A stretch of 64,000 bases of DNA from an uncultured Iamiaceae bacterium (lineage in GTDB: Bacteria > Actinomycetota > Acidimicrobiia > Acidimicrobiales > Acidimicrobilacustridaceae). The notes beneath the pieces are model-generated. The model saw nothing but the letters and a program-made list of their open reading frames with translations. It searched no databases and had not been told where the DNA came from. The position numbers and the translations under genes were made by a program. Position 1 is the stretch's first letter, and every line of letters begins with the position of its first letter. The stretch covers positions 68,413 through 132,412 of the forward strand of contig CAVZVZ010000007.1 of assembly GCA_963778895.1 (NCBI GenBank), in the 5' to 3' direction. Of the stretch, positions 1-64,000 are shown in pieces.

Positions 1-154
1 CGCTGTCGGTCGGCCGTCATCACCGAAGCCAATTCGAGCGTCCGCATCAGTCGACGCACGCGGGTTGTGATGGCCGGGGCTGACCCCCGACTGCCTTCGG
101 ACTCACCGCTGGCAGGCGTGTTGGGGGAGTTCGAGGCCCAGGGGTAAGTTCGAC

Positions 155-1117
155 GTGACGTCATTCGGATACACGCTTTCGAGCGAGGAACATGCTCCAC
201 GAGCGCTCGTAGAGCTAGCGGTACGGGCCGAGGATCTCGGCTTCGACTTCTGCTCGATCTCGGACCACTATCACCCTTGGGTCGAGGCTCAGGGCCACAG
301 CCCTTTCGTCTGGTGCGTGCTCGGTGCTATCGCCGCCACCACCACCGATATCGGTGTGGCCATCGGGGTGACCTGCCCGCTGGTCCGCCTGCATCCTGCG
401 GTTGTGGCTCAGGCTGCGGCCACGATGTCCTTACTTCTCGAGGATCGGTTTTCGTTCGGTGTCGGCACAGGAGAGGCTCTGAACGAACACATCCTCGGGC
501 ACCGGTGGCCGCCACCAGAAGTGCGACTGGCGATGCTCGACGAGGCGGTTCACATCATGCGGCAGCTTTGGGCGGGGGAGACCGTCGATCATCATGGCGA
601 GATCTACACCGTCGAGAACGCGCGACTTTTCGATCCACCCGAGCACCCACTCCAACTCATCGTGTCGGGCTTCGGGTCGGCCGCGGCCCAGCTCGCCGGG
701 CGCATCGGTGATGGCTATTTCGGCCATGGCACCGATTCGAGACCTGTCGAGATCTACGAGCAGGCCGGTGGCAGCGGACCGAAGTTTGCGCAGCTGCATG
801 TATGCGTGGGAAGCGACGAACAGCAATGTCGCAAAACAGTGCATGAGGTATGGCCCAACGCCGCCATGTCGGGCCAGCTCGCGCAGGAACTCCCGACCTG
901 GACACACTTCCAACAAGTCGCCGAGTTGGTGACCGAGGACGACGTGGCCGAGCGCGTTCCTTGTGGCCCGGCGAGCGAACCGATTGTCGAGCGGGTCCGT
1001 GCGATGGTCGAGGCCGGATACGACCACATCTACCTACATCAGATAGGCCCCGACCAAGATGCTCCTTTCGCGTTGTGGGAGGCCGAGCTCGAGGATGGTT
1101 TGCGCGAGATGAGCTAG
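155..1117 (+). CDS. LLM-class (luciferase-like) F420-dependent oxidoreductase
   Basis: Intact 320-aa ORF with GTG start. The N-terminus FGYTLSSEEH...LGFDFCSISDHYHPW and the overall pattern fit the luciferase-like / F420-dependent G6PD-type family. Confidence 0.75.
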   Translation: MTSFGYTLSSEEHAPRALVELAVRAEDLGFDFCSISDHYHPWVEAQGHSPFVWCVLGAIAATTTDIGVAIGVTCPLVRLHPAVVAQAAATMSLLLEDRFSFGVGTGEALNEHILGHRWPPPEVRLAMLDEAVHIMRQLWAGETVDHHGEIYTVENARLFDPPEHPLQLIVSGFGSAAAQLAGRIGDGYFGHGTDSRPVEIYEQAGGSGPKFAQLHVCVGSDEQQCRKTVHEVWPNAAMSGQLAQELPTWTHFQQVAELVTEDDVAERVPCGPASEPIVERVRAMVEAGYDHIYLHQIGPDQDAPFALWEAELEDGLREMS

Positions 1118-1137
1118 CTGGTGTCACCGCCGCCCGG

Positions 1138-1905
1138 TTAGTTCACAGCGCCCTCCGTCACGAGGCGACGGCGTAGCCAGCGCGCGTCGTCCACGGCGTG
1201 GCCTGCGATGTCGTTGTTGAAGTAGGCGAACACTCGGACCCCGTCGTCGAGCCAGTCACGCAGACGATCGGCGATTCGCCAGAGCCGACGGCCGGTGTAT
1301 GCGCCGCGATACGGATCGTTCACGGCCCGCGGACCGTGGAACCGCATGTAGGTCCAGTCTGTGGTCAGGATCCAAGGATGATTCGGTAGGAGATCGTGGA
1401 TGCAGAGCGCGGCACCGTGATCGCGCAAGACGGTGTAAGTGTCCTCGTGGAGCCAGGTCGGGTCTCTCAGCTCGATGGCCCATTGCGATCTTGGCGGTGT
1501 AGCGGCAAGGAACTCGTCGAGGCGAGCGACATTTCGGTGCCACCTCGGAGGCAACTGGACCAGTGTCGGACCCTGAGATCGACCGAGGCGCTCGACGCGA
1601 TCGAGATGGTTCGGGAGCCAACGCTTCGCGTCGCGCAGCTTCATGCGGTGACTGCCGAACTGTCCGAGCTTGACCGCGTACACGAAGTTGGGAGGCGCCT
1701 GCGCAGCCCAACGTTCGACGGTCTCACGCTCGGGGAGTCGGTAGAAGGTGTTGTTGATCTCGACGGTGTCGAACCATCTCGCGTACGCCGCGAACCACCG
1801 CGCCTTGGGCACGGAGCTCGGGTACACCGTCCCCTTCCAATCGGGGTAGTCCCAGCCGGAACAGCCAACGCGAATCTGGTTTCGAGACGCAGACCTCGCC
1901 GACAT
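1138..1905 (-). CDS. DUF72 domain-containing protein
   Basis: The ORF 1138..2034 contains IRVGCSGWDYPDWKGTVYP...FYRLP, the hallmark DUF72 N-terminus. The internal ATG at 1905 (MSARSAS...) is the likely start. Confidence 0.75.
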   Translation of the reverse strand: MSARSASRNQIRVGCSGWDYPDWKGTVYPSSVPKARWFAAYARWFDTVEINNTFYRLPERETVERWAAQAPPNFVYAVKLGQFGSHRMKLRDAKRWLPNHLDRVERLGRSQGPTLVQLPPRWHRNVARLDEFLAATPPRSQWAIELRDPTWLHEDTYTVLRDHGAALCIHDLLPNHPWILTTDWTYMRFHGPRAVNDPYRGAYTGRRLWRIADRLRDWLDDGVRVFAYFNNDIAGHAVDDARWLRRRLVTEGAVN

Positions 1906-2000
1906 GTCTGCTTTGTACCCGCCGAGGACCGCTCTGAGTCTTTGGTTCACTTCACGGTCTCGACCGGGTAGAGGGATCGGGACTCGACAGGAGGTAGGCA

Positions 2001-2573
2001 GTGTCGCAGAAGCTTCAAGGGATGAGGATCGCATTTCTCATCGCGAACGAGGGGGTCGAACAAGTCGAGCTGGAGAAGCCATGGAAGGCGGTGATGGACG
2101 AGGGTGGAGAGCCCGTATTGCTCTCGCCGAAACCCGGCACCGCGCAAGCCTTCAACCACCTCGACAAGGCCGACACGTTCCCAGTGGATCAGCCGGTCGG
2201 TGAGGCCGCCCCCGGCTCCTTCGGCGCGCTTGTCCTCCCCGGCGGTGTAGCGAACCCCGACCAGTTGCGCACTGACCGCGCGGCCGTTGGATTCGTGCAG
2301 TCGTTCTTCGATGACGGAAAGCCGGTTGCGGTGATCTGCCACGGGCCGTGGACGTTGGTGGAGGCCGGTGTCCTCGAGCGCCGGACGCTCACGAGCTGGC
2401 CCAGTCTCCAAACCGATATTCGTAACTCCGGCGGGATTTGGGTCGACGAGCAAGTTGCCGTCTGTACCTATGGTCCGAACACGCTGGTGAGCAGTCGGCG
2501 GCCCGATGACCTGCCCGCGTTCTGCGGTGCCCTGGTCGACAGGTTTGGGCGAGTCGGCAGTCGGGTGCACTGA
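2001..2573 (+). CDS. DJ-1/PfpI family protein (type 1 glutamine amidotransferase-like)
   Basis: 190 aa with GTG start 7 nt after AGGAGG. RIAFLIANEGVEQVEL...VAVICHGPWTLVEAG carries the nucleophile-elbow Cys-His typical of PfpI/DJ-1. Confidence 0.85.
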   Translation: MSQKLQGMRIAFLIANEGVEQVELEKPWKAVMDEGGEPVLLSPKPGTAQAFNHLDKADTFPVDQPVGEAAPGSFGALVLPGGVANPDQLRTDRAAVGFVQSFFDDGKPVAVICHGPWTLVEAGVLERRTLTSWPSLQTDIRNSGGIWVDEQVAVCTYGPNTLVSSRRPDDLPAFCGALVDRFGRVGSRVH

Positions 2574-2610
2574 AACTGGCTGCGGCGCTGCGGGTCGTAT
2601 CGTGTCGCAG

Positions 2611-3066
2611 ATGTCCGCGAGTCCGAGATTCACCCACCTCGACGAACTGCCGTGGCAAGAGGTTCGCCGGCAGCAGCATGGCGAACGCGTTGCGTCCGTG
2701 CGGGAGAAGTGGCTCGACTTCTCACCCAACTTCCTGTCGCTGTTCGCGGAGTGGGATCCAGGGATGATCGTCCAGGCCCACGGCCACAACAGCGATCACG
2801 TCGTCTATGTGCTCAGCGGCGAGATGACATGCGGTGAGGTTCACTGCCCGGCCGGCACGCACATTGCGCTCGACCAGGGCGACACCTTTGGGCCGTTCGT
2901 CGCCGGCCCCGACGGCGTCACGCTGCTCGAGGTGATGATGGGGGACCCGCGTTCGTTCCCGGCCGATCTCGACGGGTACGCCGACTTCCTCCGTGAGCGC
3001 GGGGTCGAACAGCTGCCCAACCCGCCGATCGACATGCCGGAGTGGTTGCCGGACACTCGCACCTGA
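2611..3066 (+). CDS. cupin domain-containing protein
   Basis: The ORF 2506..3066 is plausibly coding from ATG 2611 (MSASPRF...). The GHNSDHVVYVLSGEM...AGTHIAL pattern is cupin-like. The start is uncertain. Confidence 0.55.
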   Translation: MSASPRFTHLDELPWQEVRRQQHGERVASVREKWLDFSPNFLSLFAEWDPGMIVQAHGHNSDHVVYVLSGEMTCGEVHCPAGTHIALDQGDTFGPFVAGPDGVTLLEVMMGDPRSFPADLDGYADFLRERGVEQLPNPPIDMPEWLPDTRT

Positions 3067-3071
3067 CCGGC

Positions 3072-3494
3072 TCAGTCGAATTGTGTGCCCCAAGGGCCCA
3101 TGCCGCGCACGTGATGCGGCGTGATGCGGATCACGAAGCCGGGCGGCGGGTCCGGCATGGGAGGGAACTTCACGCCGGGGCCGACGTAGATCTCGGCGAG
3201 TCGCTGCAGCAGCTCGGGCGCGCCGCCCTCGTCGACCGTGGCTGTTCCTTCGACGACCAGGTAGTGCTGCATCCCGTGTTGATCGCCTTCGGCCTCGATC
3301 GAAAAGGAGACGCGCGGGTCGCGCGCGATGTTCCGCACCTTCTGATCCACGAACAGTTTGCCGATCACGATGTCGTTGCCGTCGAGGCCCACCCAGACGA
3401 TGGTGACGTGCGGGCTCCCGTCGGCATTGATCGTGACGAGGTGGGCGAGACGCCCAGACTCGATGACATCACGAACGGGCGGCGACAGCTCCAT
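3072..3494 (-). CDS. PPOX-class F420-dependent oxidoreductase (pyridoxamine 5'-phosphate oxidase family)
   Basis: 140 aa. GRLAHLVTINADGSPHVTIVWVGLDGNDIV...ARDPRVSF is typical of the split-barrel PPOX/F420 family. It overlaps the upstream regulator gene by 26 nt. Confidence 0.75.
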   Translation of the reverse strand: MELSPPVRDVIESGRLAHLVTINADGSPHVTIVWVGLDGNDIVIGKLFVDQKVRNIARDPRVSFSIEAEGDQHGMQHYLVVEGTATVDEGGAPELLQRLAEIYVGPGVKFPPMPDPPPGFVIRITPHHVRGMGPWGTQFD

Positions 3495-4179
3495 CAGGAC
3501 GCTCCAGTGGGTGTGGTGGTCGGGGGTGGATCTCGTAGGCGCAGTGCTTCTCGCCGGCGATCATGTGCTGCACTCGCTCGACCCGTGCCTCGGGCAGAAC
3601 GGCTCGAATGAAGTCGATCTCGCTCGAGCAGGCCTGGCCGTACCTCTGGGCCACTGCCCAGATCGCGCAGTTGTGCTCGATGATGAGGTGGCCGTCGGAC
3701 CCGATCGACTCCGATGTCGCCATGTAGCCATCCTCGTCGAGGATGCGAGTGAGCTCGGCCACCTTGCTCGCGAGCGTTGACTGCGATCGCAGCCGCTCGC
3801 GGGCGGCGTCGATCCGCCGCTCCCGACGACGTACGAAGATGGCTTCGAGCATCTCGGGGTCGCTGTCGACGACGTAGCTCAGCAATTCGTTGGTCAGCTC
3901 ACCGTAGGCCTTCGGGAAGAGAGCATCCGCCCGGGCCGTGGCGGTATAGAGGAGCGGACGACGACCCCGCCTCGGAGCGTCGAGGGTCTGTTGTGAGATC
4001 TCGACGAGCCCGCTGTCGGCCAGCGCGCTGAGGTGCTGGCGCGCGCCACTGGTCGTGATGCCGAGCTGCTCGGCGACCTGTTCGGCCGTCGCATCGCCTC
4101 GGCGGCGAACGGCGTACAACACGGCCCGACGACCTTCGGGCAAGGTCGGGACTTCGCCCGTGTGTTGCATCGTGCTCAT
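3469..4179 (-). CDS. ArsR-type winged-helix transcriptional regulator
   Basis: 236 aa. The N-terminal wHTH is RRAVLYAVRRRGDATAEQVAEQLGITTSGARQHLSALADSGLVE. Its ATG shares a base with the upstream stop (TGATG), indicating translational coupling. Confidence 0.7.
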   Translation of the reverse strand: MSTMQHTGEVPTLPEGRRAVLYAVRRRGDATAEQVAEQLGITTSGARQHLSALADSGLVEISQQTLDAPRRGRRPLLYTATARADALFPKAYGELTNELLSYVVDSDPEMLEAIFVRRRERRIDAARERLRSQSTLASKVAELTRILDEDGYMATSESIGSDGHLIIEHNCAIWAVAQRYGQACSSEIDFIRAVLPEARVERVQHMIAGEKHCAYEIHPRPPHPLERPDGAVAARS

Positions 4180-5255
4180 CAGGACACCGATTCTCGCTCA
4201 TGCACCAGCAGGTGACTGTCACCGAACTCGTGCCACAGGAATCCTTCGTCGAGTGCGGCGTGATAGGCCTCGGCGAGCACGGTGGTGGAAGCGAACGCCT
4301 GGAGCATCAAGAGGTGGGAGGACTCAGGCTCGTGCCAGCCGGTCAACAGTCCGTCCAACGAGCGCACCGGGTTGTCGGCCGACACGACGACCTCGGCCCA
4401 GCCCTTACCGGGATGCACCGTGCCGCGTTCGTCGGTAACGCTGGCGACGGCTCGCACGACCGTGGTGCCGATCGCGATGACCTGCCCGCCACGTGCGCGC
4501 GTCTCGTTGATCTCGGCAGCAGTGCTGGGCGGCACGTGATAGCGCTCTGGGTACGGAGCCTCGCCGCCTTCCAACGACGACACACCAGTGTGCAGGAGCA
4601 GTGGTGCCACCTGCACGCCTCGTGTGATCAGGTTGGTCACGAGCTCGTCGGTGAACGGTCGGCTCGCGCTCGGCATCTCCGCGCTCCCGGGCTCGCGACC
4701 GAACACGGTTTGATAGCGCGTCAGCGGCCAGTCCCGACCGACATGGCGGTATCGGATCGGTCGTCCGTGCCGGGCGGTGTAGGCGAGTACGTCGGCGTCG
4801 ATCGCGAGCTTGGCCAGCCACAGTCGTTGTGAATCCTGGAAATGATCGAGCAGGCGGACCTGGCCGCCCCCGAGCAGATCGATGGCGACCGGCGCGGTGA
4901 GGGTGAGGGGAGTGGTTGCACCGTCGGCGGGTTGGCGCGGTTCCACGAGCCAAACGTCGCCGGGCAACCGACCAGAGAGGTGCACGACGATGGGCCGACC
5001 ATCGGGGAGGAGCCCGTCGAGCGCCGCGGGGATGGTCGACGAGGTGTTCACGAGGAGTAGGTCACCAGGTTCGAGGAACGTACCCAGGTTGCTGAAGTGT
5101 GTCGTCACCGGTGCATGAACGCCGCGACTCACGACCAACCGCACGCCGTCGCGCCGCAGTCCGCGGGCCTCGGGTGGTTCGTGGGCTTCGTGCTCGCTCG
5201 TCAGCGCGAAGTCCAACGGGTTTGCGGGCGGATGGAATCTTGTCGTCGCGCTCAT
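4179..5255 (-). CDS. queA: S-adenosylmethionine:tRNA ribosyltransferase-isomerase (QueA)-like protein
   Basis: 358 aa. The C-terminal GWHEPESSHLLMLQAFA plus the overall length and pattern match the QueA family. The start overlaps the SDR stop (ATGA). Confidence 0.75.
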   Translation of the reverse strand: MSATTRFHPPANPLDFALTSEHEAHEPPEARGLRRDGVRLVVSRGVHAPVTTHFSNLGTFLEPGDLLLVNTSSTIPAALDGLLPDGRPIVVHLSGRLPGDVWLVEPRQPADGATTPLTLTAPVAIDLLGGGQVRLLDHFQDSQRLWLAKLAIDADVLAYTARHGRPIRYRHVGRDWPLTRYQTVFGREPGSAEMPSASRPFTDELVTNLITRGVQVAPLLLHTGVSSLEGGEAPYPERYHVPPSTAAEINETRARGGQVIAIGTTVVRAVASVTDERGTVHPGKGWAEVVVSADNPVRSLDGLLTGWHEPESSHLLMLQAFASTTVLAEAYHAALDEGFLWHEFGDSHLLVHERESVS

Positions 5256-5986
5256 GTCGCGCTCCGTTCTGGGTCGACGACTTCGCGCGCTTGGTAGCGC
5301 CCGCCACTGCTTTGATCGCCCTCGATCAACGCGAGAAGCCCGGGGACGCTCGATTCGGGTGGCTCCCGGTCGGAGATGTCCTCGCCCGGGAACGCGTCCT
5401 GATGCATCTCGGTGCGCATGTCACCCGGGTCGACGATGAGCACGCGCAGATCGGCGCGTTCCACGGCGAGCACGCGGCTGGCGTGTTCGAGCGCCGCCTT
5501 TGACGCGCCGTAGCCACCCCAACCTTCGTACGCCTCGATCCCGGCATCGGACGTGATGTTGATCACGGTCGCACCCGCGGCGAGCTGGTCGCCGATGGCC
5601 CGCAACAAGGCGAACGGGGCGATCACGTTCACCTCGAAGATGCGTGCCCACGTGCCGGAATCGAGCTCGCCGAGTGAAGGAAGGGGAGTGGCTCCGAGCG
5701 TGCTGGCGTTGTTCACCACGAGTGTCACCGGTCCGATGGCCGCCGCTGCGGTGACGAGGGCGCGGCGATGTGCATCATCGGCAATGTCGCCGGCCACCCC
5801 GATCACCCTCCCGTCGACGGCATCGGTGTTGAGCTCCTCGAGCGTCTCCTCGAGTCGGTCCGGCCGCCGCGCATCGATCACGACGGTCCACCCTCGATCG
5901 GCGAGCGCCGCGGTGAGAGCCCGGCCGAGACCTTGTGAAGCACCGGTGACGAGGGCGACGGAGGGAGTGGGATCGAGATTCGGCAT
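5252..5986 (-). CDS. SDR family oxidoreductase
   Basis: The ORF 5252..6166 is real from ATG 5986, which is preceded by AAGGGGAAG. VALVTGASQGLGRAL is the Rossmann TGxxxGxG motif, and YGASKAAL is the catalytic YxxxK. Confidence 0.85.
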   Translation of the reverse strand: MPNLDPTPSVALVTGASQGLGRALTAALADRGWTVVIDARRPDRLEETLEELNTDAVDGRVIGVAGDIADDAHRRALVTAAAAIGPVTLVVNNASTLGATPLPSLGELDSGTWARIFEVNVIAPFALLRAIGDQLAAGATVINITSDAGIEAYEGWGGYGASKAALEHASRVLAVERADLRVLIVDPGDMRTEMHQDAFPGEDISDREPPESSVPGLLALIEGDQSSGGRYQAREVVDPERSAT

Positions 5987-6110
5987 TGGGGCTTCCCCTT
6001 TTCGAGCGTGCCCGCAGGGCTCTTGGTCGTTGCCGAAATGAACAAGCTCGACCTTGTTCTTATGCCCCACGATGAGCCTTACCGGGAGGGGCGTCAAGAG
6101 GTACGCTGCC

Positions 6111-6193
6111 CGGGTGTGAGGAAGCCACCCGCTCCTCACACCCGCAACCACCGAGAGAGCCGGCACCCACCCGCGCCGGCTCTCTCACTTTTT
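6111..6193 (+). ncRNA. Candidate small RNA with two C-rich-loop hairpins (6C-like) ending in an intrinsic terminator
   Basis: Two consecutive perfect 12-bp stems: 6111-6122/6133-6144 (loop AGCCACCCGC) and 6153-6164/6175-6186 (loop ACCCACCCGC). The second is followed by ACTTTTTC. It lies in a divergent intergenic region with no + strand CDS upstream. The 5' end is not determined. Confidence 0.4.
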
Positions 6194-6262
6194 CGAACTC
6201 GGCCCGAGCCGGCACCGCTCTCCTTTCTGGTCCTCTTGTCCTCGTGAGCTGTTCCCCCTACG

Positions 6263-6280
6263 GTTAGTCAACTGACTAAC
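6263..6280. promoter_or_regulatory. Perfect 18-bp palindrome, candidate TetR-type operator upstream of the sulfatase gene
   Basis: GTTAGTCA-AC-TGACTAAC has 8-bp perfect arms. It ends 22 nt before the sulfatase ATG (6303), and a TetR gene follows the sulfatase. Confidence 0.45.
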
Positions 6281-6302
6281 TCCGGAGCAGAAAGGCCCTG
6301 CC

Positions 6303-7835
6303 ATGGCCCACGACCCTGTAGTGACCGAGCCGGTCCGTGTGGCCGACCACCTCGAGCCGCGGTTCGTCTGGCCCGATCAGGACGAGCGGGCGGCGGCCAA
6401 GCTCGCGGCCTATCGGCAGGGTGGTAAGCGCCCGAACGTGCTGATCGTCATGTTCGATGACGTGGGTTGGGGCGACTTCGGTTGCTACGGCGGTGGCGTC
6501 GCGGTGGGCGCGCCCACACCCAACATCGATCGTTTGGCGCGTCGTGGCCTACTGCTGACGTCTTGCTACAGCGAGCCATCGTGCACGCCGTCGCGCGCGT
6601 CGTTGATGACCGGCCGGTTGCCGATGCGACACGGTTTGCTGCGTCCGCCCATGTACGGCCAGCCCGGCGGCCTCGACGGCGAGGTCACGATCGCCCAGCT
6701 GCTTTCGGATGCCGGCTACGTGACGCAGGCCGTGGGCAAGTGGCACATGGGCGAGAACGCCGAGTCGCAACCCCAGAACGTCGGGTTCGACGACTTCTAC
6801 GGGTTCCTGTCCGTGTCCGACATGTACACGGAATGGCGCGATCCGAATTTCTTCCCCGAGATCGTCTACAGCGAGGAACGAACGCGCTGGGTCGAGAACC
6901 TGCCGTTCAACAAGTGCTTCGTACATGCCACGAGAGCCAGTGAACTCGAGAACGTCGAAGAGGTCACCATCCCTGTGCTGTCTCTCTTGGACGACAAGTG
7001 GAGTGACTATTCGCTCGACTTCATTCGACGCATGGGCGCGCAGAGCGAAGGCGATGCCAAGCCCTGGTTCCTCTATCACTGCACTCGCGGCGCGCACTTC
7101 GACAACTACCCACACGAACGCTTCCTCGGGTCCTCACCGGCGAAGCACCCGTACAAGGACACCATCATCGAGCTCGACGACATCGTGGGTCGGTTGGTCG
7201 CGGAGCTCGAGGCGACGGGCCAGATGGACGACACCGTGATCTTCATCTCGTCGGACAACGGACCGGAGATGGAGACGTGGCCCGACGCCGCGTACTCGCC
7301 TTTTCGCTGTGCGAAGGGATCCACTTGGGAGGGTGGCCAGCGGGTGCCCGGAATCATCACGTGGCCGGGGATGATTCCTGCCGATCGCGCGACCGACGGG
7401 CTGTTCTCGCAAATGGATCTCTTCAACACCATGCTCGAGCTGGCTGGTGCGGCCGACGCGGTTCCGAGTGACCGTTACATCGACGGCGTCGACCAAACGT
7501 CCTTCTTGCTCGACGGCGACGGCGATTCGAATCGCAAGTACCTCTACTACTGGCTCACCAACGTGTTCTCGGCGTTGCGGGTCGGTGAGTGGAAGTTCAT
7601 GGTCGCCTCCACCTCCGACGACGACCGAGACGCCTTGAATCTGGGCGGCTTCACCGGCGTGACGCAGAAGTACACGCACGGCCGGCTGTACAACCTCTAC
7701 CTCGATCCCAAGGAGAGCCGCAGCTACATGGTGCGGAAGCTGGCGTACATCGACAGCTTCACGAGCGGAATCCGCGATCACTTCATCACCTACGGCAAAT
7801 ATCCGCCGAAGCACCCGATCGCGTCGATGAGCTGA
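6303..7835 (+). CDS. arylsulfatase (formylglycine-dependent sulfatase family)
   Basis: Intact 510 aa. The sulfatase signature is SCTPSRASLMTGR (C-x-P-x-R), followed by GKWHMG. Confidence 0.9.
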   Translation: MAHDPVVTEPVRVADHLEPRFVWPDQDERAAAKLAAYRQGGKRPNVLIVMFDDVGWGDFGCYGGGVAVGAPTPNIDRLARRGLLLTSCYSEPSCTPSRASLMTGRLPMRHGLLRPPMYGQPGGLDGEVTIAQLLSDAGYVTQAVGKWHMGENAESQPQNVGFDDFYGFLSVSDMYTEWRDPNFFPEIVYSEERTRWVENLPFNKCFVHATRASELENVEEVTIPVLSLLDDKWSDYSLDFIRRMGAQSEGDAKPWFLYHCTRGAHFDNYPHERFLGSSPAKHPYKDTIIELDDIVGRLVAELEATGQMDDTVIFISSDNGPEMETWPDAAYSPFRCAKGSTWEGGQRVPGIITWPGMIPADRATDGLFSQMDLFNTMLELAGAADAVPSDRYIDGVDQTSFLLDGDGDSNRKYLYYWLTNVFSALRVGEWKFMVASTSDDDRDALNLGGFTGVTQKYTHGRLYNLYLDPKESRSYMVRKLAYIDSFTSGIRDHFITYGKYPPKHPIASMS

Positions 7836-7842
7836 ATCGCTC

Positions 7843-8394
7843 ATGAGCGCGATGACGACACCACGCGGCGCCGAGGCAGTTCGAGCAGCGCTGCTGGCGG
7901 CGGCGGCCGACCTGTTCGCGGCTCGCGGGCCCTCGCATGTGTCAGTGCGGGAGATCGCGCAGGCGGCGGGTGTCAATCATGGGCTTGTGCATCACTACTT
8001 CGGCTCGAAGGACGCGTTGCTACGGGCCGTGCTCGACGATCTGGCCGCGGAATCGGCGCTCGAGGTCGCGGGCTGGGACGGGCAGTCTCCGTTGCTCGAG
8101 GCGGACGGGCCTGTCGGTCGACACGGCCGCATCGTCGCCCATCTGTTGCTCGAAGCCCGGAACCCGGCCGATGTGCAGACCGCGTTCCCCGCCATCGATG
8201 CACTCACCTCGAACCTGCGATCGCACGGATTGGGGGCGCGGGATGCGGCGGAGCGGGCCGCCGCCGCGGCCGCACTGGTACTCGGATGGCAGCTGTTCGC
8301 GCCGTTCCTCGAGCGCGCTGCTGGGCTCGAGGGTCGAGACGGGGTCGACACCGACGTGCTCGGTGCTGGGGTCAGGCGCCTCCTGACCTACTGA
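7843..8394 (+). CDS. TetR/AcrR family transcriptional regulator
   Basis: 183 aa. The N-terminal HTH is VSVREIAQAAGVNHGLVHHYFGSKDALL. Confidence 0.85.
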   Translation: MSAMTTPRGAEAVRAALLAAAADLFAARGPSHVSVREIAQAAGVNHGLVHHYFGSKDALLRAVLDDLAAESALEVAGWDGQSPLLEADGPVGRHGRIVAHLLLEARNPADVQTAFPAIDALTSNLRSHGLGARDAAERAAAAAALVLGWQLFAPFLERAAGLEGRDGVDTDVLGAGVRRLLTY

Positions 8395-8395
8395 G

Positions 8396-9589
8396 TCAGA
8401 CGCGGAGGAGGGCTTCGTTCGGGTTGTCGGGGAGCTTCGTGAGCGGCTCACGCAGCTCGTCGACGGTGGGCCCGTACTTCTGCGCGAGTGGCGTGAGGGC
8501 ATCGAGGTCGAAGCCATACAGCTGGGCCGCGTTCTCGCCGAGCATCTGGCGCATCTCCGACTCGGGTGCGTCGCTGAAGCGCTGGCGTAGGTGCTCACGG
8601 CTGAACGGAGCCGTGCCCTCGTCGTGCGGGTAGTCGCTGCCCCACATGAACTTGTCGAGGCCGATCTTGTGGCGCGCCGCGGCGTCGTCGGGCCCGGGTT
8701 GGCTCACGCCCACGAAGCAGTTCTGGTGGAAGTACTCGGTCGCCGATTTCGGCAGGATGTGCTCCTCGGAGTACCGCATCTCACCGGTGCGCCCGGTCTT
8801 GCGAATCTGTTCGAACACCGCGTCGAGTCGCTTCAGCATCGGCGGGAGCCACGCACATCCCATCTCGGTCATGACGAACTTGAGGTTCGGGAAGCGCTCG
8901 AACACGCCGGAGAACATCAACTGCAGGAAGGGTCTTTGTGAGTAGAAGGGCACCTCGCTGATGAAGAGCAGCGCGGCGGCGGGATACTTCCCATAGTCCG
9001 GCATGCCAGTGCCGCCATGGCTGTTCACCGGAACCTCGAGCTCCTCGCAGACCTTCCACAACGGGTCGTAGCACGGGTCGTACAACGGCTTGACCCACTT
9101 GCAGTCGGGCGGGATCGACGAGATCAGCACGCCGCCACGCAGACCGTGCTCCTTGATCCAACGCACATCCTTGATCGCTTCGTCGACGTCGTTCAGGAAG
9201 ATCTGGCCGATGCCGGCGCGTCGTTCCGGAAAGCGGTTGCACCAGTCGGCGAGCCAGCGGTTGTGCGCGCGGATGCCGGCCAGTCGCTGCTCGTATTCTT
9301 CGGGCTTCGGCGGCCGCGCGAAGAGGATGAAGCTGGGGAAGAACGGCGGCACCGTGTTCGGGAACACGACCTCGGCCACGATGCCCTGTGCTTCGAGATC
9401 ACCGTTCCGACGATCGTCGTCCCAGTTGCGGATACGGCCACCGTCCTGCAAATCGCGAAACGGGTTCTTGTACTTCTCGCGCCATGCGTCGAACTCGTCG
9501 AGGTAGGCCGGGTCGAGGTACTCGCGGTACATCTCGTGGCTTCCACCGGCATGGCAGTCGGCAGAAATGACCGTGTAGTGCTCGCTCAT
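8396..9589 (-). CDS. amidohydrolase family protein (amidohydrolase_2 / ACMSD-like metal-dependent hydrolase)
   Basis: The ORF 8396..9613 most likely starts at ATG 9589, preceded by AGGGGG. It has VISADCHAG at the N-terminus and WGSDYPHDEG near the C-terminus. Confidence 0.8.
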   Translation of the reverse strand: MSEHYTVISADCHAGGSHEMYREYLDPAYLDEFDAWREKYKNPFRDLQDGGRIRNWDDDRRNGDLEAQGIVAEVVFPNTVPPFFPSFILFARPPKPEEYEQRLAGIRAHNRWLADWCNRFPERRAGIGQIFLNDVDEAIKDVRWIKEHGLRGGVLISSIPPDCKWVKPLYDPCYDPLWKVCEELEVPVNSHGGTGMPDYGKYPAAALLFISEVPFYSQRPFLQLMFSGVFERFPNLKFVMTEMGCAWLPPMLKRLDAVFEQIRKTGRTGEMRYSEEHILPKSATEYFHQNCFVGVSQPGPDDAAARHKIGLDKFMWGSDYPHDEGTAPFSREHLRQRFSDAPESEMRQMLGENAAQLYGFDLDALTPLAQKYGPTVDELREPLTKLPDNPNEALLRV

Positions 9590-9666
9590 GCGGACCCCCT
9601 GTGGTTCGGTCACCGGTAGAATACGGTTTCAATTCCGCAGGCGCACATCCGGCTTAGGCTGCCGCG

Positions 9667-10488
9667 ATGCGCTGGCGATGGGGGATCCCGGCTGCGGCAT
9701 TCGTGCTGGTCGTGGGGGCCTGCTCTTCGGAGTCCGAACGAACGGAGGCTCCGGTTGCCTCCGACCCTGTCCGAACGTTCACGGCGCAGGTGGCGAGTGA
9801 GACGGAGGTCGATCCGATCTACCGACAGGGTGTGGCGCGAACCCCGAACGGTTGGGTGTTCTCGTTCAACGACGGGCTCTTTCTCACCGACGATGCGATG
9901 GCGAAGACCATGCAGCTCATGCCGGCCATCCCCGACGAGTGGAAGGCCCGTGGGTTCGATCACCTGGGTGACATCGATGTCGTCGACGGAGTCGTGTACG
10001 CGCCGCTCGAGCAACCGGATTACGACAAAGGCGCGCAGGCCATGCTCGTGTACGACGCGACCACGCTGCAGTACCGCAGCGGCGTCGACGTGAACCAGCA
10101 CCACAATTCGTTCGTCACCGTGGATGCTGATACCGGCATCGCTTACTCCATGGACTTCTTCGGCGGGCAAGCGCTGTTGCGCTACGACACGCGGGACAAC
10201 TGGCGAGCGCTCGATCCGCTACCGATGTCGATGTTCGTCGATCGTGTGCAGGGTGGAGATGTGTACGACGGTGCCGTGTGGTTGTCGACCGACGACGACA
10301 GTGATGGTGTCTATCGCGTCGATCTCACCGACGGCTCGGTGCAATCGCTCGGCTCGATCGGACACACCGATGGTGAAGGTGAGGGCATCGATGCCACCCC
10401 GCTGCCGATCGGCGACCTGCACGTGCTCAGCGCCGATGTGGCGATCGTTCCCATGCGCCTGATCGAGCTGCGAGTCACGGCGAGCTGA
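9667..10488 (+). CDS. hypothetical lipoprotein
   Basis: 273 aa. The signal peptide with lipobox-like cysteine is AAAFVLVVGAC-SSE. I recognise no family. Confidence 0.55.
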   Translation: MRWRWGIPAAAFVLVVGACSSESERTEAPVASDPVRTFTAQVASETEVDPIYRQGVARTPNGWVFSFNDGLFLTDDAMAKTMQLMPAIPDEWKARGFDHLGDIDVVDGVVYAPLEQPDYDKGAQAMLVYDATTLQYRSGVDVNQHHNSFVTVDADTGIAYSMDFFGGQALLRYDTRDNWRALDPLPMSMFVDRVQGGDVYDGAVWLSTDDDSDGVYRVDLTDGSVQSLGSIGHTDGEGEGIDATPLPIGDLHVLSADVAIVPMRLIELRVTAS

Positions 10489-12139
10489 CTTCGGACTCGG
10501 GAACGCTCTCCTCGTCGGGGCGATGGTTCGGCAGACCGCCCGTGAAGAAGAGAGCGGCGACCGCTATGAATCCCGCGATCAACAGGCCAGCCTTCAGGGC
10601 GACCAGCTGCGCCTCCTCGTAGTCCTGGACCAGGGCGTCGGTCGACGCGGGATCGACACCATTGTCTCCCGCGGCCTGACGCACCGCGTCGGACGACACG
10701 AAGCTCACACCGTTCGCGACCTCGACGCTGACCGCCTGCTCGATGTCCTCGCTCACGCGTGGGTCGTCGTCGATCTTCTGGACGAACGTGCTCGTGAGGC
10801 CGGTGAGCACGACCGCCCCGATCAGCGCGACACCGAGCGCCGAGCCGAGCTGCTGCGAGGTGTACTGCAGCCCGCCCGCTTCGCCACGGTCGTTGTCGCC
10901 GACCGCCGACTGCGCCACGTTCCCCAGTTGAGACGCCATGAGGCCCAAACCCACGCCGAGCAGGCCCATGGCGATCGCGAAGGGCACGGACTCGAGGTCG
11001 GGCTTGATGTTGGTGAGCAACATTCCGATCGCGACGACGAGCACGAGCAGCCCGGCTCGGATGATGCGTCGCGGCGCGAAGCGAGCGGCGAGGGCCGACC
11101 CCGCCATCGAGGTGATGAACATGGTGACCGAGACGGGAAGCATCTTGATGCCGGTGTCGAGAGCGTCGAGACCTTGCACGAGCTGCAGGTAGAGCGGAAT
11201 CGCGAAGAACACTCCCATCAAGATCAAGTTCTGCGAGAGGAACATCTCGAGCCCTGATCGCAGTGCAGAGATCTTCAAGAGAGCGAGGTGAACCAGTGGA
11301 TCGCGCCCGACGGCTTCGCGGTGGTGCTGCCACAGCACGAAGAACCAGAGCACCACGCCGCCCGCGAGGACGACGAAGGGGGTCAGCGAGAAGCCGAACG
11401 GCTCGACCGGCGAGTTCTTCGGCTGGATCCAACCCCAGGTGCTGGCCTGCAACACCCCGAGCACGATCAGACCGAGCCCGAGGGATGAGAGCACGGAGCC
11501 CAGCCAGTCGATCTCGGGCTTGCGACCCGGCAGCGGCGCATCGACGAGGAGCTTGACCATCGCGAGGATCGCGCCGACGAGCACGACCTCACCCACGAAG
11601 ACGTAGCGCCACGTGAACTCCGTGGTGACCCACCCGCCGAGGATCGGGCCGACGGCGATGCCCGCGCCGGCGACGCCGCCGATGACGGCGTAGGCAACTA
11701 CTCGGTCCTTGCCCGAGTAGTTCCCGGCGATCAGCGCGGCGAGTGCAGGCAACACCAAGGCGGCGCCGATGCCCTCGAGTACCGACCAACCGATCGCCAA
11801 TGAAGCGACGGACCACGATGCCGCGGTGAGGGCCGAACCGCATGCGTAGATGACCAGCCCCACGATGAACGCCCGGCGACGCCCGAAGCGGTCACCCAAC
11901 TTCCCTCCGGTGATCATGAGCATGGCCATGACCAGCGAGTAGAAGGTGATGACGGCCTGGATGACCGTGACCGTCGTGTCGAAGTCCACCGTCAGCTGGC
12001 TGATCGACACGTTCATGACGGCCTGGTCGAGGACCATCAGGAACTGGGCCAGACCCAGGATCACCAACGGTCCCCACTTCTTCATCCCGTCATCCTCCTC
12101 GTCCGCCACGTAAGTCAGGGAGGAGTATGACCCCTTCAA
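10475..12139 (-). CDS. MFS transporter, DHA2 (EmrB/QacA-like, 14-TMS) drug:H+ antiporter family
   Basis: 554 aa. It has LAQFLMVLDQAVMNVSI, GKLGDRFGRRR and many predicted TM segments. An alternative start is 12085 (MKKWGP). Confidence 0.85.
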   Translation of the reverse strand: MKGSYSSLTYVADEEDDGMKKWGPLVILGLAQFLMVLDQAVMNVSISQLTVDFDTTVTVIQAVITFYSLVMAMLMITGGKLGDRFGRRRAFIVGLVIYACGSALTAASWSVASLAIGWSVLEGIGAALVLPALAALIAGNYSGKDRVVAYAVIGGVAGAGIAVGPILGGWVTTEFTWRYVFVGEVVLVGAILAMVKLLVDAPLPGRKPEIDWLGSVLSSLGLGLIVLGVLQASTWGWIQPKNSPVEPFGFSLTPFVVLAGGVVLWFFVLWQHHREAVGRDPLVHLALLKISALRSGLEMFLSQNLILMGVFFAIPLYLQLVQGLDALDTGIKMLPVSVTMFITSMAGSALAARFAPRRIIRAGLLVLVVAIGMLLTNIKPDLESVPFAIAMGLLGVGLGLMASQLGNVAQSAVGDNDRGEAGGLQYTSQQLGSALGVALIGAVVLTGLTSTFVQKIDDDPRVSEDIEQAVSVEVANGVSFVSSDAVRQAAGDNGVDPASTDALVQDYEEAQLVALKAGLLIAGFIAVAALFFTGGLPNHRPDEESVPESEVSSP

Positions 12140-12152
12140 GAAGGTGTTGGGT

Positions 12153-12827
12153 TCAACCTTCGAAGCGGTAGCCCATACCTGGTTCGGTGAGGAAGTATCG
12201 CGGCTGGGATGGGTTCGGCTCGAGCTTGCGGCGGATCTGCGCCAGGTAGAGACGCAGGTAGTTCGTCTCGCTCTCGTACTGGGGCCCCCACACCTCTTGG
12301 AGCAGCTGGCGCTGACCCACGAGCTTCCCGGGGTGTTTCACCAATACTTCGACGATGCCCCACTCGAGCGGCGTGAGGTGCACGTCGTCGCCGTTTCGTT
12401 CGATGCGCTTCGCCGCGAGGTCGATGGTGAAGTCGGGCGTTGTCACCACCGCGACCTCGTCCTGTGGCGTACCGCGTCGCAGAGCCGCGCGAAGACGTGC
12501 CAGCAACTCGCCCATCGAGAACGGCTTGGTGACGTAGTCGTCGGCGCCGGCGTCGAGAGCTTCGATCTTGTCGGTGTCGTCCTCGCGGACCGTCAGCATG
12601 ATGATCGGCACCGACGACCAGCCGCGAAGTCCGCGCACCACCTCGATGCCGTCGACACCCGGGAGACCGATGTCGAGGATCACCGCGTCCGGGTGCCGAT
12701 CGGCGGCGAGCGTGAGCGCTTGCTCCCCAGTCGCGGCCTGGTCGACCTCGTAGCCACGCGCGCGCAGGTTGGTGGCCAACGCCCGACGGATCTGGGCCTC
12801 GTCGTCGACCACCAGCACACGAGTCAT
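12153..12827 (-). CDS. kdpE: response regulator KdpE (OmpR family)
   Basis: MTRVLVVDDE...DAVILDIGLPGVDG...YVTKPF forms the receiver domain, followed by a winged-helix output domain. Its ATG overlaps the kdpD stop, and it sits directly downstream of kdpD. Confidence 0.9.
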   Translation of the reverse strand: MTRVLVVDDEAQIRRALATNLRARGYEVDQAATGEQALTLAADRHPDAVILDIGLPGVDGIEVVRGLRGWSSVPIIMLTVREDDTDKIEALDAGADDYVTKPFSMGELLARLRAALRRGTPQDEVAVVTTPDFTIDLAAKRIERNGDDVHLTPLEWGIVEVLVKHPGKLVGQRQLLQEVWGPQYESETNYLRLYLAQIRRKLEPNPSQPRYFLTEPGMGYRFEG

Positions 12828-15344
12828 GGCGACCCGGACCCGTTGCCTGTGCCTGCGCACGGAAGCGAGATGGTGGCGGTCAGGCCGCCGCCCGGTGTGT
12901 CGTCCAGCTCCAGCTCGCCACCCATTGCGCGCACGAAGCCACGGGCCACCGCGAGTCCGAGCCCGACGCCGGTGTCGGTGCCGGTGTCGCCGAGGCGCTG
13001 GAACGGCTCGAAGATCCGGTCGCGCATGATCGCCGGCACTCCGGGACCCGAGTCGATCACGCGCAGGTCGATGTGGGCGCCGAACGCACCGGCCTCGAGG
13101 CGCACCGGCTGAGTGGGCGGCGAATACCGCAGCGCGTTGGTGACCAGATTGGCGAGTGCCCGTTCGAGCAAGGCGGGATCGGCGAGCACCTGGGGGAGTG
13201 TTTCAGGAACCGTGAGCTCCAGGCGATTGCGCGACGCCAGGCCGGCGAGCGCGAGGGGCACGACCTCTTCGAGACCCACCGATTGGATCTGGGCGCGAAC
13301 TGCACCTGCTTCCAGGCGACTCATGTCGAGCAGGTTGCCGACCAGTCGGTTCAGACGGTCCGTCTCTTCGTCGATCGTGTAGAGGAAGTCCAGCCGGTCG
13401 TCGCTCGACCATTCGACGTCTTGTTCGAGCAGGCTCGTCGCCGCGGCCTTGATCGACGACAGCGGGGTGCGCAGGTCGTGCGACACCGCCCGCAAGATGG
13501 CCGTACGCAGATAGTCGGCCTCGGCCAAGGCGCTGGCCGACGCAGCCTGTGCGGCCAGGCTGCGATGAGCCAGGGCGGCGTCGAGTTGGGCGACGAACAC
13601 CTGGAGGACTCGCCGGTCCTCCGCCGGCAACCCAGGGCCCACGAGCACGAGCTGAGCGTCATCGACCAGGTCGAGCTTCTCGTAGCCATCGGGACTAGTG
13701 GGGATCGGTGAACCGCTGCTCGAGTCGACATGCCACCCATCGGCTTCTCGTCGCAGTACGGCGGCGGCATCGAGCCCGAACGTCGATCGCAGGTGAGCCA
13801 GCAACCCATCGAGCGAGTTGGGTTCGCCGACCAGGCCACCGGCGACGCGCGCCAGGGCCTCGGCTTCGGCCCGCGCTCGCAGCGCGTCGGCGGAACGGCG
13901 AACGACGACGCTGACCAGTTGGCCCACGATGATCGCGACTGCGAAGAACACGATGATGGCAACGACGTTGGACGTCTCGGTGATGGTGAACGTGTAGAAG
14001 GGCGGGGTGAAGTACCAGTTCACCAACAACGAGGCGGCCGCCGCAGTGACCAACGCGGGCAGACGCCCGCCGACGGCGGCGACGATGATGACCAGCAACA
14101 GGTACAGCACCATGTCGGCGGGTAGCGTGAGATGCGTGCGTAGGTGATGCAACACGAAGGTGAGCAGAGGTGCGCCGACGAGGCCGATCACCCAGCCGGC
14201 GACCCGCCGGCGCCTGTTGAGCGTCGGGAGGCGTCGCTTCATCGGGAGACGTCGTTGGGGCGAGTCCTCGTCGGCGTCGTAGCTGATGACGTGAACGTCG
14301 ATGGGACCCGAGTCGCGCAGCACCCGGTTGATGACCGAGCCCTGCGTCAGCTCGTTCAATCGCGAGCGTCGGGTCGCGCCCATCACCAGCTGCGTCGCGT
14401 TCTCGCTGCGCGCGAACTGGGTGAGAGCCTCGGCCACCTCCGCTGCCGACGACCTCGTGGTACTCACCGCCGAGGTCGGCGAGAAGCTGACGATGCCGAG
14501 CCAACAGTTCGCTGGGCGGTCCCGACAGACCGTCCCCGGATTGCACGTGCACCCCGAGCAGTTCGCCGTGCGAGCGCTGCGCCATGCGAGCCGCCCGGCG
14601 GATGAGTTGCTCACCGCTCGGCGCGCCGGTCACGGCCACGACGACCCGCTCGCGGGTCTCCCATTGCTCGGAGATCCCGTGCGTGGCGCGATATTGCTCG
14701 AGGGCTTCATCGACTTGATCGGCAACCCACAGCAGCGCGATCTCGCGGAGCGCAGCCAGGTTGCCGACCCGGAAGTAGTTGGCCAGCGCGGCGTCGACCT
14801 TCTCGGGTTTGTAGATGTTGCCGTGGGCCATGCGCCGGCGCAGCGCCTCGGGCGTCATGTCGACCAGCTCGATCTGGTCCGCTTTGCGCACGACCTCGTC
14901 GGGGATCGTCTCGCGTTGCTTGACCCCCGTGATCTCCTCGACGACGTCGTTCACCGACTCGAGGTGCTGGATGTTCAGTGAGGTGATCACGTCGATGCCG
15001 GCGTCGAGCAGCTCTTCGACGTCCTGCCACCGTTTGCCATTGCGGGACCCAGGCACGTTCGTGTGGGCGAGCTCGTCGACGAGCGCAACCGCCGGGTGCA
15101 GCTCGAGGATGGCGTCGATGTCCATCTCTTCGAACTCGGCGTCGCGATAGGTGATCTTGCGACGGGGAACCACCGGCAGATCGCGGAGCTGTTCGGCGGT
15201 ACTCGGCCGGCCGTGCGTCTCGACGTAGCCGACGATCACGTCGGTACCTCGGTCGCGGCGACGCCAGCCCTCGTTGAGCATGGCGAAGGTCTTGCCGACG
15301 CCGGGCGCGGCACCGAGGTAGATACGAAGGTGACCGCGCGCCAT
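12824..15344 (-). pseudogene. kdpD: sensor histidine kinase KdpD, one frame change as assembled
   Basis: The N-terminal piece 13695..15344 reads RIYLGAAPGVGKTFAML...LNIQHLES...USP domain. The C-terminal piece 12824..14614 holds the DUF4118 TM region, the HisKA H-box AVSHDLRTPL and the ATPase. The join at ~14440 looks like one extra G (VVGS|EVAEAL). Confidence 0.9.
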
Positions 15345-15354
15345 GGTCGAGAGT

Positions 15355-16038
15355 CTACGAACCGCCGTCAGAGAGCTGGTCGAGTGCCAGATTCAACGAG
15401 AGCACGTTGACGCCCTTCTCACCGAGGAACCCGAGCGAGGCGCTCTCGGTGTGCTGATCGACGAGGTCGAGCACCTGGCTCACCGGCAGCCCGCGCACTC
15501 CGGCGACGCGTACCGCTTGGATCTTGGCGTTGGCGACCGAGATCATCGGGTCGAGCCCGGATGCGGACGAGGTGACGGCGTCGACAGGGACCGCCACATC
15601 AGCGGCAAGCCCGTTGGCCTCGCGGTAGGCGTCGACGCGTTGTTGCACACCGTCGGCGGTTTCGTCGGTGTCCGGGGTTGCCGGATCGTCGGCGGTGCCG
15701 TACAGGAAGTCCTGGTTCGTCGGACCGAAGTTCGATCCGCCGCTGTTCGCGGCCGAGTAGTCGGAAGGGTCGGCAGGCTGGCCGTTGTCATCGAGTGACC
15801 CTGATGCCAGGGCCCCCGCGGCGGACGGGCGGGTCTGGAAGTACTTGTCCTCGGTGAACGACTGGCCGAGCAGCGACGAGCCGACGACCTGACCGTTCTC
15901 CTTCACGAGCGACCCGTTGGCCTTGTCGTTGAACAGCCCGAGCGCCACCCCGGTCATGAAGACCGGGTAGACGAGACCGCAGATGACCGTGATCACGGCG
16001 AAGATGCGAAGAGCGGGCAGCAGTTGACGGCGCATCAT
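15355..16038 (-). CDS. kdpC: potassium-transporting ATPase subunit C
   Basis: Intact 227 aa with [25 protein letters not shown]... It overlaps the kdpB stop (ATGA). Confidence 0.9.
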
Positions 16039-18132
16039 TTCACTCCCAATGCGGTGATGATCAGATCGATGAGCTTGATGCCGACGAAGGGGGCGATGAT
16101 GCCGCCGACGCCGTAGATCAGGATGTTGCGGCGCAGGACGGCGGCGGCACCCTCGGCGCGGAACTTGACCCCCCGAAGCGCCAACGGAATCAGCCCGACG
16201 ATGATCAGCGCGTTGAAGATCACCGCCGAGAGGATCGCCGATTGCGGCGTGGCCAACTTCATGATGTTGAGCGTGTCGAGCGCCGGGAACACGCCCACGA
16301 ACATGGCCGGGATGATGGCGAAGTACTTGGCTACGTCGTTGGCGATCGAGAAGGTGGTGAGCGAGCCGCGAGTGATGAGGAGCTGCTTACCGATCTCGAC
16401 GATCTCGATGAGCTTGGTCGGGTTCGAATCGAGGTCGACCATGTTGCCGGCTTCCTTGGCGGCCTGAGTGCCGGTGTTCATGGCGACACCCACATCTGCT
16501 TGCGCGAGCGCGGGCGCATCGTTGGTGCCGTCACCGGTCATGGCGACCAGGTATCCACCGTGCTGCTCGCGTTTGATCAGCGCGAGCTTGTCCTCGGGTG
16601 TGGCCTCGGCGAGGAAGTCGTCGACGCCGGCCTCGTCGGCGATGGCCTTGGCCGTGAGCGGGTTGTCGCCGGTGATCATCACGGTCCGGATGCCGATGCG
16701 CCGCAGCTCGTCGAAGCGTTCACGCATGCCGTGCTTGACCACGTCCTTCAGCTGGATCACGCCCAAGGCCCGCGTACCTTCGACCACGGCGAGGGGCGTG
16801 CCGCCCTGGCCTGCGATGGCGTTGGCCTCGATCTCGAGTTCGGGTGGCACGGTGCCGCCCTGCTTCTCGCACGTAGTTGATGACCGAGTCGACCGCACCC
16901 TTGCGGATGACGCGGCCATCAGCGGTGTCGACACCGCTCATGCGGGTCTGTGCGGTGAACGCCACGAGCGTGGCGCCCTGCAGGTCGCGCTCGCGCAGTC
17001 CGTACTTCTCTTTGGCCAGCACCACGATCGAGCGTCCTTCGGGCGTCTCGTCGGCCAGGCTCGAGAGCTGGGCGGCGTCGGCGAGCTCGGCTTCGGTGAC
17101 GCCGGGCATCGTGATGAATGCCGCCGCCTGGCGGTTGCCGAGCGTGATCGTTCCCGTCTTGTCGAGCAACAGCGTCGAGCAGTCGCCCGCCGCCTCGACG
17201 GCGCGGCCGCTCATGGCCAGCACGTTGCGTTGCACGAGCCGGTCCATGCCCGCGATGCCGATGGCGGAGAGCAACCCGCCGATGGTCGTGGGGATCAGGC
17301 AGACCAGCAGCGCGACGAGCACGATCAGCGACTGTTCGCCACCGGAGTAGATGGCGAACGGCTGCAGCGTGACGACGGCGAGCAGGAAGATGAGCGTCAG
17401 CCCGGCGAGAAGGATGTTGAGCGCGATCTCGTTCGGTGTCTTCTGCCGGTTTGCACCTTCGACCAGCGCGATCATGCGGTCGAGGAACGTCTCACCGGGC
17501 TTGGCGGTGATCCGAACGACGATCTGATCGGACAGGACCCGAGTGCCCCCGGTGACGGCGGAGCGGTCGCCGCCCGACTCACGGATGACGGGTGCAGACT
17601 CGCCGGTGATCGCCGACTCGTCGACGCTGGCGATGCCGTCGATCACCTCACCGTCACCGGGGATGAGCTCACCGGCCGCGACGATGCATTCGTCGCCGAC
17701 CTGGAGCTGGGGGCTGGGTACTTGTTCGAGCGCGCCACCTTCGCGTCGCACCAAGGCCACGGTGTCCGAGCGCGCCTTGCGGAGCGAGTCGGCTTGGGCT
17801 TTGCCTCGGCCCTCGGCCATGGCCTCGGCGAGGTTGGCGAACAAGACGGTGAACCAGAGCCACGCCGCGACCAGTCCGGCGAAGACGTTCTCGTGGGCCG
17901 TGGACGACATCGAGGTCCCGGAAGAAGATGAACGTGGTGACGACGCTGCCGACCTCGACGACGAACATGACCGGGTTCCTGGCCATCTTCCTGCGGGTCG
18001 AGCTTGATGAGACGCGTCGACGCTCGCCCGTCGGACGATCTGTGGATCGAACAGCGATCGCTTCTCCTTCTTGAGCGGATCGCTGGTGTGAGGTGCGGGT
18101 GCAGGGTCCGCCGTTTCCAATTCGGTGCTCAT
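16035..18132 (-). pseudogene. kdpB: potassium-transporting P-type ATPase subunit B, four +1 frame changes as assembled
   Basis: P-type motifs are present: [19 protein letters not shown] and TGES. Frames step 0->2->1->0->2 at ~18012, ~17987, ~17902 and ~16857. Each step is resolved by removing one base, which restores ...VDA|LIKLDPQE|[10 protein letters not shown]... and REAG|GTVPPELE. Confidence 0.9.
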
Positions 18133-18142
18133 TTCAGGCTCC

Positions 18143-19855
18143 TCAGATGCCCAGCTGCTCGACGATGGGGCCGAGCGCAAGAACGGGGAAGTAGGTCAGA
18201 CCGACGACGATCAGCACGACGCCGACGAGCAGGCCGGCGAACAGCGGGGTTCCGGTCGGGAACGTTCCCGCCGACGCGGGCACGGGTTGCTTGCGGACCA
18301 GCGAGCCGGCGATGGCCAAGGCGGGGACGATGAGCAGGAACCGGCCGACCAACATGGCCAGACCGCCCGTCACGTTGTACCAATCGGTGTTGCCGGTGAG
18401 CCCGGCGAAGGCCGACCCGTTGTTGTTGGCCTGCGATGTGAACGCATAGGTGATCTCGGTCAACCCATGGGGTCCCGGGTTGAGCGTGGATCCGACGGCA
18501 GCTGGGATGACGACGGACGCTCCCGCGAACGCCGAGGATCGCGATCGGCACCGCCAGGATGTAGAGCACCACGAGCTTCATCTCGGGTGCTTGGATCTTC
18601 TTACCGAGGTACTCGGGCGTTCGGCCGACCATCAAACCGGCGATGAACACCGCGAGTAGGACGAAGATCAGCATGCCGTACAGCCCTGAGCCGACCCCTC
18701 CCGGGCTCACCTCGCCGAGCATGATGTTCACCAGCGGAACCGCGCCGCCGCGGGGGGTGTAGCTGTCGTGCATCGAGTTGACCGACCCCGTGGACGTGCC
18801 GGTGGTCGAGGCGGCGAACAGACCCGATGCGATCGGGACCGAACCGGATCTCCTTGCCTTCGAAGTTCCCGCCCGATTGATCGGACGTCACTTGTTGGGT
18901 CGCGCCCACCGCGGTCAGGTTCGGGTTGCCGGCTGTCTCCCACCACATGGCGAGGCCGGCCGCGGAGATCCAGAGGACGAACATGGCCGCGAAGATCACC
19001 CAGCCCTGTTTCTGATCGCCGACCAGTCGGCCGTACGCGTAGGTGAGTGCGAAGGGAATGAGCAACAACGTGAAGATCTCCATCCAGTTCGTGAACCCGT
19101 TGGGGTTCTCGAAGGGATGGGAGGAGTTGGCGTTGTAGGGCCCGCCACCGTTGGTGCCGAGCTCCTTGATGGCCTCTTGACTCGCGATCGGACCGCCGGG
19201 AACGGCCTGGTTCGCGCCCTCGACCGTGGTAGCCGATGGTGAATCCGTGGAAGTTCTGCACGACGCCTTGGCTCATCAGCACCACGGCGAAGACGATCGT
19301 GAGCGGCATGAGCACGCGGAACGTGGCTCGGGTGAGGTCGACCCAGAAGTTGCCGATCGTCCCGCCGCGGCGGCGGATGAGTCCGCGAATCAGCGCGACC
19401 ACGACGGCCAGGCCAACCGCCGCCGATACGAAGTTCTGAACGGTGAGTCCGGCCATCTGCGTGAGATGGCTCATCGTCGATTCACCGGAGTAGTTCTGCC
19501 AGTTCGTGTTGGTGATGAAGCTGGTCGCGGTGTTCCACGAGAGGGCTTGCGGAACGTTGACCGCGCCCGTCGGGTTCAACGGCAGCCACTCTTGGACCCG
19601 TTGCAACAGGTACAGGCCGAGCACCGAGATGGCGCTGAAGGCCAGCAGGCTGAGGGCGTAGATGTTCCAGCGCTGTTCGCGCTTGGGGTTCACGCCGCTG
19701 AGTCGATAGACGAACCGCTCGATCGGACCGAAGAACCGATCACCGGGGGCCTCGCCGCCACCGAAGACCGCGGCCAGATACGGCCCGAGCAATCGCGTGC
19801 CGATGACGAGTGCGACGATCAGCGAGATCAGTTGTATCCAGTTCGCGACCGTCAT
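18143..19855 (-). pseudogene. kdpA: potassium-transporting ATPase subunit A, three +1 frame changes as assembled
   Basis: Four ORF pieces (18728..19855, 18601..19083, 18129..18773, 18143..18463) are collinear with KdpA. Examples are NWQNYSGE, GTNGGG in the bridging frame, and [20 protein letters not shown]. The joins are at ~19233, ~18838 and ~18527. Confidence 0.9.
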
Positions 19856-19856
19856 G

Positions 19857-19946
19857 TCAGAACCTCTCGGGTGAGACGAGCGCGGCCACGAGATACACCG
19901 CGACCAGCAGAGCGATCACGAGACCGATGATGTTGTCTGCGGTCAT
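19857..19946 (-). CDS. kdpF: K+-transporting ATPase subunit F
   Basis: This 29-aa ORF is not in the track: MTADNIIGLVIALLVAVYLVAALVSPERF. It matches the KdpF consensus (...Y L . . A L . . P E R F). Its stop lies 1 nt before the kdpA ATG. Confidence 0.8.
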   Translation of the reverse strand: MTADNIIGLVIALLVAVYLVAALVSPERF

Positions 19947-20095
19947 GGCGCCACGTCCTCGAGAGTCGCCGGCTCGTCGTCGACGGCGAGATCGTGATCC
20001 GAGTCCGGCCCGATGATGTGGTCGCAGATCTTCACGAAGCCAGCGGCCAGCGCGAAGAACGCGATCGTGATGGCGATGAAGAGCAGGTCTGCCAC
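19943..20095 (-). CDS. small hydrophobic/acidic protein upstream of kdpF
   Basis: The GTG start at 20095 lies 5 nt after AGGAGG. The 50-aa product is V-ADLLFIAITIAFFALAAGFVKICDHIIGPDSDHDLAVDDEPATLEDVAP. Its stop overlaps the kdpF ATG (ATGA). Confidence 0.5.
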   Translation of the reverse strand: MADLLFIAITIAFFALAAGFVKICDHIIGPDSDHDLAVDDEPATLEDVAP

Positions 20096-20120
20096 GGTTC
20101 CTCCTGGGTTATTGCGGTGT

Positions 20121-20870
20121 CTACGACGTCGCGCTCGGCCTTGACCGAGCGGCGAGCGCCAAAGCGAGCTGATCAGCGAGGACGATGGCGACATGGCGTT
20201 GGTCGCTGGGGACGCCCACGTCCGGCAGCGGCGTGCACACGAGATAGCCGAACGAGCGGTCACCGAGGTGCACGGGAAGCGCCACCCCACCTCTCGGAAG
20301 CTCGAATCCACCGTTGCTGTAGCGAAGCTCGGTATTCGGGATCGTGCCTTGCGCGGCCATCACCGGCACACCCGGGAGCGCGTCCGTTCGAAACGTGCAA
20401 TCGGTCAGCCGGAGCAGCGACAGGAGCTCGGCTCGAACGGCCGAGATGATGTCGTCGGGGTCAGCGCCCCGCGCGGCGAGCTCCGCCACCCGCCACACCC
20501 GCTCGACGTCGGTGTGTCTGTCGATGGCAACTCGCTTGCGCTTGTGGGCGAGCACGGCGACTTGCCCGACGACCAGACCGATCGCGAGCAACAGGAGCGT
20601 GGTGACGACATCGTCCGATGACTTGATACGCAGCTCGAGATAGGGCTGTGTGTGGAAGAAGTCGAATCCGAGCGCGGCCCCGACGGCTGCACCGGCACCG
20701 GTCCATCGCCCGCCGAAGAATCCACAGAGAACGATGACAAGCACGAGTGCGAGCGCGATGTTGGCGTTGTCGACCACATCGCGAAGTGGCACCAGCGCGA
20801 GTGCCGCCATGATCGTGACGCCCGCTCCGATTGCCGCCCCGGCTGGTGAGTCGACCGGATTCCTCTCCAT
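20121..20870 (-). CDS. DUF4118 domain-containing membrane protein (KdpD-like TM domain plus GAF-like C-terminus)
   Basis: Intact 249 aa. It has four TM helices with the FFHTQPY motif seen in the KdpD membrane domain. No kinase domain is present. Confidence 0.65.
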   Translation of the reverse strand: MERNPVDSPAGAAIGAGVTIMAALALVPLRDVVDNANIALALVLVIVLCGFFGGRWTGAGAAVGAALGFDFFHTQPYLELRIKSSDDVVTTLLLLAIGLVVGQVAVLAHKRKRVAIDRHTDVERVWRVAELAARGADPDDIISAVRAELLSLLRLTDCTFRTDALPGVPVMAAQGTIPNTELRYSNGGFELPRGGVALPVHLGDRSFGYLVCTPLPDVGVPSDQRHVAIVLADQLALALAARSRPSATS

Positions 20871-21024
20871 GGGACAGGTCTAGCCCGAGGGCCATGCACC
20901 GAGAAGGGTCCTTACGCCTTATCTACGCGGGCCCGCCTGGCCTTTACGGCTTGTTGACGCGGTTTCGCCTCCTGCCGGCGCGATGGGCCAGAATAGAACC
21001 CGGTTTCACCTCGGAGGACTGCAC

Positions 21025-22261
21025 ATGGAACTGGCCGAAATCGACCTCTTGAGCCGCGACGTCTTCACCGGCGGCGTTCCTGACGAGTGGTTCGCGTACC
21101 TGCGCGAGCACGCACCGATCCACCATCACGACGAACCGGACGGCCCGGGCTTCTGGGTGATCACGACCCACGAGGACATCACGGCCCTCAACCGCGACTG
21201 GGAAACGGCGTCGTCCGACCAAGCGCGTGGCGGTGTGGTGGTGATCGAGGAGCTCGACGAGGCCGGCAAGGAGCGCGCCGAGCAATTCGGTGGTGCGGGC
21301 AACCTCATGCTCACGATGGATCCGCCGGATCACACCCGGTACCGGAAGTTGGTGAATCGAGGATTCACGCCGAGGGTGATCCGATCGCTCGAGGATCACA
21401 TGCGCGAGCAGAGCGGCGTGATCATCGACCGCGTCCTCGACAAAGGCGGTGAATGCGACTTCGTGGTCGAGGTCGCCGCCGAGCTCCCGCTCGAGGCCAT
21501 CGCCGAGTTCCTGGGTGTGCCGTCCGAAGACCGTCACCGGCTGTTCGACTGGTCGAATCGCATGATCGGTAGCGAGGACCCTGAATACGCCGTCTCCGAA
21601 GAGAGCGTGATGGAGGCGCAGGTCGAGATGTTCATGTATGCCCAGGAGCTCGCGAACGATCGACGGGAGAACCCCCGCGACGACATCGTGAGCACGTTGA
21701 TCCACAGCGAGGTCGACGGCGACCAGCTGTCGGAGATGGACTTCAACTTGTTCTTCCTGCTGCTCGCGGTGGCCGGCAACGAGACGACGCGGAACGCGAT
21801 GTCGCACGGGATGCACGCGCTGCTCGAGCACCCCGACCAGTACGGCATGCTCGTCGAGGACCCGGCCCGTGTCGAGCTGGCCGTCGAGGAGATCCTGCGG
21901 TGGGCCAGCCCCGTCATGTACTTCCGACGGAACATCACGCGCGACATCGATTACAAGGGCCACGCAGATGAAGGCGGGCGACAAGATCACGCTCTGGTAC
22001 ATCTCGGCCAACCGCGACGAGAAGGTGTTCGAAGATCCGTACCGCTTCGACATCACGCGGGACCCGAACCCGCACATCGCGTTCGGCGGTGGCGGGCCTC
22101 ACTTCTGCCTGGGAGCCAACCTGGCCCGCATGGAGATGAAAGTGCTGTTCGAGGAGCTGGTGCGGCGGGCGCCACAGGTCGAGCAGCTCGGCGCACCGGA
22201 TCGCCTCCGATCGAACTTCATCAACGGCATCAAGCATCTTCCGGTGCGGCTGCACACCTGA
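21025..22261 (+). pseudogene. cytochrome P450, CYP125-like (steroid C26-monooxygenase family), one +1 frame change as assembled
   Basis: ATG 21025 follows GGAGGA. LAVAGNETTRN, the heme loop FGGGGPHFCLGANLA and the C-terminal RLRSNFINGIKHLPV closely resemble CYP125. There is an extra G at ~21964 (DYKGH|QMKAGDKITLWY). Confidence 0.85.
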
Positions 22262-22297
22262 CGCCGAAATCAACCGACGAGACCGAAAGAGCAACTC

Positions 22298-23170
22298 ATG
22301 ACCATGCCGGACGGCATCGGCGCGATCGACACCATGATCGGCTTCCCCCACGCGGACATGAAGGCCGTCTACGCCTTCATCACCCGCCAGACCAACGATC
22401 GGGAGTCGAAGGAGGACTTCGAGTTCCCGGTCGAGTACATGTTCAAGAACGTTCCCGAGAAGGAGCTTCGCAACGCCGGCGACCCGTTGAGCGTGACGTT
22501 GCACGAGATGGACAAGTGGGGCATCGAGCGCGGCATGATCGGAGCCGCCGACGAGCTGAGCCAACGGGCCCTTCACGACCATCCGGACCGATTCATCGCG
22601 TCGACCCAGGCCGACCCGAACGAAGGCATGGACGCGGTCCGAAAGATCGTGCGCGACTACGAGAAGTTCGGCGCGCGAGCTGTCGGGATGTTCCCGGCGG
22701 GTTATCACCCGCAGGTGCCGATCAACGACAAGCGCATGTACCCGATCTACGCCAAGTGCGTCGAGCTCGACATCCCGGTCTTCGTGTGCGCCGGCATTCC
22801 CGGGCCTCGCCTGAAGTTCGCGTGCCAGCACGTCGAGCTGATCGACGAGGTCATGTACGACTTCCCGGACCTCGTGTTCGTGACCCGTCACGGCTGCGAG
22901 CCGTGGGCGGAGCTGGCGGTGAAGCTCATGCTGAAATGGCCGAACCTCTATTACTCGACCAGCGCGTTCGCGCCGAAGTACTACCCGAAGGCGATCCTCG
23001 ATTACGCCAACACGCGGGGCGCCGACAAGATCATGTACGCCGGCTACTTCCCGATGGGTCTGTCGCTCGAGCGGATCATGACCGAGATGCGCGACGTGCC
23101 GCTCAAGGACGAGGTGTGGCCCAAGTTCCTGCGCGAGAACGCGGCGCGCGTGTTGAAGCTCGACACATGA
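22298..23170 (+). CDS. amidohydrolase family protein
   Basis: Intact 290 aa. It shows the TIM-barrel metal-hydrolase pattern GAIDTMIGFPH...VFVTRHGCEPW... Confidence 0.7.
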   Translation: MTMPDGIGAIDTMIGFPHADMKAVYAFITRQTNDRESKEDFEFPVEYMFKNVPEKELRNAGDPLSVTLHEMDKWGIERGMIGAADELSQRALHDHPDRFIASTQADPNEGMDAVRKIVRDYEKFGARAVGMFPAGYHPQVPINDKRMYPIYAKCVELDIPVFVCAGIPGPRLKFACQHVELIDEVMYDFPDLVFVTRHGCEPWAELAVKLMLKWPNLYYSTSAFAPKYYPKAILDYANTRGADKIMYAGYFPMGLSLERIMTEMRDVPLKDEVWPKFLRENAARVLKLDT

Positions 23171-23236
23171 CCGCGCCACGACGCACCGCACTCACGGCGG
23201 TCCGCGAGGACGTCGTCGCCCCAGCCCGTCGAGACG

Positions 23237-23809
23237 ATGTCGTCGACCCAACTCGCGCGGCGCCAGCGAGTGCTCGACGCGGTGCTCGAGCTGATTCTCG
23301 ACGGGGCCGACGAAGACATGCAGATGAAGGAGATCGCCGACCGATCGAACGTCGCGCTCGGCACCATCTACCGGTACTTCTCCTCCAAGGACCACGTGCT
23401 CGCCGCGGCCCTCGTCGAGTGGACTCGCGGCCTCGAGCAGAAGATCACCGCCGATGCGCCGGCGCGCGGCTCGGCGGCCGACCAACTGGTGGCCATCTTC
23501 CGCCGGGCGCTTCGCGCCTATCAACGTCACCCGACGTTCGCGTCGGTGTTGATCTTCGTGGCGAACTCGCCGGATCCGAACGCCAGCGCCTGTTACCGGG
23601 AGATGGGCCCGGTGGTGTTCGCGACGTTCGATCCTCCGGAGCTCGACGACGAGACACGTGAGCAGGTGCTCGCCCTCGTGGGCGCGCTCTGGTATCACGA
23701 ACTCGTCGAATGGACGAACGAACGCCGCACGATCGGCGAGGTACAGACCTCGCTCGAGCGTGCGGCGCGGTTCTTGCTACCGGACGCGTCTCGTTCCCTC
23801 AGGCGCTGA
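23237..23809 (+). CDS. TetR/AcrR family transcriptional regulator
   Basis: 190 aa. The HTH is MKEIADRSNVALGTIYRYFSSKDHVL. Confidence 0.85.
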   Translation: MSSTQLARRQRVLDAVLELILDGADEDMQMKEIADRSNVALGTIYRYFSSKDHVLAAALVEWTRGLEQKITADAPARGSAADQLVAIFRRALRAYQRHPTFASVLIFVANSPDPNASACYREMGPVVFATFDPPELDDETREQVLALVGALWYHELVEWTNERRTIGEVQTSLERAARFLLPDASRSLRR

Positions 23810-24197
23810 GAAGCTTCGCCTTCGCGGTGTCGAACTCTTCCTGGCTGATCGAGCCCTTGCTGCGCAGCTCGTCCAGCTTGTGTAGCTGATCACCGACGTT
23901 CGACTCACCGGCGGTTTGCTTGATGTAGTCGTCCATCTGTTGCTGCGCTTGTTGCGCCTGTTTCATGTTGCGTTCCGCCATGCCGTGGCCACGGGCGATG
24001 ATGTAGACCAGCGCCGTCAGGAACGGCACGATCACCAAGGCGATGATCCAGAGCGCCTTGGCCCATGCGCTCACGGTGTGGTCCCGGAACAGGTCGCTGA
24101 TGATCGCGATGAGAATCCAAATCCAGATGATCAAGAAGAAGACCCAGAGCGCCACGAGAATGGCATCTCCGAATGTCCAGTTGTCTGCCAGGACCAT
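23799..24197 (-). CDS. PLD-nuclease N-terminal (PLDc_N) / SHOCT domain membrane protein
   Basis: 132 aa. Two TM helices (WIWILIAIISDLF..., LWIIALVIVPFLTALVYII) are followed by the C-terminal SHOCT motif LHKLDELRSKGSISQEEFDTAKAKLL. Confidence 0.75.
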   Translation of the reverse strand: MVLADNWTFGDAILVALWVFFLIIWIWILIAIISDLFRDHTVSAWAKALWIIALVIVPFLTALVYIIARGHGMAERNMKQAQQAQQQMDDYIKQTAGESNVGDQLHKLDELRSKGSISQEEFDTAKAKLLSA

Positions 24198-24340
24198 TGC
24201 CCAACTCCCTTACGTCGCTGGCGCGTTCATCGGATTGCGAACGCGCTCCTCAACTCCGGGATGACACCCTAGACGGCGCCCGTCGGGCAAGCATCACCCA
24301 CAACGGATGAACCGACGGCTGGCCAGGTGACCGTACGTTC

Positions 24341-25290
24341 GTGAAGACATGGAGGTCAGGCGTGGCGACGGAGGCTGACGCGGGCAGCGAGGACGAAGCG
24401 CACCCGACGCTCCGTGATCGCGCCACCGCCGCGGCGGAGGTTGCCAACGATCGATGGAAGCGACTCTCTCGAGCGTTGGCCCTGGTTGGCGCTGCCCTAC
24501 GAGTTCGTCCGGCGCTGGACCGGTACCAACGCGAGTGTGCTCGCCGGTCATCTCGCGTATCGCGTCTTCGTGTTCATCCTGCCGCTGCTTGGTGCTCGTC
24601 GTGGGCGTTCTCGGCTACGCCTCGTCGTCTGGCACGGATCTGCAGCAGCAGGGTCAAAGCACCATGCGGTTCAGCGACGTGATCGCATCGACGGTCTCGA
24701 ACACGGGCAGCAGCGCGAGGGACGGACGTCTACAGCTGGTGGTGTTCGGTGGCTTCGCGGTTCTCCTTGCCGCGTCCGGGTCTCGTCAAGGCGCTGCAAT
24801 TGGTGTTCGCGACGGCGTGGGGAGTCTCCGTCAAGAGCGGCAGGAGTCGCTGGGCCGTGCTCGGCCGGTTCCTCCCGGGCGTGCTGGTCATCCTGGCCGC
24901 GGTCGCGTTTCGGCAGTGGCTGAGCCGTTCGGGATCGTGCTGACCCTCGACGCGAGGTGCTGAACGCGTTCATCGACGCGGTCGCGCTGCTCGGCTTGTC
25001 GTGGGTGCTGCCGCGCCGAACGACGAGCCTGCTCGACCTCGCACCCGGGAGCACTGTCTGGGTGGCGTTGGTCTCGGCGCATTGCACATCGCCACGCTCG
25101 TGTACTTCCCAACGAAGATCGAGCGAGCGTCCGCACTCTACGGAACGCTCGGCATCGCCCTCGTCGCGTTGCTCTACCTGTTCCTCGTCGGTCAGGTGTT
25201 GGTCGCGTCGGCCATCGCGAACACGGTCTGGTTCGACCGCCGCGAGATCCTCGCGTCGTCAGTCGACCGAGTCCTGAAGCCCGGCCAGGT
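24341..25290 (+). pseudogene. YihY/BrkB (virulence factor BrkB / RNase BN-like) family membrane protein, at least 6 frame changes; end approximate
   Basis: Collinear fragments lie in rotating frames: LAGHLAYRVFVFILPLL | VLVVGVLGYASS...VVFGGFAVLLAASG | LVKALQLVFATAWGV... | LNAFIDAVALLGLSWVLPRR...LAPG|ALSG|GVGLGALHIATLVYFP...ALYGTLGIALVALLYLFLVGQVLV. Confidence 0.7.
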
Positions 25291-25304
25291 GCCAAGATGC
25301 GCCC

Positions 25305-26326
25305 ATGGGCCAAGACGCGCCGGTAGAGCCGCGGTGGGAGTGGCACAGCGATTGGGCGTACCTCGACGAGGTCCCGGACGCGGCTGACGCGTGGGCGCAT
25401 CATGGCGTGGCGGTGACGGCGGCCGGCTCGGTCGTCGGCTTCCATGCCCGGCAACTCGTGGTGTTCGACCGCGAGGGTCACGTGGCCGTCGTGTGTCGAG
25501 ACACCGTTGTTCGAGGGGCACCAGATCACGCTTGTCCGCGTCGATGGCGAGGAACGGGTGTGGGTTGCCGATCCGGGCATGTGCATTCACCGTCAGGCGG
25601 GCGGGAATCTCGGTCACGGCCTGGAGATCGCAGGCGGGGAGGGTCGCGCCGTGTTGCTGACCCTCGGATGGTGAGGTCCTCCAGGAGATCACCCGGCCAC
25701 CTCTGCCGGACGGAGCGTCCCACCTGCCCACGTCGGTGGCGGTGGACGAGCGAGATCGACGGCGGCGAGCGGCGACATCTGGGTCGCAGACGGATACGGC
25801 AGCGGGATCGTCCACCGGTATGACGCCGGTGGTCGGCTGCTCGGCGAGATCGACGGCACGGAGGGTGCCGGTCGTTTCGATTGTCCGCACGCGGTCTTCG
25901 TCGATCGTCGCGGTGCGAGACGCGAGGTGTACGTAGCCGACCGCGGCAACGCGCGTGTGCAGGTGTTCGACATCGACGACACCTTCGTGCGTTCGTTCGG
26001 CGAGGGCGTGCTCACGAGCCCGAGCTCCTTCGCGTGTTGGGGCGACTCGCTCGTCGTGGCCGAGCTCAACGCGCGGCTGGCCATCTTCGATGCCCGCGAC
26101 CAGCTCGTCGAGTACGTCGGCGACAACAGTGCGGTGGTGAGCGAGCCCGGTTGGCCGAATTCGCTCGACTCCGACGACAACGTGGTTCGCAGTCACGAGC
26201 TCCGAACCGAACGATTCAACAGCCCGCACGCGGTGGCAGTCGGCGCCGGACGGTTCGTTGTTCGTGGCGGAGTGGCTCGTCGGCGGCCGCTACACCAAGC
26301 TCACACGGAGGATGACAGCACCATGA
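25305..26326 (+). pseudogene. NHL-repeat beta-propeller protein (peptidylglycine-amidating-lyase-like), at least 5 frame changes
   Basis: The fragments are WEWHSDWAYL...HHGVAV, EGHQITLVRVDGEERVWVADPG, GDIWVADGYGSGIVHRYDAGG...GAGRFDCPHAVFVD...VYVADRGNARVQVFD...FNSPHAVAV and a terminal FVAEWLVGGRYTKL. The stop at 26324-26326 overlaps the next ATG. Confidence 0.7.
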
Positions 26327-28811
26327 CCACGGGCCGCCACTGACATCGAGGCGCTCGTCGCCAGCCTCACGCTCGACGAGAAGGCATCGCTCACCGCCGG
26401 CGAGGACCTGTGGTCGACGGTCGCGATCGATCGCGTCGGCATCCCCAAGGTGCGCGTCACCGACGGGCCGAACGGCGCGCGCGGGCGCATCGGTGCCCGG
26501 TTCGGCCGGCGCGACCGCGGCGTGCGTGCCGTGCGGCTCGGCGCTCGGCGCGACATGGGACGTCGAGCTGATCGAACGCGTCGGCCAGATGCTCGGCGAC
26601 GAAACCCGGTCGAAGGCGTGCCGAGTGCTGCTGGCACCGACGGTCAACATCCACCGATCGCCACTCGCGGGCCGGAACTTCGAGTGCTACTCGGAGGACC
26701 CGCTGCTGTCCGGGCGCATTGCCGCGGCGTTCATTCGAGGCGTGCAATCTCGCGACGTCGCAACCACGGTCAAGCACTTCGTCGGCAACGAGGCCGAGTT
26801 CGAGCGGATGACGATCAGCTCGGTCATCGACGAGCGAACGCTTCGCGAGATCTACCTCTTGCCGTTCGAGTTGGCCGTGCGCGAGGGCGGCACGCTCGGG
26901 CTTGATGACCAGCTACAACCGAGTCAACGGCGAGTACTGCACCGATCACGTGGATCTCTTGGCGGACGTCCTTCGGGCGAGTGGGGATTCGAGGGGTTCG
27001 TGCTCACCGATTGGTTCGCGGCGACCAACACCGTCTACTCCGCGACCGCCGGTACCGATCTCGAGATGCCGGGACCACGGCGGGCGTTCGGCGAACGACT
27101 GGCCGAGGCCGTGCGCAACGGTCAGCTCGACGAGCGGTTCGTCGACGCGCAAGCGCGTCGCCTACTTGCAGGTGTTCGACCGGCTCGGCGCCCTCGACGA
27201 CCCGGCCGAGGCCATCGAACGATCCGACGATCGTGCCCGAACATCGTGCCCTCGCCCGCGAGGCTTCCGCGTCCGCCATGGTGCTGCTTCGCAACGACGG
27301 CATCCTGCCGCTCGACTTCTCGTCGGTGCGTCGGCTGGCCGTGATCGGACCGAACGCCGACCGCGCCCAGATCATGGGGGGTGGGTCGGCGTCGTTGAGC
27401 GTGCACTACCGCGTCACTCCGCTCGACGCCTTGCGGTCGAGTCTCGGCGATGATGTCGTCGATCACCTGTGAGCGGGGGTGTGACACGGATCGAACCGTG
27501 CCGCCGCTCTCGGGCGCGTCGATCGTCCGCGACGACGGCACGCCTGGTCTCGATGTCGGCGTTCTACGCCGGCCCGGACTTCGGCGGTGAGGTGGTGCAC
27601 CGCGGGCGAGCTCGCCTCGAGTCGCGTGCTGTTGCTCGGCGCCGCGCACGAGAACGTGCCGGCTGACGACTTCTCGCTCACCGCGACCGGCACCTTCACT
27701 CCGACCGAGACCGGTACCCACACCTTCACGTTGATCCAGACCGGCCAGGCGCGGCTGTTGCTCGACGGTGATGTCGTGATCGACGGTGTGGCCAACCCGC
27801 CGGGTCGGGGCAGCGACTTCTTCGGGTTCGGGAGCGAAGAGGTCCAGCAGGATGTCGAGCTGGTCGCCGGTCGAGCCGGTGCAGGTGAGGATCGAGTACT
27901 CGAGTCGAGGGTCGGCAGTGGTGCACGGCGTGAAGATCGGTTGTCGCGTGCCGTCACCGCCCGATCTGCTCGATCGGGCGGTCGCCGCCGCCGGCCGCGG
28001 CGACCTCGCGATCGTCGTGGTCGGGACCAACGACGACTGGGAGTCCGAAGGTCACGACCGGACCTCCCTCGATCTACCCGGCGAGCAGGACGAGCTGGTG
28101 ACCGCGCGTGCTCGCGGCCAATCCCCGCACGGTGGTCGTGTTGAACACCGGCGCGCCCGTTACTCTCGATTGGGCCGATCAGGCGCCGGCGCTCCTTCAG
28201 ATGTGGTTCGGCGGCCAAGAGATGGCCAACGCGATGGTGGACGTGCTGTCCGGCGCGGCCGAGCCGGGTGGCCGACTCCCGACCACGTTTCCCCGTCGCG
28301 TCGAGGACAATCCGTCGTACGGCAACTTTCCCGGTGAGTTCGGCGAGGTTCGCTACGGCGAAGGCCTGCTCGTCGGCTACCGCTGGTACGACACGCGCGC
28401 GGTGCCAACGCGCTTTCCCTTCGGTCACGGCTTGTCGTACACGTCGTTCGACTACGGCGACGTGGCGGCGCCGACGACGTTCACGGTCGGGCGACTCCGT
28501 GGTTGTGCGTGTGCCCGATCACCAACGTGGGACCTCGCGCCGGGTCGGACGTCGTGCAGTGCTACGTCGCGCCGGTCGACGCGCGGGTGGCCCGACCGGC
28601 GAAGGAGCTCAAGGCGTTTCGCAAGGTCCGGGCCGAGCCGGGCGCCACGGTCGAGGTCGAGTTGACACTCGACGATCGCGCCTTCGCGCTATTGGGATCC
28701 GCAATCGCTCGACGTGGCGAGTCGACGCCGGCCGCTACGAGCTCCACATCGGGCGCTCGTCGGACGACATCGTCCACGTCGTGCCCGATCGACGTCGTGT
28801 CGTCGGGCTGA
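26323..28811 (+). pseudogene. glycoside hydrolase family 3 beta-glucosidase with PA14 insert, about 16 frame changes
   Basis: GH3 blocks appear in order across all three frames: LTLDEKASLTAGEDLW, VTDGPNGARG, LAPTVNIHRSPLAGRNFECYSEDP, KHFVGNE, MTSYNRVNGEY, GEWGFEGFVLTDW, VIGPNA, a PA14-like FSLTATGTFTPTETGTHTF, VVVGTNDDWESEGHDR, VVVLNTGAPV and FPFGHGLSYTSF. Confidence 0.85.
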
Positions 28812-28814
28812 CCG

Positions 28815-29090
28815 TTACCCGGGCCCGCTCTCGAATCGTCGAATCCGTCCGAGTTGAGGGCTCGTTCCAGCAGTCGGGCCGCCTGGAACCAGCCGTCAGC
28901 GTCCTGCAACGACCGTCGGGCACACGTCGACAGGGCTTCGGCCGCGAGCGCGCGGTTGCCGTTGGTGACGTCGGCGACCAGTGCGATGGCTCCGTCGAGC
29001 CCAGTTCCGCTGGTCGCGGCCTTGTGCACGGCGTCGCAGACTCTGCTCGACCCGCGCCGGGTCGTAGTGATGCGCGTCGGCATCCGGGCT
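28815..29090 (-). CDS. possible small hypothetical protein (frame-shifted; boundaries uncertain)
   Basis: The ATG at 29090 gives MSPDADAHHYDPARVEQ. It then continues in another frame as CDAVHKAATSGTGLDGAIALVADVTNGNRALAAEAL...WFQAARLLERAL with strong G/C third-position bias. I recognise no family, and the 3' end runs antisense into the GH3 gene. Confidence 0.25.
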
Positions 29091-29227
29091 CATGTCGTCG
29101 TCCTGTGCTCGTCGGGTGTCGCGGGTTCTTACCACGGGGCGCGAACCACGGCGCGCGACCCGTGGTCGTGGCACGCTGGTGACGGCTGCGTCCGGAGGGG
29201 CCAGGCCGTCTCGGGGAAGGCAGAATC

Positions 29228-30328
29228 ATGACGGACGTGCTGGAACATCCAAGGCCGGTGGTCGATCCCGAGCCGGTGCAGCCCAGGCGCACGTCGGGAG
29301 GTCGCTTCGATGCGCGCCGTGTCGGTATCGCCGTCGCCATCGCAGGTGCGGTTGCGATGGTCGTCGGGATGGCCGTCGACGGCGTGGAGCACTCGCTCGA
29401 TCCCACCCTGGTGCAGCGTGAAGGGCTCTTCACGCTGACGAACGTCGGCCACGCGCTGCTGCTGCTCGGCGCCGGCGCCGTCGTCGCCGGTCTGCTCCTG
29501 GCTCTCGTCGGCCCGTTCATCTATCGGACTGGCGCACGTGGTGAGCCGCGCCCGGACGCCGAATCGTTCAGCTCACCGCGCCGCTCGTGCTGCTCGCCGT
29601 GTTCGCCGGCGGTGGCCGTATGGGGATCGAACTCGTCGCTCGCGCAGGGCCACTCGCACGACGAGACGGTGGCGACAGGCGACGGCCATACGCACGCCGC
29701 CGGCACGGCCGCGACGCACGCACATCCGACGGTCCCGTACCAACCGCTCGACGCCGCCACGCAGAACACGCTGATCGGTCAGATGAGCCGCGTGCGCGAG
29801 ATCACGATGCGTTATCCGACGGTGGCGGCCGCGACCGCGGCCGGGTTGCGACCGGTCGGGCCGTTCTCGGCCGGTTCCGGCGCGCACTACCTGGTGCCGC
29901 TCAACACCGTGATGTCCGGGCTCGATGGGTTCGATCTCGACCATCCGATCATCTACCTGTACTCGGGCAACGACCCGACATCCACCGTGGTCGGGGTCAT
30001 GTACTACGTCATGAACGTCTCGGCTGCGCCCGACGGATTCGCGGGACCGAACGACGTGTGGCACGTGCACCAGGGGCTGTGCCTGCAGTACACGCCGACA
30101 GGTATCGACCTGCCGCTGCCCATCGACGGCGACGCCACCGCGGAGCAGTGCGCGGCCTTTCCCGGGAGCATGTACATGGACGTGACCGGCTACATGGTCC
30201 ATGTGTGGTCGGGCCCGGGCTGGGAGAGCCCCGACGGTGTGTTCGCTCACGACAACACCGCGCTCACGTGCGCCGACGGGCGGACCGCGGGGCAGGTCGC
30301 CCTCAACGAGGGCTGCGCGGGCCGATAG
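29228..30328 (+). CDS. hypothetical membrane-anchored protein with His-rich linker
   Basis: 366-aa ORF. Two TM helices are followed by GHSHDETVATGDGHTHAAGTAATHAH and a Cys-containing extracytoplasmic domain. I recognise no family. Confidence 0.5.
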   Translation: MTDVLEHPRPVVDPEPVQPRRTSGGRFDARRVGIAVAIAGAVAMVVGMAVDGVEHSLDPTLVQREGLFTLTNVGHALLLLGAGAVVAGLLLALVGPFIYRTGARGEPRPDAESFSSPRRSCCSPCSPAVAVWGSNSSLAQGHSHDETVATGDGHTHAAGTAATHAHPTVPYQPLDAATQNTLIGQMSRVREITMRYPTVAAATAAGLRPVGPFSAGSGAHYLVPLNTVMSGLDGFDLDHPIIYLYSGNDPTSTVVGVMYYVMNVSAAPDGFAGPNDVWHVHQGLCLQYTPTGIDLPLPIDGDATAEQCAAFPGSMYMDVTGYMVHVWSGPGWESPDGVFAHDNTALTCADGRTAGQVALNEGCAGR

Positions 30329-30339
30329 CGCACGGCCGC

Positions 30340-31098
30340 GTGGACGAACCCCTGGGCACGCAAGATCAGGCGCACGGCGTACGTCTGCTCACGCTTGCTC
30401 GACCACCGGCCAACGCACTCGACGACGCGTTGCTCACGGCGTTGGAGGATGCGCTCGACGATGCCGCGACCGACGACGCCGTGCGGACCGTGGTCATACG
30501 GGCCGACGGTGCGTTCTTCTGTGGCGGCTTCGACCTGCGCGCGCCGCGACGCACCGGCGACGCGGTCACCGCGATGGTCGAGCGGTATCGGGATTCCCAT
30601 CGCAAGCTGTTGGCGTTCCCGAAGCCGACGCTGGCCGCCGTACAGGGCCATGCGATCGCGGGTGGCCTCGTTCTCGCGCTGGCGTGCGATCACCGGATCG
30701 CCGTGGCCGGCGAGTATCGCGTCGGATTGAACGAGACCGCGATCGGCGCAGCCTTCCCGCCGGTGGCCCTCGAGATCGTGCGGATGCGGCTCACCCACGC
30801 CGCCGCGTCGGAGCTCTTGCTCGGCGCCGAGCTCTATCCCGCGTCCGAATTGGTCCGGCTGGGCGTGGTCGGGCGACTGACCTCGCCCGCGGACTTCGAC
30901 GAGGAGGTGCGCGACAGTGCGGAACGGTTGGCCGGACTACCGCGCGAGGTCTACGCCCACGCCAAGGCGGAGTTGGTGCGGGATGCCATGGCCCGACTCG
31001 ATTCGGTGTCCCTCGACGAGGAACTGGCGGTGGCGGCGTTGTGGAGCACGACCGAGAGTCGCGCCGCCCGGGCCGCGCAACGCCAACGATTGTCGTGA
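30340..31098 (+). CDS. enoyl-CoA hydratase/isomerase (crotonase) family protein
   Basis: This is the tail of ORF 29587..31098, starting at GTG 30340. It carries LTLARPPANALD...VVIRADGAFFCGGFDL...AAVQGHAIAGGLVLALACD, the oxyanion-hole motifs. Confidence 0.85.
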   Translation: MDEPLGTQDQAHGVRLLTLARPPANALDDALLTALEDALDDAATDDAVRTVVIRADGAFFCGGFDLRAPRRTGDAVTAMVERYRDSHRKLLAFPKPTLAAVQGHAIAGGLVLALACDHRIAVAGEYRVGLNETAIGAAFPPVALEIVRMRLTHAAASELLLGAELYPASELVRLGVVGRLTSPADFDEEVRDSAERLAGLPREVYAHAKAELVRDAMARLDSVSLDEELAVAALWSTTESRAARAAQRQRLS

Positions 31099-31102
31099 CG
31101 AC

Positions 31103-32319
31103 TCAGCGCATGTTGCCGGTGTGGCCCAGGCTGTAGCGGCCCGGTTGGGGCCACACCGTCAAGCCGTGCGGACCTCGGCCGACGGGTATGCGGGCTGCGA
31201 GCTGGCCGGTCGTGGTGTCGAACACGTAGACCTCGCTGTCGTACCGGCCTCCGAGCCACAACTCGCGGCCGTCGGGTGTGAGGTTGCCCATGTCGGGACT
31301 CCCGCCGTCGGGTACCGCCCAGGTCGCGACGATTTGGTTGGTCGCGAAGTCGAGCACGGAGATCGTTCCCGGCCCGTGTGGCGCACCCGGGATCGTGTGC
31401 GATCCACGGTTGATGACGTAGAGCTTCGTTCCGTCCCGGCTCGGGTAGAGCCCATGCGTACCGATACCGGTCGGGATGAAGCCGGTCTGCGTGAAGGAGT
31501 CGCCGTCGACCAGGATGACCCCGTCGGTCATCATCTCGGCGACGTAGAAGGTCTTGCCGTCGGGTGAGACCCGAACATCCTGAGGCATCGTGTCGGCGAC
31601 CGAAATCGAGGACGCCGACGACCTTGCGCTCGACGAGATCGATCTTCACGAGGCGGCCCGAGAACTCACACGTCGCGACCAGATAGCGACCGTCGATCGA
31701 GAAGTCGATGTGATTGATGCCGCCGCACTCGGGAACCTCGAGCTGACTGTGCAGCTCCATCGTCTTGGCGTCCCGGAAGTCGAGGCGTTTCAACGCTTCG
31801 GCCACGACGATGGCCTCGGTTCCGTCCGGCGTGAAGTAGAGGTTGTACGGGTCCTCCACGCGTTGCGCGGGCCCGGGCTCGCCCGTCTTCGGGTCGATGG
31901 GGATCAGCGAGTAGCTCTGGTTGTTGAGCACCCAAAGGGTCGATCCGTCGTAGGACGGCACGACGTGTTGCGGTTCGATCCCGGCGGGGAACGTCCCGAT
32001 GACCTGTTTGGTTGCGACATCGATGACGGTGACGTCGTTCGACAAGCCGTTCGGTACGTAGGCGCGTAGGGGCTGGTCGGCCCAGGCCGGGTTGATCTTG
32101 TCGGCGGCCGCCTCGCTGTAGAGGTTGTGCGGGTCGACGACCGGCGGCATGCCGGGCACGGTGTCCACGCATGGCCCCGGCCGTTGTCGTCGTGGGCGGG
32201 GTGGTGGTGACCGCGGGGGTGTCGCTCGACTGTCCGCGGCCGGTCCCCGAGCAGGCCACACCGGCCGTGAGGACGGCCAAGCCGATCAGGGCGAGCACGG
32301 ATGGGCGCGGGCGTCTCAC
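31103..32319 (-). pseudogene. YVTN-type beta-propeller repeat lipoprotein, two +1 frame changes
   Basis: The lipoprotein signal is MRRPRPSVLALIGLAVLTAGVAC (31666..32319). Propeller blades follow in ORFs 30951..32261 and 31103..31588 (repeated ...SPDG..LYV.N......V.VID...). The joins are at ~32165 and ~31600. Confidence 0.7.
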
Positions 32320-32394
32320 CCGAGGGACCGACGAGGGATCACGGCGTTCGAAGCTAGCGGGCCGGTGTCGACCGGCTCGGTCACCCCGGATCGA

Positions 32395-34403
32395 TCAGTC
32401 GCGGATGATGAGCTTCGCGGTGCCGGCACCTACCTGGCGGCCGTCGCTGTCCTTGGCGACGATCGAGAAGTAGTGCGTGCCCACCCCGCAGGACGAGCCG
32501 GGATTGCAGACGGTCGTCGAACCGCTGGCCGACGAGCTCGACACGCCCGGTCCGGTGACCTCGACGGTGATCGGTCCGTTGGCCGTGACGGTCCACGAGA
32601 ACGTCGATCCGCCGTCGGCGGCCCGGATCGTGCCCGGGCTCATGGAGTACTGGACGTTGGCGATGATCGCCGGCGGCTTGGTCGTGGTGGTTTCGACACC
32701 GCCACCGCCACCACCCCCACCGGCGCTGCCTCCGCCGCCGCCACCGCCACCCGCGGTGGTGTTGGGCGCGGGTTGGGTCGTCGGCACCGTGGCGGGCGCA
32801 GTGACCGGTGGTGCCGCGGTGGTCGACGTCGTGGACGACGGGGCGCGGGTCGTGGTCGAGCTCTCGACCACGGGTCCGGCGTCGATCGCAGTCTTCTTGT
32901 CGTCTCCGCCGCGGGTGAACACCATGACGAGACCGAGCACGATGACCGCGGCCACGCCGATGCAGGCGGGGATGAGCCACTTGCGACGTGAGTCACCGCG
33001 ATCTGTCGCTCGGCTGGCCACCGGCTCGTGGGCCGGCCCGGTGCTTCGTGGGTCGACGACGGGAGGCACCGGCGGTGCGCTCGACACGGGGGTGACCAGC
33101 GCGGCGAGTGGCATCGCGGTGGTGTCCGCGCCGTTCGGAGCCACGACCGGCTCGACCGTCGGTATGGGGGTGGGTTCAGCGACGGGCGCAGGAGGTGCCA
33201 CTTCGGCGGGCGGTTCGACCACGGGTGCGGCGACGTCGGCCGCGAGCGCCGAGGTTTCGCCCTTGGCGCCGAGGAAGGCGGCGGCGGCTGCTCCGGCCGC
33301 GGCAACGGTGCCGGCGACGGCCGTGCCGGCGGGTGCGGTGCGGTCGCGTGTCTCGATCGGTGCGGACGCCACTTCGGCGACGGGCTCCAGCGCCGGTTGC
33401 GGCTCGGCTCTGGTTCGGGTTCGGGAGCAGGCTCGTGGAGCTCGGGCGCCACCGGTTCCGGCTCGACCGATGCGGTTGGTTCGGGTTCCGGCTCGGGCTG
33501 GGTGCGGCGAACGCTGGTTCGGCCGCAGCAACGCGGCACGCCGGCGGCAGCGACGCCGACGGCGAACGGCGCCCACGAGGTACCCGTGACGCGCCGCTCG
33601 ACGTCAGCGGGGACGGCAACGAGGGGCACCGCCTCGAAGATCTCGATCGCGGGGATGGCGATGAGCGAGCGCGACCGACAGACGGAGCACCCACGGAGAT
33701 GGCCGTGGATCACTCGTACGGCCGTCGAGTCGAACTGGCGGACGTTGTTCGCCTTCAGGTCACGCGTCAGCTCGTCATGATCGGGCTTGCCGCCGGCCCA
33801 GAGCAGTCGAGTGCGCAGCGCGGCCGCCAGGCCTTGGGGTGCCTTGCGGATGATGTCGTCGACGCGGAAGATCGATTCACCGGTTGCGGCTGCGATCTCA
33901 TCGGACGCCAGTGCGTGACGCCAGTGCAGATCGGTCACGTCACGCGCGCGATCGCCGAGTACGTCGAGTGAGTCCCACAGCATCACGCTGATCGAGGGGT
34001 CGGCGCCGAGCGCAACCGGATCGGTGCCGCGCGTCAACCGCTCCGCGGCTCGCTTGGCGCCGCGGTTCGCCTTGCCGAGCGAGCGGGGTCGCGCCGGCAC
34101 ATCGCGTTCGATGGCGCCCATGACGCGAGCGCCGAAGCTCGTGTCGTCGTCGACGAGTTGGCCTTGGAGTGACGTGAAGGTACGCAACATGGCCTCGGCC
34201 GCGGAACGCTCGTCCGCACCACGATGCAGCGCTCGGTCGAAGGCGCCCGGCGACCACTCGGCCACGAGGTGGCCGTAGGCGTCGGCATCGCCGCGCTTCG
34301 CCTGGGCCAGCCACGTGTCGTCGCGTGCCCGACGCCGACGAGCGCGCTGGATGCGGTCACCCGTCTCTGTGGCGCTCGCCTCGTTGGTGCTCTGGTTGCT
34401 CAC
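32395..34403 (-). pseudogene. ECF-sigma-like / zinc-finger anti-sigma-like / single-pass membrane protein with C-terminal Ig-like domain, frame change in the Pro/Glu linker
   Basis: GTG 34403 follows AAGGA. The N-terminus is sigma region-2/4-like (AQAKRGDADAYGHLVAEW..., SDEIAAATGESIFRVDDIIRKA). Then come HLRGCSVCRS, a PEPEPEP linker (join ~33430), a TM helix (WLIPACIGVAAVIVLGLVMVF), an S/T/P-rich region, GGGGGGGGSAGGGGGGGG and a beta-rich C-terminal domain. Confidence 0.55.
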
Positions 34404-34895
34404 GGCTGAGTCCTTCGCCTGCCTCTCGGATGCCGGAGCGGTGGACCAACTCACAGGCTGGTCACCCGTCCGGGCGAGCAGCAGTCGGTGGATCACCCGA
34501 TCGTGGACCGCCCACGATCAACCGTTCTGCCGCTCACGGTTCTCTTCTTCGAGGTTCCTGTCGGACGCGAGGGACCGGTTCTTGAATGCAACAGAGGGTC
34601 AATCCTGGCGAGGAATCCGCTGGTGGCCTGGGTGGAGTGGGCATTCTCACGATCCGTGTCGAGGCGAGTGGGTCCGTACGGCCCATCCCGCCGGAGCCGC
34701 CCTGGATCGGCCCGGGCCGGCCCGATCCGCCCGGCGCCGGTCCCCTGAACAGGGTGTTCAGCGGGGAGGCCACGCGCAGCCGCGACGGCAAAACAACAGT
34801 TGCGTCTGACATCGAATCGCGCCCATCGTGGCCGCGGCCGCACCCGGGGAGCACCACCACCGCCGCCGGGCCCGCGACCGAGGGGGACGAACGAA

Positions 34896-35354
34896 ATGGG
34901 TGTGCTGCGTCGAGCGCGGGCGCCATTCGAGCGGATCATGCTGCACTCGCCGGCGCGCCGACGCTCCTATGACCGGTCGGTCGTCCTGCTGCGGTACCGA
35001 GGCCGCCACACCGGCGCGTTCCACGAGCGGGCGGTCAAGGTGGCCCGGGACGAGTCGACGCTCGTCGCCGTCAGCCCCCGTCGGGCGAAGGACTGGTGGC
35101 ATGATTTCCGCCCGAGCGGACCGGCCGTCGTGGTGCTCGACGATGTGCAGCTCGGCGTGGTCGGCCGCATGGTCGACGGGATCGAGCGGCCGCACGAGGC
35201 GGCGCAGGCGCTGCGCACCTATCTGGACTGGTTTCCCCGAGCGGCCCGCGAGCTCGGCGTGGATCGGGCCCACGATTCCGACGATCTCGAACCGCTGGCC
35301 GCGGGCTTCGTGGCGGTGGTCTTCGACCTGCGGAGCGAGCCGCCCAGCCGCTGA
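34896..35354 (+). CDS. hypothetical protein (distantly resembles deazaflavin-dependent nitroreductase/split-barrel proteins)
   Basis: ATG 34896 follows GAGGGGGA. The 152-aa product carries VVLLRYRGRHTGAFHERAVKVARDESTLVAVS...AKDWWHDF. The family call is weak. Confidence 0.4.
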   Translation: MGVLRRARAPFERIMLHSPARRRSYDRSVVLLRYRGRHTGAFHERAVKVARDESTLVAVSPRRAKDWWHDFRPSGPAVVVLDDVQLGVVGRMVDGIERPHEAAQALRTYLDWFPRAARELGVDRAHDSDDLEPLAAGFVAVVFDLRSEPPSR

Positions 35355-35409
35355 CTCGGAGTTCCGGGGCCGGTCCGGCGCCCGCCGACAGCTTGTCTAG
35401 AGTTGGTCG

Positions 35410-35980
35410 ATGCTCGAGCTGGCCGGCCCCCTAGCCGTCGCTGCGCTCGTCCTCGCCGCGGGTGGTGCGTTCAAGCTGCGCGATCCGGCTCCCACTCGTG
35501 CGATGTGGGAGGCCCTCGGCGTGGGCGGCCCGCGGAGTCGACGGCTGCTCACGTTGCTGTCGGGTGTCGTCGAGCTGGCCTTGGGTCTGGCCACGTTCCT
35601 GCTCGGCGGATGGGTTCTCGGGTTCGCCACGGCGGCGGCGTTCACGATCTTCGCGGTGCTCGCGGCGCGACTCACCCAGCTGCCCGCCGTGTCATGCGGT
35701 TGCTTCGGGAAGCACTCCGGTCGCACGACGAGACTGCACGTGATCATCGATGCCGTCGTCGCCGTGGTTGCGCTCGTGGCGGCGTTGTTCGACGCGCCTG
35801 GATTCCTCGGCGCTCGAGCGGATCTTCCCGGTGCGCGGCATCGCGTTCGTCGGCTTCGCGCTGCTGGGCGCCTGGTTCGTCGTCGCCGCTCTCACGGTGC
35901 TGCCCGAAGCACTGGCCGCCGCCGAGCGCGGACCGCGAACGCCGGCTGTTCGCAGCTTCGACATCACGGGAACACGATGA
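35410..35980 (+). pseudogene. MauE/DoxX-family redox-associated membrane protein, one +1 frame change as assembled
   Basis: It has four TM helices and the MauE-type SCGCFGK motif. The true C-terminus (ERIFPVRGIAFVGFALLGAWFVVAALTVLPE...TGTR*) lies in the +1 frame (ORF 35750..35980), with the join at ~35815. The track ORF 35410..38190 is a read-through artefact. Confidence 0.7.
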
Positions 35981-38190
35981 AGACCCGCGCCGCGCTCGAC
36001 AGCATGACGACGGGTGGGGCGCCCACGTCACGCTTGGTCGACCGAGTCTCGGGACTGTTGGCGCGACGAACCGGGCGGCGCGGCTTCCTCGCGCGTTCGG
36101 CAGTCGTCGGCAGCGCTATTGCCGCGAACCCCATCACCTACGCCCTCAAACCCACCACCGCGTACGCCGCCATCTGTAGTTGCAGCGGCTCGGCCTGCGA
36201 CTGCGGGCAGCTGTGCTGCGACGGCTACACCGAGTTCTGCTGCACGCTCAGCGGCGAGAACAAGTGCCCGCCCGGCACGCAGTTGGGCGGTTGGTGGAAG
36301 GTCGACGGCAGTGGGTTCTGCGGCGGCGGACCTCGCTACTACATGGATTGCAACGCATCGTGCAACGGCTGCGGCTGCGGGGGCAGCGGACTGTGCGGCG
36401 GCGGGTGCTCGGGTACCGGATGTGGTTGTGCGTTCGGCGACTGCAACAACCGCAAGGCCGGGTGCACGATGTTCCGGTACGGCCAGTGCAATCAAGACAT
36501 CGGCTGCCTCGGGCCGATCGTGTGCCGCGTCGTCACGTGTGTGCCGCCCTGGGCCCTCGACGGCTCGTGCACCACGACGGTTCGGGTCGACGGCGCTACC
36601 GCGGGCCACGATCGAGCTTGCCTGCACAGGGTGGTCGGTGGCTTCGATGCCGCGGACGAGGCGGCAGGTGGCGCCCGAGTCAGCGGCTGGGCACTCGACT
36701 TCGACACACAGGCGCCGGTCGACGTCGCGGTCTACGTCGACGGCGGCTACGTCGGTTCGCGTTCGGCCAACACCTACCGGCCGGACGTCGGCGTGGCCTA
36801 CCGCGGTTGGGGTGACAATCACGGCTTCGACTTCACGGTGCCTGTCGGCGGAGGCGCGGTCAAGCAGGTGTGCGTCTGGGGCATCAACGCCGGCGCCGGG
36901 TCGGACAACACGTTCCTCGGTTGTCGCACGGTGCGGCTCTCGACGCCGTTCGGCGCCCTCGACGGAGTCATGGCCGGGTCAGGCTCGATCCGTCTGACCG
37001 GTTGGGCGATCGATCCCGACACCACCAACCCCCTCAAGGTGCATGCCTACGTCGACAACGTGTTCAAGGGTGAGTTCACGGCCAATGCGTTTCGGCCCGA
37101 CGTCGGTTCCGCGTACGGGTACGGCAACAACCACGGGTTCGACATCACCGTTCCCGTCGCGGGTGGCACGCACAACGTGTGCGTGTTCGCCATCAACCAG
37201 GGCGCCGGCAGTGTCAACAACCAGATCGGCTGCCGCACCGTCAACGTCGGTATGCCGTACGGCTCGGTCGACAAAGCCGTGTCGACCGGAGGTGGCTTGT
37301 TCATCCAGGGTTGGGCGGTCGACCCCGACACGACCGATCCGATCGTCGTGCACGCCTACGTCGACAATGTGTTCAAGGGAGAGTTCACCGCCAACGTCTC
37401 ACGCCCGGATGTGACCTCCGTGTACCCCAGCGTCGGGCCGAACCACGGGTTCGAGTTCACGGTCCCGGCCGCACCCGGGCAACACAACCTGTGCGTGTAC
37501 GCCATCAACAACGCCGAAGGCGGCAACCCGATCATCGGTTGTCGCACCGCCAACGTGCAGACCGGTGACCCGTTCGGCGCGGTCGACAGCATCGTGCCGG
37601 GCCCCGGCACCGTACGGATGAAGGGCTGGGTGATCGATCCCGACGCCACCGGCCCCGTCAAGGTGCACGTCTACATCGACGACACGTTCTCCGGCGAGTT
37701 CGTCGCCGACGGTTCTCGGCCGGACGTCGCGTCGGCGTACCCCGGCTACGGACCGGTGCACGGCTTCGACATCAGCATCCCCACGTTCATCGGCTTCCAA
37801 CAGGTGAGCGTGTACGGGATCAACCTCGGTACCGGGGTCAACAAGCTCGTCGGGGCCAAGATGATCGTGGTCGGCGGGAACCCGTACGGCGCGCTCGACT
37901 CGGCGGTCGGACAGGCCGGCGGGATCAAGGTCAGCGGCTGGGCGATCGATCCGGACACGGCCGACTCGGCCAACGTGCACGTGTACGTGGACGGCACATT
38001 CCGCGGCGAGTTCACCGCCGATGGCACCCGCGCCGACGTGGGCGCCGCCTATCCCGGGTACGGCAATGCCCACGGGTTCACCGCCACGGTGCCGGCGCCG
38101 TCGGGCTCACACCAAGTGTGCGTGTACGTGATCAACCTCGGATGGGGCGGCAATCAGCTGATTGCGTGCCGAACGACGAACGTGCCCTGA
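35977..38190 (+). CDS. Tat-exported cysteine-rich (methylamine-dehydrogenase light-chain-like) protein fused to five tandem 104-aa repeats
   Basis: Intact 737 aa. The ATG overlaps the MauE-like stop (ATGA). The twin-arginine signal is TGRRGFLARSAVVGSAIAA. Residues ~66-216 contain 26 Cys, including NKCPPGTQLGGWW (compare MauA NCPPGTKLA..SW). Residues 218-737 are 5 repeats. Confidence 0.75.
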   Translation: MKTRAALDSMTTGGAPTSRLVDRVSGLLARRTGRRGFLARSAVVGSAIAANPITYALKPTTAYAAICSCSGSACDCGQLCCDGYTEFCCTLSGENKCPPGTQLGGWWKVDGSGFCGGGPRYYMDCNASCNGCGCGGSGLCGGGCSGTGCGCAFGDCNNRKAGCTMFRYGQCNQDIGCLGPIVCRVVTCVPPWALDGSCTTTVRVDGATAGHDRACLHRVVGGFDAADEAAGGARVSGWALDFDTQAPVDVAVYVDGGYVGSRSANTYRPDVGVAYRGWGDNHGFDFTVPVGGGAVKQVCVWGINAGAGSDNTFLGCRTVRLSTPFGALDGVMAGSGSIRLTGWAIDPDTTNPLKVHAYVDNVFKGEFTANAFRPDVGSAYGYGNNHGFDITVPVAGGTHNVCVFAINQGAGSVNNQIGCRTVNVGMPYGSVDKAVSTGGGLFIQGWAVDPDTTDPIVVHAYVDNVFKGEFTANVSRPDVTSVYPSVGPNHGFEFTVPAAPGQHNLCVYAINNAEGGNPIIGCRTANVQTGDPFGAVDSIVPGPGTVRMKGWVIDPDATGPVKVHVYIDDTFSGEFVADGSRPDVASAYPGYGPVHGFDISIPTFIGFQQVSVYGINLGTGVNKLVGAKMIVVGGNPYGALDSAVGQAGGIKVSGWAIDPDTADSANVHVYVDGTFRGEFTADGTRADVGAAYPGYGNAHGFTATVPAPSGSHQVCVYVINLGWGGNQLIACRTTNVP
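36628..38187 (+). repeat. Five tandem 312-bp (104-aa) coding repeats
   Basis: Units start at aa ~218, 322, 426, 530 and 634. The shared pattern is (F/Y)G(A/S)(L/V)D....G.(I/V).(L/V).GWA(I/V)DPDT..P..VH.YVD..F.GEF.A...RPDV...Y.G.G..HGF......G.H.VCV(Y/F)(A/G)IN.G.G.N..IGCRT.NV. Confidence 0.85.
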
Positions 38191-38203
38191 GGAGGTAGAC
38201 CGC

Positions 38204-39013
38204 ATGCTCACACTCGTCATCCTCGAGGGTCTGGTGATCGCCGTGCTCGGCGTGCTGGTGGTGGGCCTACTCCGGAGCCACGCCGAGATCCTGCGCCGGC
38301 TGCACGAGCTGGGTGCCGGCATCTACGACGAAGAGGCGGACGGCGCCACGGCGAACGGGAACGGCGTCACCTCGACCATCGAGCTCGCAGAGCGGCCGAA
38401 GATTCGCACGCGCGATGGCGTGGCCGAACCGCGTGAGGTGGCGACGGTCGGCGGACATGACGTCAGCGGCGTCACGCCCACCGGCAACGGCAAAGCCGTT
38501 GGCGTCGTGGGCACCGAGCATTCGACCTTGCTCGCGTTCTTGTCGAGCGGATGCGGCACTTGTGGCGACTTCTGGCGCGCGTTCGGGCGGGGCGAGGCCG
38601 ACGCCTTGCCGGGACGCGATACCCGGCTGGTGATCGTGACGAAGAGCCCTGAGGAAGAAAGCGTGTCAGCCGTACGCGAGCTGGCCACCAGCGAGCACGT
38701 CACCGTGATGTCGTCCCAGGCCTTCGACGACTACGGGGTACCGGTGAGCCCGTACTTCATCCTCGTCGACGGGCCATCGGGCCAGGTCGTGGGCGAGGGT
38801 GCGGCCGGCAACTGGTCGCAGGTCGCCAATCTCTTGCGTCAAGCCGCCGCCGACGCCGGCATTGCCTTGGAAGGCGAGTCGGTGCGCAGCACCAAGCGAC
38901 CCCGTGCCGGTACCGAGCGCGAGGGTCGAGCGGACGAGGACCTGTTGGCCGCGGGCATACGCCCCGGCCATCCGAGTCTGTATCCCGAGCCCCGAACCGA
39001 CGACGAGGAGTAG
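38204..39013 (+). CDS. membrane-anchored thioredoxin-fold protein (MauD/TlpA-like, CGTC active site)
   Basis: ATG 38204 lies 8 nt after GAGGAGG. The N-terminal TM helix is LTLVILEGLVIAVLGVLVVGLL, and the redoxin-like core LLAFLSSGCGTCGDFW...SPYFILVD follows. A charged C-terminal tail ends the protein. Confidence 0.7.
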   Translation: MLTLVILEGLVIAVLGVLVVGLLRSHAEILRRLHELGAGIYDEEADGATANGNGVTSTIELAERPKIRTRDGVAEPREVATVGGHDVSGVTPTGNGKAVGVVGTEHSTLLAFLSSGCGTCGDFWRAFGRGEADALPGRDTRLVIVTKSPEEESVSAVRELATSEHVTVMSSQAFDDYGVPVSPYFILVDGPSGQVVGEGAAGNWSQVANLLRQAAADAGIALEGESVRSTKRPRAGTEREGRADEDLLAAGIRPGHPSLYPEPRTDDEE

Positions 39014-39018
39014 CGCGC

Positions 39019-39498
39019 GTGGCCCGGCTGGAAGCGTTCGGATTGGTGGCAGACCCACCGAAGGGTTGGGACGGCGAGATCTATCGCCGCGATGCTGCGT
39101 TGCCCGACGGCGTGTCGGCGTTGTTCGGCTCGACCGAAGTGGTCACGCCCATCATGCACATGGCCAACTTCCCGTTGCCGGCCGAGCGCGGCGACTACGG
39201 CGGCGGCGCAGTCGAGTTGATGGGACGCGGCGGAGTGTTCGTGTCGCTACTCGAACATCCTCCGCGCGAGGGAGATACGGCATTGTTCGCCGGCAAAGGG
39301 ATCCCGTGGCCGTTGAGCTCGTCGGACTTCGATCCACAGCAAATGCAACGCACGATCGGCGGTCAGGCCGGTTGTCAACGTTTCTTCACTCACAACGGCC
39401 GGGCGTTCTGCTTGTACGTCGCCATCGGCAGCTACGGCTCGCGCGCCGTGCTGGTGCGCGAGGTCAACAACGCGCTGGCCTCGGTCGACCTCGCCTAG
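39019..39498 (+). CDS. hypothetical protein (last gene of the Mau-like cassette)
   Basis: Intact 159-aa ORF starting 5 nt after the previous stop. I recognise no family. Confidence 0.5.
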   Translation: MARLEAFGLVADPPKGWDGEIYRRDAALPDGVSALFGSTEVVTPIMHMANFPLPAERGDYGGGAVELMGRGGVFVSLLEHPPREGDTALFAGKGIPWPLSSSDFDPQQMQRTIGGQAGCQRFFTHNGRAFCLYVAIGSYGSRAVLVREVNNALASVDLA

Positions 39499-40010
39499 CT
39501 GTCGGCTGCCTTCTCGGCGTCCGAGAGCGCACCCTTCAGGCTCTCGACGGTCTTGTCGTCGAGCGGGTGGCGGATCACCTTGACCGGCTTGTAGGGCTCG
39601 AACGCCCTGGTCATCTGGTCGGCATCGCCGCCGGCCCCGATCAGCAGCAACGCCGATGTTCCCTTGTCGAGCTCACTGCGGATGTCGTTGAGCATCTGCT
39701 TGTCGAGTCCGTGCTCCTTGATGGCCTCGCCGGTGATAGCACCCGCGCCGAGCCCGGCGGCCCACAGCGCGAGGAAGCCGACCGGCGGGAACAGCAGGCC
39801 CACGAAGAGGCCGGCGATACCACCCCAGAACGCACCCTCGGCCACCGAGCCGTGCGTCGTGTGGGTCGACACGCGACCCGACTTGTGGCGTTCGACGACG
39901 GCGACGTCGTCGACCCACGCATAGTCGAGCTCCTCGAGGGCGCGGACCGCCGCTAGGGCACCCTGCGCCGCGTAGGTGTCGTCGAACTTCAGAACGATCA
40001 GATCAGCCAC
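39495..40010 (-). CDS. DUF1269 domain-containing membrane protein
   Basis: 171 aa. ADLIVLKFDDTYAAQGAL...VVERHKSGRV is followed by a Gly-zipper TM region (GAFWGGIAGLFVGLLFPPVGFLALWAAGLGAGAITG), typical of DUF1269. Confidence 0.7.
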   Translation of the reverse strand: MADLIVLKFDDTYAAQGALAAVRALEELDYAWVDDVAVVERHKSGRVSTHTTHGSVAEGAFWGGIAGLFVGLLFPPVGFLALWAAGLGAGAITGEAIKEHGLDKQMLNDIRSELDKGTSALLLIGAGGDADQMTRAFEPYKPVKVIRHPLDDKTVESLKGALSDAEKAADS

Positions 40011-40046
40011 GACCGTTGAACCCCTCTTCCCTCGAGCGAATTCGTT

Positions 40047-41108
40047 TCACTTGACCAAGTGCTTGCCCGCAACGACCGGCAGGTCGAGCATCGACAACAT
40101 GCCTGCCGGCGCATCGCACACCGCGGGTATGGCGTTCAGCAACCGCATCGCGGTGGCGACGAGACCGCCCTCGTTGTGGTCGCCGTTCTCGCCCAGCAGT
40201 TCGAGGTTGCATCGCATGCGCGGCTGGCCCTCGATGAGCACGCGGTAGCAACCCTCGCCCGTGGGCTGGGGCCAGTCGGGTGCCACGCTGTCGTGCATGC
40301 GGGTGACGTGTTCGACGGCGATCACGGCGCGGCCGTCCTTCATGCCGTCGAGTTCGAAGCGCAGACCTGCTTGGGTGCCGGCGGCGACCGTGCCCGCTGC
40401 CGTTTCGTAGTCCCGCTCGGCCGGCCACTTCTCGTAGTGCTCGGTGATCTCGTCGAGCTCGACACCGAGACCGGCGGCGATCATGGCGACGACGGGGCCC
40501 CAGGCAAAGGTGAGCACGCCCGGCAACAACAGCATCGGTGTGTGATCGATCGGCTTGCCGAACCCCATGGTGTCGAACAACACCGTCGGTTGGTCGTAGG
40601 TGTCGTAGTTGAGCACCTCCATCACGCGGAGCGAGTCGACTCGTTCGCTGATGGCGGTGAGGGCCAGGGGGAAGAACTCGTTCCCGAAACCGGGGTCGAT
40701 GCCCGAGGTGAAGAAGGACGCGTTGCCGGCCTTGCACGCCGCGGCGAGCGGCTCGACCAGCCCGGGATCGGCGGCCGGCGGGTAGACGAGCGGCACGACC
40801 GAGCTCGACACGACGTTGAAGCCCGACTCCAGGAGCTTGACCATGTCGTCCACGGCTTCCTGGGGTCGAAGGTCGGCGGTGGCGGTGTAGCTCACGCAAT
40901 CGGCGTCGGTCTGGAGGATCGCGTCCAGATCGGTCGTGGCCGTGATGCCGGTGGGCGGCATTCCGCACAGTTCGCCCGCGTCGAGCCCCGCCTTCGACTC
41001 GGAGTGCACGAGCAGTCCGACGAGCTCGAGATCAGGATGGTTGATGATGCCCCGCAGCGCGAGCTGCCCGACGTTCCCCGTACTCCACTGGATCACCTTG
41101 TAGGTCAT
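40047..41108 (-). CDS. NAD(P)H-dependent amine dehydrogenase family protein (DapB-N-terminal-fold)
   Basis: The real part of ORF 40047..42068 starts at ATG 41108 and gives 353 aa. MTYKVIQWSTGNVGQLALRGIINHPDLELVGLLVHSESKAGLDAGELCG resembles native amine dehydrogenases and 2,4-diaminopentanoate-dehydrogenase-like proteins. Confidence 0.65.
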   Translation of the reverse strand: MTYKVIQWSTGNVGQLALRGIINHPDLELVGLLVHSESKAGLDAGELCGMPPTGITATTDLDAILQTDADCVSYTATADLRPQEAVDDMVKLLESGFNVVSSSVVPLVYPPAADPGLVEPLAAACKAGNASFFTSGIDPGFGNEFFPLALTAISERVDSLRVMEVLNYDTYDQPTVLFDTMGFGKPIDHTPMLLLPGVLTFAWGPVVAMIAAGLGVELDEITEHYEKWPAERDYETAAGTVAAGTQAGLRFELDGMKDGRAVIAVEHVTRMHDSVAPDWPQPTGEGCYRVLIEGQPRMRCNLELLGENGDHNEGGLVATAMRLLNAIPAVCDAPAGMLSMLDLPVVAGKHLVK

Positions 41109-41162
41109 GCGCCGATACTGCCGCATCGCTGCCCCCGCGGCGAGCTGGCAGGATGCCTTCCC

Positions 41163-42134
41163 ATGCGTGCCGTCGTGTGTCGTGAGCTCGGCCCACCCCA
41201 GATGTTGGCGATCGAGGAACAGGACCCACCCACACCGCGGGAGAACCAGATCCTGATCGACGTCCGGGCCGCCGGCGTCAACTTCGTCGACGGGCTGTTC
41301 GTGGCTGGTCAGTACCAGATCAAGCCGCCGGTGCCGTTCACGCCGGGCAGCGAGGTGGCCGGCGTCGTCGTCGACGTGGGCGCCGGCACGGACCGTTTCG
41401 CCCGCGGCGACTCGGTGGTGGCCATGCCGGGGTTGGGTGGGTTCGCCGAGTCGGTGGCGGTAGGAGAGAACCAAGCGGCGAAGCTGCCGTCGGCGTTGTC
41501 GTTCGCGCAAGGCGCAACGTTCATGCAGAGCTACTGCACCGCCCTCTTCGCACTGCGCGAACGAGGCCGGGTTGCTGATGGCGAGACCGTGCTGGTGCTG
41601 GGCGCCGGTGGGGGTGTGGGACTGGCGGTCGTCGATGTGGCTCGCGCCCTGGGGGCGCGTGTGTTCGCCGTCGCGTCCACGCCCGAGAAGCGCGCCGCAG
41701 CCATCGCGCTCGGTGCCGAGGCGGCCATCGATCCCGGTAGCGAGGATGTGAAGCAGCGCGCCCGCGAGTTGGGCGACGGTGGTGTGGACGTCGTCGTGGA
41801 CCCGATCGGCGGGCCCTTGGCCGAGTCTTCGTTGCGCGCGTTGCGGTGGTTCGGCCGGTACCTCGTCGTCGGGTTCGCGTCCGGCGACATCCCGAAGCTG
41901 CCGGCGAACCAGATGCTGCTGAACAACCGGTCGGTGCTCGGGGTGGATTGGGGCGCGTGGACCATGCGCGACCCGGACGGTCATCGCCGGTTGCTCGACG
42001 ACGCCTTGGGACTCGTCGCGGCCGGGCGTCTCCATCCGGTGGAACCGACGGAGTACTCCTTCGACCAAGTCGCCGAGGCGCTCGACGCCTTGCTCGGTCG
42101 CAAGGTGACCGGCAAAGTCGCCCTCGTCCGCTGA
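41163..42134 (+). CDS. NADPH:quinone oxidoreductase / zinc-independent MDR family dehydrogenase
   Basis: The real part of ORF 40059..42134 starts at ATG 41163 and gives 323 aa. It carries MRAVVCRELGPP...GVNFVDG...PFTPGSEVAGVV...LVLGAGGGVGLAVV. Confidence 0.85.
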   Translation: MRAVVCRELGPPQMLAIEEQDPPTPRENQILIDVRAAGVNFVDGLFVAGQYQIKPPVPFTPGSEVAGVVVDVGAGTDRFARGDSVVAMPGLGGFAESVAVGENQAAKLPSALSFAQGATFMQSYCTALFALRERGRVADGETVLVLGAGGGVGLAVVDVARALGARVFAVASTPEKRAAAIALGAEAAIDPGSEDVKQRARELGDGGVDVVVDPIGGPLAESSLRALRWFGRYLVVGFASGDIPKLPANQMLLNNRSVLGVDWGAWTMRDPDGHRRLLDDALGLVAAGRLHPVEPTEYSFDQVAEALDALLGRKVTGKVALVR

Positions 42135-42155
42135 CGAGTCGGCGCCCTCGTCCTG

Positions 42156-42203
42156 TTCTGGCAGGTGAAACTCACGCTATAGCGCGGCTTTCACCAGCCA
42201 GAA
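42156..42203 (+). terminator. Large nested inverted repeat (terminator-like hairpin or operator) between the quinone oxidoreductase and 2OG-oxygenase genes
   Basis: TTCTGGCAGGTGAAA (42156-42170) pairs with TTTCACCAGCCAGAA (42189-42203) at 14/15 positions. The 18-nt spacer contains a perfect palindrome CGCTATAGCG (42175-42184). There is no T-tract. Confidence 0.35.
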
Positions 42204-42223
42204 CGGTGAGAGAGAATGCCGGC

Positions 42224-43034
42224 GTGCTGCCGACTGCCGCGGATCCGACCACGATCGTGGACCTCGATCGGTACCCGATCGACGATCTGGATCGCGCCGC
42301 GACCCTGATCACATCCGCGTCGGCCCGACTGGCGGACAAGGGAGTGGCGATCCTGCCGGGCTTCCTGCGCGACGCGGCTCTCAGCGAGATCGTGGCCGAG
42401 GCCGATCGGTTGGCACCGAACGGTCATCATCGAGGACGTGCCCGGCACGCCGTACCTGGGACTGCCCGACGAGTCCTTCCCGACGGATCATCCCCGACAG
42501 TACGTCTCGCGGTCGGCGTTGACGGCGGTGGCCTACGACCTGTTTCCCGCCGAATCCTTGCTGCGTGCCCTATACGAATGGGAACCCTTGATGGAGTTCG
42601 TCGCCGCGGTGCTCGGCCGGCGCCCGCTTTATCGCTACGCCGATCCGTTTGGCGCGCTGAACGTGGCGGCGATGTACGACACCGACGAGCTCGGTTGGCA
42701 TTTCGATCAGACCGACTTCGTGGTGTCGATCGCTCTGCAGTCGAGTGATGGAGGTGGGGACTTCGAAGCCGCCGCACGCGTCCGCGGTCCGGACGACGAA
42801 CGGTACGACGACGTGGCTCGGGTGCTCGCCGGTGATGCGACGGAGTTGATCGAAACCATCCCCATGACGCCGGGAACACTCATGTTGTTCGAAGGCCGCC
42901 ACTCGTTGCACCGGGTGACACCGATCCAGGGGTCGACACCCCGCCATGTCGCGTTGCTCGCCTACGACACGAGGCCCGGCACCGACAGCACCGAGTTGCT
43001 GAAGCTGGTTCGGTACGGGCGGTTGCCCGAGTGA
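42224..43034 (+). pseudogene. Fe(II)/2-oxoglutarate-dependent oxygenase, one frame change as assembled
   Basis: The pieces are 41846..42748 (real from GTG ~42224: VLPTAADPTTIVDLDRYPIDDL...LPGFLRDAAL) and 42438..43034. The facial triad is visible as WHFDQTD ... GRHSLHRV. The join is at ~42430. Confidence 0.65.
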
Positions 43035-43543
43035 CGGACATGGATCTGGCCCCGCAATACGGCGAGAGCTTCGTGGGTGACGGTGCCGACGCCGCCCACA
43101 TCAACACGGTGCTGGGTCTCCGCGACGGGCCGGTCGGCACGGCGTGGGCCACCGCCCTCGCGACCCCGAGCGCGGGACACACGCCGTTCGTGGTCGTGCT
43201 GCGCCCCGGTCTGCCGGTGCAGCCCTACACATTGTTCGTGAACAAGTCGGCGATCGCGGGCGATGAGCACGGGCGGCTGACTTGGGGTGCGGCGCAGGCC
43301 GGTGTCGCCAAGGGTGTCGCCTACGCGGTGCGTGACGGCGTCGTGCCGCAGGACGGCATCGATCGATTGGCGTTGATCGTGGCCGTGTGGGTCAATCCCG
43401 ACGCGTCCGACGAAGCAAAGGTGTTCGCCAACAACGCGGCCGCGACGTTGGGAGCGCTGCGCGCCGGTCGCGACGGCTCACCGACCGTGGCCGAGGTCTT
43501 GGCTGCCGCCAACGAGCCGACGAACCCTTACTTCTCCGGCTGA
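43031..43543 (+). CDS. fae: formaldehyde-activating enzyme (Fae) family protein
   Basis: Intact 170 aa. GESFVGDGADAAHINTVLG.RDGPVGTAWATALATPSAGHTPFVVVLRPGLPVQPYTLFVNK...GAAQAGVAKGVAYAV..G..P is collinear with Fae (GEALVGDGNEVAHIDLIIG...FNKVTI...GPAQ.GVA.AV). The start overlaps the upstream stop (GTGA); ATG 43040 is an alternative. Confidence 0.7.
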   Translation: MTDMDLAPQYGESFVGDGADAAHINTVLGLRDGPVGTAWATALATPSAGHTPFVVVLRPGLPVQPYTLFVNKSAIAGDEHGRLTWGAAQAGVAKGVAYAVRDGVVPQDGIDRLALIVAVWVNPDASDEAKVFANNAAATLGALRAGRDGSPTVAEVLAAANEPTNPYFSG

Positions 43544-43546
43544 CGT

Positions 43547-44582
43547 CTAAACCTGCCGTCGACCCGGGTCGGGTCCGACCTGCACCACGACCTTCCCCGT
43601 GTTCTCGCCGGTGAACAACATGTTCAGCGCGCGGGCGCATTGCTCGAGTCCCGGCACCACCTCTTCGCGCCACTGCAGACGACCCTCGTCGGCCCACTCG
43701 TGGAGTTGGGCCATGCATTCGGGGAACCGATCCCAGTGGTCGAGGGTGATGAAACCCTCCATGCGGCCGCGTCGGCCGATGAGGTTCAGGTAGTTGGACG
43801 GACCAGGTGGGCGGCCCTGGTCGTTGTACACCGAGATCGCGCCGCACAGCACCACCCGGCCGTGCATGTTCAGCCCACCGAGCACCGCGTCGAGGATCTT
43901 GCCGCCGACGTTGTCGAAGTACACGTCGACGCGATCGGGGCAGAGCTCGCGCAGGCGCGCCGCGAGATCGTCGGTGCGATGGTTGATGCAGCCGTCGAAC
44001 CCGAGCTCGTCGACCACCCACGCACACTTCTCGTCGGTGCCGGCGATACCGACGACCCGGCATCCCTTGATCTTCGCGATCTGACCCACGATCGAACCGG
44101 TGGCGCCGGCGGCGGCTGACACGACGACGGTCTCACCTGGTTTCGGCTGACCGATGTCGAGCAGGCCGAAGTACGCCGCGGCACCGGTCGAGCCGAACAC
44201 GCTCAACATCGGCAGCATGTCGGTGTCGCGGTCGAGGAGCGTGGTGTACAAGTCGTCGCGTACGACGGCGTACTCCTGCCAGCTGCCCGAGCGAGATGAC
44301 GACGTCGCCGACTTCGTACGCGTCGCACTTCGACGCCACGATCTCGCCGACCGAGCTGGATCGGACGACCTCGTCGATCTCGACGGCGGGCAAGTAGCCC
44401 TCGCCCTTGTTGAGCCAGGTGCGGACCGTGGCGTCCATGCCCAGGTAGACGTTGCGCATCAACGCGTCACCGTCGGCCAAGTCGGGGACCGGCCGTTCGA
44501 CCAGCTCGACGTCGTCGTCGCGGACCAATCCTTCGGGTCGTTGCTTGAGCACGACCTGGCGGTTGAGGGATGGGATCTCCAT
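43547..44582 (-). pseudogene. NADP-dependent oxidoreductase (MDR, YncB/prostaglandin-reductase-like), one +1 frame change
   Basis: The N-terminal piece is 44133..44582 (NRQVVLKQRPEGL...YLGMDATVRTW). The C-terminal piece is 43547..44251 (VVVSAAAGATGSIVGQIAKIKGCRVVGIAG). The join is at ~44270. Confidence 0.8.
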
Positions 44583-44665
44583 GGCAAAGGCTTAGCCGGA
44601 AATCACCGATCGGGGCGACGCCGCGACGGGCGGCGTGCGGCGGCGCGCCGTACCCTCGCGAGTCC

Positions 44666-45490
44666 ATGGTCGCAGTGCGCCGTTCGGTGAGCATCGTCGT
44701 CGGCCTCTTGACGTTGACGATCGTGGCCAGCTGCTCGACGTCGACCGGGCGCGACGTGGTCGAAGCACCCGTCACGACCGCGACGCCCTTGCCGTCGACG
44801 ACCCAGCCGCCCACCACCGTGCCCCCGACTACCGCGACGACCGAACCGCCGCCCCCGCCGACCTGGGGCGAGGGCTCGGAGGGCGATGTCGTGTTGCACG
44901 TGCAGCAGCGATTGACCGCACTCGGATACCGGCCGGGCGACGTCGACGGCCACTACGGGTCGGCGACGGCCTCCGCGGTGATGGCGTACCAGAAGCACGA
45001 AGGGCTGCAACGCGACGGCGTGACCGGGCCGGAGGTCTTGGCTGCCATCGACGGCCCCCAGACGGGCGCGGGCCCGCGGGGTGGAGCCGGGCTCGAGATC
45101 GACCTCGACCGCCAGATCATGTTCGTCGTCTCGCTCGACGGGACGTACCAGATCCTGAATGTGTCGACGGGGAACAACCAGACCTATCGCCATCCGGCGG
45201 GATACACCGCGGTGGCGGTGACACCGACGGGGACCTACGCCGTCGGGCGCAAGATCGATGCCGAGGAGCACGCCCCCCTGGGCACGCTGTACCGGCCCAT
45301 GTACTTCCACGGCGGTTACGCAGTGCATGGTTCGCGCAGCGTTCCGGGATATCCCGCGAGCCACGGTTGCGTGCGCGTGAGCTACGAGGACGAGGACTGG
45401 TTGTTCCCGATCATCCGACCGGGGACGCCGGTGACGCTGTACGGCGGTGGCGACCAGCCCGCTCCCGTGGGCACCGACGCCGGCGCCTGA
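44666..45490 (+). CDS. L,D-transpeptidase (YkuD) lipoprotein with peptidoglycan-binding domain
   Basis: The ATG is at 44666. The lipobox is LTIVASC. The PG_binding_1 repeat is VLHVQQRLTALGYRPGDVDGHYGSATASAVMAYQ, and the YkuD catalytic motif is GYAVHGS...ASHGCVRV. Confidence 0.85.
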   Translation: MVAVRRSVSIVVGLLTLTIVASCSTSTGRDVVEAPVTTATPLPSTTQPPTTVPPTTATTEPPPPPTWGEGSEGDVVLHVQQRLTALGYRPGDVDGHYGSATASAVMAYQKHEGLQRDGVTGPEVLAAIDGPQTGAGPRGGAGLEIDLDRQIMFVVSLDGTYQILNVSTGNNQTYRHPAGYTAVAVTPTGTYAVGRKIDAEEHAPLGTLYRPMYFHGGYAVHGSRSVPGYPASHGCVRVSYEDEDWLFPIIRPGTPVTLYGGGDQPAPVGTDAGA

Positions 45491-45493
45491 CCG

Positions 45494-46259
45494 TCAGCCG
45501 CGCCGGATCACGTCTTTCCACGACCGACGCGGCTGGAGCTCGCGTTCGCGGGCGGCGCGGACGCGTTCTCGATGCAATGCGGTCTCCTCGGCGTCGTCGA
45601 GCGGCTCCAACGTGTCACCCGTGGCCCAGTGCAGCAGCAGGTCGGCCAACGCCGCGTTCCGGGCCAGCACGGGGCCGTGCAGATAGGTGCCGATGACACG
45701 GCCGTTCAGGGCTCCTTCGGTACCCCAGCCGTTGCCTTCGCCGATCTCGACCGTGCCGAGCGGGTCGTGCGTCGGCGCCGAGCCGGGTGCGTCCGCCGTG
45801 GTTCTCGAAACCGGTGAGCTCGGGCAGACCGAGTTGCGCGTCTGGTTGCACGAGGAGCTCGCCGACGGCGCGCGGGCGATCGACTCGGACGGTCTCGATG
45901 TCGAGCAGCCCCGCGCCCGAAGAAGTGCCGCCGGTCGGATCGGGGAACGCGTTGCCCACGATCTGCATCCCGCGCACACCGCGAGCAGCGGTGCGCCCCG
46001 TTCGACCGCCCGATGCAACGGACCACTTGTTCCGATCTCGCGAGCGGCTTGCGCCTGGGGTGCATCCTCACCACCGCCGAGCACGTAGACGTCGCCCGAG
46101 TCGGGCAGTGCGTCGCCGCCCAGGACCTCGGTCACCTCGGTCTCGGTACCCGCGCCAGGCGAGCCGTTGCGCGAGCACCGTGGCGTTACCACCATCGCCG
46201 TAGGTGCCGAGCAGGTCTGGGAAGAGCAACACGATGTGCACCGATTGCGAGCGGCTCAC
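45494..46259 (-). pseudogene. gatD: lipid II isoglutaminyl synthase glutaminase subunit GatD (CobQ/CobB-type GATase), three frame changes
   Basis: GTG 46259 overlaps the murT stop. It reads VHIVLLFPDLLGTYGDGGN...YVLGGGED...LLAVCAG|MQIVGNAF...GFENHGG...YLHGPVLARN. The joins are ~46148 (+1), ~45975 (looks like a 1-nt deletion) and ~45770 (+1). Confidence 0.8.
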
Positions 46260-47525
46260 GACAGTGCCTCGAGGTATTCCTGGAAGGCGGTGTAGTTGGC
46301 GGCGACGTCGATATGCGGCGCGGCGCACGCCGCCACCGCCGTGGCCAACGATTCGGCCACGGTGTGGTCGACGCCGGCGTAGCGCAGGCGTACGGCGAGA
46401 TCGAGACGGCGTTCGCCGGTCGCGACGACGTGGCGACCTTGTAGCCGTTCGAACGGCACGTCCCAGAGCCAGGACGGATCGTGACCGTCGGCAATGCGTG
46501 CATTGATCGCCACGATCACCGGTTGGGGCTGCGGCGCGAGCATGTCGAGCGCCTCGTGCCAGCCGGCGGGGTTCTTCGCGAGTAGCAGGCGAACCTCGGA
46601 TCCGTTGACGGTCGCGGTCCGGTAGCGACCGGCGACGTCTCGCACGCGGGCGAGCTCGGCTCGCGGCGCGAACGGGTTCGGCTCCCATCGCCTGCGCGGC
46701 CGCGAGTGCGATGGCGGCGTTGGTGCGGTTGACGCGACCGGGCAGCGCCAACTCCAGACGCACGCGGACACCGTCACGCAACACGACCTCGTCGCCGTCG
46801 AGGTACACGTCCGGGTCGGGCCGGGTGAGCTCGCACGACAAGCAGTTCCACTGCTCGCCGGCAAAGGTCAACCGCCCACCGCACGCCGGGCAGCCGACCG
46901 CGTCGCCTCGCCACGACGATCCCGCGGCCACCCACACCGTTTTCGGCGCGGGCAGGGCGGCCCACGCCACCAAGGGGTCGTCGGCGTTGGCGACAACCAG
47001 AGGTGGAGGGGTCGCGACGATCGCGTCGCGCCACCGCGAAGCCAGGTCGCGGACCTCGTGGCTGCGATCGAGCTGATCGCGACTCAGGTTCAACAACACG
47101 ACCGCTGCCGGCGCGGCGTCGGCCATGACACGGCCGAGCCAGCGCTCGTCGACCTCCAGCACAGCGGTGGCGTCGGCCGCCGCGCCTCCCAGCGCGGCCA
47201 CGTGGCCCGGCGGCATGTTGGCGCCGAGATCGTTCGAGACCACGGATCGATCGGAGGCCAGAGCCGCGACGAGCAATCGAGTGGTGGTGGTCTTGCCGTT
47301 GGTCGCGCTCACGAGTGCGACCTGCCGGCCTGCACTGAGCTCGCGCAACAGGTCCGGGTCGAGCAGGAGCGACACTCGACCGCCGATGACGCTGCCCGAG
47401 CCGAGCCGGGTCGCCCTCGACGCGGCGGCAACCGCTCGGCCGCTCAGCACGGCGACCCTGGCCCGCATCCCCGGCGCACTCGGCCCGCGCCGCGGCGGGG
47501 AGGAATCGGTAGCTCGGGGGTCCAC
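46256..47525 (-). pseudogene. murT: lipid II isoglutaminyl synthase subunit MurT (Mur ligase family), one +1 frame change
   Basis: It has the ATP-binding site ALVSATNGKTTTTRLL, the Cys4 ribbon CPACGG...CLSC and a C-terminal DUF1727-like region WLWDVPFE. The join is at ~46680. The start is 47525 or 47468. Confidence 0.85.
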
Positions 47526-47738
47526 GACGGAGCGAGCCTACCGGCCGCTCTGGGGAGGTTCGACGTCCCGGGTGCCACCGATCGGCGGGGACCCACCGTT
47601 ATGGTCGGCCCGGCCCCGCGACCGCGGCCCCACGCCGTGAGCCGAAGGGCTCATCGGCGTCATGAGGCTCAAGCGGCTCTCCCAAAGGCCGACAAACCCC
47701 ATGTAAGCCAGCAATTCCCACGAGGAGCGAAGGACGAC

Positions 47739-48464
47739 ATGTCACCGACACTGCGAGCGGCCTCGAGGCCTGAACCCGCAGTGGACCCCGGCGAGACGCG
47801 TCGTTGCCGGGGCGATCGCGGCTACGTGACCGACGTTCGCCTGCCCGTGGTGCTGGCCGTGGGTGTCCTGATCGTGGTGGTGACGATCTTCGCCATCCGC
47901 CTGGCCTACGGCTCGGCCGACGACGGATCGAAGCCCCGTGCGCTGATCCTCGGTGACTCGATCACCGACCACGGCCAACGTGACCTCAACGACACGATCG
48001 GCCCGTTGTACGCGCTCTCGATCGACGGCCAGGACAACTTCAGGATCGATGACCAGCTCCCGGTCGCCGAACGGTGGGCCACCCGACCGTTCCAGCAGGT
48101 CGTGATCAACCTCGGCACCAACGATGCGGTGCAGGGCTGGCCCCAAGACCAGAGCTCGGCGAACCTCACCAAACTGGTCGCCATGTTCCCCAACGCCGAG
48201 TGCGTCCACCTCACGACCATCAACGAACACCTGAGGGGCCGGTCGGCCGAAGCGGGACCGTCCGCCGCAGCGCTCAACGACCAGATCCGCGCCATGGCGG
48301 CGGCCGACCATCGGATCCGAGTGGTTGATTGGAACGCGTTGGTCGAGGCCAATCTGGCGCAAGGGGTCGACCTGACATCGGACGGAGTCCACCCGACGCG
48401 CGACGGTGGGCAGCAGCTGATCAACGCCTACGAGCAGTCGATGGACTCCTGCCATCGGTCATAG
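47739..48464 (+). CDS. SGNH/GDSL hydrolase family protein (membrane-anchored)
   Basis: The real part of ORF 47058..48464 starts at ATG 47739, after GAGGAG. A TM anchor is followed by block I LILGDSIT, block III GTND and block V DGVHP. Confidence 0.8.
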   Translation: MSPTLRAASRPEPAVDPGETRRCRGDRGYVTDVRLPVVLAVGVLIVVVTIFAIRLAYGSADDGSKPRALILGDSITDHGQRDLNDTIGPLYALSIDGQDNFRIDDQLPVAERWATRPFQQVVINLGTNDAVQGWPQDQSSANLTKLVAMFPNAECVHLTTINEHLRGRSAEAGPSAAALNDQIRAMAAADHRIRVVDWNALVEANLAQGVDLTSDGVHPTRDGGQQLINAYEQSMDSCHRS

Positions 48465-48476
48465 CCGCTCGTGCGG

Positions 48477-49704
48477 TCAGCCGGCGGCGGCACCCACGGG
48501 GTTCGTCGGCGAGAAGGTCACGGGCATCGCCTCGTAGCCGCTGATGAAGTTGGCGGGACGCAATGGCGTGTCGCCGTCCAGTTCGAGGTCGGGTAGCCGG
48601 CTCAGCAGACGATCGATCATCACCTTCACCTCGAGCCGGGCCAGGCTGGCCCCGAGGCAGAAGTGGGTCCCGAAGCCGAACGCGACGTGGTCGTTCGGCG
48701 TGCGCTCGATGTCGAACGACTGCGGGTCGGTGAAGACGTCCTCGTCGCGGTTGGCGGAGTGATAGAGCAGCAGCAGCTTCTCGCCGGCGTGCATCTGTTG
48801 GCCTCGGAACTCGATGTCCTCGGTGACCGTGCGGGCCATGTTCTTGATGGGGGTGACCCATCGCAGCATCTCTTCCACGGCCGAGTCGAGCAGGTCACGG
48901 TTGGCCCGCAGCTTGTCGCGCTGATCGGGATGGGCCAGTAGTTGCGCCATACCGCCGCTGATGACGTGGCGTGTCGTCTCGTCGCCGCCCACGAGGATCA
49001 GCAGTGATTCCTGGACGAGCTCGTCGTCGTCCAAGGTGTCGCCGTCGACCTCGGCGTGGACCATCACGCTCATCAGGTCGTCTTGTGGATCGCTCGCTCG
49101 TCGGTCGGCGATGACGTTCGACGCGTAGGCGGTGTAGTTGGCGAAGGCGTTGCCGGCTCGTGTCATCGACTCTTCGGTGGCCGAGTTGCTCAGCGCCGAC
49201 ACCATGTCGTCGGACCATTGCAGGAGGTCGGATCGATCCTTCGGGTGCGACACCGAGCGCGTCGCCGATCATGACCATCGGCAGTGGCGCGGCGATGTCA
49301 CGCACGAGATCGCACTCGCCCCGCTCGCACACCGAGTCGATGATCTCGTCGCAGACGTCGTTGATCTTGGTCTCGAGGTCGCGCACGCGCCGAGGCGTGA
49401 AACCCTTGTTCACCAGCTTGCGCCGGCGGAAGTGCTCGGGATCGTCCATGTCGATCATCATCGGCAGGGGACCGTTGTCGGGCCGGATGCCGCCGGCGTT
49501 CGAGAAGGCCGCGGGGTCCTTGGCGATCGCTCTCAGGTCGGCGTACTTGGCGATGCCCCACACACCGTTGGCGGCGTCGAAGTAGACGGGGGCGTTGGCC
49601 CGCATCCACGTGTACTGGTCCTGCGGATCGGAGCCGTAGAAGTCTCCGCTGACGAGGTCGATGTCGTCCCGGGTGGGGTGCGTCGGGCTGGCCATGCGCG
49701 ACAC
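48477..49704 (-). pseudogene. cytochrome P450, CYP142-like (steroid 26-monooxygenase family), one +1 frame change
   Basis: FSNAGGIRPDNGPLPMMIDMDDPEH, CERGECDLVRDIAAPLPM, LLILVGGDETTRH and the heme loop FGFGTHFCLGASLA, with C-terminal LRPANFISG, closely parallel CYP142. The join is at ~49255. Confidence 0.85.
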
Positions 49705-49792
49705 CCTGCCACACGACCTGACGAGCCGTCAGCTCCGTCGTTGCCGGCCCGCGGGCCGGGTTGCCGGTCGACGTCGGCTTACGCTGCGCACG

Positions 49793-50185
49793 ATGCGTCG
49801 ATCGGTACTGCTCGTTCTCGTGATCGTGGCGTTGGCGTCGGCCTGCGGGGGAACAGACGCGTCGATCGACGCGGGGTGGGGACTCACGTGTCCGAGCTCG
49901 CGTGTCACCGGGACCGACCTGTCGGTGAGCGGGGAGAGCGGCGAGGCCACCCCCGAGGCCGCCATCGCGGTGTTCGTGACCAACCCCGTCGGCGGACAGT
50001 TGCCCGCGTCAGGGTGGGAGCGGGCCGACTTCATCGCCACCGAGTTCGGCACGGTGCCGGTCACGGTTCCGGTGCCGCAGGCGGCGTTCGTGCGCCGCGA
50101 CGGTGATCGCATCGATCAGGTGCTCACGCTCGAGCAGTTGCCGTCGGGCTGGGTCGTGACGGGCGTTCACCGCTGCGCGGACTGA
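49793..50185 (+). CDS. hypothetical lipoprotein
   Basis: The ATG is at 49793. The signal plus lipobox is [18 protein letters not shown]. It is 130 aa, and I recognise no family. Confidence 0.55.
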
Positions 50186-50202
50186 CCCGTTCGAACCGCG
50201 GC

Positions 50203-51211
50203 CTAGAGGACGAGCTCGGCGATCGTGCGCAGGCCTTCGACGCCGGGCGAGTAGACGAGCAGCGTCGACACCGGGCTGTCTTCCCAGGCCTGCAGCCGGT
50301 CTCTGATGCGCTCCTTCGGGCCGCACAGCGAGATCGCGTCGGCGAAGTCGTCGGGCACCATGGCGATGGCCTCGTCGCGCCGACCCTCGAAGAACGCGTC
50401 TTGGATCTTCAGGGCCTCTTCCTCGTAGCCGAACCGCCCCATCAACTTGGTGTGGTAGTTCTGCCCCTTGGCGCCCATGCCACCGATGTAGAAGCCGAGC
50501 ATCATCTTCACCGGGGCGAGGGCGGCCTCGACGTCGTCGTTGATGTTCACCTGGGCGCCCGGCGACGATGTCGAAGCCGGGCTTGGCGTCCTTCAGCGGT
50601 TCGGCGTACACGTCCTGGTGGAGCGGCGAGTAGTAGAGCGGCAGCCAACCGTCGGCGATCTCGGCGGCCATCGCCACGTTCTTCGGGCCTTCGGCACCCA
50701 AGTAGATGGGCAAGTCCTTGCGCAGGGGATGCGTGATCGCCTTCAGCGGCTTACCGAGGCCGGTGCTGTCGGGGCCGCGGTACGGATGCTGGAAGAACTC
50801 GCCCTGGTAGTCGAGCGGTTCCTCCCGCCGGAGAACCCGGCGGATGATCTCCACGTATTCACGGGTGCGGGCGAGGGGCTTGTTGGCCGGTCGGCCGTAC
50901 CAGCCTTCGACGACCTGCGGACCCGAGACGCCCAGCCCGAGCATCATGCGCCCGTTGGAGATGTGATCGAGCGTCAGCGCACCCATCGCGGTCGCCGTCG
51001 GCGTGCGGGCCGCGATCTGCACCACGCTCGTCCCGAGCTTGATCGTGGAGGTGTGGCCGGCGATCCACGCGAGCGGCGTGAACGCGTCGGACCCCCAGGC
51101 TTCGGCGGTCCAAACCGAGTCGAAGCCGAGGCGCTCGGCTTCCTGAGTGGTCGCGATGACATCGGGCGGAGGCAGCTGCCCCCAGTACCCCCACATGAGG
51201 CCGAGCTTCAT
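50203..51211 (-). pseudogene. LLM-class F420-dependent oxidoreductase, one +1 frame change
   Basis: The N-terminal piece reads [11 protein letters not shown]...[22 protein letters not shown] (50009..51211). The C-terminal piece is 50203..50550. The join is at ~50555. Confidence 0.8.
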
Positions 51212-51281
51212 GGCCGGTCACGGTAGCGGTTCGTGACGCGTCGTCAGGAACTGAGCGTCTCGCGCTGCGCACCGCTAGAAA

Positions 51282-51635
51282 GTGCGGGTGGCGCCCGACG
51301 AGTACTGCTATCTCACGACCACCGGTCGCCGTTCGGGCCAGGAGCACGAGATCGAGATGTGGTTCGCCCGCGACGGCGACACCCTGTATCTGCTCGCGGG
51401 TGCGGGGCGGTCGTCGGACTGGGTGCGCAACATCGAGTCGGACCACCGCGTCGGTGTGCGGCTGGGTGACGAGCGCCGTGACGCGGTCGCCCGCGTACTG
51501 GATGCCTCGAAGGACGCCGACGAGGCCGAACGAGCGCGGGCCCTGGTGTTCGACAAGTACCAACCGCGGTACGACGGCGACCTCCTCGAGTGGCGCGAGC
51601 GCTCGCTGCCGGTAGCCCTCGAACTGCTGCCCTAG
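51282..51635 (+). CDS. nitroreductase-family deazaflavin (F420H2)-dependent oxidoreductase (DUF385/Ddn-like)
   Basis: Intact 117 aa. YCYLTTTGRRSGQEHEIEMWFARDGDTLYLLAGAGRSSDWVRNI matches the Ddn-family core. Confidence 0.75.
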   Translation: MRVAPDEYCYLTTTGRRSGQEHEIEMWFARDGDTLYLLAGAGRSSDWVRNIESDHRVGVRLGDERRDAVARVLDASKDADEAERARALVFDKYQPRYDGDLLEWRERSLPVALELLP

Positions 51636-51672
51636 TCCAAATCAGTGGGGCAAGTGGTTCAAGACGGACGTC

Positions 51673-52323
51673 TTGGTCGTCGATACACCGCGGTCTGTGG
51701 AGACGATCGAAGAAGTCCGGGCGCCGGGACGGCGCGAGCTCAAACGTTTGGCCACTCACGACGCGTTGGTGACGGCGGCACGCCGATTGTTCGAGGAGCA
51801 CGGCTACGACGCCGCGACCACCTGCGCGATCGCCGGCCGCGCGAGGGTGTCCGAGGCCACGTTGTTCCGTTACTTTCCGACGAAGGCCGACTTGGCGTTG
51901 GCAACGATCCGTGAACGGATCGAAGCTCTCGTCGAGGCGCTCACCGATCGTCCGAGATCCGAGTCGCCGTACGAGGCAGTGCTTGCGGTCGCGAGCGCGC
52001 CCGTGGGTACGAGATTCGTCGACGAACTGATGGTCCGTGACGGGCGCCGGGTGGGCGCTCATCCCGAGCTCGCGTCGCGGCTGTATTGGCTGTTGAACGA
52101 GACCAAGTGGCGGCTGGCTGAAGACTTCGGCCCTCGATTGGGGCGAGATCGGGGAGCCGTCGAGACGCGATTGGCCGCCGATGCCATCGTCAACGCCACC
52201 ATCCTCGCCGTCGAGCAAGCCAACCGCGATGGTGACCCGGTCAACGCCATGAGCTGGTTCTTCGACGCGCTCGCCGTCGTCCGACCAGTCCTCGAACCGG
52301 CGGGCCTGCCCGCCGCCCGCTGA
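51673..52323 (+). CDS. TetR/AcrR family transcriptional regulator
   Basis: 216 aa. The HTH is TTCAIAGRARVSEATLFRYFPTKADLAL. Confidence 0.85.
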   Translation: MVVDTPRSVETIEEVRAPGRRELKRLATHDALVTAARRLFEEHGYDAATTCAIAGRARVSEATLFRYFPTKADLALATIRERIEALVEALTDRPRSESPYEAVLAVASAPVGTRFVDELMVRDGRRVGAHPELASRLYWLLNETKWRLAEDFGPRLGRDRGAVETRLAADAIVNATILAVEQANRDGDPVNAMSWFFDALAVVRPVLEPAGLPAAR

Positions 52324-52436
52324 GGAAAATCTGAGAGCCGCTCGCAAATAATTCGTAAGACTCATCAGACAGCGTCCGATTCCTCCGATAGCTAGATGCG
52401 GTTTCTTCGCGTCCGTGCGTATAGGAGGTTCCCTCG

Positions 52437-55400
52437 GTGGTTGTTCGTAGGCGGGTGACGATCGATCCTGGATCGGTCGACGGCAAGATTGCGACACGAC
52501 GTGTTCGGCGCGTCGGCGCGTTCGCCGTCGTGGTTCTCCTCGCCACACTGCTCGTGCAGGGACTCACTTCTTCGCCGGCGTCGGCGGGTCCGGCTCCCGT
52601 CATGGTCGGCTTCATTCCATTGCCGGCTGATCAGTTCCAAGACGTGATGGAGAACGTGAACACCGCCGCGGACTCGACGCTCGACTTCACCGTGGGGATC
52701 ACCAACTCGGGCAACGGCTCGATCATCTACTACGACCACTGGGAAGACGGGTATGAAGCCGACATCGCGAACCCCGTGCAGGCGACGACGGAGATCTGGG
52801 GCGATGGCAACCCGGCGAACGGTGATGCGGGCGCAGCCAACCGCTGCGGGGCGCGGTGCGCGGGCGACCTGCTGACGCCCGGCGACGTGTTCGTGCTCCG
52901 CAACAACATCACCACGCCGCGCAACCCGGCGACTGTTCTGTTCGACGGCCGCGACAAGGTCGCGTCGACCCGCGGGTTCACGATCACCGCTGGAGGGTTC
53001 TCGACTCCGCTCGGTCCGGTGCTCGCCGGCGCGGTGTCGGCCTACGACACGTCGAAGTACGGCATCGACTACATCGCACCCGTCGGGCAGAACACCCCGA
53101 CCCCCGCCAACACCACACCCGCGTTCGAGACGTCGAGTCTCATCGTGATGGCCGCGCAGGACGGCACCAACGTGAAGGTCGACGCCAACGCCGACGGCAC
53201 CTTCGAGACCAACCAGACGATCAACCAGGGTCAGGTGGTCTACATCGACGGCGGCGTGATGCAGGGTGCGCACGTCGTCTCGGACAAACCGGTGCAGGTG
53301 CACGAAGGCACCGGCGACGTCGGCAGCAACTACGAGTCCCGCTGGTTCACGCTCTTTCCGACACCGCTGCTGTCGAGCGACTACCTGAGTCCGGTGGGCT
53401 CAGGCGCCGACAACCAGCGGACGATCGTCTACCTCTACAACCCGAGCGGCTCCGCCATCACCGTCACCCCGACGTGTACGGGATGTTCGGGGACCATCTC
53501 GGTCGCGTCGCACGCGACCCAGAGCTTCGCCACACCGCTCAACCAGGCAGTGCGGTTCCAGAGTGCGGGCAACGTGCCGTTCATCGCGGTCGGCGCCATG
53601 GGCGCGCAGAGCGGCGCGGCACCGGGCTCCGCCGGTGACAACTCCACGGCCTACGACTGGGGCTACACCCTCGTGCCGACCGGGCTGCTGACGACGCAGG
53701 CGATCCTCGGTTGGGCCCCGGGTAACTCCGGCAACCCCCCGATCAACCCCGCCGGCAACCGCGACGACGACCCCGTGTGGGTGACGTCGCTGACGGCGAC
53801 GACGATCCACGTCGACCTCGACGGCGATCCGTCGACGGGGACGATCGGCACGGCCGACTGCAGCGGTGCCCGCCACGATCAGGACATCCCCGTCGCGGCG
53901 CTGGCCTCGACGCGCATCTTCGACTCGACCGACGGGGACATGACCGGAGCCCGCATCTACACCTGCGACGGCACGAAGATCTCCGGGGCGTGGGGCGAGG
54001 ATCCGGTCAACGCTCCGACCGGCTCTCCCGGTCTCGACGCCGGCTACGTGCTGATCCCCACGACGACGATGATCGTCAACAAGACGGCGGCGGTCTTCAC
54101 CGATGCCAACGGCGACGGCAAGCTGAGCCCGGGTGACGTGATCGAGTACGACATCGCGGTTGCCAACGCAGGCAACTTGGCCTTCACCTCGGTGAATGCA
54201 CTCGATGTCCTGCCTCCAGGCGTCACCTATCAGGCCGGTTCGACCGTGCTCGACGTCAACGGCACGATCACGCCGATCGCAGACAGCGCGGTGCCGCCGG
54301 CCTCGACGGTGTTCCCGCTCGACGAGGCGGGTGCGTCGCTGCCTGGCATCCCGGCAGGCGCGACGGTGCACGTGCGATTCAAGACGACCGTGGTGACTCC
54401 CAGGCTCGCGGCGGGGACGATCGTCCAGAACGTCGGCTGCGTGTCCGCCGTCGAGGACAACGCCAACGCCAATCCCGTCAGTGACTGCGACACCCTCGAG
54501 TCGCCGATGACGGCCGCCGACCTCTCGCTGACCAAGACCCAGACCGCGGCGCCGCAGTTCGTGGGCGACAACGCGGTGTTCCATCTGGTGCTCAGCAATG
54601 CCGGCCCTGACACCGCGACGGGTGTCGCGGTCACGGACCTGCTTCCTGCCGGCACGACGTTCGTCGGTGCAAACCCGAGCCAGGGCACCTACAACAGCGG
54701 CACCGGGTTGTGGAACATTGGCTCGGTCGCGAACGGCGCGACGGCCACGATCGACATCACCGCGACGATCAACGCGACGTCGGTGACGAACTTCGCGCAG
54801 GTGACGGCCGCGACGGCAGCCGACCCCGATTCGCAGCCGGGCGAGAACGCGCTCGGTCCCGCCAACCCGCCGGATCAGGACGACGAAGCCAGCGCGACGG
54901 TCACGGTCGCCCCGCGTGCCGACCTGGAGCTGCAGAAGTCGCTCACGGCCGGACCGGATCTGAACGGCAACACGACGTTCCTCATCACGTTGACCAACAA
55001 GGGCCCGTCCACGGCTGCGAACACGGTCGTGCAGGACACGCCGCCCCCCGGGTCGAGCTTCGTGTCGGCCACACCGTCGGTCGGCGGGTTCGTGAGCGGC
55101 ACCAACCAGTGGAGTGTGTTGAGCCTTGCGCCCAACACCAGCGCGACGCTGTCGGTCACCTACAAACTCACGACCTTCCCGAGCGCCAACTTCGCTCAGG
55201 TGATCAGCGCGGGTCAGGCCGACCCGGACTCGCAGCCGGCGGAGAACCCGCTCGGCCCGGCCAACCCACCCGATCAGGACGACGAGGCCCAAGCGGCGAT
55301 CCCGGCGTCGGCTGACCTGTCGCTGACCAAGGTCGAGACGTCCCACCCCACCTTCACCGGTGGCACCGCGACGTTCGTCGTCACGGTGGCGAACGCGGGG

Positions 55401-58400
55401 TACGCGGCGGCGACGGGGGTGCAGGTCACGGATGTCGTACCTCCGGGACTGGCGGTCGTGACGACCACACCGTCGGCGGGCACGTACAACGCCGGCACCG
55501 GCATCTGGAACGTCGGCACCGTCAATGCCGGCGCAAACGCCACGCTGACGATCACCGCGGTGGTCACGCAGCCCGGCACGATCACGAACACCGCCGAGAT
55601 CACCGCGGCGAGCCCGACCGACCCCGACTCCACGCCGAACAACCACAACCCCGCCGAGGACGACCAGGCTTCGGCGTCGGTGACCACCACCGGCGGCACC
55701 CTGGGCGATCGCGTCTGGTTCGACGTCGACGCCGACGGCGTACAGGACGCCGGCGAGCCCGGCCTGAATGGCGTGACCGTGAACATCGTGTGGGGTGGAC
55801 CCGACGGTTCGATCGGGACGGCGGACGACCTCGCCTACGTCGCGACCACCGACGCCAGCGGCCTCTGGTCGAAGACCGACCTTCCCTCGGGCAACTACCG
55901 CGTGTCGGTAGCTCCGGCCACGTTGCCGTTAGGCGTCACCGTGCCGACCTACGACCTCGACGGCGTCGGCACACCGAACACCGCGTCGCTCGCGTTGGCG
56001 GGTGGCGCTACGCGCAGCGACGTCGATTTCGGCTACCGCGGTAGCGGCACGATCGGCGACACCGTTTTCGTCGACGTCAACGCCAACAACACGCCCGACC
56101 CCGGTGAGGGTGCGGCAGGTGTTGACATGACCGCCACGTGGTTCGGACCGAACGGCGTGCTCGGAGGTGGCGACGATCTCGTCTACACGACGACGACGAA
56201 CGGCGCCGGCGGGTACTCGTTCACCGGCTTGCCGGCCGGCGGCTTCCGCGTATCCGTCGACGCCACGGATCTTCCCGCCGCGGCAGTGCCGATCGTCGAC
56301 CCCGATGGTGGCAACGACAACACCAGCACGTTGACGCTGGCAGCGGGCGCCACGAACAACAACCAAGACTTCGGCTACGTCGTGCCGGCGATCGACCTGT
56401 CGGTCACGAAGACCGACGGCGGCGCGACCACCGTTCCGGGCGGAACGGTGGCCTACACGATCAACTACGGCAACAGCGCGACGGCGACGACGCCGTCCAC
56501 CGGTGTGACCCTCACCGAGGCGATCCCCGCCAACTCGAGCTTCAACGCCGGTGCGTCGACCGCCGGATGGGTGTGCGGCGCCAGTACCTGCACGCTGAAC
56601 GTCGGCACGCTGGCCCCGGGCGCGAGCGGCAGCGTGACCTTCGCGGTCACGGTTGCGAGCACGATCCCTGCGGGCGTCGGTCAGATCAACAACACGGTCA
56701 CGATCGGCGATGACGGCGCTCATGGCACCGATACGAACCCCGGCAACAACACTGGCACCGACTTCACCCCGGTCACGGCGGCGCCGGATCTCACGGTGTC
56801 GAAGTCCGATGGTGGCGCGACGACGGTTCCGGGTGGGACGGTGGCGTACACGATCAACTACGGCAACGTCGGGAATCAGGGTGCGACGGGTGTGGTGTTG
56901 ACGGAGACGATTCCGGCCAACTCGAGCTTCAACGCCGGCGGCTCGACGGCCGGTTGGTCGTGCGGTCCGAGCACGTGCACGTTCACGGTCGGCTCGCTGA
57001 ATGCGGGCGCGTCCGGTTCGGTGACGTTCGCCGTGACAGTTGTGAACCCGGTCGCGGCCGGCGTGAGTCAGATCTCGAACACGGTGAGCATCGCGGACGA
57101 CGCGCAGAACGGGCCTGATCCGACGCCGGGCAACAACACGGGCACGGATACGACGCCCGTCCTGGCCGCCCCGGACCTCACGGTCACCAAGACCGACGGC
57201 GGAGTCACCACGACCGCCGGGGGAACGGTGGCGTACACGATCAACTACGCGAACGTCGGGAACCAGGGTGCGACCGGTGTGGTGTTGACGGAGACGATTC
57301 CGGCCAACTCGACGTTCAATGCCGGGGGCTCGACGGCCGGTTGGTCGTGCGGTGCGAGCACGTGCACGTTCACCGTCGGCTCGCTGAACGCCGGTGCGTC
57401 GGGCTCGGTGATCTTCGCGGTCACGGTGGCCAATCCCGTTCCCGCGGGCGTCACGCAGATCGCGAACACGGTGACCGTGGGGGACGATGGTCAGAACGGT
57501 TCGGATCCGACGCCGGCGAACAACACGGGTACGGATACGACGCCGGTCACGGCGGCGCCTGATCTCACGGTGTCGAAGTCCGATGGTGGCGCGACCACGG
57601 TTCCGGGTGGGACGGTTCCGTACACGATCAACTACGCGAACGTCGGGAACCAGGGTGCGACGGGTGTGGTGTTGACGGAGACGATTCCGGCCAACTCGAC
57701 GTTCAACGCCGGTGCCTCGACGGCCGGTTGGTCGTGCGGTGCGAGCACGTGCACGTTCACGGTGGGCTCGCTGAACGCCGGTGGGTCCGGTTCGGTGATC
57801 TTCGCGGTCACGGTGGCCAATCCCGTTCCCGCGGGCGTCACGCAGATCGCGAACACGGTGACCGTGGGGGACGACGGTCAGAACGGACCGGATCCGACGC
57901 CGGCGAACAACACGGGAACCGATACGACGCCGGTCACGGCGGCGCCGGATCTCACGGTGTCGAAGTCCGATGGGGGCGCGACATCGGCCCCCGGGGGCAC
58001 CGTCGCCTACACGATCAACTACAGCAACGTCGGGAACCAGGGTGCGACGGGTGTGGTGTTGACGGAGACGATCCCGGCCAACTCGACGTTCAACGCGGGC
58101 AGCTCGACGGTCGGTTGGTCGTGCGGTGCGAGCACGTGCACGTTCACGGTGGGCTCGCTGAACGCCGGTGCGGTCCGGTTCGGTGATCTTCGCGGTCACG
58201 GTGGTTAGCCCGGTTCCCGGCGGGTGTGACGCAGATCGCGAACACGGTGACCGTGGGGGACGATGGTCAGAACGGACCGGATCCGACGCCGGGGAACAAC
58301 ACGGGAACCGATACGACGCCGGTGACGGCGGCGCCGGATCTCACGGTGTCCAAGTCCGACGGCGGCGTCTCCACGACCGCGGGCGGCACGGTGGTGTACA

Positions 58401-61400
58401 CGATCAGCTACAGCAACGTGGGTAACCAGGGTGCGACGGGTGTGGTGCTGACCGAGACCGTGCCGGCCAACTCGACCTTCAATGCCGGGGCGTCGGCCGC
58501 CGGCTGGTCGTGTGTGGCGTCGACCTGCACGCTGAACCTCGGCGGCGTCGGCGCGGGGGCGAGTGGTTCGGTGGCCTTCGCGGTCACCGTGAACACGCCC
58601 CTCCCCGCGGGGGTCCAACAGATCGCCAACACGGTGACGATCGCCGACAACGGCCAGAACGGTCCGGATCCGACGCCGGGTAACAATACGGGGACGGATA
58701 CGACGCCGGTCACGGCGGCGCCTGATCTCACGGTGTCGAAGTCCGATGGTGGCGCGACGACGGTTCCGGGTGGCACGGTGGCGTACACGATCAACTACGG
58801 CAACGTCGGGAATCAGGGTGCGACGGGTGTGGTGTTGACGGAGACGATTCCGGCCAACTCGACGTTCAACGCCGGGGGCTCGACGGCGGGTTGGTCGTGC
58901 GGTGCGAGCACGTGCACGTTCACGGTGGGCTCGCTGAATGCGGGCGCGTCCGGTTCGGTGACCTTCGCCGTGACTGTCGTCAACCCGGTTCCGGCGGGTG
59001 TGACGCAACTCTCCAACACGGTCTCGATCGCCGACAACGGCCAGAACGGACCGGATCCGACGCCGGCGAACAACACGGGCACCGATACGACGCCGGTCAC
59101 GGCGGCGCCCGATCTCACGGTGTCGAAGTCCGATGGCGGCGTCTCCACGACCGTTCCGGGCGGCACGGTGGCGTACACGATCAGCTACGGCAACGTCGGG
59201 AACCAGGGTGCGACGGGTGTGGTGTTGACGGAGACGATTCCGGCCAACTCGACGTTCAACGCCGGGGGATCGACGGCGGGTTGGTCGTGCGGTGCGAGCA
59301 CCTGCACGTTCACCGTCGGCTCGCTGAACGCCGGTGCGTCCGGTTCGGTGACCTTCGCCGTGACGGTCGTGAACCCGGTCGCCGCCGGTGTGACCCAGCT
59401 CGCCAACACGGTCTCGATTGCCGACAATGGCCAGAACGGACCTGATCCGACGCCGGCGAACAACACGGGCACCGACACCACGCCAGTCCTTGCGACCCCC
59501 GACCTCACGGTCACCAAGAGCGACGGCGACGTCTCCACCACGCCCGGCGGCACCGTCGTCTACACGATCAGCTACAGCAACGTGGGTAACCAGGGTGCGA
59601 CGGGTGTGGTGCTGACCGAGACCGTGCCGGCCAACTCGACCTTCAATGCCGGGGCGTCGGCCGCCGGCTGGTCGTGTGTGGCGTCGACCTGCACGCTGAA
59701 CCTCGGCGGGGTGGCCGCGGGAGCGAATGGGTCGGTGGCCTTCGCCGTCACCGTCAACTCACCGCTACCCGCCGGCGTTCATCAAATCGCCAACACCGTG
59801 ACGATCGCCGATGATGGCCAGAACGGTGCCGATCCGACGCCGGGTGACAACACGGGCAGCGACACCACGCCCATCGTCGCAGTACCCGATCTCTCGGTGA
59901 CGAAGTCCGACGGCGGAGCGCAGGTCGCACCGGCGGGCACGGTCGCCTACACGATCAACTACGCGAACAACGGCTCGATCGGGGCCACCGGTGTGACGCT
60001 GACCGAGACGATCCCGGCGAACACCACCTTCGCGGCCGCATCGTCATCCGCCGGTTGGACCTGCGGCGCCAGCACGTGCTCGTACACCGTGGGCCCGCTC
60101 GCGGCGGGCGCGAGCGGCAGTGTCACCTTCGGGGTCCACGTCGGCTATCCGCTGGACCCCGGCACCGACCACGTGCACAACTCCGTGGCGATCACCGACG
60201 ACGGCACGAATGGCACCGATCCCGATCTGAGCGACAACACCGGTACCGACGACACGCCGGTGCTCGGCGCGACCGTCGGCGACACCGTGTTCTTCGACAG
60301 CAACGCCAACGACGCCCCGGACGCTGGTGAAGGCATCGCCGGTGCCACGGTGACGGTGACGTGGTCCGGCCCGAACGGCACGCTCGGCGACGGCGACGAC
60401 ATCGTCACGTCGACCACGACGGATGCCAACGGTCAGTGGTCGGTCACCGGACTCCCGACCGGTCTCGTCGGCGTCGCGGTCGTGCCGCCCATCAGTGGTG
60501 TGACGAACTCCGTGGATCCCGACGGCGGGAACGACGCCGCCAGCACTTTGACGCTCGCGCTCGGTGAAAGCCGGTTGGATCAGGACTTCGGCTTCGTCGG
60601 CACCGGCAGCATCGGCGACACGGTGTTCCTCGACCTCGACGGTGACGGCGTGCAAGATGCGGGCGAGCCTGGTGTGGCCGGCGTGACGGTGACATTGCTG
60701 CGCGACAACAACGACGACGGCACCTACGAGACCACGGTGGACAGCACGACCACCGACGGGTCAGGTCACTACAGCTTCGGTGCTCTGTACGCCGCGCCCT
60801 ACCGGGTCGTCGTCTCCGTTCCCGCGGGCTACGACAGCTCCTCGCCTACGCAGGTCGACCACGACCTCACCGCGGGCGAGTCCTTCGACGACGCAGACTT
60901 CGCGATCCTCGGCGCTTCGATAGGCGACCGCACCTGGAACGACCTCGACGGAAACGGCGTGCAGGATGCCGGCGAGCCGGGTCGGGCCGGCGTCACCGTC
61001 ACGTTGCTCGACGGTGACGGAGCCACGGTGGCCACCACGACGACCGACGCCGGCGGCGCGTACAGCTTCGACGGCTTGGCCGCGGGCAACTACGAGGTCC
61101 AGTTCGGCACCGTTGCCGGATCGGTGATCACGATCCCCGACGCCACCAGCGACGGCGCCGACTCCGACGCCGCGGTGAGCGACGGTCGGACCGGCACCTT
61201 CGCGGTCGCGGCGGGAGCCACAGTGACCAATGTCGACGCCGGGTACTACGCGACGAGCTCGCTCCAAGGTCTCGTGTTCGATGACCTCGACGGTGACGGC
61301 GCCCACGGAGCGGGTGAGCCCGGCCTTGCGAACGTGTCGATGACCCTGACCGGTACCGACGATCTCGGCACTGCCGTCTCGCTGTCGACCACCACAGATG

Positions 61401-63491
61401 CCAACGGCAACTACTCCTTCCCCGGGCTGCGCGCCGGTACATACACGGTCACCGAGGCGCAGCCGGCGGGCTACCTCGACGGTGACGACCACGCGGGAAC
61501 CGCGGGCGGAACGGTCACGAACGACGTCATCTCGGCCATCACGTTGGCGCCGGGGACTGACGCGTCGGGCTACACCTTCGCCGAGTTCCGCGCCGGCAGC
61601 ATCGGCGACACCGTCTTCAGCGATACCGACGGTGATGGCGTGCAGGATGTCGGCGAACCTGGTCTGGGTGGTGTCCTCGTCGCGCTCCTGCTCGACGCCG
61701 ATCACAACGGCAGCTACGAGACCACCGTCGATACGACGACCTCGGCGGGCACCGGCACATATGCCTTCGATGACCTTGCGCCCGGCGACTACCGCGTGGT
61801 CGTCGTCCCGCCGTCAGGTCAGACCGCGACCACACCGACGACGATCGACATCACGCTGGCCTCCGGCGACACACGCGACGACGCCGACTTCGGCTTCGAA
61901 CCGCCGGCGCCCCCCTCACCGGGTTCGATCGGCGACCGCGTGTGGAACGACACCGACGGCGACGGCGCACAAGATCCTGGCGAGGCGGGTGTCGCGGGAG
62001 CAACTGTGACGCTGCGTCTCGACGCCGACCACGACGGTAGCTATGAGACGGTGGCGGCGACGCAGCTCACCGCGGCCGATGGCTCGTACACCTTCGGCAA
62101 CCTTCCTCCCGGCTCCTACCAAGCCGTGGTCACGGAACCCGCGGGGATGAACGCCACCACGCCCACCTCTGTCGGGGTGGAGCTCAGCAGCGGTCAGATC
62201 GTGACCAGTGCGGACTTCGGTCTGCGCGCCACACCGCCGGCGCCGGGTTCGATCGGCGATCGCGTGTGGAGCGACACGGACGCCGACGGTGTGCAGGACG
62301 CGGGTGAGACCGGGCTGAGCGGTGTCACGGTCACCCTCCTCGAGGACACCGACGGCGACGGCACGTTCGAGTCCACGGTTGCGACGACCACCACGGCCGC
62401 GGACGGCAGCTACTCGTTCACCGACATGCCTCCCGGCGCGTATCGCGTGGTGGTCACACCCGCGGCAGGTACGAGCCCGTCCACGCCCACCATCGTCGAG
62501 GTGCCCCTCATCGCTGGTCAGAACGTCACCGACGCCGACTTCGGGCTCGCGCCCCAACCCCCGGCGCCGGGCTCGATCGGGGATCGTGTCTGGTCCGACA
62601 GCAATCACGACGGTGTGCAGGATGCGCGGCGAGGCGGGCATCAACGGCGTAACCGTGACCCTTCTCCGTGACGGGGACGGTGACGGGACCTACGAGACCA
62701 CCGTCGGTACCACGATCACGTCCGGCGACGGCAACTACTCGTTCCCCGACCTCGACCCGGGTCACTACCTGGTGGTCGTGACCCCTCCGAACGGCATGGC
62801 ACCGACGAGCCCGGGAGCGATCGCGGTCGTGATCGGTGCGGGTGACGACGTGACCGACGCCGATGTCGGGTTGGCGACACCCGCGGCGATTCCGTTCGAC
62901 CTGGCCTTGCAGAAGGACCTGCTCGATCCGCTGGTCGACGGGGGCACCGCGACGTGGCGTCTCACCGTTACCAACAACGGCATCGCCGACTCGCCGAGCC
63001 CGCTGACCGTGACCGATGTCCTTCCCACCGGCGTGACCTTCCTCTCCGTCGATGACGACGCGTGGTCCTGTGATGACAACGGTCCGATCGTGACCTGCAC
63101 GCTCGACGAGTCCCTCGCGCTCGGCGAATCGGTGACACTCGACGTGCTCACGGCGATCGATGCGGATCCGGGCACCGTGGTCGACAACGAAGCCTCGGTC
63201 GCGGCCGACGGTCCCGAGGTGACCCTCGAGAACAACAACGACGACGCCGCCGGCACTGTGGTGGCGCCGGAAGAACCGACGACGACCACGACGTCCACGA
63301 CGTCCACCACCTCGACCACATCCACGACCTCGACGACGCCGCCCACCACCGACGGTGATCCGACCACGACGACGACCACCGGCAGCCTCCCCGTCACGGG
63401 CTCGCCCACTGGTCTGCTCGCGATGATCGGCCTGGCGCTGCTGGGTGCCGGCGTGTTGCTGGTCGGGCTGCGCCGGCGGCTGGAGCGGTAG
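52437..63491 (+). pseudogene. giant LPXTG-anchored surface protein (~3,680 aa; DUF11 repeats plus SdrD-B/Cna-B-like repeats), three +1 frame changes as assembled
   Basis: Track pieces 52437..58208, 58226..62671 and 62322..63491 are collinear. GTG 52437 lies 8 nt after AGGAGG, and the signal peptide is ...SSPASA|G. The order is a ~530-aa N-terminal domain, 4 DUF11-type repeats, 2 GD(T/R)V(F/W).D....G.QD.GE.G repeats, 10 near-identical 129-aa repeats, 8 more SdrD-B-like repeats, 1 DUF11 repeat, a T/S stalk, then LPVTG plus a hydrophobic helix plus RRRLER. Confidence 0.85.
56384..60268 (+). repeat. Ten tandem ~387-bp (129-aa) coding repeats inside the giant surface-protein gene
   Basis: The equivalent P/I codon of the (A)PDL(T/S)V(S/T)K(S/T)DGG motif falls at 56391, 56784, 57171, 57558, 57945, 58334, 58721, 59108, 59498 and 59885. 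Units 2-9 are nearly identical at the nucleotide level. Confidence 0.9.
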
Positions 63492-63504
63492 GACGCGGCG
63501 GGCG

Positions 63505-64000
63505 TCAGTCGACGTAGTAGCGAGCGGCGTTCATGACCGCCGACACGTAGCCACCGCCGAACAACAGCACGTGCACCAACAGCGGATAGAGCTGATAGAG
63601 CGCGACTCGGTCACCGTGCCCTTCGGCCAGCGGGAACGCCTCGTCGTAGGCCGCGAACACCTTCGGCCCGAAGCCACCGAACAGGTGCATCATGGCCAAG
63701 TCCATCTCGCGGTGACCGCCGTACGCCGCCGGGTCGATGAGCCAGGGCTCGCCGCGCAGGCCGGCTAGCGCGTTGCCGTTCCAGAGATCGCCGTGGAGCC
63801 GGGCGGGCGGCTCGGCGGGGCCGACGAGCTCGGGGAGGCGATCGAAAAGCCGGTCGAACACGGACGCGGCATCGTCCGGCAACAGCTGCTTGGCGACGCG
63901 CGGCCTGAACCAGTGGTTCCAACCGCTCGACCCGGTAGAAACTCGCCCAGGTCGAGTGCGGCTTGTTCGACTGTGGGATGGTCGCGATGAAGTTGTCGCG
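63505..64000 (-). pseudogene. fructosamine/ketosamine kinase family protein (5' end outside window; one frame change)
   Basis: ORF 63505..63882 carries LHGDLWNGNAL...LIDPAAYGGHREMDLAMM. Upstream, ...IPQSNKPHSTWASFYRVERLEPLV continues in another frame, with the join at ~63905. Confidence 0.75.

Follow-up and report, generated by a model that had tools for sequence, protein, structure and literature searches.

Probable Mau-type folding helpers beside a cysteine-rich, twin-arginine-signal protein in an operon widespread in Acidimicrobiia

MauE and MauD are known from the mau cluster, for which the methylamine dehydrogenase (MADH) genes of Paracoccus and Methylobacterium (L082) serve here as the reference locus. 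MauE, together with MauD, is involved in maturation of the MADH small subunit, according to two sources (10.64898/2026.03.05.709764; PMC7794033) that both refer to van der Palen et al. (1997), and an earlier, sequence-only reading of the present locus was in line with them in stating that the pair mature the light chain MauA. The first of these sources, a 2026 bioRxiv preprint, reports that MauE complements the deletion of dsbB in E. coli, that its CXC motif is required for this, and that two MauE homologues can stand in for DsbB in that host. It identifies the CXC-FG motif as the active site and, from docking, predicts a conserved Lys and Glu beside ubiquinone (10.64898/2026.03.05.709764). 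MauE is also argued there to be a generalist, as MauA occurs in only ~10% of MauE-bearing species. Since MauE can serve as a general oxidase in the manner of DsbB, the label "Mau-type" alone does not imply cofactor maturation. In Streptomyces, candidate RiPP clusters found with decRiPPter place mauE/mauD homologues beside an ORF with at least 8 Cys, and the homologues were read as its modifiers (PMC7794033).

Here we describe an operon in which putative Mau-type folding helpers are paired with what would be a new substrate and no dehydrogenase is present. The locus is one copy of an operon widespread in Acidimicrobiia, and lies within a window (the whole stretch of DNA analysed) of 64 kb. Its four co-directional, tightly packed genes, G1 to G4, have the junctions and ribosome-binding sites first read from the sequence: an ATGA overlap of G1 and G2 at 35977-35980, a 13-nt gap between G2 and G3 with GGAGG inside, and a 5-nt gap between G3 and G4 with GAGGAG ahead of it, G4 starting at GTG. 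The features are as follows.

35410 to 35980, + strand: G1, MauE-like five-helix membrane protein, ~190 aa once corrected (Pfam PF07291, hhalign)
35695 to 35703, + strand: CGC (Cys96-Gly-Cys98) within SCGCFG of G1 (read from sequence)
35977 to 38190, + strand: G2, 737 aa
35977 to 36168, + strand: G2 signal region, aa 1-64, with a long n-region, TGRRGFL, an h-region and an AYA cleavage site followed by A (sequence, family alignment)
36169 to 36627, + strand: G2 Cys-rich head, aa 65-217 (family alignment, AF2, Foldseek)
36628 to 38190, + strand: G2 tail, five tandem ~104-aa Ig-like-looking repeats (GWAxDPD...VYVD...RPDV...HGF), stop codon included (self-alignment)
38204 to 39013, + strand: G3, MauD-like thioredoxin-fold protein, 269 aa (alignment, hhalign, HMMER)
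38552 to 38563, + strand: CGTC (C117, C120) of G3 (alignment)
39019 to 39498, + strand: G4, 159 aa, compact alpha/beta sandwich fold without signal peptide (AF2, synteny)

G1 is, as first proposed, a membrane protein with a MauE-type SCGCFG motif (C96, C98). The Pfam MauE model PF07291 matches it at 49 bits (E 9e-13; cut-off 27), its family profile aligns with Paracoccus MauE (hhalign 93%, E 2.5e-7; HMMER 38 bits), and SCGCFG is kept in 95% or more of the 59 homologues aligned. Lys22 and Glu55 are also conserved and correspond to the docking-based ubiquinone-adjacent residues of the preprint. G1 shares with the MauE of 10.64898/2026.03.05.709764 the CXC-FG motif, the Lys (TM1) and the Glu (TM2), and its thioredoxin-family neighbour fits the partner proposed there. 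In contrast, the enzymes studied in the preprint are generalists with four helices and a CXC loop predicted to be periplasmic, whereas five hydrophobic segments and a CGC loop rich in K/R are found in both G1 and Paracoccus MauE, and G1 is tied by its operon to one particular client. What did not hold up is G1 as a single clean ORF. Its 571 nt contain one extra base near 35835, located by alignment to an intact 190-aa homologue on a short-read contig (L085), so that the first two thirds of the protein are read in the frame of 35410 and the final ~48 codons in frame +1; as assembled, frame 0 continues into G2 to give a 926-aa ORF. An assembly indel error is a likelier cause than a real pseudogene, because the beta-propeller gene at 31103-32319, named in the earlier reading, is likewise broken across three frames, while its homologue in L002 is recovered as one best tblastn match of ~348 codons.

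G3 has an N-terminal transmembrane helix and a LLRSHAEILRRLHELG segment; its cis-Pro loop reads VPVSPYF, and its C-terminal tail, AGIxPGxPSLY, is conserved. Its family profile aligns with Paracoccus MauD (hhalign 94%, E 9e-8) and in HMMER scores MauD at 27.5 bits vs 15.6 for the top-scoring thioredoxin-like chain among all those solved. The MauD equivalog model TIGR02661 and the Pfam redoxin models gave no match to G3, and Thioredoxin_2 is weakly matched by 8 of 59 family members. G4, described earlier as a 159-aa unknown, gave no match in Pfam, NCBIfam or PDB-HMM searches. Its AF2 model is confident (pLDDT 90.6), and the best Foldseek matches, to Tsi3, PsbP, MucB and LpqN-type folds, are not significant (E at least 0.008).

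The neighbourhood proved to be conserved: among the 54 related loci with enough flank, nearly all from Acidimicrobiia, G1, G3 and G4 stand beside G2 in 53, while no family other than these and G5 (below) is present in more than ~12 of 81 loci. A further member, G5, occurs in 42 of the same 54, the commonest gene order being G1>G2>G3>G5>G4, and in L038, L039 and P0397 an in-frame fusion joins G1 to G2. The G5 family profile aligns with Paracoccus MauF (hhalign E 4e-14; HMMER 73 bits), and the hhalign cross-controls for the three pairings gave E 0.3-0.4; judged by their profiles, G1, G3 and G5 are homologous to MauE, MauD and MauF, respectively. The presence of a MauF homologue in most relatives strengthens the Mau parallel. 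A search of all 64 kb of the window found no G5. In the relatives the MauF homologue bears one conserved Cys or Sec, a probable selenocysteine having been observed in related loci. MauB, MauG and amicyanin, already thought to be lacking from the cluster, were not found in the window by tblastn with Paracoccus queries, nor in the 81 loci.

G2 accords with its earlier description as a 737-aa protein with a twin-arginine signal and an extremely Cys-rich domain. The twin-arginine motif and AYAA are kept in the family alignment, and NCBI names its homologues [quoted passage not shown] Of its 34 Cys, exactly 26 lie in the head, all between aa 67 and 215. The head (AF2 pLDDT 76.7) has 23 invariant or nearly invariant Cys columns and 55-77% identity across the class in the family alignment, and its invariant non-Cys residues include W106, W107, K108, R120, Y122, D124, F166, R167 and Y168. 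It is much better conserved than the tail, in which most repeats hold one Cys pair, Big_7 matches weakly, and SLH, CWB2, LGFP or DUF4214 modules are substituted in homologues. The sequence-only reading had been aware of no characterised function for this architecture, and indeed no Pfam or NCBIfam model covers the G2 family and no documented function for it was found.

The head weakly resembles the MauA light chain of methylamine and aromatic-amine dehydrogenases and is probably its distant relative, though the relationship is not statistically secure. Its best nine Foldseek matches in the PDB are all AADH/MADH (TTQ) light chains, with E at least 1 and TM 0.24-0.38. In hhalign the two have in common a core, DG..C.CC..G...CPPGT, with a colinear extension placing W106 on Trp57 and D124 on Asp76; for the domain only, E is 0.002-0.003 and probability ~10-13%, and the 97% obtained at full length is, by controls, mostly generic Tat-leader similarity. 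An HMM search of the head against the PDB gave no match, and a PF02975 scan was negative. The similarity to Mau models anticipated earlier holds for G1 (Pfam MauE) and G3 (MauD profile), and not for TIGR02661 or PF02975. The substrate had also been called differently built, which is probably wrong for the head, given the weakly supported MauA kinship. The head has 26 Cys, against 12 in MauA, and is joined to a cell-wall-binding or Ig-like tail. At the position of MauA Trp108, G2 has Gly, Ala or Pro. The head is not an amine dehydrogenase subunit: a heavy chain and MauG are lacking, and the second TTQ tryptophan has no counterpart.

Set against the mau cluster, the cassette has MauE and MauD homologues, and in most relatives MauF, adjoining a Tat-signal, extremely Cys-rich protein with the CPPGT core and the Trp57 and Asp76 equivalents of MauA. 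It differs in the missing Trp108 equivalent, in lacking MauJ, MauM and MauN as well as the heavy chain, MauG and amicyanin, in carrying the extra conserved gene G4, in its order (E-A'-D-(F) vs F-B-E-D-A) and in its lineage (Acidimicrobiia vs Proteobacteria). The decRiPPter clusters (PMC7794033) likewise have MauE or MauD homologues adjoining a Cys-rich ORF outside any mau cluster, but encode small predicted Streptomyces peptides rather than a Tat-exported cell-surface client of 300-740 aa with a conserved 150-aa domain.

We consider it probable that the operon encodes a dedicated MauE/MauD-type thiol-disulfide relay that folds a MauA-related, cell-wall-displayed head domain. G2 would reach the Tat translocon through its twin-arginine signal, and cleavage after AYA would free a ~150-residue, 26-Cys head on a variable tail. 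G1 would be the MauE-type membrane oxidase, with CGC as active site, and G3 the membrane-anchored MauD-type thioredoxin that ferries oxidising equivalents between G1 and the substrate; together they would form and/or shuffle ~13 head disulfides. G4, which has no signal, may play an accessory part, perhaps as a chaperone or adaptor. We infer G2 to be the substrate, and likewise the role of its head, the direction of electron flow and the membrane side of the relay. Of the dedicated extracytoplasmic oxidative-folding or cofactor-maturation system proposed from the sequence, the folding cassette is supported and "extracytoplasmic" is not established; charge distribution and the MauE-G2 fusions fit either side of the membrane.

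An unlikely alternative, though the best placed, is housekeeping oxidative folding, with G1 and G3 as general DsbB/DsbA equivalents and G2 as one abundant client encoded alongside. The replacement of DsbB by MauE homologues in E. coli and the generalist argument (10.64898/2026.03.05.709764) speak for it, and if MauE may be a generalist oxidase, the adjacency of G1 and G2 need not mean exclusivity. The cassette does resemble the DsbB-DsbA and VKOR-thioredoxin pairs in joining a redox Cys-pair membrane protein to a thioredoxin-fold CxxC partner; its proteins are unrelated in sequence to DsbB, VKOR or DsbA, it appears to serve one client, and relatives add a third, MauF-like membrane component with its single Cys or Sec. 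Against the housekeeping reading, G2 is flanked by G1 and G3 at nearly all loci, overlapping G1 and in some loci fused to it; G3 is nearer MauD than any solved DsbA-, ResA- or TlpA-type protein; and the cassette also retains, in most relatives, a homologue of MauF, whose other known setting is the mau cluster.

We regard as doubtful that the head is a cryptic quinoprotein, that is, a surface redox enzyme or electron carrier with a Trp-derived or Cys-Trp cofactor at WWK / RYY.DC, matured along with the disulfides by G1, G3 and G4 (and G5 in relatives). The invariance of the Trp57 and Asp76 equivalents would suit it, as would conservation of the head far beyond the tail and of several aromatic and charged non-Cys residues, unusual in a purely structural knot; yet the Trp108 position is not kept, the surroundings of the cassette show no recurrent MauG, flavoprotein, radical-SAM enzyme or heavy chain, and the head/MauA alignment is itself weak. 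Least probable is a metal- or Fe-S-type cluster loaded in the cytoplasm before folded Tat export, with G1 and G3 holding the thiols in the correct state: Tat export is usual for proteins that bind a cofactor beforehand, the head is dense in CxC, CC and CGCG motifs, and a P-type ATPase and CopC lie close by in one relative (L001), but such neighbours are not kept across loci, the fold best matched in structure is a disulfide-knotted one, and the helpers are homologous to an enzyme that forms disulfides and to the thioredoxin that partners it.

On the forward strand between positions 35410 and 39498, the window carries four closely spaced genes:

35410-35980, + strand: G1, MauE-like, 571 nt, frame interrupted
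35977-38190, + strand: G2, Cys-rich protein with a Tat signal, 737 aa
38204-39013, + strand: G3, MauD-like thioredoxin, 269 aa, preceded by a gap of 13 nt with GGAGG
39019-39498, + strand: G4, 159 aa, GTG start, preceded by a gap of 5 nt, with GAGGAG before the gap

G1 and G2 overlap by ATGA, the TGA of which is the stop codon of G1. An earlier sequence-only reading of this DNA described the four tightly packed genes, and for G1 its account has to be revised. Of the 571 nt of this gene, the first ~142 codons share the frame of position 35410 and the last ~48 are in frame +1; read literally, frame 0 stays open across an Arg-rich stretch of nonsense and continues into G2, giving a single ORF of 926 aa. 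Relatives, among them the uninterrupted 190-aa MauE gene of locus L085 (from a short-read JGI contig), align such that a single surplus base falls at ~35835, in the context GCGCGG. Elsewhere in the window, a lipoprotein beta-propeller gene (31103-32319, - strand) is spread over three frames, and hence contains two frameshifts, while its homologue in locus L002 is a single best tblastn match of ~348 codons; this suggests that the window stems from an indel-prone assembly. G3 is likewise split in L084, a relative of 94% identity. Given these two further cases of broken frames, an assembly error is the likelier source of the extra base in G1, and a genuine pseudogene the less likely one.

With its frame corrected, G1 matches the Pfam model PF07291 (MauE) at 49 bits, against a gathering cut-off of 27 (E 9e-13), and the profile of its family aligns with Paracoccus MauE (hhalign 93%, E 2.5e-7; HMMER 38 bits), which bears out the earlier description of a MauE-like protein with an SCGCFG motif. 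That motif (S-C96-G-C98-F-G) is kept across 59 homologues together with K22 and E55, and the same features (a CXC active site with FG directly behind it, plus Lys and Glu residues in TM1 and TM2, respectively) are reported for MauE in a recent preprint (10.64898/2026.03.05.709764). G3 begins with a TM helix (aa 1-23) and further has a CGTC site at 117-120 (C117, C120), a cis-Pro loop (VPVSPYF) and a C-terminal tail that is conserved. It matched no Pfam or NCBIfam model; TIGR02661, the MauD equivalog model (cut-off 188.6 bits), gave no match at E up to 1, and Paracoccus MauD scores 364 bits in the same test. The family profile of G3 nevertheless scores 27.5 HMMER bits against Paracoccus MauD (hhalign 94%, E 9e-8), compared with a best score of 15.6 bits among the weak TlpA/StoA-type thioredoxins of the PDB. 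G3 is therefore MauD-like but, since TIGR02661 is unmatched, not a MauD equivalog. This agrees with the sequence-only assignment, which was of a MauD-like protein.

The leader of G2 is long, and comprises a TGRRGFL motif that agrees with S/T-R-R-x-F-L, an h-region and an AYA/A cleavage site of the AxA type; the full signal, TGRRGFLARSAVVGSAIAA...AYA/A, is conserved within the family. By its motif, G2 is a predicted Tat substrate, as had been proposed from the sequence alone. Exactly 26 Cys fall between aa 67 and 215, within a head domain (aa 65-217) that is followed by a tail of five ~104-aa repeats, Ig-like in appearance. Head identity ranges from 55 to 77% across the class; the tail is unconserved, and relatives carry in its stead cell-wall-binding modules of the SLH, CWB2, LGFP or DUF4214 type. 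Because the head is conserved and the tail is not, being swapped for such modules, the head seems to act as the functional unit and to be displayed on the envelope, and its conservation suggests a specific activity or ligand. A word-indexed search returned 559 proteins of the head family and an exhaustive HMM search 741 clusters at 50% identity, with at least 551 head loci in species-representative genomes, almost all labelled Acidimicrobiia or close taxa. No member has a Pfam domain in the head, a search against NCBIfam found nothing, and the proteins are named only [quoted passage not shown] or “hypothetical.” The head defines a new domain family (741 clusters, without a Pfam or NCBIfam model), which would be displayed on the cell wall of widespread soil, freshwater and marine bacteria. 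Our literature search found nothing on this Tat-exported family, its cassette or G4, in keeping with the earlier remark that no characterised function was known for the architecture.

The cassette travels as a unit. When HMMs of G1, G3, G4 and the head were run against six-frame translations of the fetched loci, G1, G3 and G4 were all present in 53 of the 54 loci with enough flank, so the neighbourhood of MauE, Cys-rich protein and thioredoxin, whose conservation the sequence-only reading had proposed to check, is kept. The commonest order, in 27 loci, is G1>G2>G3>G5>G4, where G5 is a membrane protein of ~225 aa. The genes that flank the cassette in the window do not travel with it, and all-against-all ORF clustering over 81 loci revealed no recurrent partner beyond G1-G5, a pyridine-nucleotide-disulfide oxidoreductase occurring in 9 and a glycosyltransferase in 7. 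In three cases (L038:5658-7538, L039:3661-5535 and protein P0397) MauE and G2 are fused in frame with no stop between them, in the order five hydrophobic helices, Arg-rich linker, Tat motif, head. Three other apparent fusions (P0420, P0501 and P0503) include out-of-frame junk and probably arose as artefacts of assembly. In L085 (4154-5786, ~80% DNA identity), two additional genes lie between G3 and G4, which in the window meet at 39013-39019; one encodes a protein of 302 aa and the other a putative lipoprotein of 189 aa. The DUF1269 gene that follows G4 in the window (39495-40010, - strand) is absent from L085; the borders of the cassette are therefore rearranged locally. G4 itself has no signal peptide. 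Its AF2 model (pLDDT 90.6) is a small alpha/beta sandwich, of which the best Foldseek neighbours (Tsi3, PsbP, MucB and LpqN) are non-significant, and its profile retrieved nothing from the PDB and nothing against MauJ or MauF.

In 51 of the 81 loci (42 of the 54 with enough flank), G5 is either flanked by G3 and G4 or adjoins the cassette. Neither tblastn nor HMM found it anywhere in the 64 kb of the window, and 7 of the 54 have the same arrangement. Its profile aligns with MauF of the Paracoccus reference cluster (mauR-F-B-E-D-A-C-J-G-M-N, locus L082) at hhalign 98%, E 4e-14 over 177 columns, and scores 73 bits with HMMER; the cross-controls (G5 against MauE, and G4 against MauF and MauJ) gave E values of 0.3-0.4. 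Since the profiles of G1, G3 and G5 match MauE, MauD and MauF, three accessory genes of the mau cluster are represented in the family-wide cassette. To our knowledge, all three are known from the mau cluster, and we know of no defined mechanism for any of them. The dehydrogenase genes do not accompany them: Paracoccus MauB, MauG and amicyanin, used as tblastn queries, had no match in the window or the 81 loci except one cupredoxin in L066. An absence already noted for the cluster thereby extends to the related loci. The beta-propeller gene at 31103-32319 was considered as a hidden heavy chain and rejected, as it is YNCE-like (PF21783) rather than Me-amine-dh_H and occurs in only one other locus.

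The MauF homologue has a peculiarity of its own. The position that is Cys in the RSTWSP[C]G motif of Paracoccus MauF and of 12 other loci is an in-frame TGA in most copies (36 TGA, 8 TGC, 4 TGT), for example at L008:10600-11283, L052:10281-10958 and ~10060-10740 of L048, the chromosome of the isolate Salinilacustrithrix flava EGI L10123. Upstream of the TGA the reading frame is open through a conserved TM helix. Downstream come two hairpins. The first, at nt 12-27, is kept virtually unchanged in 36 of 36 sequences, with one G-U wobble, and in the second, at nt 30-46, three pairs have undergone compensatory changes; neither corresponds to a known SECIS family by Rfam match in the ten loci searched. 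The apparent Sec/Cys pair and SECIS-like element make the TGA form a probable selenoprotein, and we found no paper that links MauF with selenocysteine. Alternation of Cys and Sec would mark the residue as redox-active.

The genomic setting of the head is the setting in which mauA occurs, and the question arises whether the head is a relative of MauA, the methylamine dehydrogenase light chain. An AF2 model of the head, made with database proteins (pLDDT 76.7, pTM 0.72), was compared by Foldseek with 350,542 PDB chains; each of the nine best matches was an AADH or MADH light chain, though with E values of 1.1-4.9 and TM scores of 0.17-0.38. Restricted to the domain, hhalign against 120 MauA-family proteins gave a probability of 10-13% (E 0.002-0.003), in which a shared core, DGYTeFCC..G.N.CPPGT on DG.lC.CCGG..t.CPPGT, is weakly aligned. 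The extended alignment is colinear, placing GWW on S-Trp57-V, RYY.D124C on AYR-Asp76-CC and FRYGQCNQ.i.C.G on vYRP..NDIi-Trp108-CFG. PF02975 (Me-amine-dh_L) had no match at E up to 10 in a Pfam scan of 40 family members, and neither phmmer with the head nor the family HMM recovered a light chain, or anything credible, from all PDB sequences. The far stronger full-length comparison of G2 with MauA precursors (hhalign 97%, E 2.5e-11) was discounted as evidence, because it is largely generic similarity between Tat leaders: once leader and domain are compared separately, it is the leader that scores. Among the leader controls, E. coli Tat leaders score 13-24 and the single MauA leader 30 against the family leader, and the MauA leader profile gives TorA a score of 34. 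A global-mode hhalign alignment was meaningless and likewise set aside. A relationship of the head to MauA is probable but unproven; of the tests proposed in the sequence-only reading, the structural model has light chains as its nearest matches, at E of 1 or more, and PF02975 stays unmatched. Weak as it is, the hhalign alignment sets W106 against Trp57 of MauA, whereas the column of Trp108 holds G176 in this protein and Gly, Ala or Pro in the family at large. Whatever the descent of the head, a TTQ cofactor of the known kind therefore cannot form in it.

In the literature, MauE and MauD have been tied to maturation of the small subunit (10.64898/2026.03.05.709764; PMC7794033), and homologues of mauE and mauD lie beside Cys-rich small ORFs in Streptomyces (PMC7794033). 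For the present cassette, the near-universal synteny, the ATGA overlap and the in-frame MauE-G2 fusions (L038, L039 and P0397) make a thiol-disulfide relay dedicated to G2 the best-supported model. G1 would make disulfides at its CGC motif and, by analogy with a docking prediction in the preprint, may pass electrons to quinone; G3 would relay the disulfides through its CGTC site to the client, the head of G2; the MauF homologue, if present, would contribute a third redox residue, and G4 would be an accessory. The direction of electron flow, the membrane side and the function of the head are parts of this model that we infer. MauE has been presented as a possible general oxidase, DsbB-like in kind (10.64898/2026.03.05.709764); a generalist Dsb-like system of that sort carries a lower probability here, as do a head that bears a cofactor and a head that binds metal. 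The dedicated relay would give the MauE/MauD/MauF trio a second natural client, in another phylum and without dehydrogenase or TTQ chemistry. It would moreover set the folding of the cysteine knot apart from the making of a cofactor, such that the first step could be tested alone.

The Tat pathway takes folded proteins only, and the topology data raise the possibility that oxidation precedes export. Among G1 homologues, mean Lys+Arg counts are 2.7 in loop 1-2, 2.5 in the CGC loop and 3.3 in the C-terminal tail, against 0.3 in loop 2-3 and 0.5 in loop 4-5; for G3 they are 0.16 before the anchor and 2.3 after it. Paracoccus MauE and MauD (L082) follow the same pattern, as does the MauF homologue, in which the Cys/Sec segment is K/R-rich. 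The K/R-rich side holds the MauE-type CGC loop and the post-anchor segment (G1, 35410-35980; G3, 38204-38330). Under the positive-inside rule, CGC, CGTC and Cys/Sec, the three redox motifs, would all be cytoplasmic. In the fusions, an Arg-rich linker and the Tat motif follow TM5, so the C-terminus of MauE should be cytoplasmic, and hence the CGC loop, two helices earlier, as well. The signal-less G4 and the Tat signal on a 26-Cys domain are consistent with this placement, whereas the literature assumes a periplasmic topology. Against it, TOPCONS places the CXC loop in the periplasm, and in E. coli lacking dsbB two other MauEs rescue the periplasmic substrates FlgI and PhoA (10.64898/2026.03.05.709764). 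On balance, we regard it as doubtful that a MauE/MauD(/MauF) relay on the cytoplasmic face oxidises and folds the cysteine-knot head before Tat export; if it did, folding before export would account for the use of Tat by both the G2 family and MauA.

Several further features of the region merit mention. A 366-aa ORF (29228-30328, + strand) with a hydrophobic N-terminus and a His-rich stretch (HSHDETVATGDGHTHAAGTAATHAHP) may be metal-related; it was not found in the related loci. Upstream of the cassette, a 618-aa ORF (32640-34496, - strand) has an N-terminal part that looks sigma-factor-like by eye, a CxxC motif (HLRGCSVCRSR) and a long Pro/Arg-rich tail; in L002, L003 and L007, the three closest relatives, it likewise adjoins the cassette. 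For L003, a MAG contig labelled Vicinamibacteria, comparison of 7899-8562 with window positions 35977-36627 shows a head that is 93-96% identical to that of the window, compared with ~54% for the remainder of G2 and ~60% for G3, a disparity that could reflect either domain-level recombination or very strong purifying selection on the head.

Follow-up and report, generated by a model that had tools for sequence, protein, structure and literature searches.

Introduction

[quoted passage not shown] It is a small, disulfide-dense, mostly beta protein carried behind a twin-arginine signal. Its gene adjoins those of MauE and of a MauD-type membrane thioredoxin. The family described here, found in Acidimicrobiia and in Nakamurella, resembles MauA in all these respects, with its disulfides being predicted. 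In both cases the motif DG-x-C-x-C-x-G-x3-CPPGT is followed, 5-7 residues further on, by an invariant Trp. In contrast, no significant match of sequence, profile or fold to MauA extends beyond ~22 columns. The cysteines number 16-28, as against 12 in MauA, the region of the second TTQ tryptophan is absent, and MauB, MauG and amicyanin do not accompany the gene. Unlike MauA, the cysteine-rich domain, hereafter the head, forms one polypeptide with Ig repeats or with modules that bind the wall.

MauE has been described as a generalist by Gonzalez et al. (bioRxiv 10.64898/2026.03.05.709764). Its active site, CXC-F-G, was defined experimentally, and the protein replaces DsbB in E. coli by means of the CXC motif. 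A DsbB/DsbA-like relay was proposed, in which a CXC-F-G MauE acts with a thioredoxin-fold CxxC partner. The same pair is found in our locus. The difference is that here it belongs to a fixed cassette of 4-5 genes with one apparent disulfide-rich client, to which MauE is fused in one lineage. The cassette also holds a conserved protein, probably cytoplasmic, and, in ~70% of loci, an additional membrane protein.

Two other kinds of cysteine-rich proteins deserve comparison. QhpC, the gamma subunit of quinohemoprotein amine dehydrogenase, is also small and cysteine-rich, has a Trp-derived cofactor (CTQ) and is exported together with partner proteins. It has no signal peptide of its own and its cysteines are engaged in thioether links, for which the radical-SAM enzyme QhpD is responsible. 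In contrast, no QhpD-, QhpE- or QhpG-like gene is found near members of the head family, whose even cysteine count suits disulfides. Metallothioneins and other cysteine-rich metal binders share with the head a high content of Cys and Gly and the CxC and CxxC spacings. The head differs from them by its predicted extracytoplasmic location, its oxidising partners and a variable run from which cysteines are lost in pairs. It also has conserved aromatic core residues and an ordered fold that is confidently predicted by AF2.

Domain organization and export signal

The window, that is, the whole stretch of 64,000 nucleotides analysed, contains a gene encoding a 737-aa product. The gene and its parts are as follows.

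35977-38190, + strand: gene for a protein with a Tat signal, a cysteine-rich head and five repeats (737 aa)
35977-36168, + strand: twin-arginine signal peptide; RR codons at 36076-36081, A-Y-A at 36160-36168
36169-36636, + strand: cysteine-rich head domain, aa 65-220, 26 Cys
36181-36219, + strand: optional N-terminal cysteine quartet C69, C74, C76, C81
36220-36300, + strand: DGYTEFCC..G.N.CPPGT..GWWK segment, the sole stretch with MauA-like profile similarity
36361-36420, + strand: Gly/Cys-rich run with C129, C132, C134, C140, C144, a variable, indel-prone loop
36637-38187, + strand: five tandem repeats of ~104 aa, Ig-like, with a weak match to Big_7
36637-36948, 36949-37260, 37261-37575, 37576-37887 and 37888-38187, + strand: bounds of the five repeats

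The product is a predicted Tat substrate, as judged from its N-terminal sequence. A twin-arginine motif (GRRGFLARS), an h-region (AVVGSAIAA) and an AxA-type site (A-Y-A) follow one another, the last being the likely signal-peptidase site. The RR pair is kept in all 119 homologues that cover this column of the alignment, and A62 is nearly invariant. A search of the PDB with the family profile aligned the N-terminal stretch with the Tat signal of NosZ, and homologues are annotated at NCBI as [quoted passage not shown]. The Tat signal that the original prediction placed ahead of the cysteine-rich domain is thus well supported by RRGFLARS and its conservation. The GC3 of the gene is 0.84.

The C-terminal part is made of the five Ig-like repeats, four of which have one Cys pair each. 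Repeats of this type also come after the head in 54 of 83 related loci. Other partners at this place, counted among 106 representatives, are LGFP (24), CWB2 (4), SLH (4) and ricin-B (2) modules, and propeller-blade modules likewise terminate some relatives. Head-domain proteins end either in modules that bind the cell wall or glycans, or in repeats of the Ig-like type.

The cysteine-rich head domain

Region 36172-36624 (+ strand) encodes 151 residues including 26 Cys, 31 Gly and 3 Trp, with the cysteines spanning aa 67 to 215. Our translation is identical to the string from which 26 cysteines in ~150 residues had been reported. The cysteine content of the 18 other coding ORFs of the window is ~1.0%, which gives a binomial P of ~2e-24 for the head. 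The family falls into 483 clusters when grouped at 50% identity and occurs in at least 564 species genomes. Nearly all members are from Acidimicrobiia, with Nakamurella in addition. Such conservation over hundreds of genomes shows that we deal with a genuine feature rather than a fortuitous ORF.

An alignment of 250 head domains reveals 16 near-invariant cysteines, each conserved at 91% or more. Besides these, the invariant core is composed of N95, P98, G105, W106, W107, R120, D124, F166, R167, Y168, G169, R184 and T208, and H211 is conserved at 92%. The CPPGT...W segment singled out by the original prediction corresponds to CPPGT at aa 97-101 and GWW at aa 105-107. C97, P98, G105 and both tryptophans of this segment are invariant in the 250 domains. 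Residues W106, W107, K108, R120, Y121, D124, F166, R167, Y168, Q170, R184, T208 and H211 probably form a putative ligand-binding or catalytic surface. The AF2 model of the domain is compact (pLDDT 84, pTM 0.80), and this in the absence of any ligand.

Pfam and NCBIfam scans with the full protein and with the domain alone gave no match for the cysteine-rich part. phmmer and profile hmmsearch against the PDB returned only the NosZ Tat-signal match and one chance match. With Foldseek, which we judge weak on small irregular disulfide-rich folds, the AF2 model had no match in the PDB at E<8. No description of the family was found in the literature on MauE with cysteine-rich or twin-arginine proteins or Acidimicrobiia. 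The head domain defines a large family, hitherto unnamed and unannotated and nearly ubiquitous in Acidimicrobiia.

Pairing of the cysteines

Within the 250 domains, the number of cysteines ranges from 16 to 28 and is even in 95% of cases. The ten non-core cysteines of our head, including those of the Gly/Cys run, disappear from relatives in correlated pairs. For instance, the presence of C69 and that of C81 are correlated with r=0.99. Within the optional N-terminal quartet, which is missing in about 25-30% of the family, the presence correlations are r=0.79-0.99. The even count and the paired loss indicate disulfides. As a component of our favoured explanation, and with the same reasonable degree of confidence, the head would be a compact domain with 8 core disulfides and up to 5 optional ones.

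The Gly/Cys run had been read as a metal- or cluster-binding, metallothionein-like segment. Conservation within the head is lowest here. The cysteines of the run are present in just 58-82% of members, and several subfamilies lack the run altogether. Together with the paired loss and the even totals, this pattern of sequence variation speaks against the metallothionein-like reading, and the run is probably a loop stapled by disulfides rather than a conserved metal site. Neither the sequence nor the model nor the locus gave any hint of a metal or quinone cofactor in the head.

Comparison with MauA

The original prediction had drawn a parallel with MauA, in which two tryptophans (Trp57 and Trp108, Paracoccus numbering) form TTQ. 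Profile-profile alignment of the two families with hhalign yielded 22 columns (DG..C.C..CPPGT) with a score of 22-24, P of 0.003-0.007 and a probability of 6-10%. Composition-matched column shuffles were used as the null. The real score, 22.1-22.4 in these tests, was reached by 2 of 200 shuffles with the whole MauA profile and by 0 of 100 with its N-terminal half. Global hhalign gave no alignment. In a permissive alignment, most head cysteines are colinear with those of MauA. The Trp57-like position corresponds to an invariant Trp of the head family (W106/W107), and in the permissive alignment the column of MauA Trp108 is Gly, Ala or Val.

A counterpart of Trp108 was not found in the head family. 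Segment 145-199 scores at shuffle level against the C-terminal half of MauA, which holds Trp108. At position 192, considered as the site of a second TTQ tryptophan, only 81% of members have Trp, most of the remainder having Tyr or Val. This reading is not supported. PF02975 is not matched by the 737-aa product at E<=1. Searches of the PDB with the head, by sequence and by profile, returned no MauA chain at E<=10. Nor does an HMM of MauA, derived from 121 sequences, score the 250 head domains any better than their shuffled or reversed versions, and we rejected homology at the HMMER level on this basis. Thus, a likeness of ~22 columns to the N-terminal part of MauA stands above the shuffle null. 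Membership in the MauA family is not supported, the C-terminal half being at null and PF02975, HMM and Foldseek giving no match. The short motif may hint at how the MADH small subunit arose, or may be an element recognised by MauD.

Genes for MauB, MauG and amicyanin are missing both from the window and from those related loci that were inspected. A YncE-like beta-propeller (31103-32261) was considered as a MauB-like heavy chain and rejected. It matches YNCE and not the MauB family. Moreover, its gene lies on the opposite strand, 4 kb upstream, and is not kept in related loci.

Partner genes

Three further genes, on the same strand, surround the head gene.

35410-35980, + strand: MauE-like membrane protein; SCGCFG, with CGCFG at 35695-35709
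38204-39013, + strand: MauD-like membrane-anchored thioredoxin-fold protein; N-terminal TM, CGTC at 38552-38563
39019-39498, + strand: conserved 159-aa protein with neither signal peptide nor enzyme signature

The MauE-like protein matches PF07291 (E=5.5e-13). The 3' part of its gene is frame-shifted in the assembly. The expected TGA stop (35978-35980) overlaps the ATG of the head gene. The C.C[FYW]G motif is found in 72 of 78 cassette MauEs, and MauE is located within 6 kb of the head gene in 75 of 84 loci. The MauD-like gene, present in 78 of the 84, starts here 9 nt downstream of a GGAGG Shine-Dalgarno sequence. C117 and C120 are invariant in the family alignment. TIGR02661 (MauD) is matched by 22 of 33 aligned family members (best E=4.7e-7), and the window protein itself has no match at E<=1. 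The family profile gave four weak matches in the PDB, including BF1870, StoA and DsbC. The three best of the four are thiol-disulfide oxidoreductases, and the CxxC is aligned in the BF1870 and StoA alignments. The assignment of the neighbours as MauE and MauD-like is thereby confirmed for the first by the Pfam match and for the second by its transmembrane segment, its CGTC and the TIGR02661 matches of its relatives.

The gene of the 159-aa protein is found in 72 of 84 loci. This protein is probably cytoplasmic since it has no signal peptide. It matches nothing in Pfam or among PDB sequences. Its AF2 model (pLDDT 90) shows weak Foldseek similarity to Tsi3, PsbP and MucB-type binding proteins (E ~0.01, TM <0.42). 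It is possibly a chaperone or adaptor acting before export.

The MauE, MauD-like and 159-aa genes all lie on the same strand as the head gene in 52 of 56 loci with full flanks. Nakamurella alba, which belongs to another class, has the same five genes. The fifth, found in about 70% of loci, encodes a 200-aa membrane protein. Its assignment as a CcdA-like thiol transporter was not retained; WSPCG occurs in 15 of 58 members and no Pfam family is matched. In one lineage, MauE and the cysteine-rich protein are fused in a single chain (a cluster of 7 sequences, all of 624 aa, on 11 contig records). No cofactor enzyme is encoded in the cassette. Outside the cassette the neighbours are not conserved, and no gene cluster is common to more than 7 loci.

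Discussion

On balance, we consider it probable that a MauE/MauD oxidative-folding cassette is dedicated to the head protein, a client with very many disulfides, and that this protein is located on the cell wall. The protein would be exported via the Tat pathway. Outside the membrane, its cysteines would then be oxidised by a dedicated, co-transcribed relay. MauE would act as a membrane oxidase linked to quinone, with CGC as its active site, and would re-oxidise the MauD-like thioredoxin (CGTC), which in turn would introduce or shuffle the disulfides of the head. The 159-aa protein probably keeps the reduced precursor export-competent in the cytoplasm. The C-terminal part would set the head on the cell wall, using five Ig-like repeats in the present case and LGFP, SLH, CWB2, ricin-type or propeller-blade modules in relatives. 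Because MauE has been described as a generalist, the adjacency of these genes could also reflect a general folding system rather than a dedicated one.

Other readings were weighed against this one. LGFP, SLH, CWB2, ricin-B and propeller-blade modules are the usual companions of wall-active enzymes. Their fusion to the head, and the invariance or near-invariance of the polar residues D124, R120, R167, R184, T208 and H211 (92%), would fit a small extracellular enzyme acting on the wall or on glycans, of an autolysin-like or lytic type, with the disulfide knot as scaffold only. We regard this as rather unlikely; no likeness to a hydrolase or lyase is seen in sequence or fold, and the abundance of W, Y, F and R among these residues suits a binding surface equally well. 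That the head is a metallothionein-like or electron-transfer module, binding metal ions or a cluster of the iron-sulfur type, is very improbable. Loading of such a cofactor in the cytoplasm would explain the Tat export, which is typical of cofactor-loaded proteins. The 17% of Cys, the GCGCGG...GCSGTGCGC run and one related locus where genes for CopC and a P-type ATPase lie at most 6 kb away also point in this direction. However, conservation is lowest in that run, which several subfamilies lack, the paired losses and even totals are as expected of disulfides, and oxidising, disulfide-forming partners are hard to square with reduced metal-binding thiolates. Inspection of the translation showed no ferredoxin-type CxxCxxCxxxCP, Pfam metal domains are not matched, and genes beyond the cassette are not conserved.

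Little credence can be given to the idea of a true, very divergent MauA homologue in which W106 and/or W107 would bear the quinone of a surface redox or catalytic subunit. The DG..C.C..G...CPPGT..W segment scoring above shuffles, the two invariant tryptophans, and the combination of Tat signal, many predicted disulfides and MauE and MauD-like neighbours are all reminiscent of MauA. So are the colinear cysteines of the permissive alignment and the gene order of Nakamurella (MauE, MauD-like, then the cysteine-rich gene further downstream), which recalls mauE-mauD-mauA. Against it stand the low hhalign probability, the MauA HMM at shuffle level and the failure to match PF02975 or any PDB fold. 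The Trp108 half has no counterpart and W192 is Trp in only 81% of members. Neither the window nor the related loci inspected contain MauB, MauG, amicyanin, a radical-SAM enzyme or a flavoprotein maturase. The even cysteine count speaks against a Cys-Trp (CTQ) cross-link, and MauA occurs in just ~10% of MauE-bearing species. Equally far-fetched at present would be a head that branched off from the MauA lineage in ancient times and in which W106-W107, possibly with Y121 or Y168, would make a new protein-derived redox cofactor independently of MauG. Acidimicrobiia would then have a quinoprotein or electron-transfer module anchored in the wall, for whose maturation MauE and the MauD-like protein would suffice.

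If the head protein is indeed the client of the folding cassette, it would be a concrete natural client of MauE outside methylamine metabolism, MauE having been shown to be a DsbB-like disulfide generator only in 2026. The cassette is kept in at least 564 species genomes, sometimes as one polypeptide, and its client has 8-13 predicted disulfides. It would offer a tractable system to study how a protein with many disulfides passes Tat without forming them in the cytoplasm, a puzzle also posed by MauA, and how very cysteine-rich surface proteins fold in Actinomycetota. The function of the head likely matters to the envelope biology of Acidimicrobiia, an abundant but poorly studied class.

Finally, the PF26607 label borne by family members of ~280 aa probably covers their C-terminal, propeller-blade-like tail.

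The cysteine-rich gene and its neighbors

The Cys-rich gene of the window is part of a cassette:

35410-35980, + strand: MauE (PF07291, E=5.5e-13), upstream of the Cys-rich gene, with SCGCFG at 35695-35709
35977-38190, + strand: Cys-rich gene, 737 codons, enclosing the segment 36172-36624
C-terminal of the Cys-rich head, + strand: five tandem repeats of ~104 aa each, Ig-like in appearance, with a weak Big_7 match
38204-39013, + strand: MauD-like gene, downstream of the Cys-rich gene, encoding an N-terminal TM helix and an invariant CxxC
39019-39498, + strand: conserved gene of a 159-aa protein without signal peptide

Translation of 36172-36624 (+ strand) is identical to the protein string quoted in the original prediction. 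Its 151 residues include 26 Cys, in line with the count given for ~150 residues, as well as 31 Gly and 3 Trp. Cysteine makes up ~1.0% of eighteen further coding ORFs in the window; the enrichment of the segment (binomial P ~2e-24) is therefore not due to chance. The Tat signal was also correctly recognized. At the N-terminus, GRRGFLARS precedes a hydrophobic stretch and A-Y-A; 119/119 homologues covering that column keep the RR pair, and a family profile search aligns this stretch with the Tat signal of nitrous-oxide reductase. Four of the five tandem repeats that follow the head domain (residues 65-220) carry one Cys pair each.

Operon partners

The operon context is the strongest clue to the Cys-rich protein. 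In E. coli, a CXC motif followed by F-G lets MauE proteins take the place of DsbB; MauE has been called a generalist, with MauA alongside in only ~10% of MauE-bearing species, and MauD was proposed as its DsbA-like partner (10.64898/2026.03.05.709764; preprint 2026). The CXC-F-G active-site logo is matched by the window MauE and by 72/78 cassette MauEs. The window copy of the MauD-like protein has no family match. Across its family, 22 of 33 aligned members match TIGR02661 MauD (best E=4.7e-7), the sole recurrent family, and three of the four weak matches of the profile in the PDB are thiol-disulfide oxidoreductases.

By an iterative HMM search, 78 of 84 related loci have the MauD-like gene, 75 have MauE and 72 have the gene of the 159-aa protein. 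All three partners lie on one strand in 52 of the 56 loci having sufficient flanking DNA, and 39 of those 52 hold an extra ~200-aa membrane protein, absent from the window. Nothing further is conserved around the cassette, the next commonest gene cluster occurring in only 7 loci. Counted over all related loci, an extra polytopic membrane protein of ~200-300 aa is present in 50/84 (~70% of cassettes; e.g. L002:10205-10837 and L084:8680-9588), in most cases between the 159-aa gene and the MauD-like one. Pfam gives no match for it, and a WSPCG motif is found in only 15/58 members. Orphan copies of the Cys-rich gene occur in 3 loci (L009, L050 and L075, with neither MauE, MauD-like nor 159-aa gene nearby; L043 looks the same with little downstream sequence). 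They are probably paralogues served in trans.

In one Acidimicrobiia lineage, a clean linker joins MauE and the Cys-rich protein into one polypeptide of 624 aa, which has an RR motif in its interior (L085:1237-3111). The fusion is real, since the corresponding cluster (P0259) holds 7 sequences, all of 624 aa, on 11 contig records. Such a protein would be a candidate for dual Sec/Tat insertion into the membrane. In Nakamurella alba (WLYK01000019.1, 5118-9588), the order is MauE, MauD-like, 159-aa, Cys-rich-LGFP and membrane protein, and the head is reduced to 18 Cys, counted in the homologous stretch compared. This cultured organism offers a test bed for the cassette outside Acidimicrobiia.

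The 159-aa protein has no family match and no PDB sequence match. Its confident AF2 model (pLDDT 90) gives only weak Foldseek matches to Tsi3, PsbP and MucB (E ~0.01, TM 0.34-0.42), which are non-enzymatic binding proteins. C131 is its sole invariant residue among Cys and His. These data weakly suggest that it may bind or chaperone the reduced precursor ahead of Tat export.

Disulfides, metal ligands or a quinone cofactor

Residue conservation was computed on 250 aligned head domains. Sixteen core Cys (67, 80, 88, 89, 97, 115, 125, 149, 151, 156, 163, 171, 183, 188, 198 and 215) are each at least 91% conserved. The other ten are variable: the N-terminal quartet 69, 74, 76 and 81 is found in ~70% of members, Cys 129, 132, 134, 140 and 144 of the Gly/Cys run in 58-82%, and C177 in 65%. 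Variable Cys come and go together (C69/C81, r=0.99; C140/C144, 0.82; C129/C144, 0.69) and the total is even in 95% of domains, ranging from 16 to 28. Because of this paired loss and these even counts, the alignment bears the mark of structural disulfides, putatively 8 core bonds and as many as 13-14 altogether, and the pattern does not appear to fit a fixed set of metal ligands. A metal or cluster protein loaded in the cytoplasm, for which the Gly/Cys run had been read as metallothionein-like, is thus very improbable: no part of the domain is more dispensable than this run, whose Cys are lost together and which is deleted in several subfamilies.

The quinone idea rested on a CPPGT...W segment. 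W106 and W107 are invariant or nearly so, whereas only 81% of members have Trp at the second position pointed out downstream, W192 (Tyr 10%, Val 8%). Against a reference set of 120 MauA-family proteins, all with PF02975, hhalign aligned 22 columns (DGYTEFCC..G.N.CPPGT in the family, DG.lC.CCGG...CPPGT in MauA) with a score of 22-24, a probability of 6-10% and P 0.003-0.007. Column shuffling reached the real score in 2/200 cases for the whole MauA profile and in 0/100 for residues 78-128 against the MauA N-half (score 22.4). The motif-level likeness thus seems real and somewhat above chance, with P-values that are post hoc because MauA was picked after seeing the motif. It does not extend to family membership, which no formal test supports. 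With the MauA HMM (HMMER), the 250 heads score no higher than shuffled or reversed sequences, and residues 145-199 against the C-half, which holds TTQ Trp108, score 8.4 (null mean 10.0). A permissive alignment makes most Cys colinear with MauA and places W106/W107 near MauA Trp57, with nil confidence past the motif. Neither the window nor the related loci examined contain a MauB, MauG or amicyanin gene, and since MauE is a generalist, the MauE/MauD context speaks only weakly for MauA ancestry. A genuine MauA-type quinoprotein therefore has very little probability, and the cofactor proposals are, overall, largely unsupported.

Family distribution and location

The Cys-rich part has no match in Pfam or NCBIfam, among PDB sequences or, using a confident AlphaFold model of the head (pLDDT 84, pTM 0.80), in a Foldseek search of the PDB. 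A word-indexed search retrieved 616 family proteins, and an exhaustive profile search gave 483 clusters at 50% identity with E<=1e-3 (382 with E<=1e-10). Scanning one genome per species, at least 564 genomes have a member. Among the matches listed, almost all hosts are Acidimicrobiia MAGs. Members also occur in the isolates Actinospongicola halichondriae and Salinilacustrithrix flava, and in N. alba (class Actinomycetes). In the databases they are named only after the C-terminal module, as [quoted passage not shown] or as "hypothetical protein", and our literature search found no description of the family.

Among 106 representatives, the modules found after the head are LGFP repeats (24), CWB2 (4), SLH (4), DUF4214 (3), ricin-B (2), FG-GAP (1) and fn3 (1). 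The window-type repeat follows the head in 54/83 loci, and members of ~280 aa have a short propeller-blade-like tail. Most of these modules anchor proteins to the wall or bind glycans, so the cell wall is the most likely place of display for the head.

Proposed mechanism

We rate the cassette as a module for MauE/MauD oxidative folding whose client family is new and very rich in disulfides. The precursor would be made in the cytoplasm, perhaps held by the 159-aa protein, and exported by Tat. The MauD-like thioredoxin would then oxidize the 16-26 head cysteines outside the membrane and be recycled by quinone-linked MauE, while the C-terminal modules would keep the knotted head on the wall. We consider this structural and biogenesis part reasonably probable. 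N95, P98, G105, W106, W107, R120, D124, F166, R167, Y168, G169, R184 and T208 are invariant or near-invariant, and conservation is 91% or more at Y121, Q170, D205 and H211. From the alignment, these residues look like a functional surface, and the invariant aromatic and charged patch may bind or act on a ligand. Such a patch on a wall-displayed head would also suit a small wall-active enzyme, which we regard as unlikely.

MauE, the MauD-like thioredoxin and the Tat signal each belong to an established type. Undescribed so far are the client domain, its fixed cassette, the additional cytoplasmic partner and the naturally occurring fusion of MauE to the client. The interest is above average because the family is widespread, wholly unannotated and experimentally tractable.

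Other observations in the window

An in-frame stop is missing from the MauE ORF, which reads on into the Cys-rich gene as a single ORF of 926 aa (35410-38190). The last TM helix and the C-terminus of MauE (…GIAFVGFALLGAWFVVAALTVLPEAL…TGTR*) are in the +1 frame (region 35785-35980), the closing TGA overlapping the ATG at 35977. Comparison with loci L001 and L006 places an indel near 35825-35865, and the frame break is probably an assembly error. A YncE-like beta-propeller gene (31103-32261, - strand) is also split over two frames, near 31590-31645, both halves matching PF21783 (profile positions 15-138 and 198-331). Two such apparent frameshifts inside 5 kb point to pseudogenes or to an assembly prone to indels (long-read?).

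Locus L006 (CAVUPP010000011.1), to which the region is most closely related (81-84% DNA identity, synteny from ~33257 to 38981), carries the label Vicinamibacteria; all other close relatives are Acidimicrobiia. This label, like those of L045 (Gemmatimonadaceae) and L077 (Acidobacteria), probably reflects mis-binning or mis-classification.

A few kb downstream of the cassette, a HalD-like 2OG-oxygenase-type protein (42438-43034, + strand) and an L,D-transpeptidase (YkuD) with a PG_binding_1 domain (44567-45490, + strand) are encoded, neither kept with the cassette in related loci. Further on, two adjacent giant surface-protein genes (52425-58208, + strand, 1927 aa; 58187-62671, + strand, 1494 aa) are filled with DUF11, SdrD-B, SpaA-like and CarboxypepD_reg repeats.
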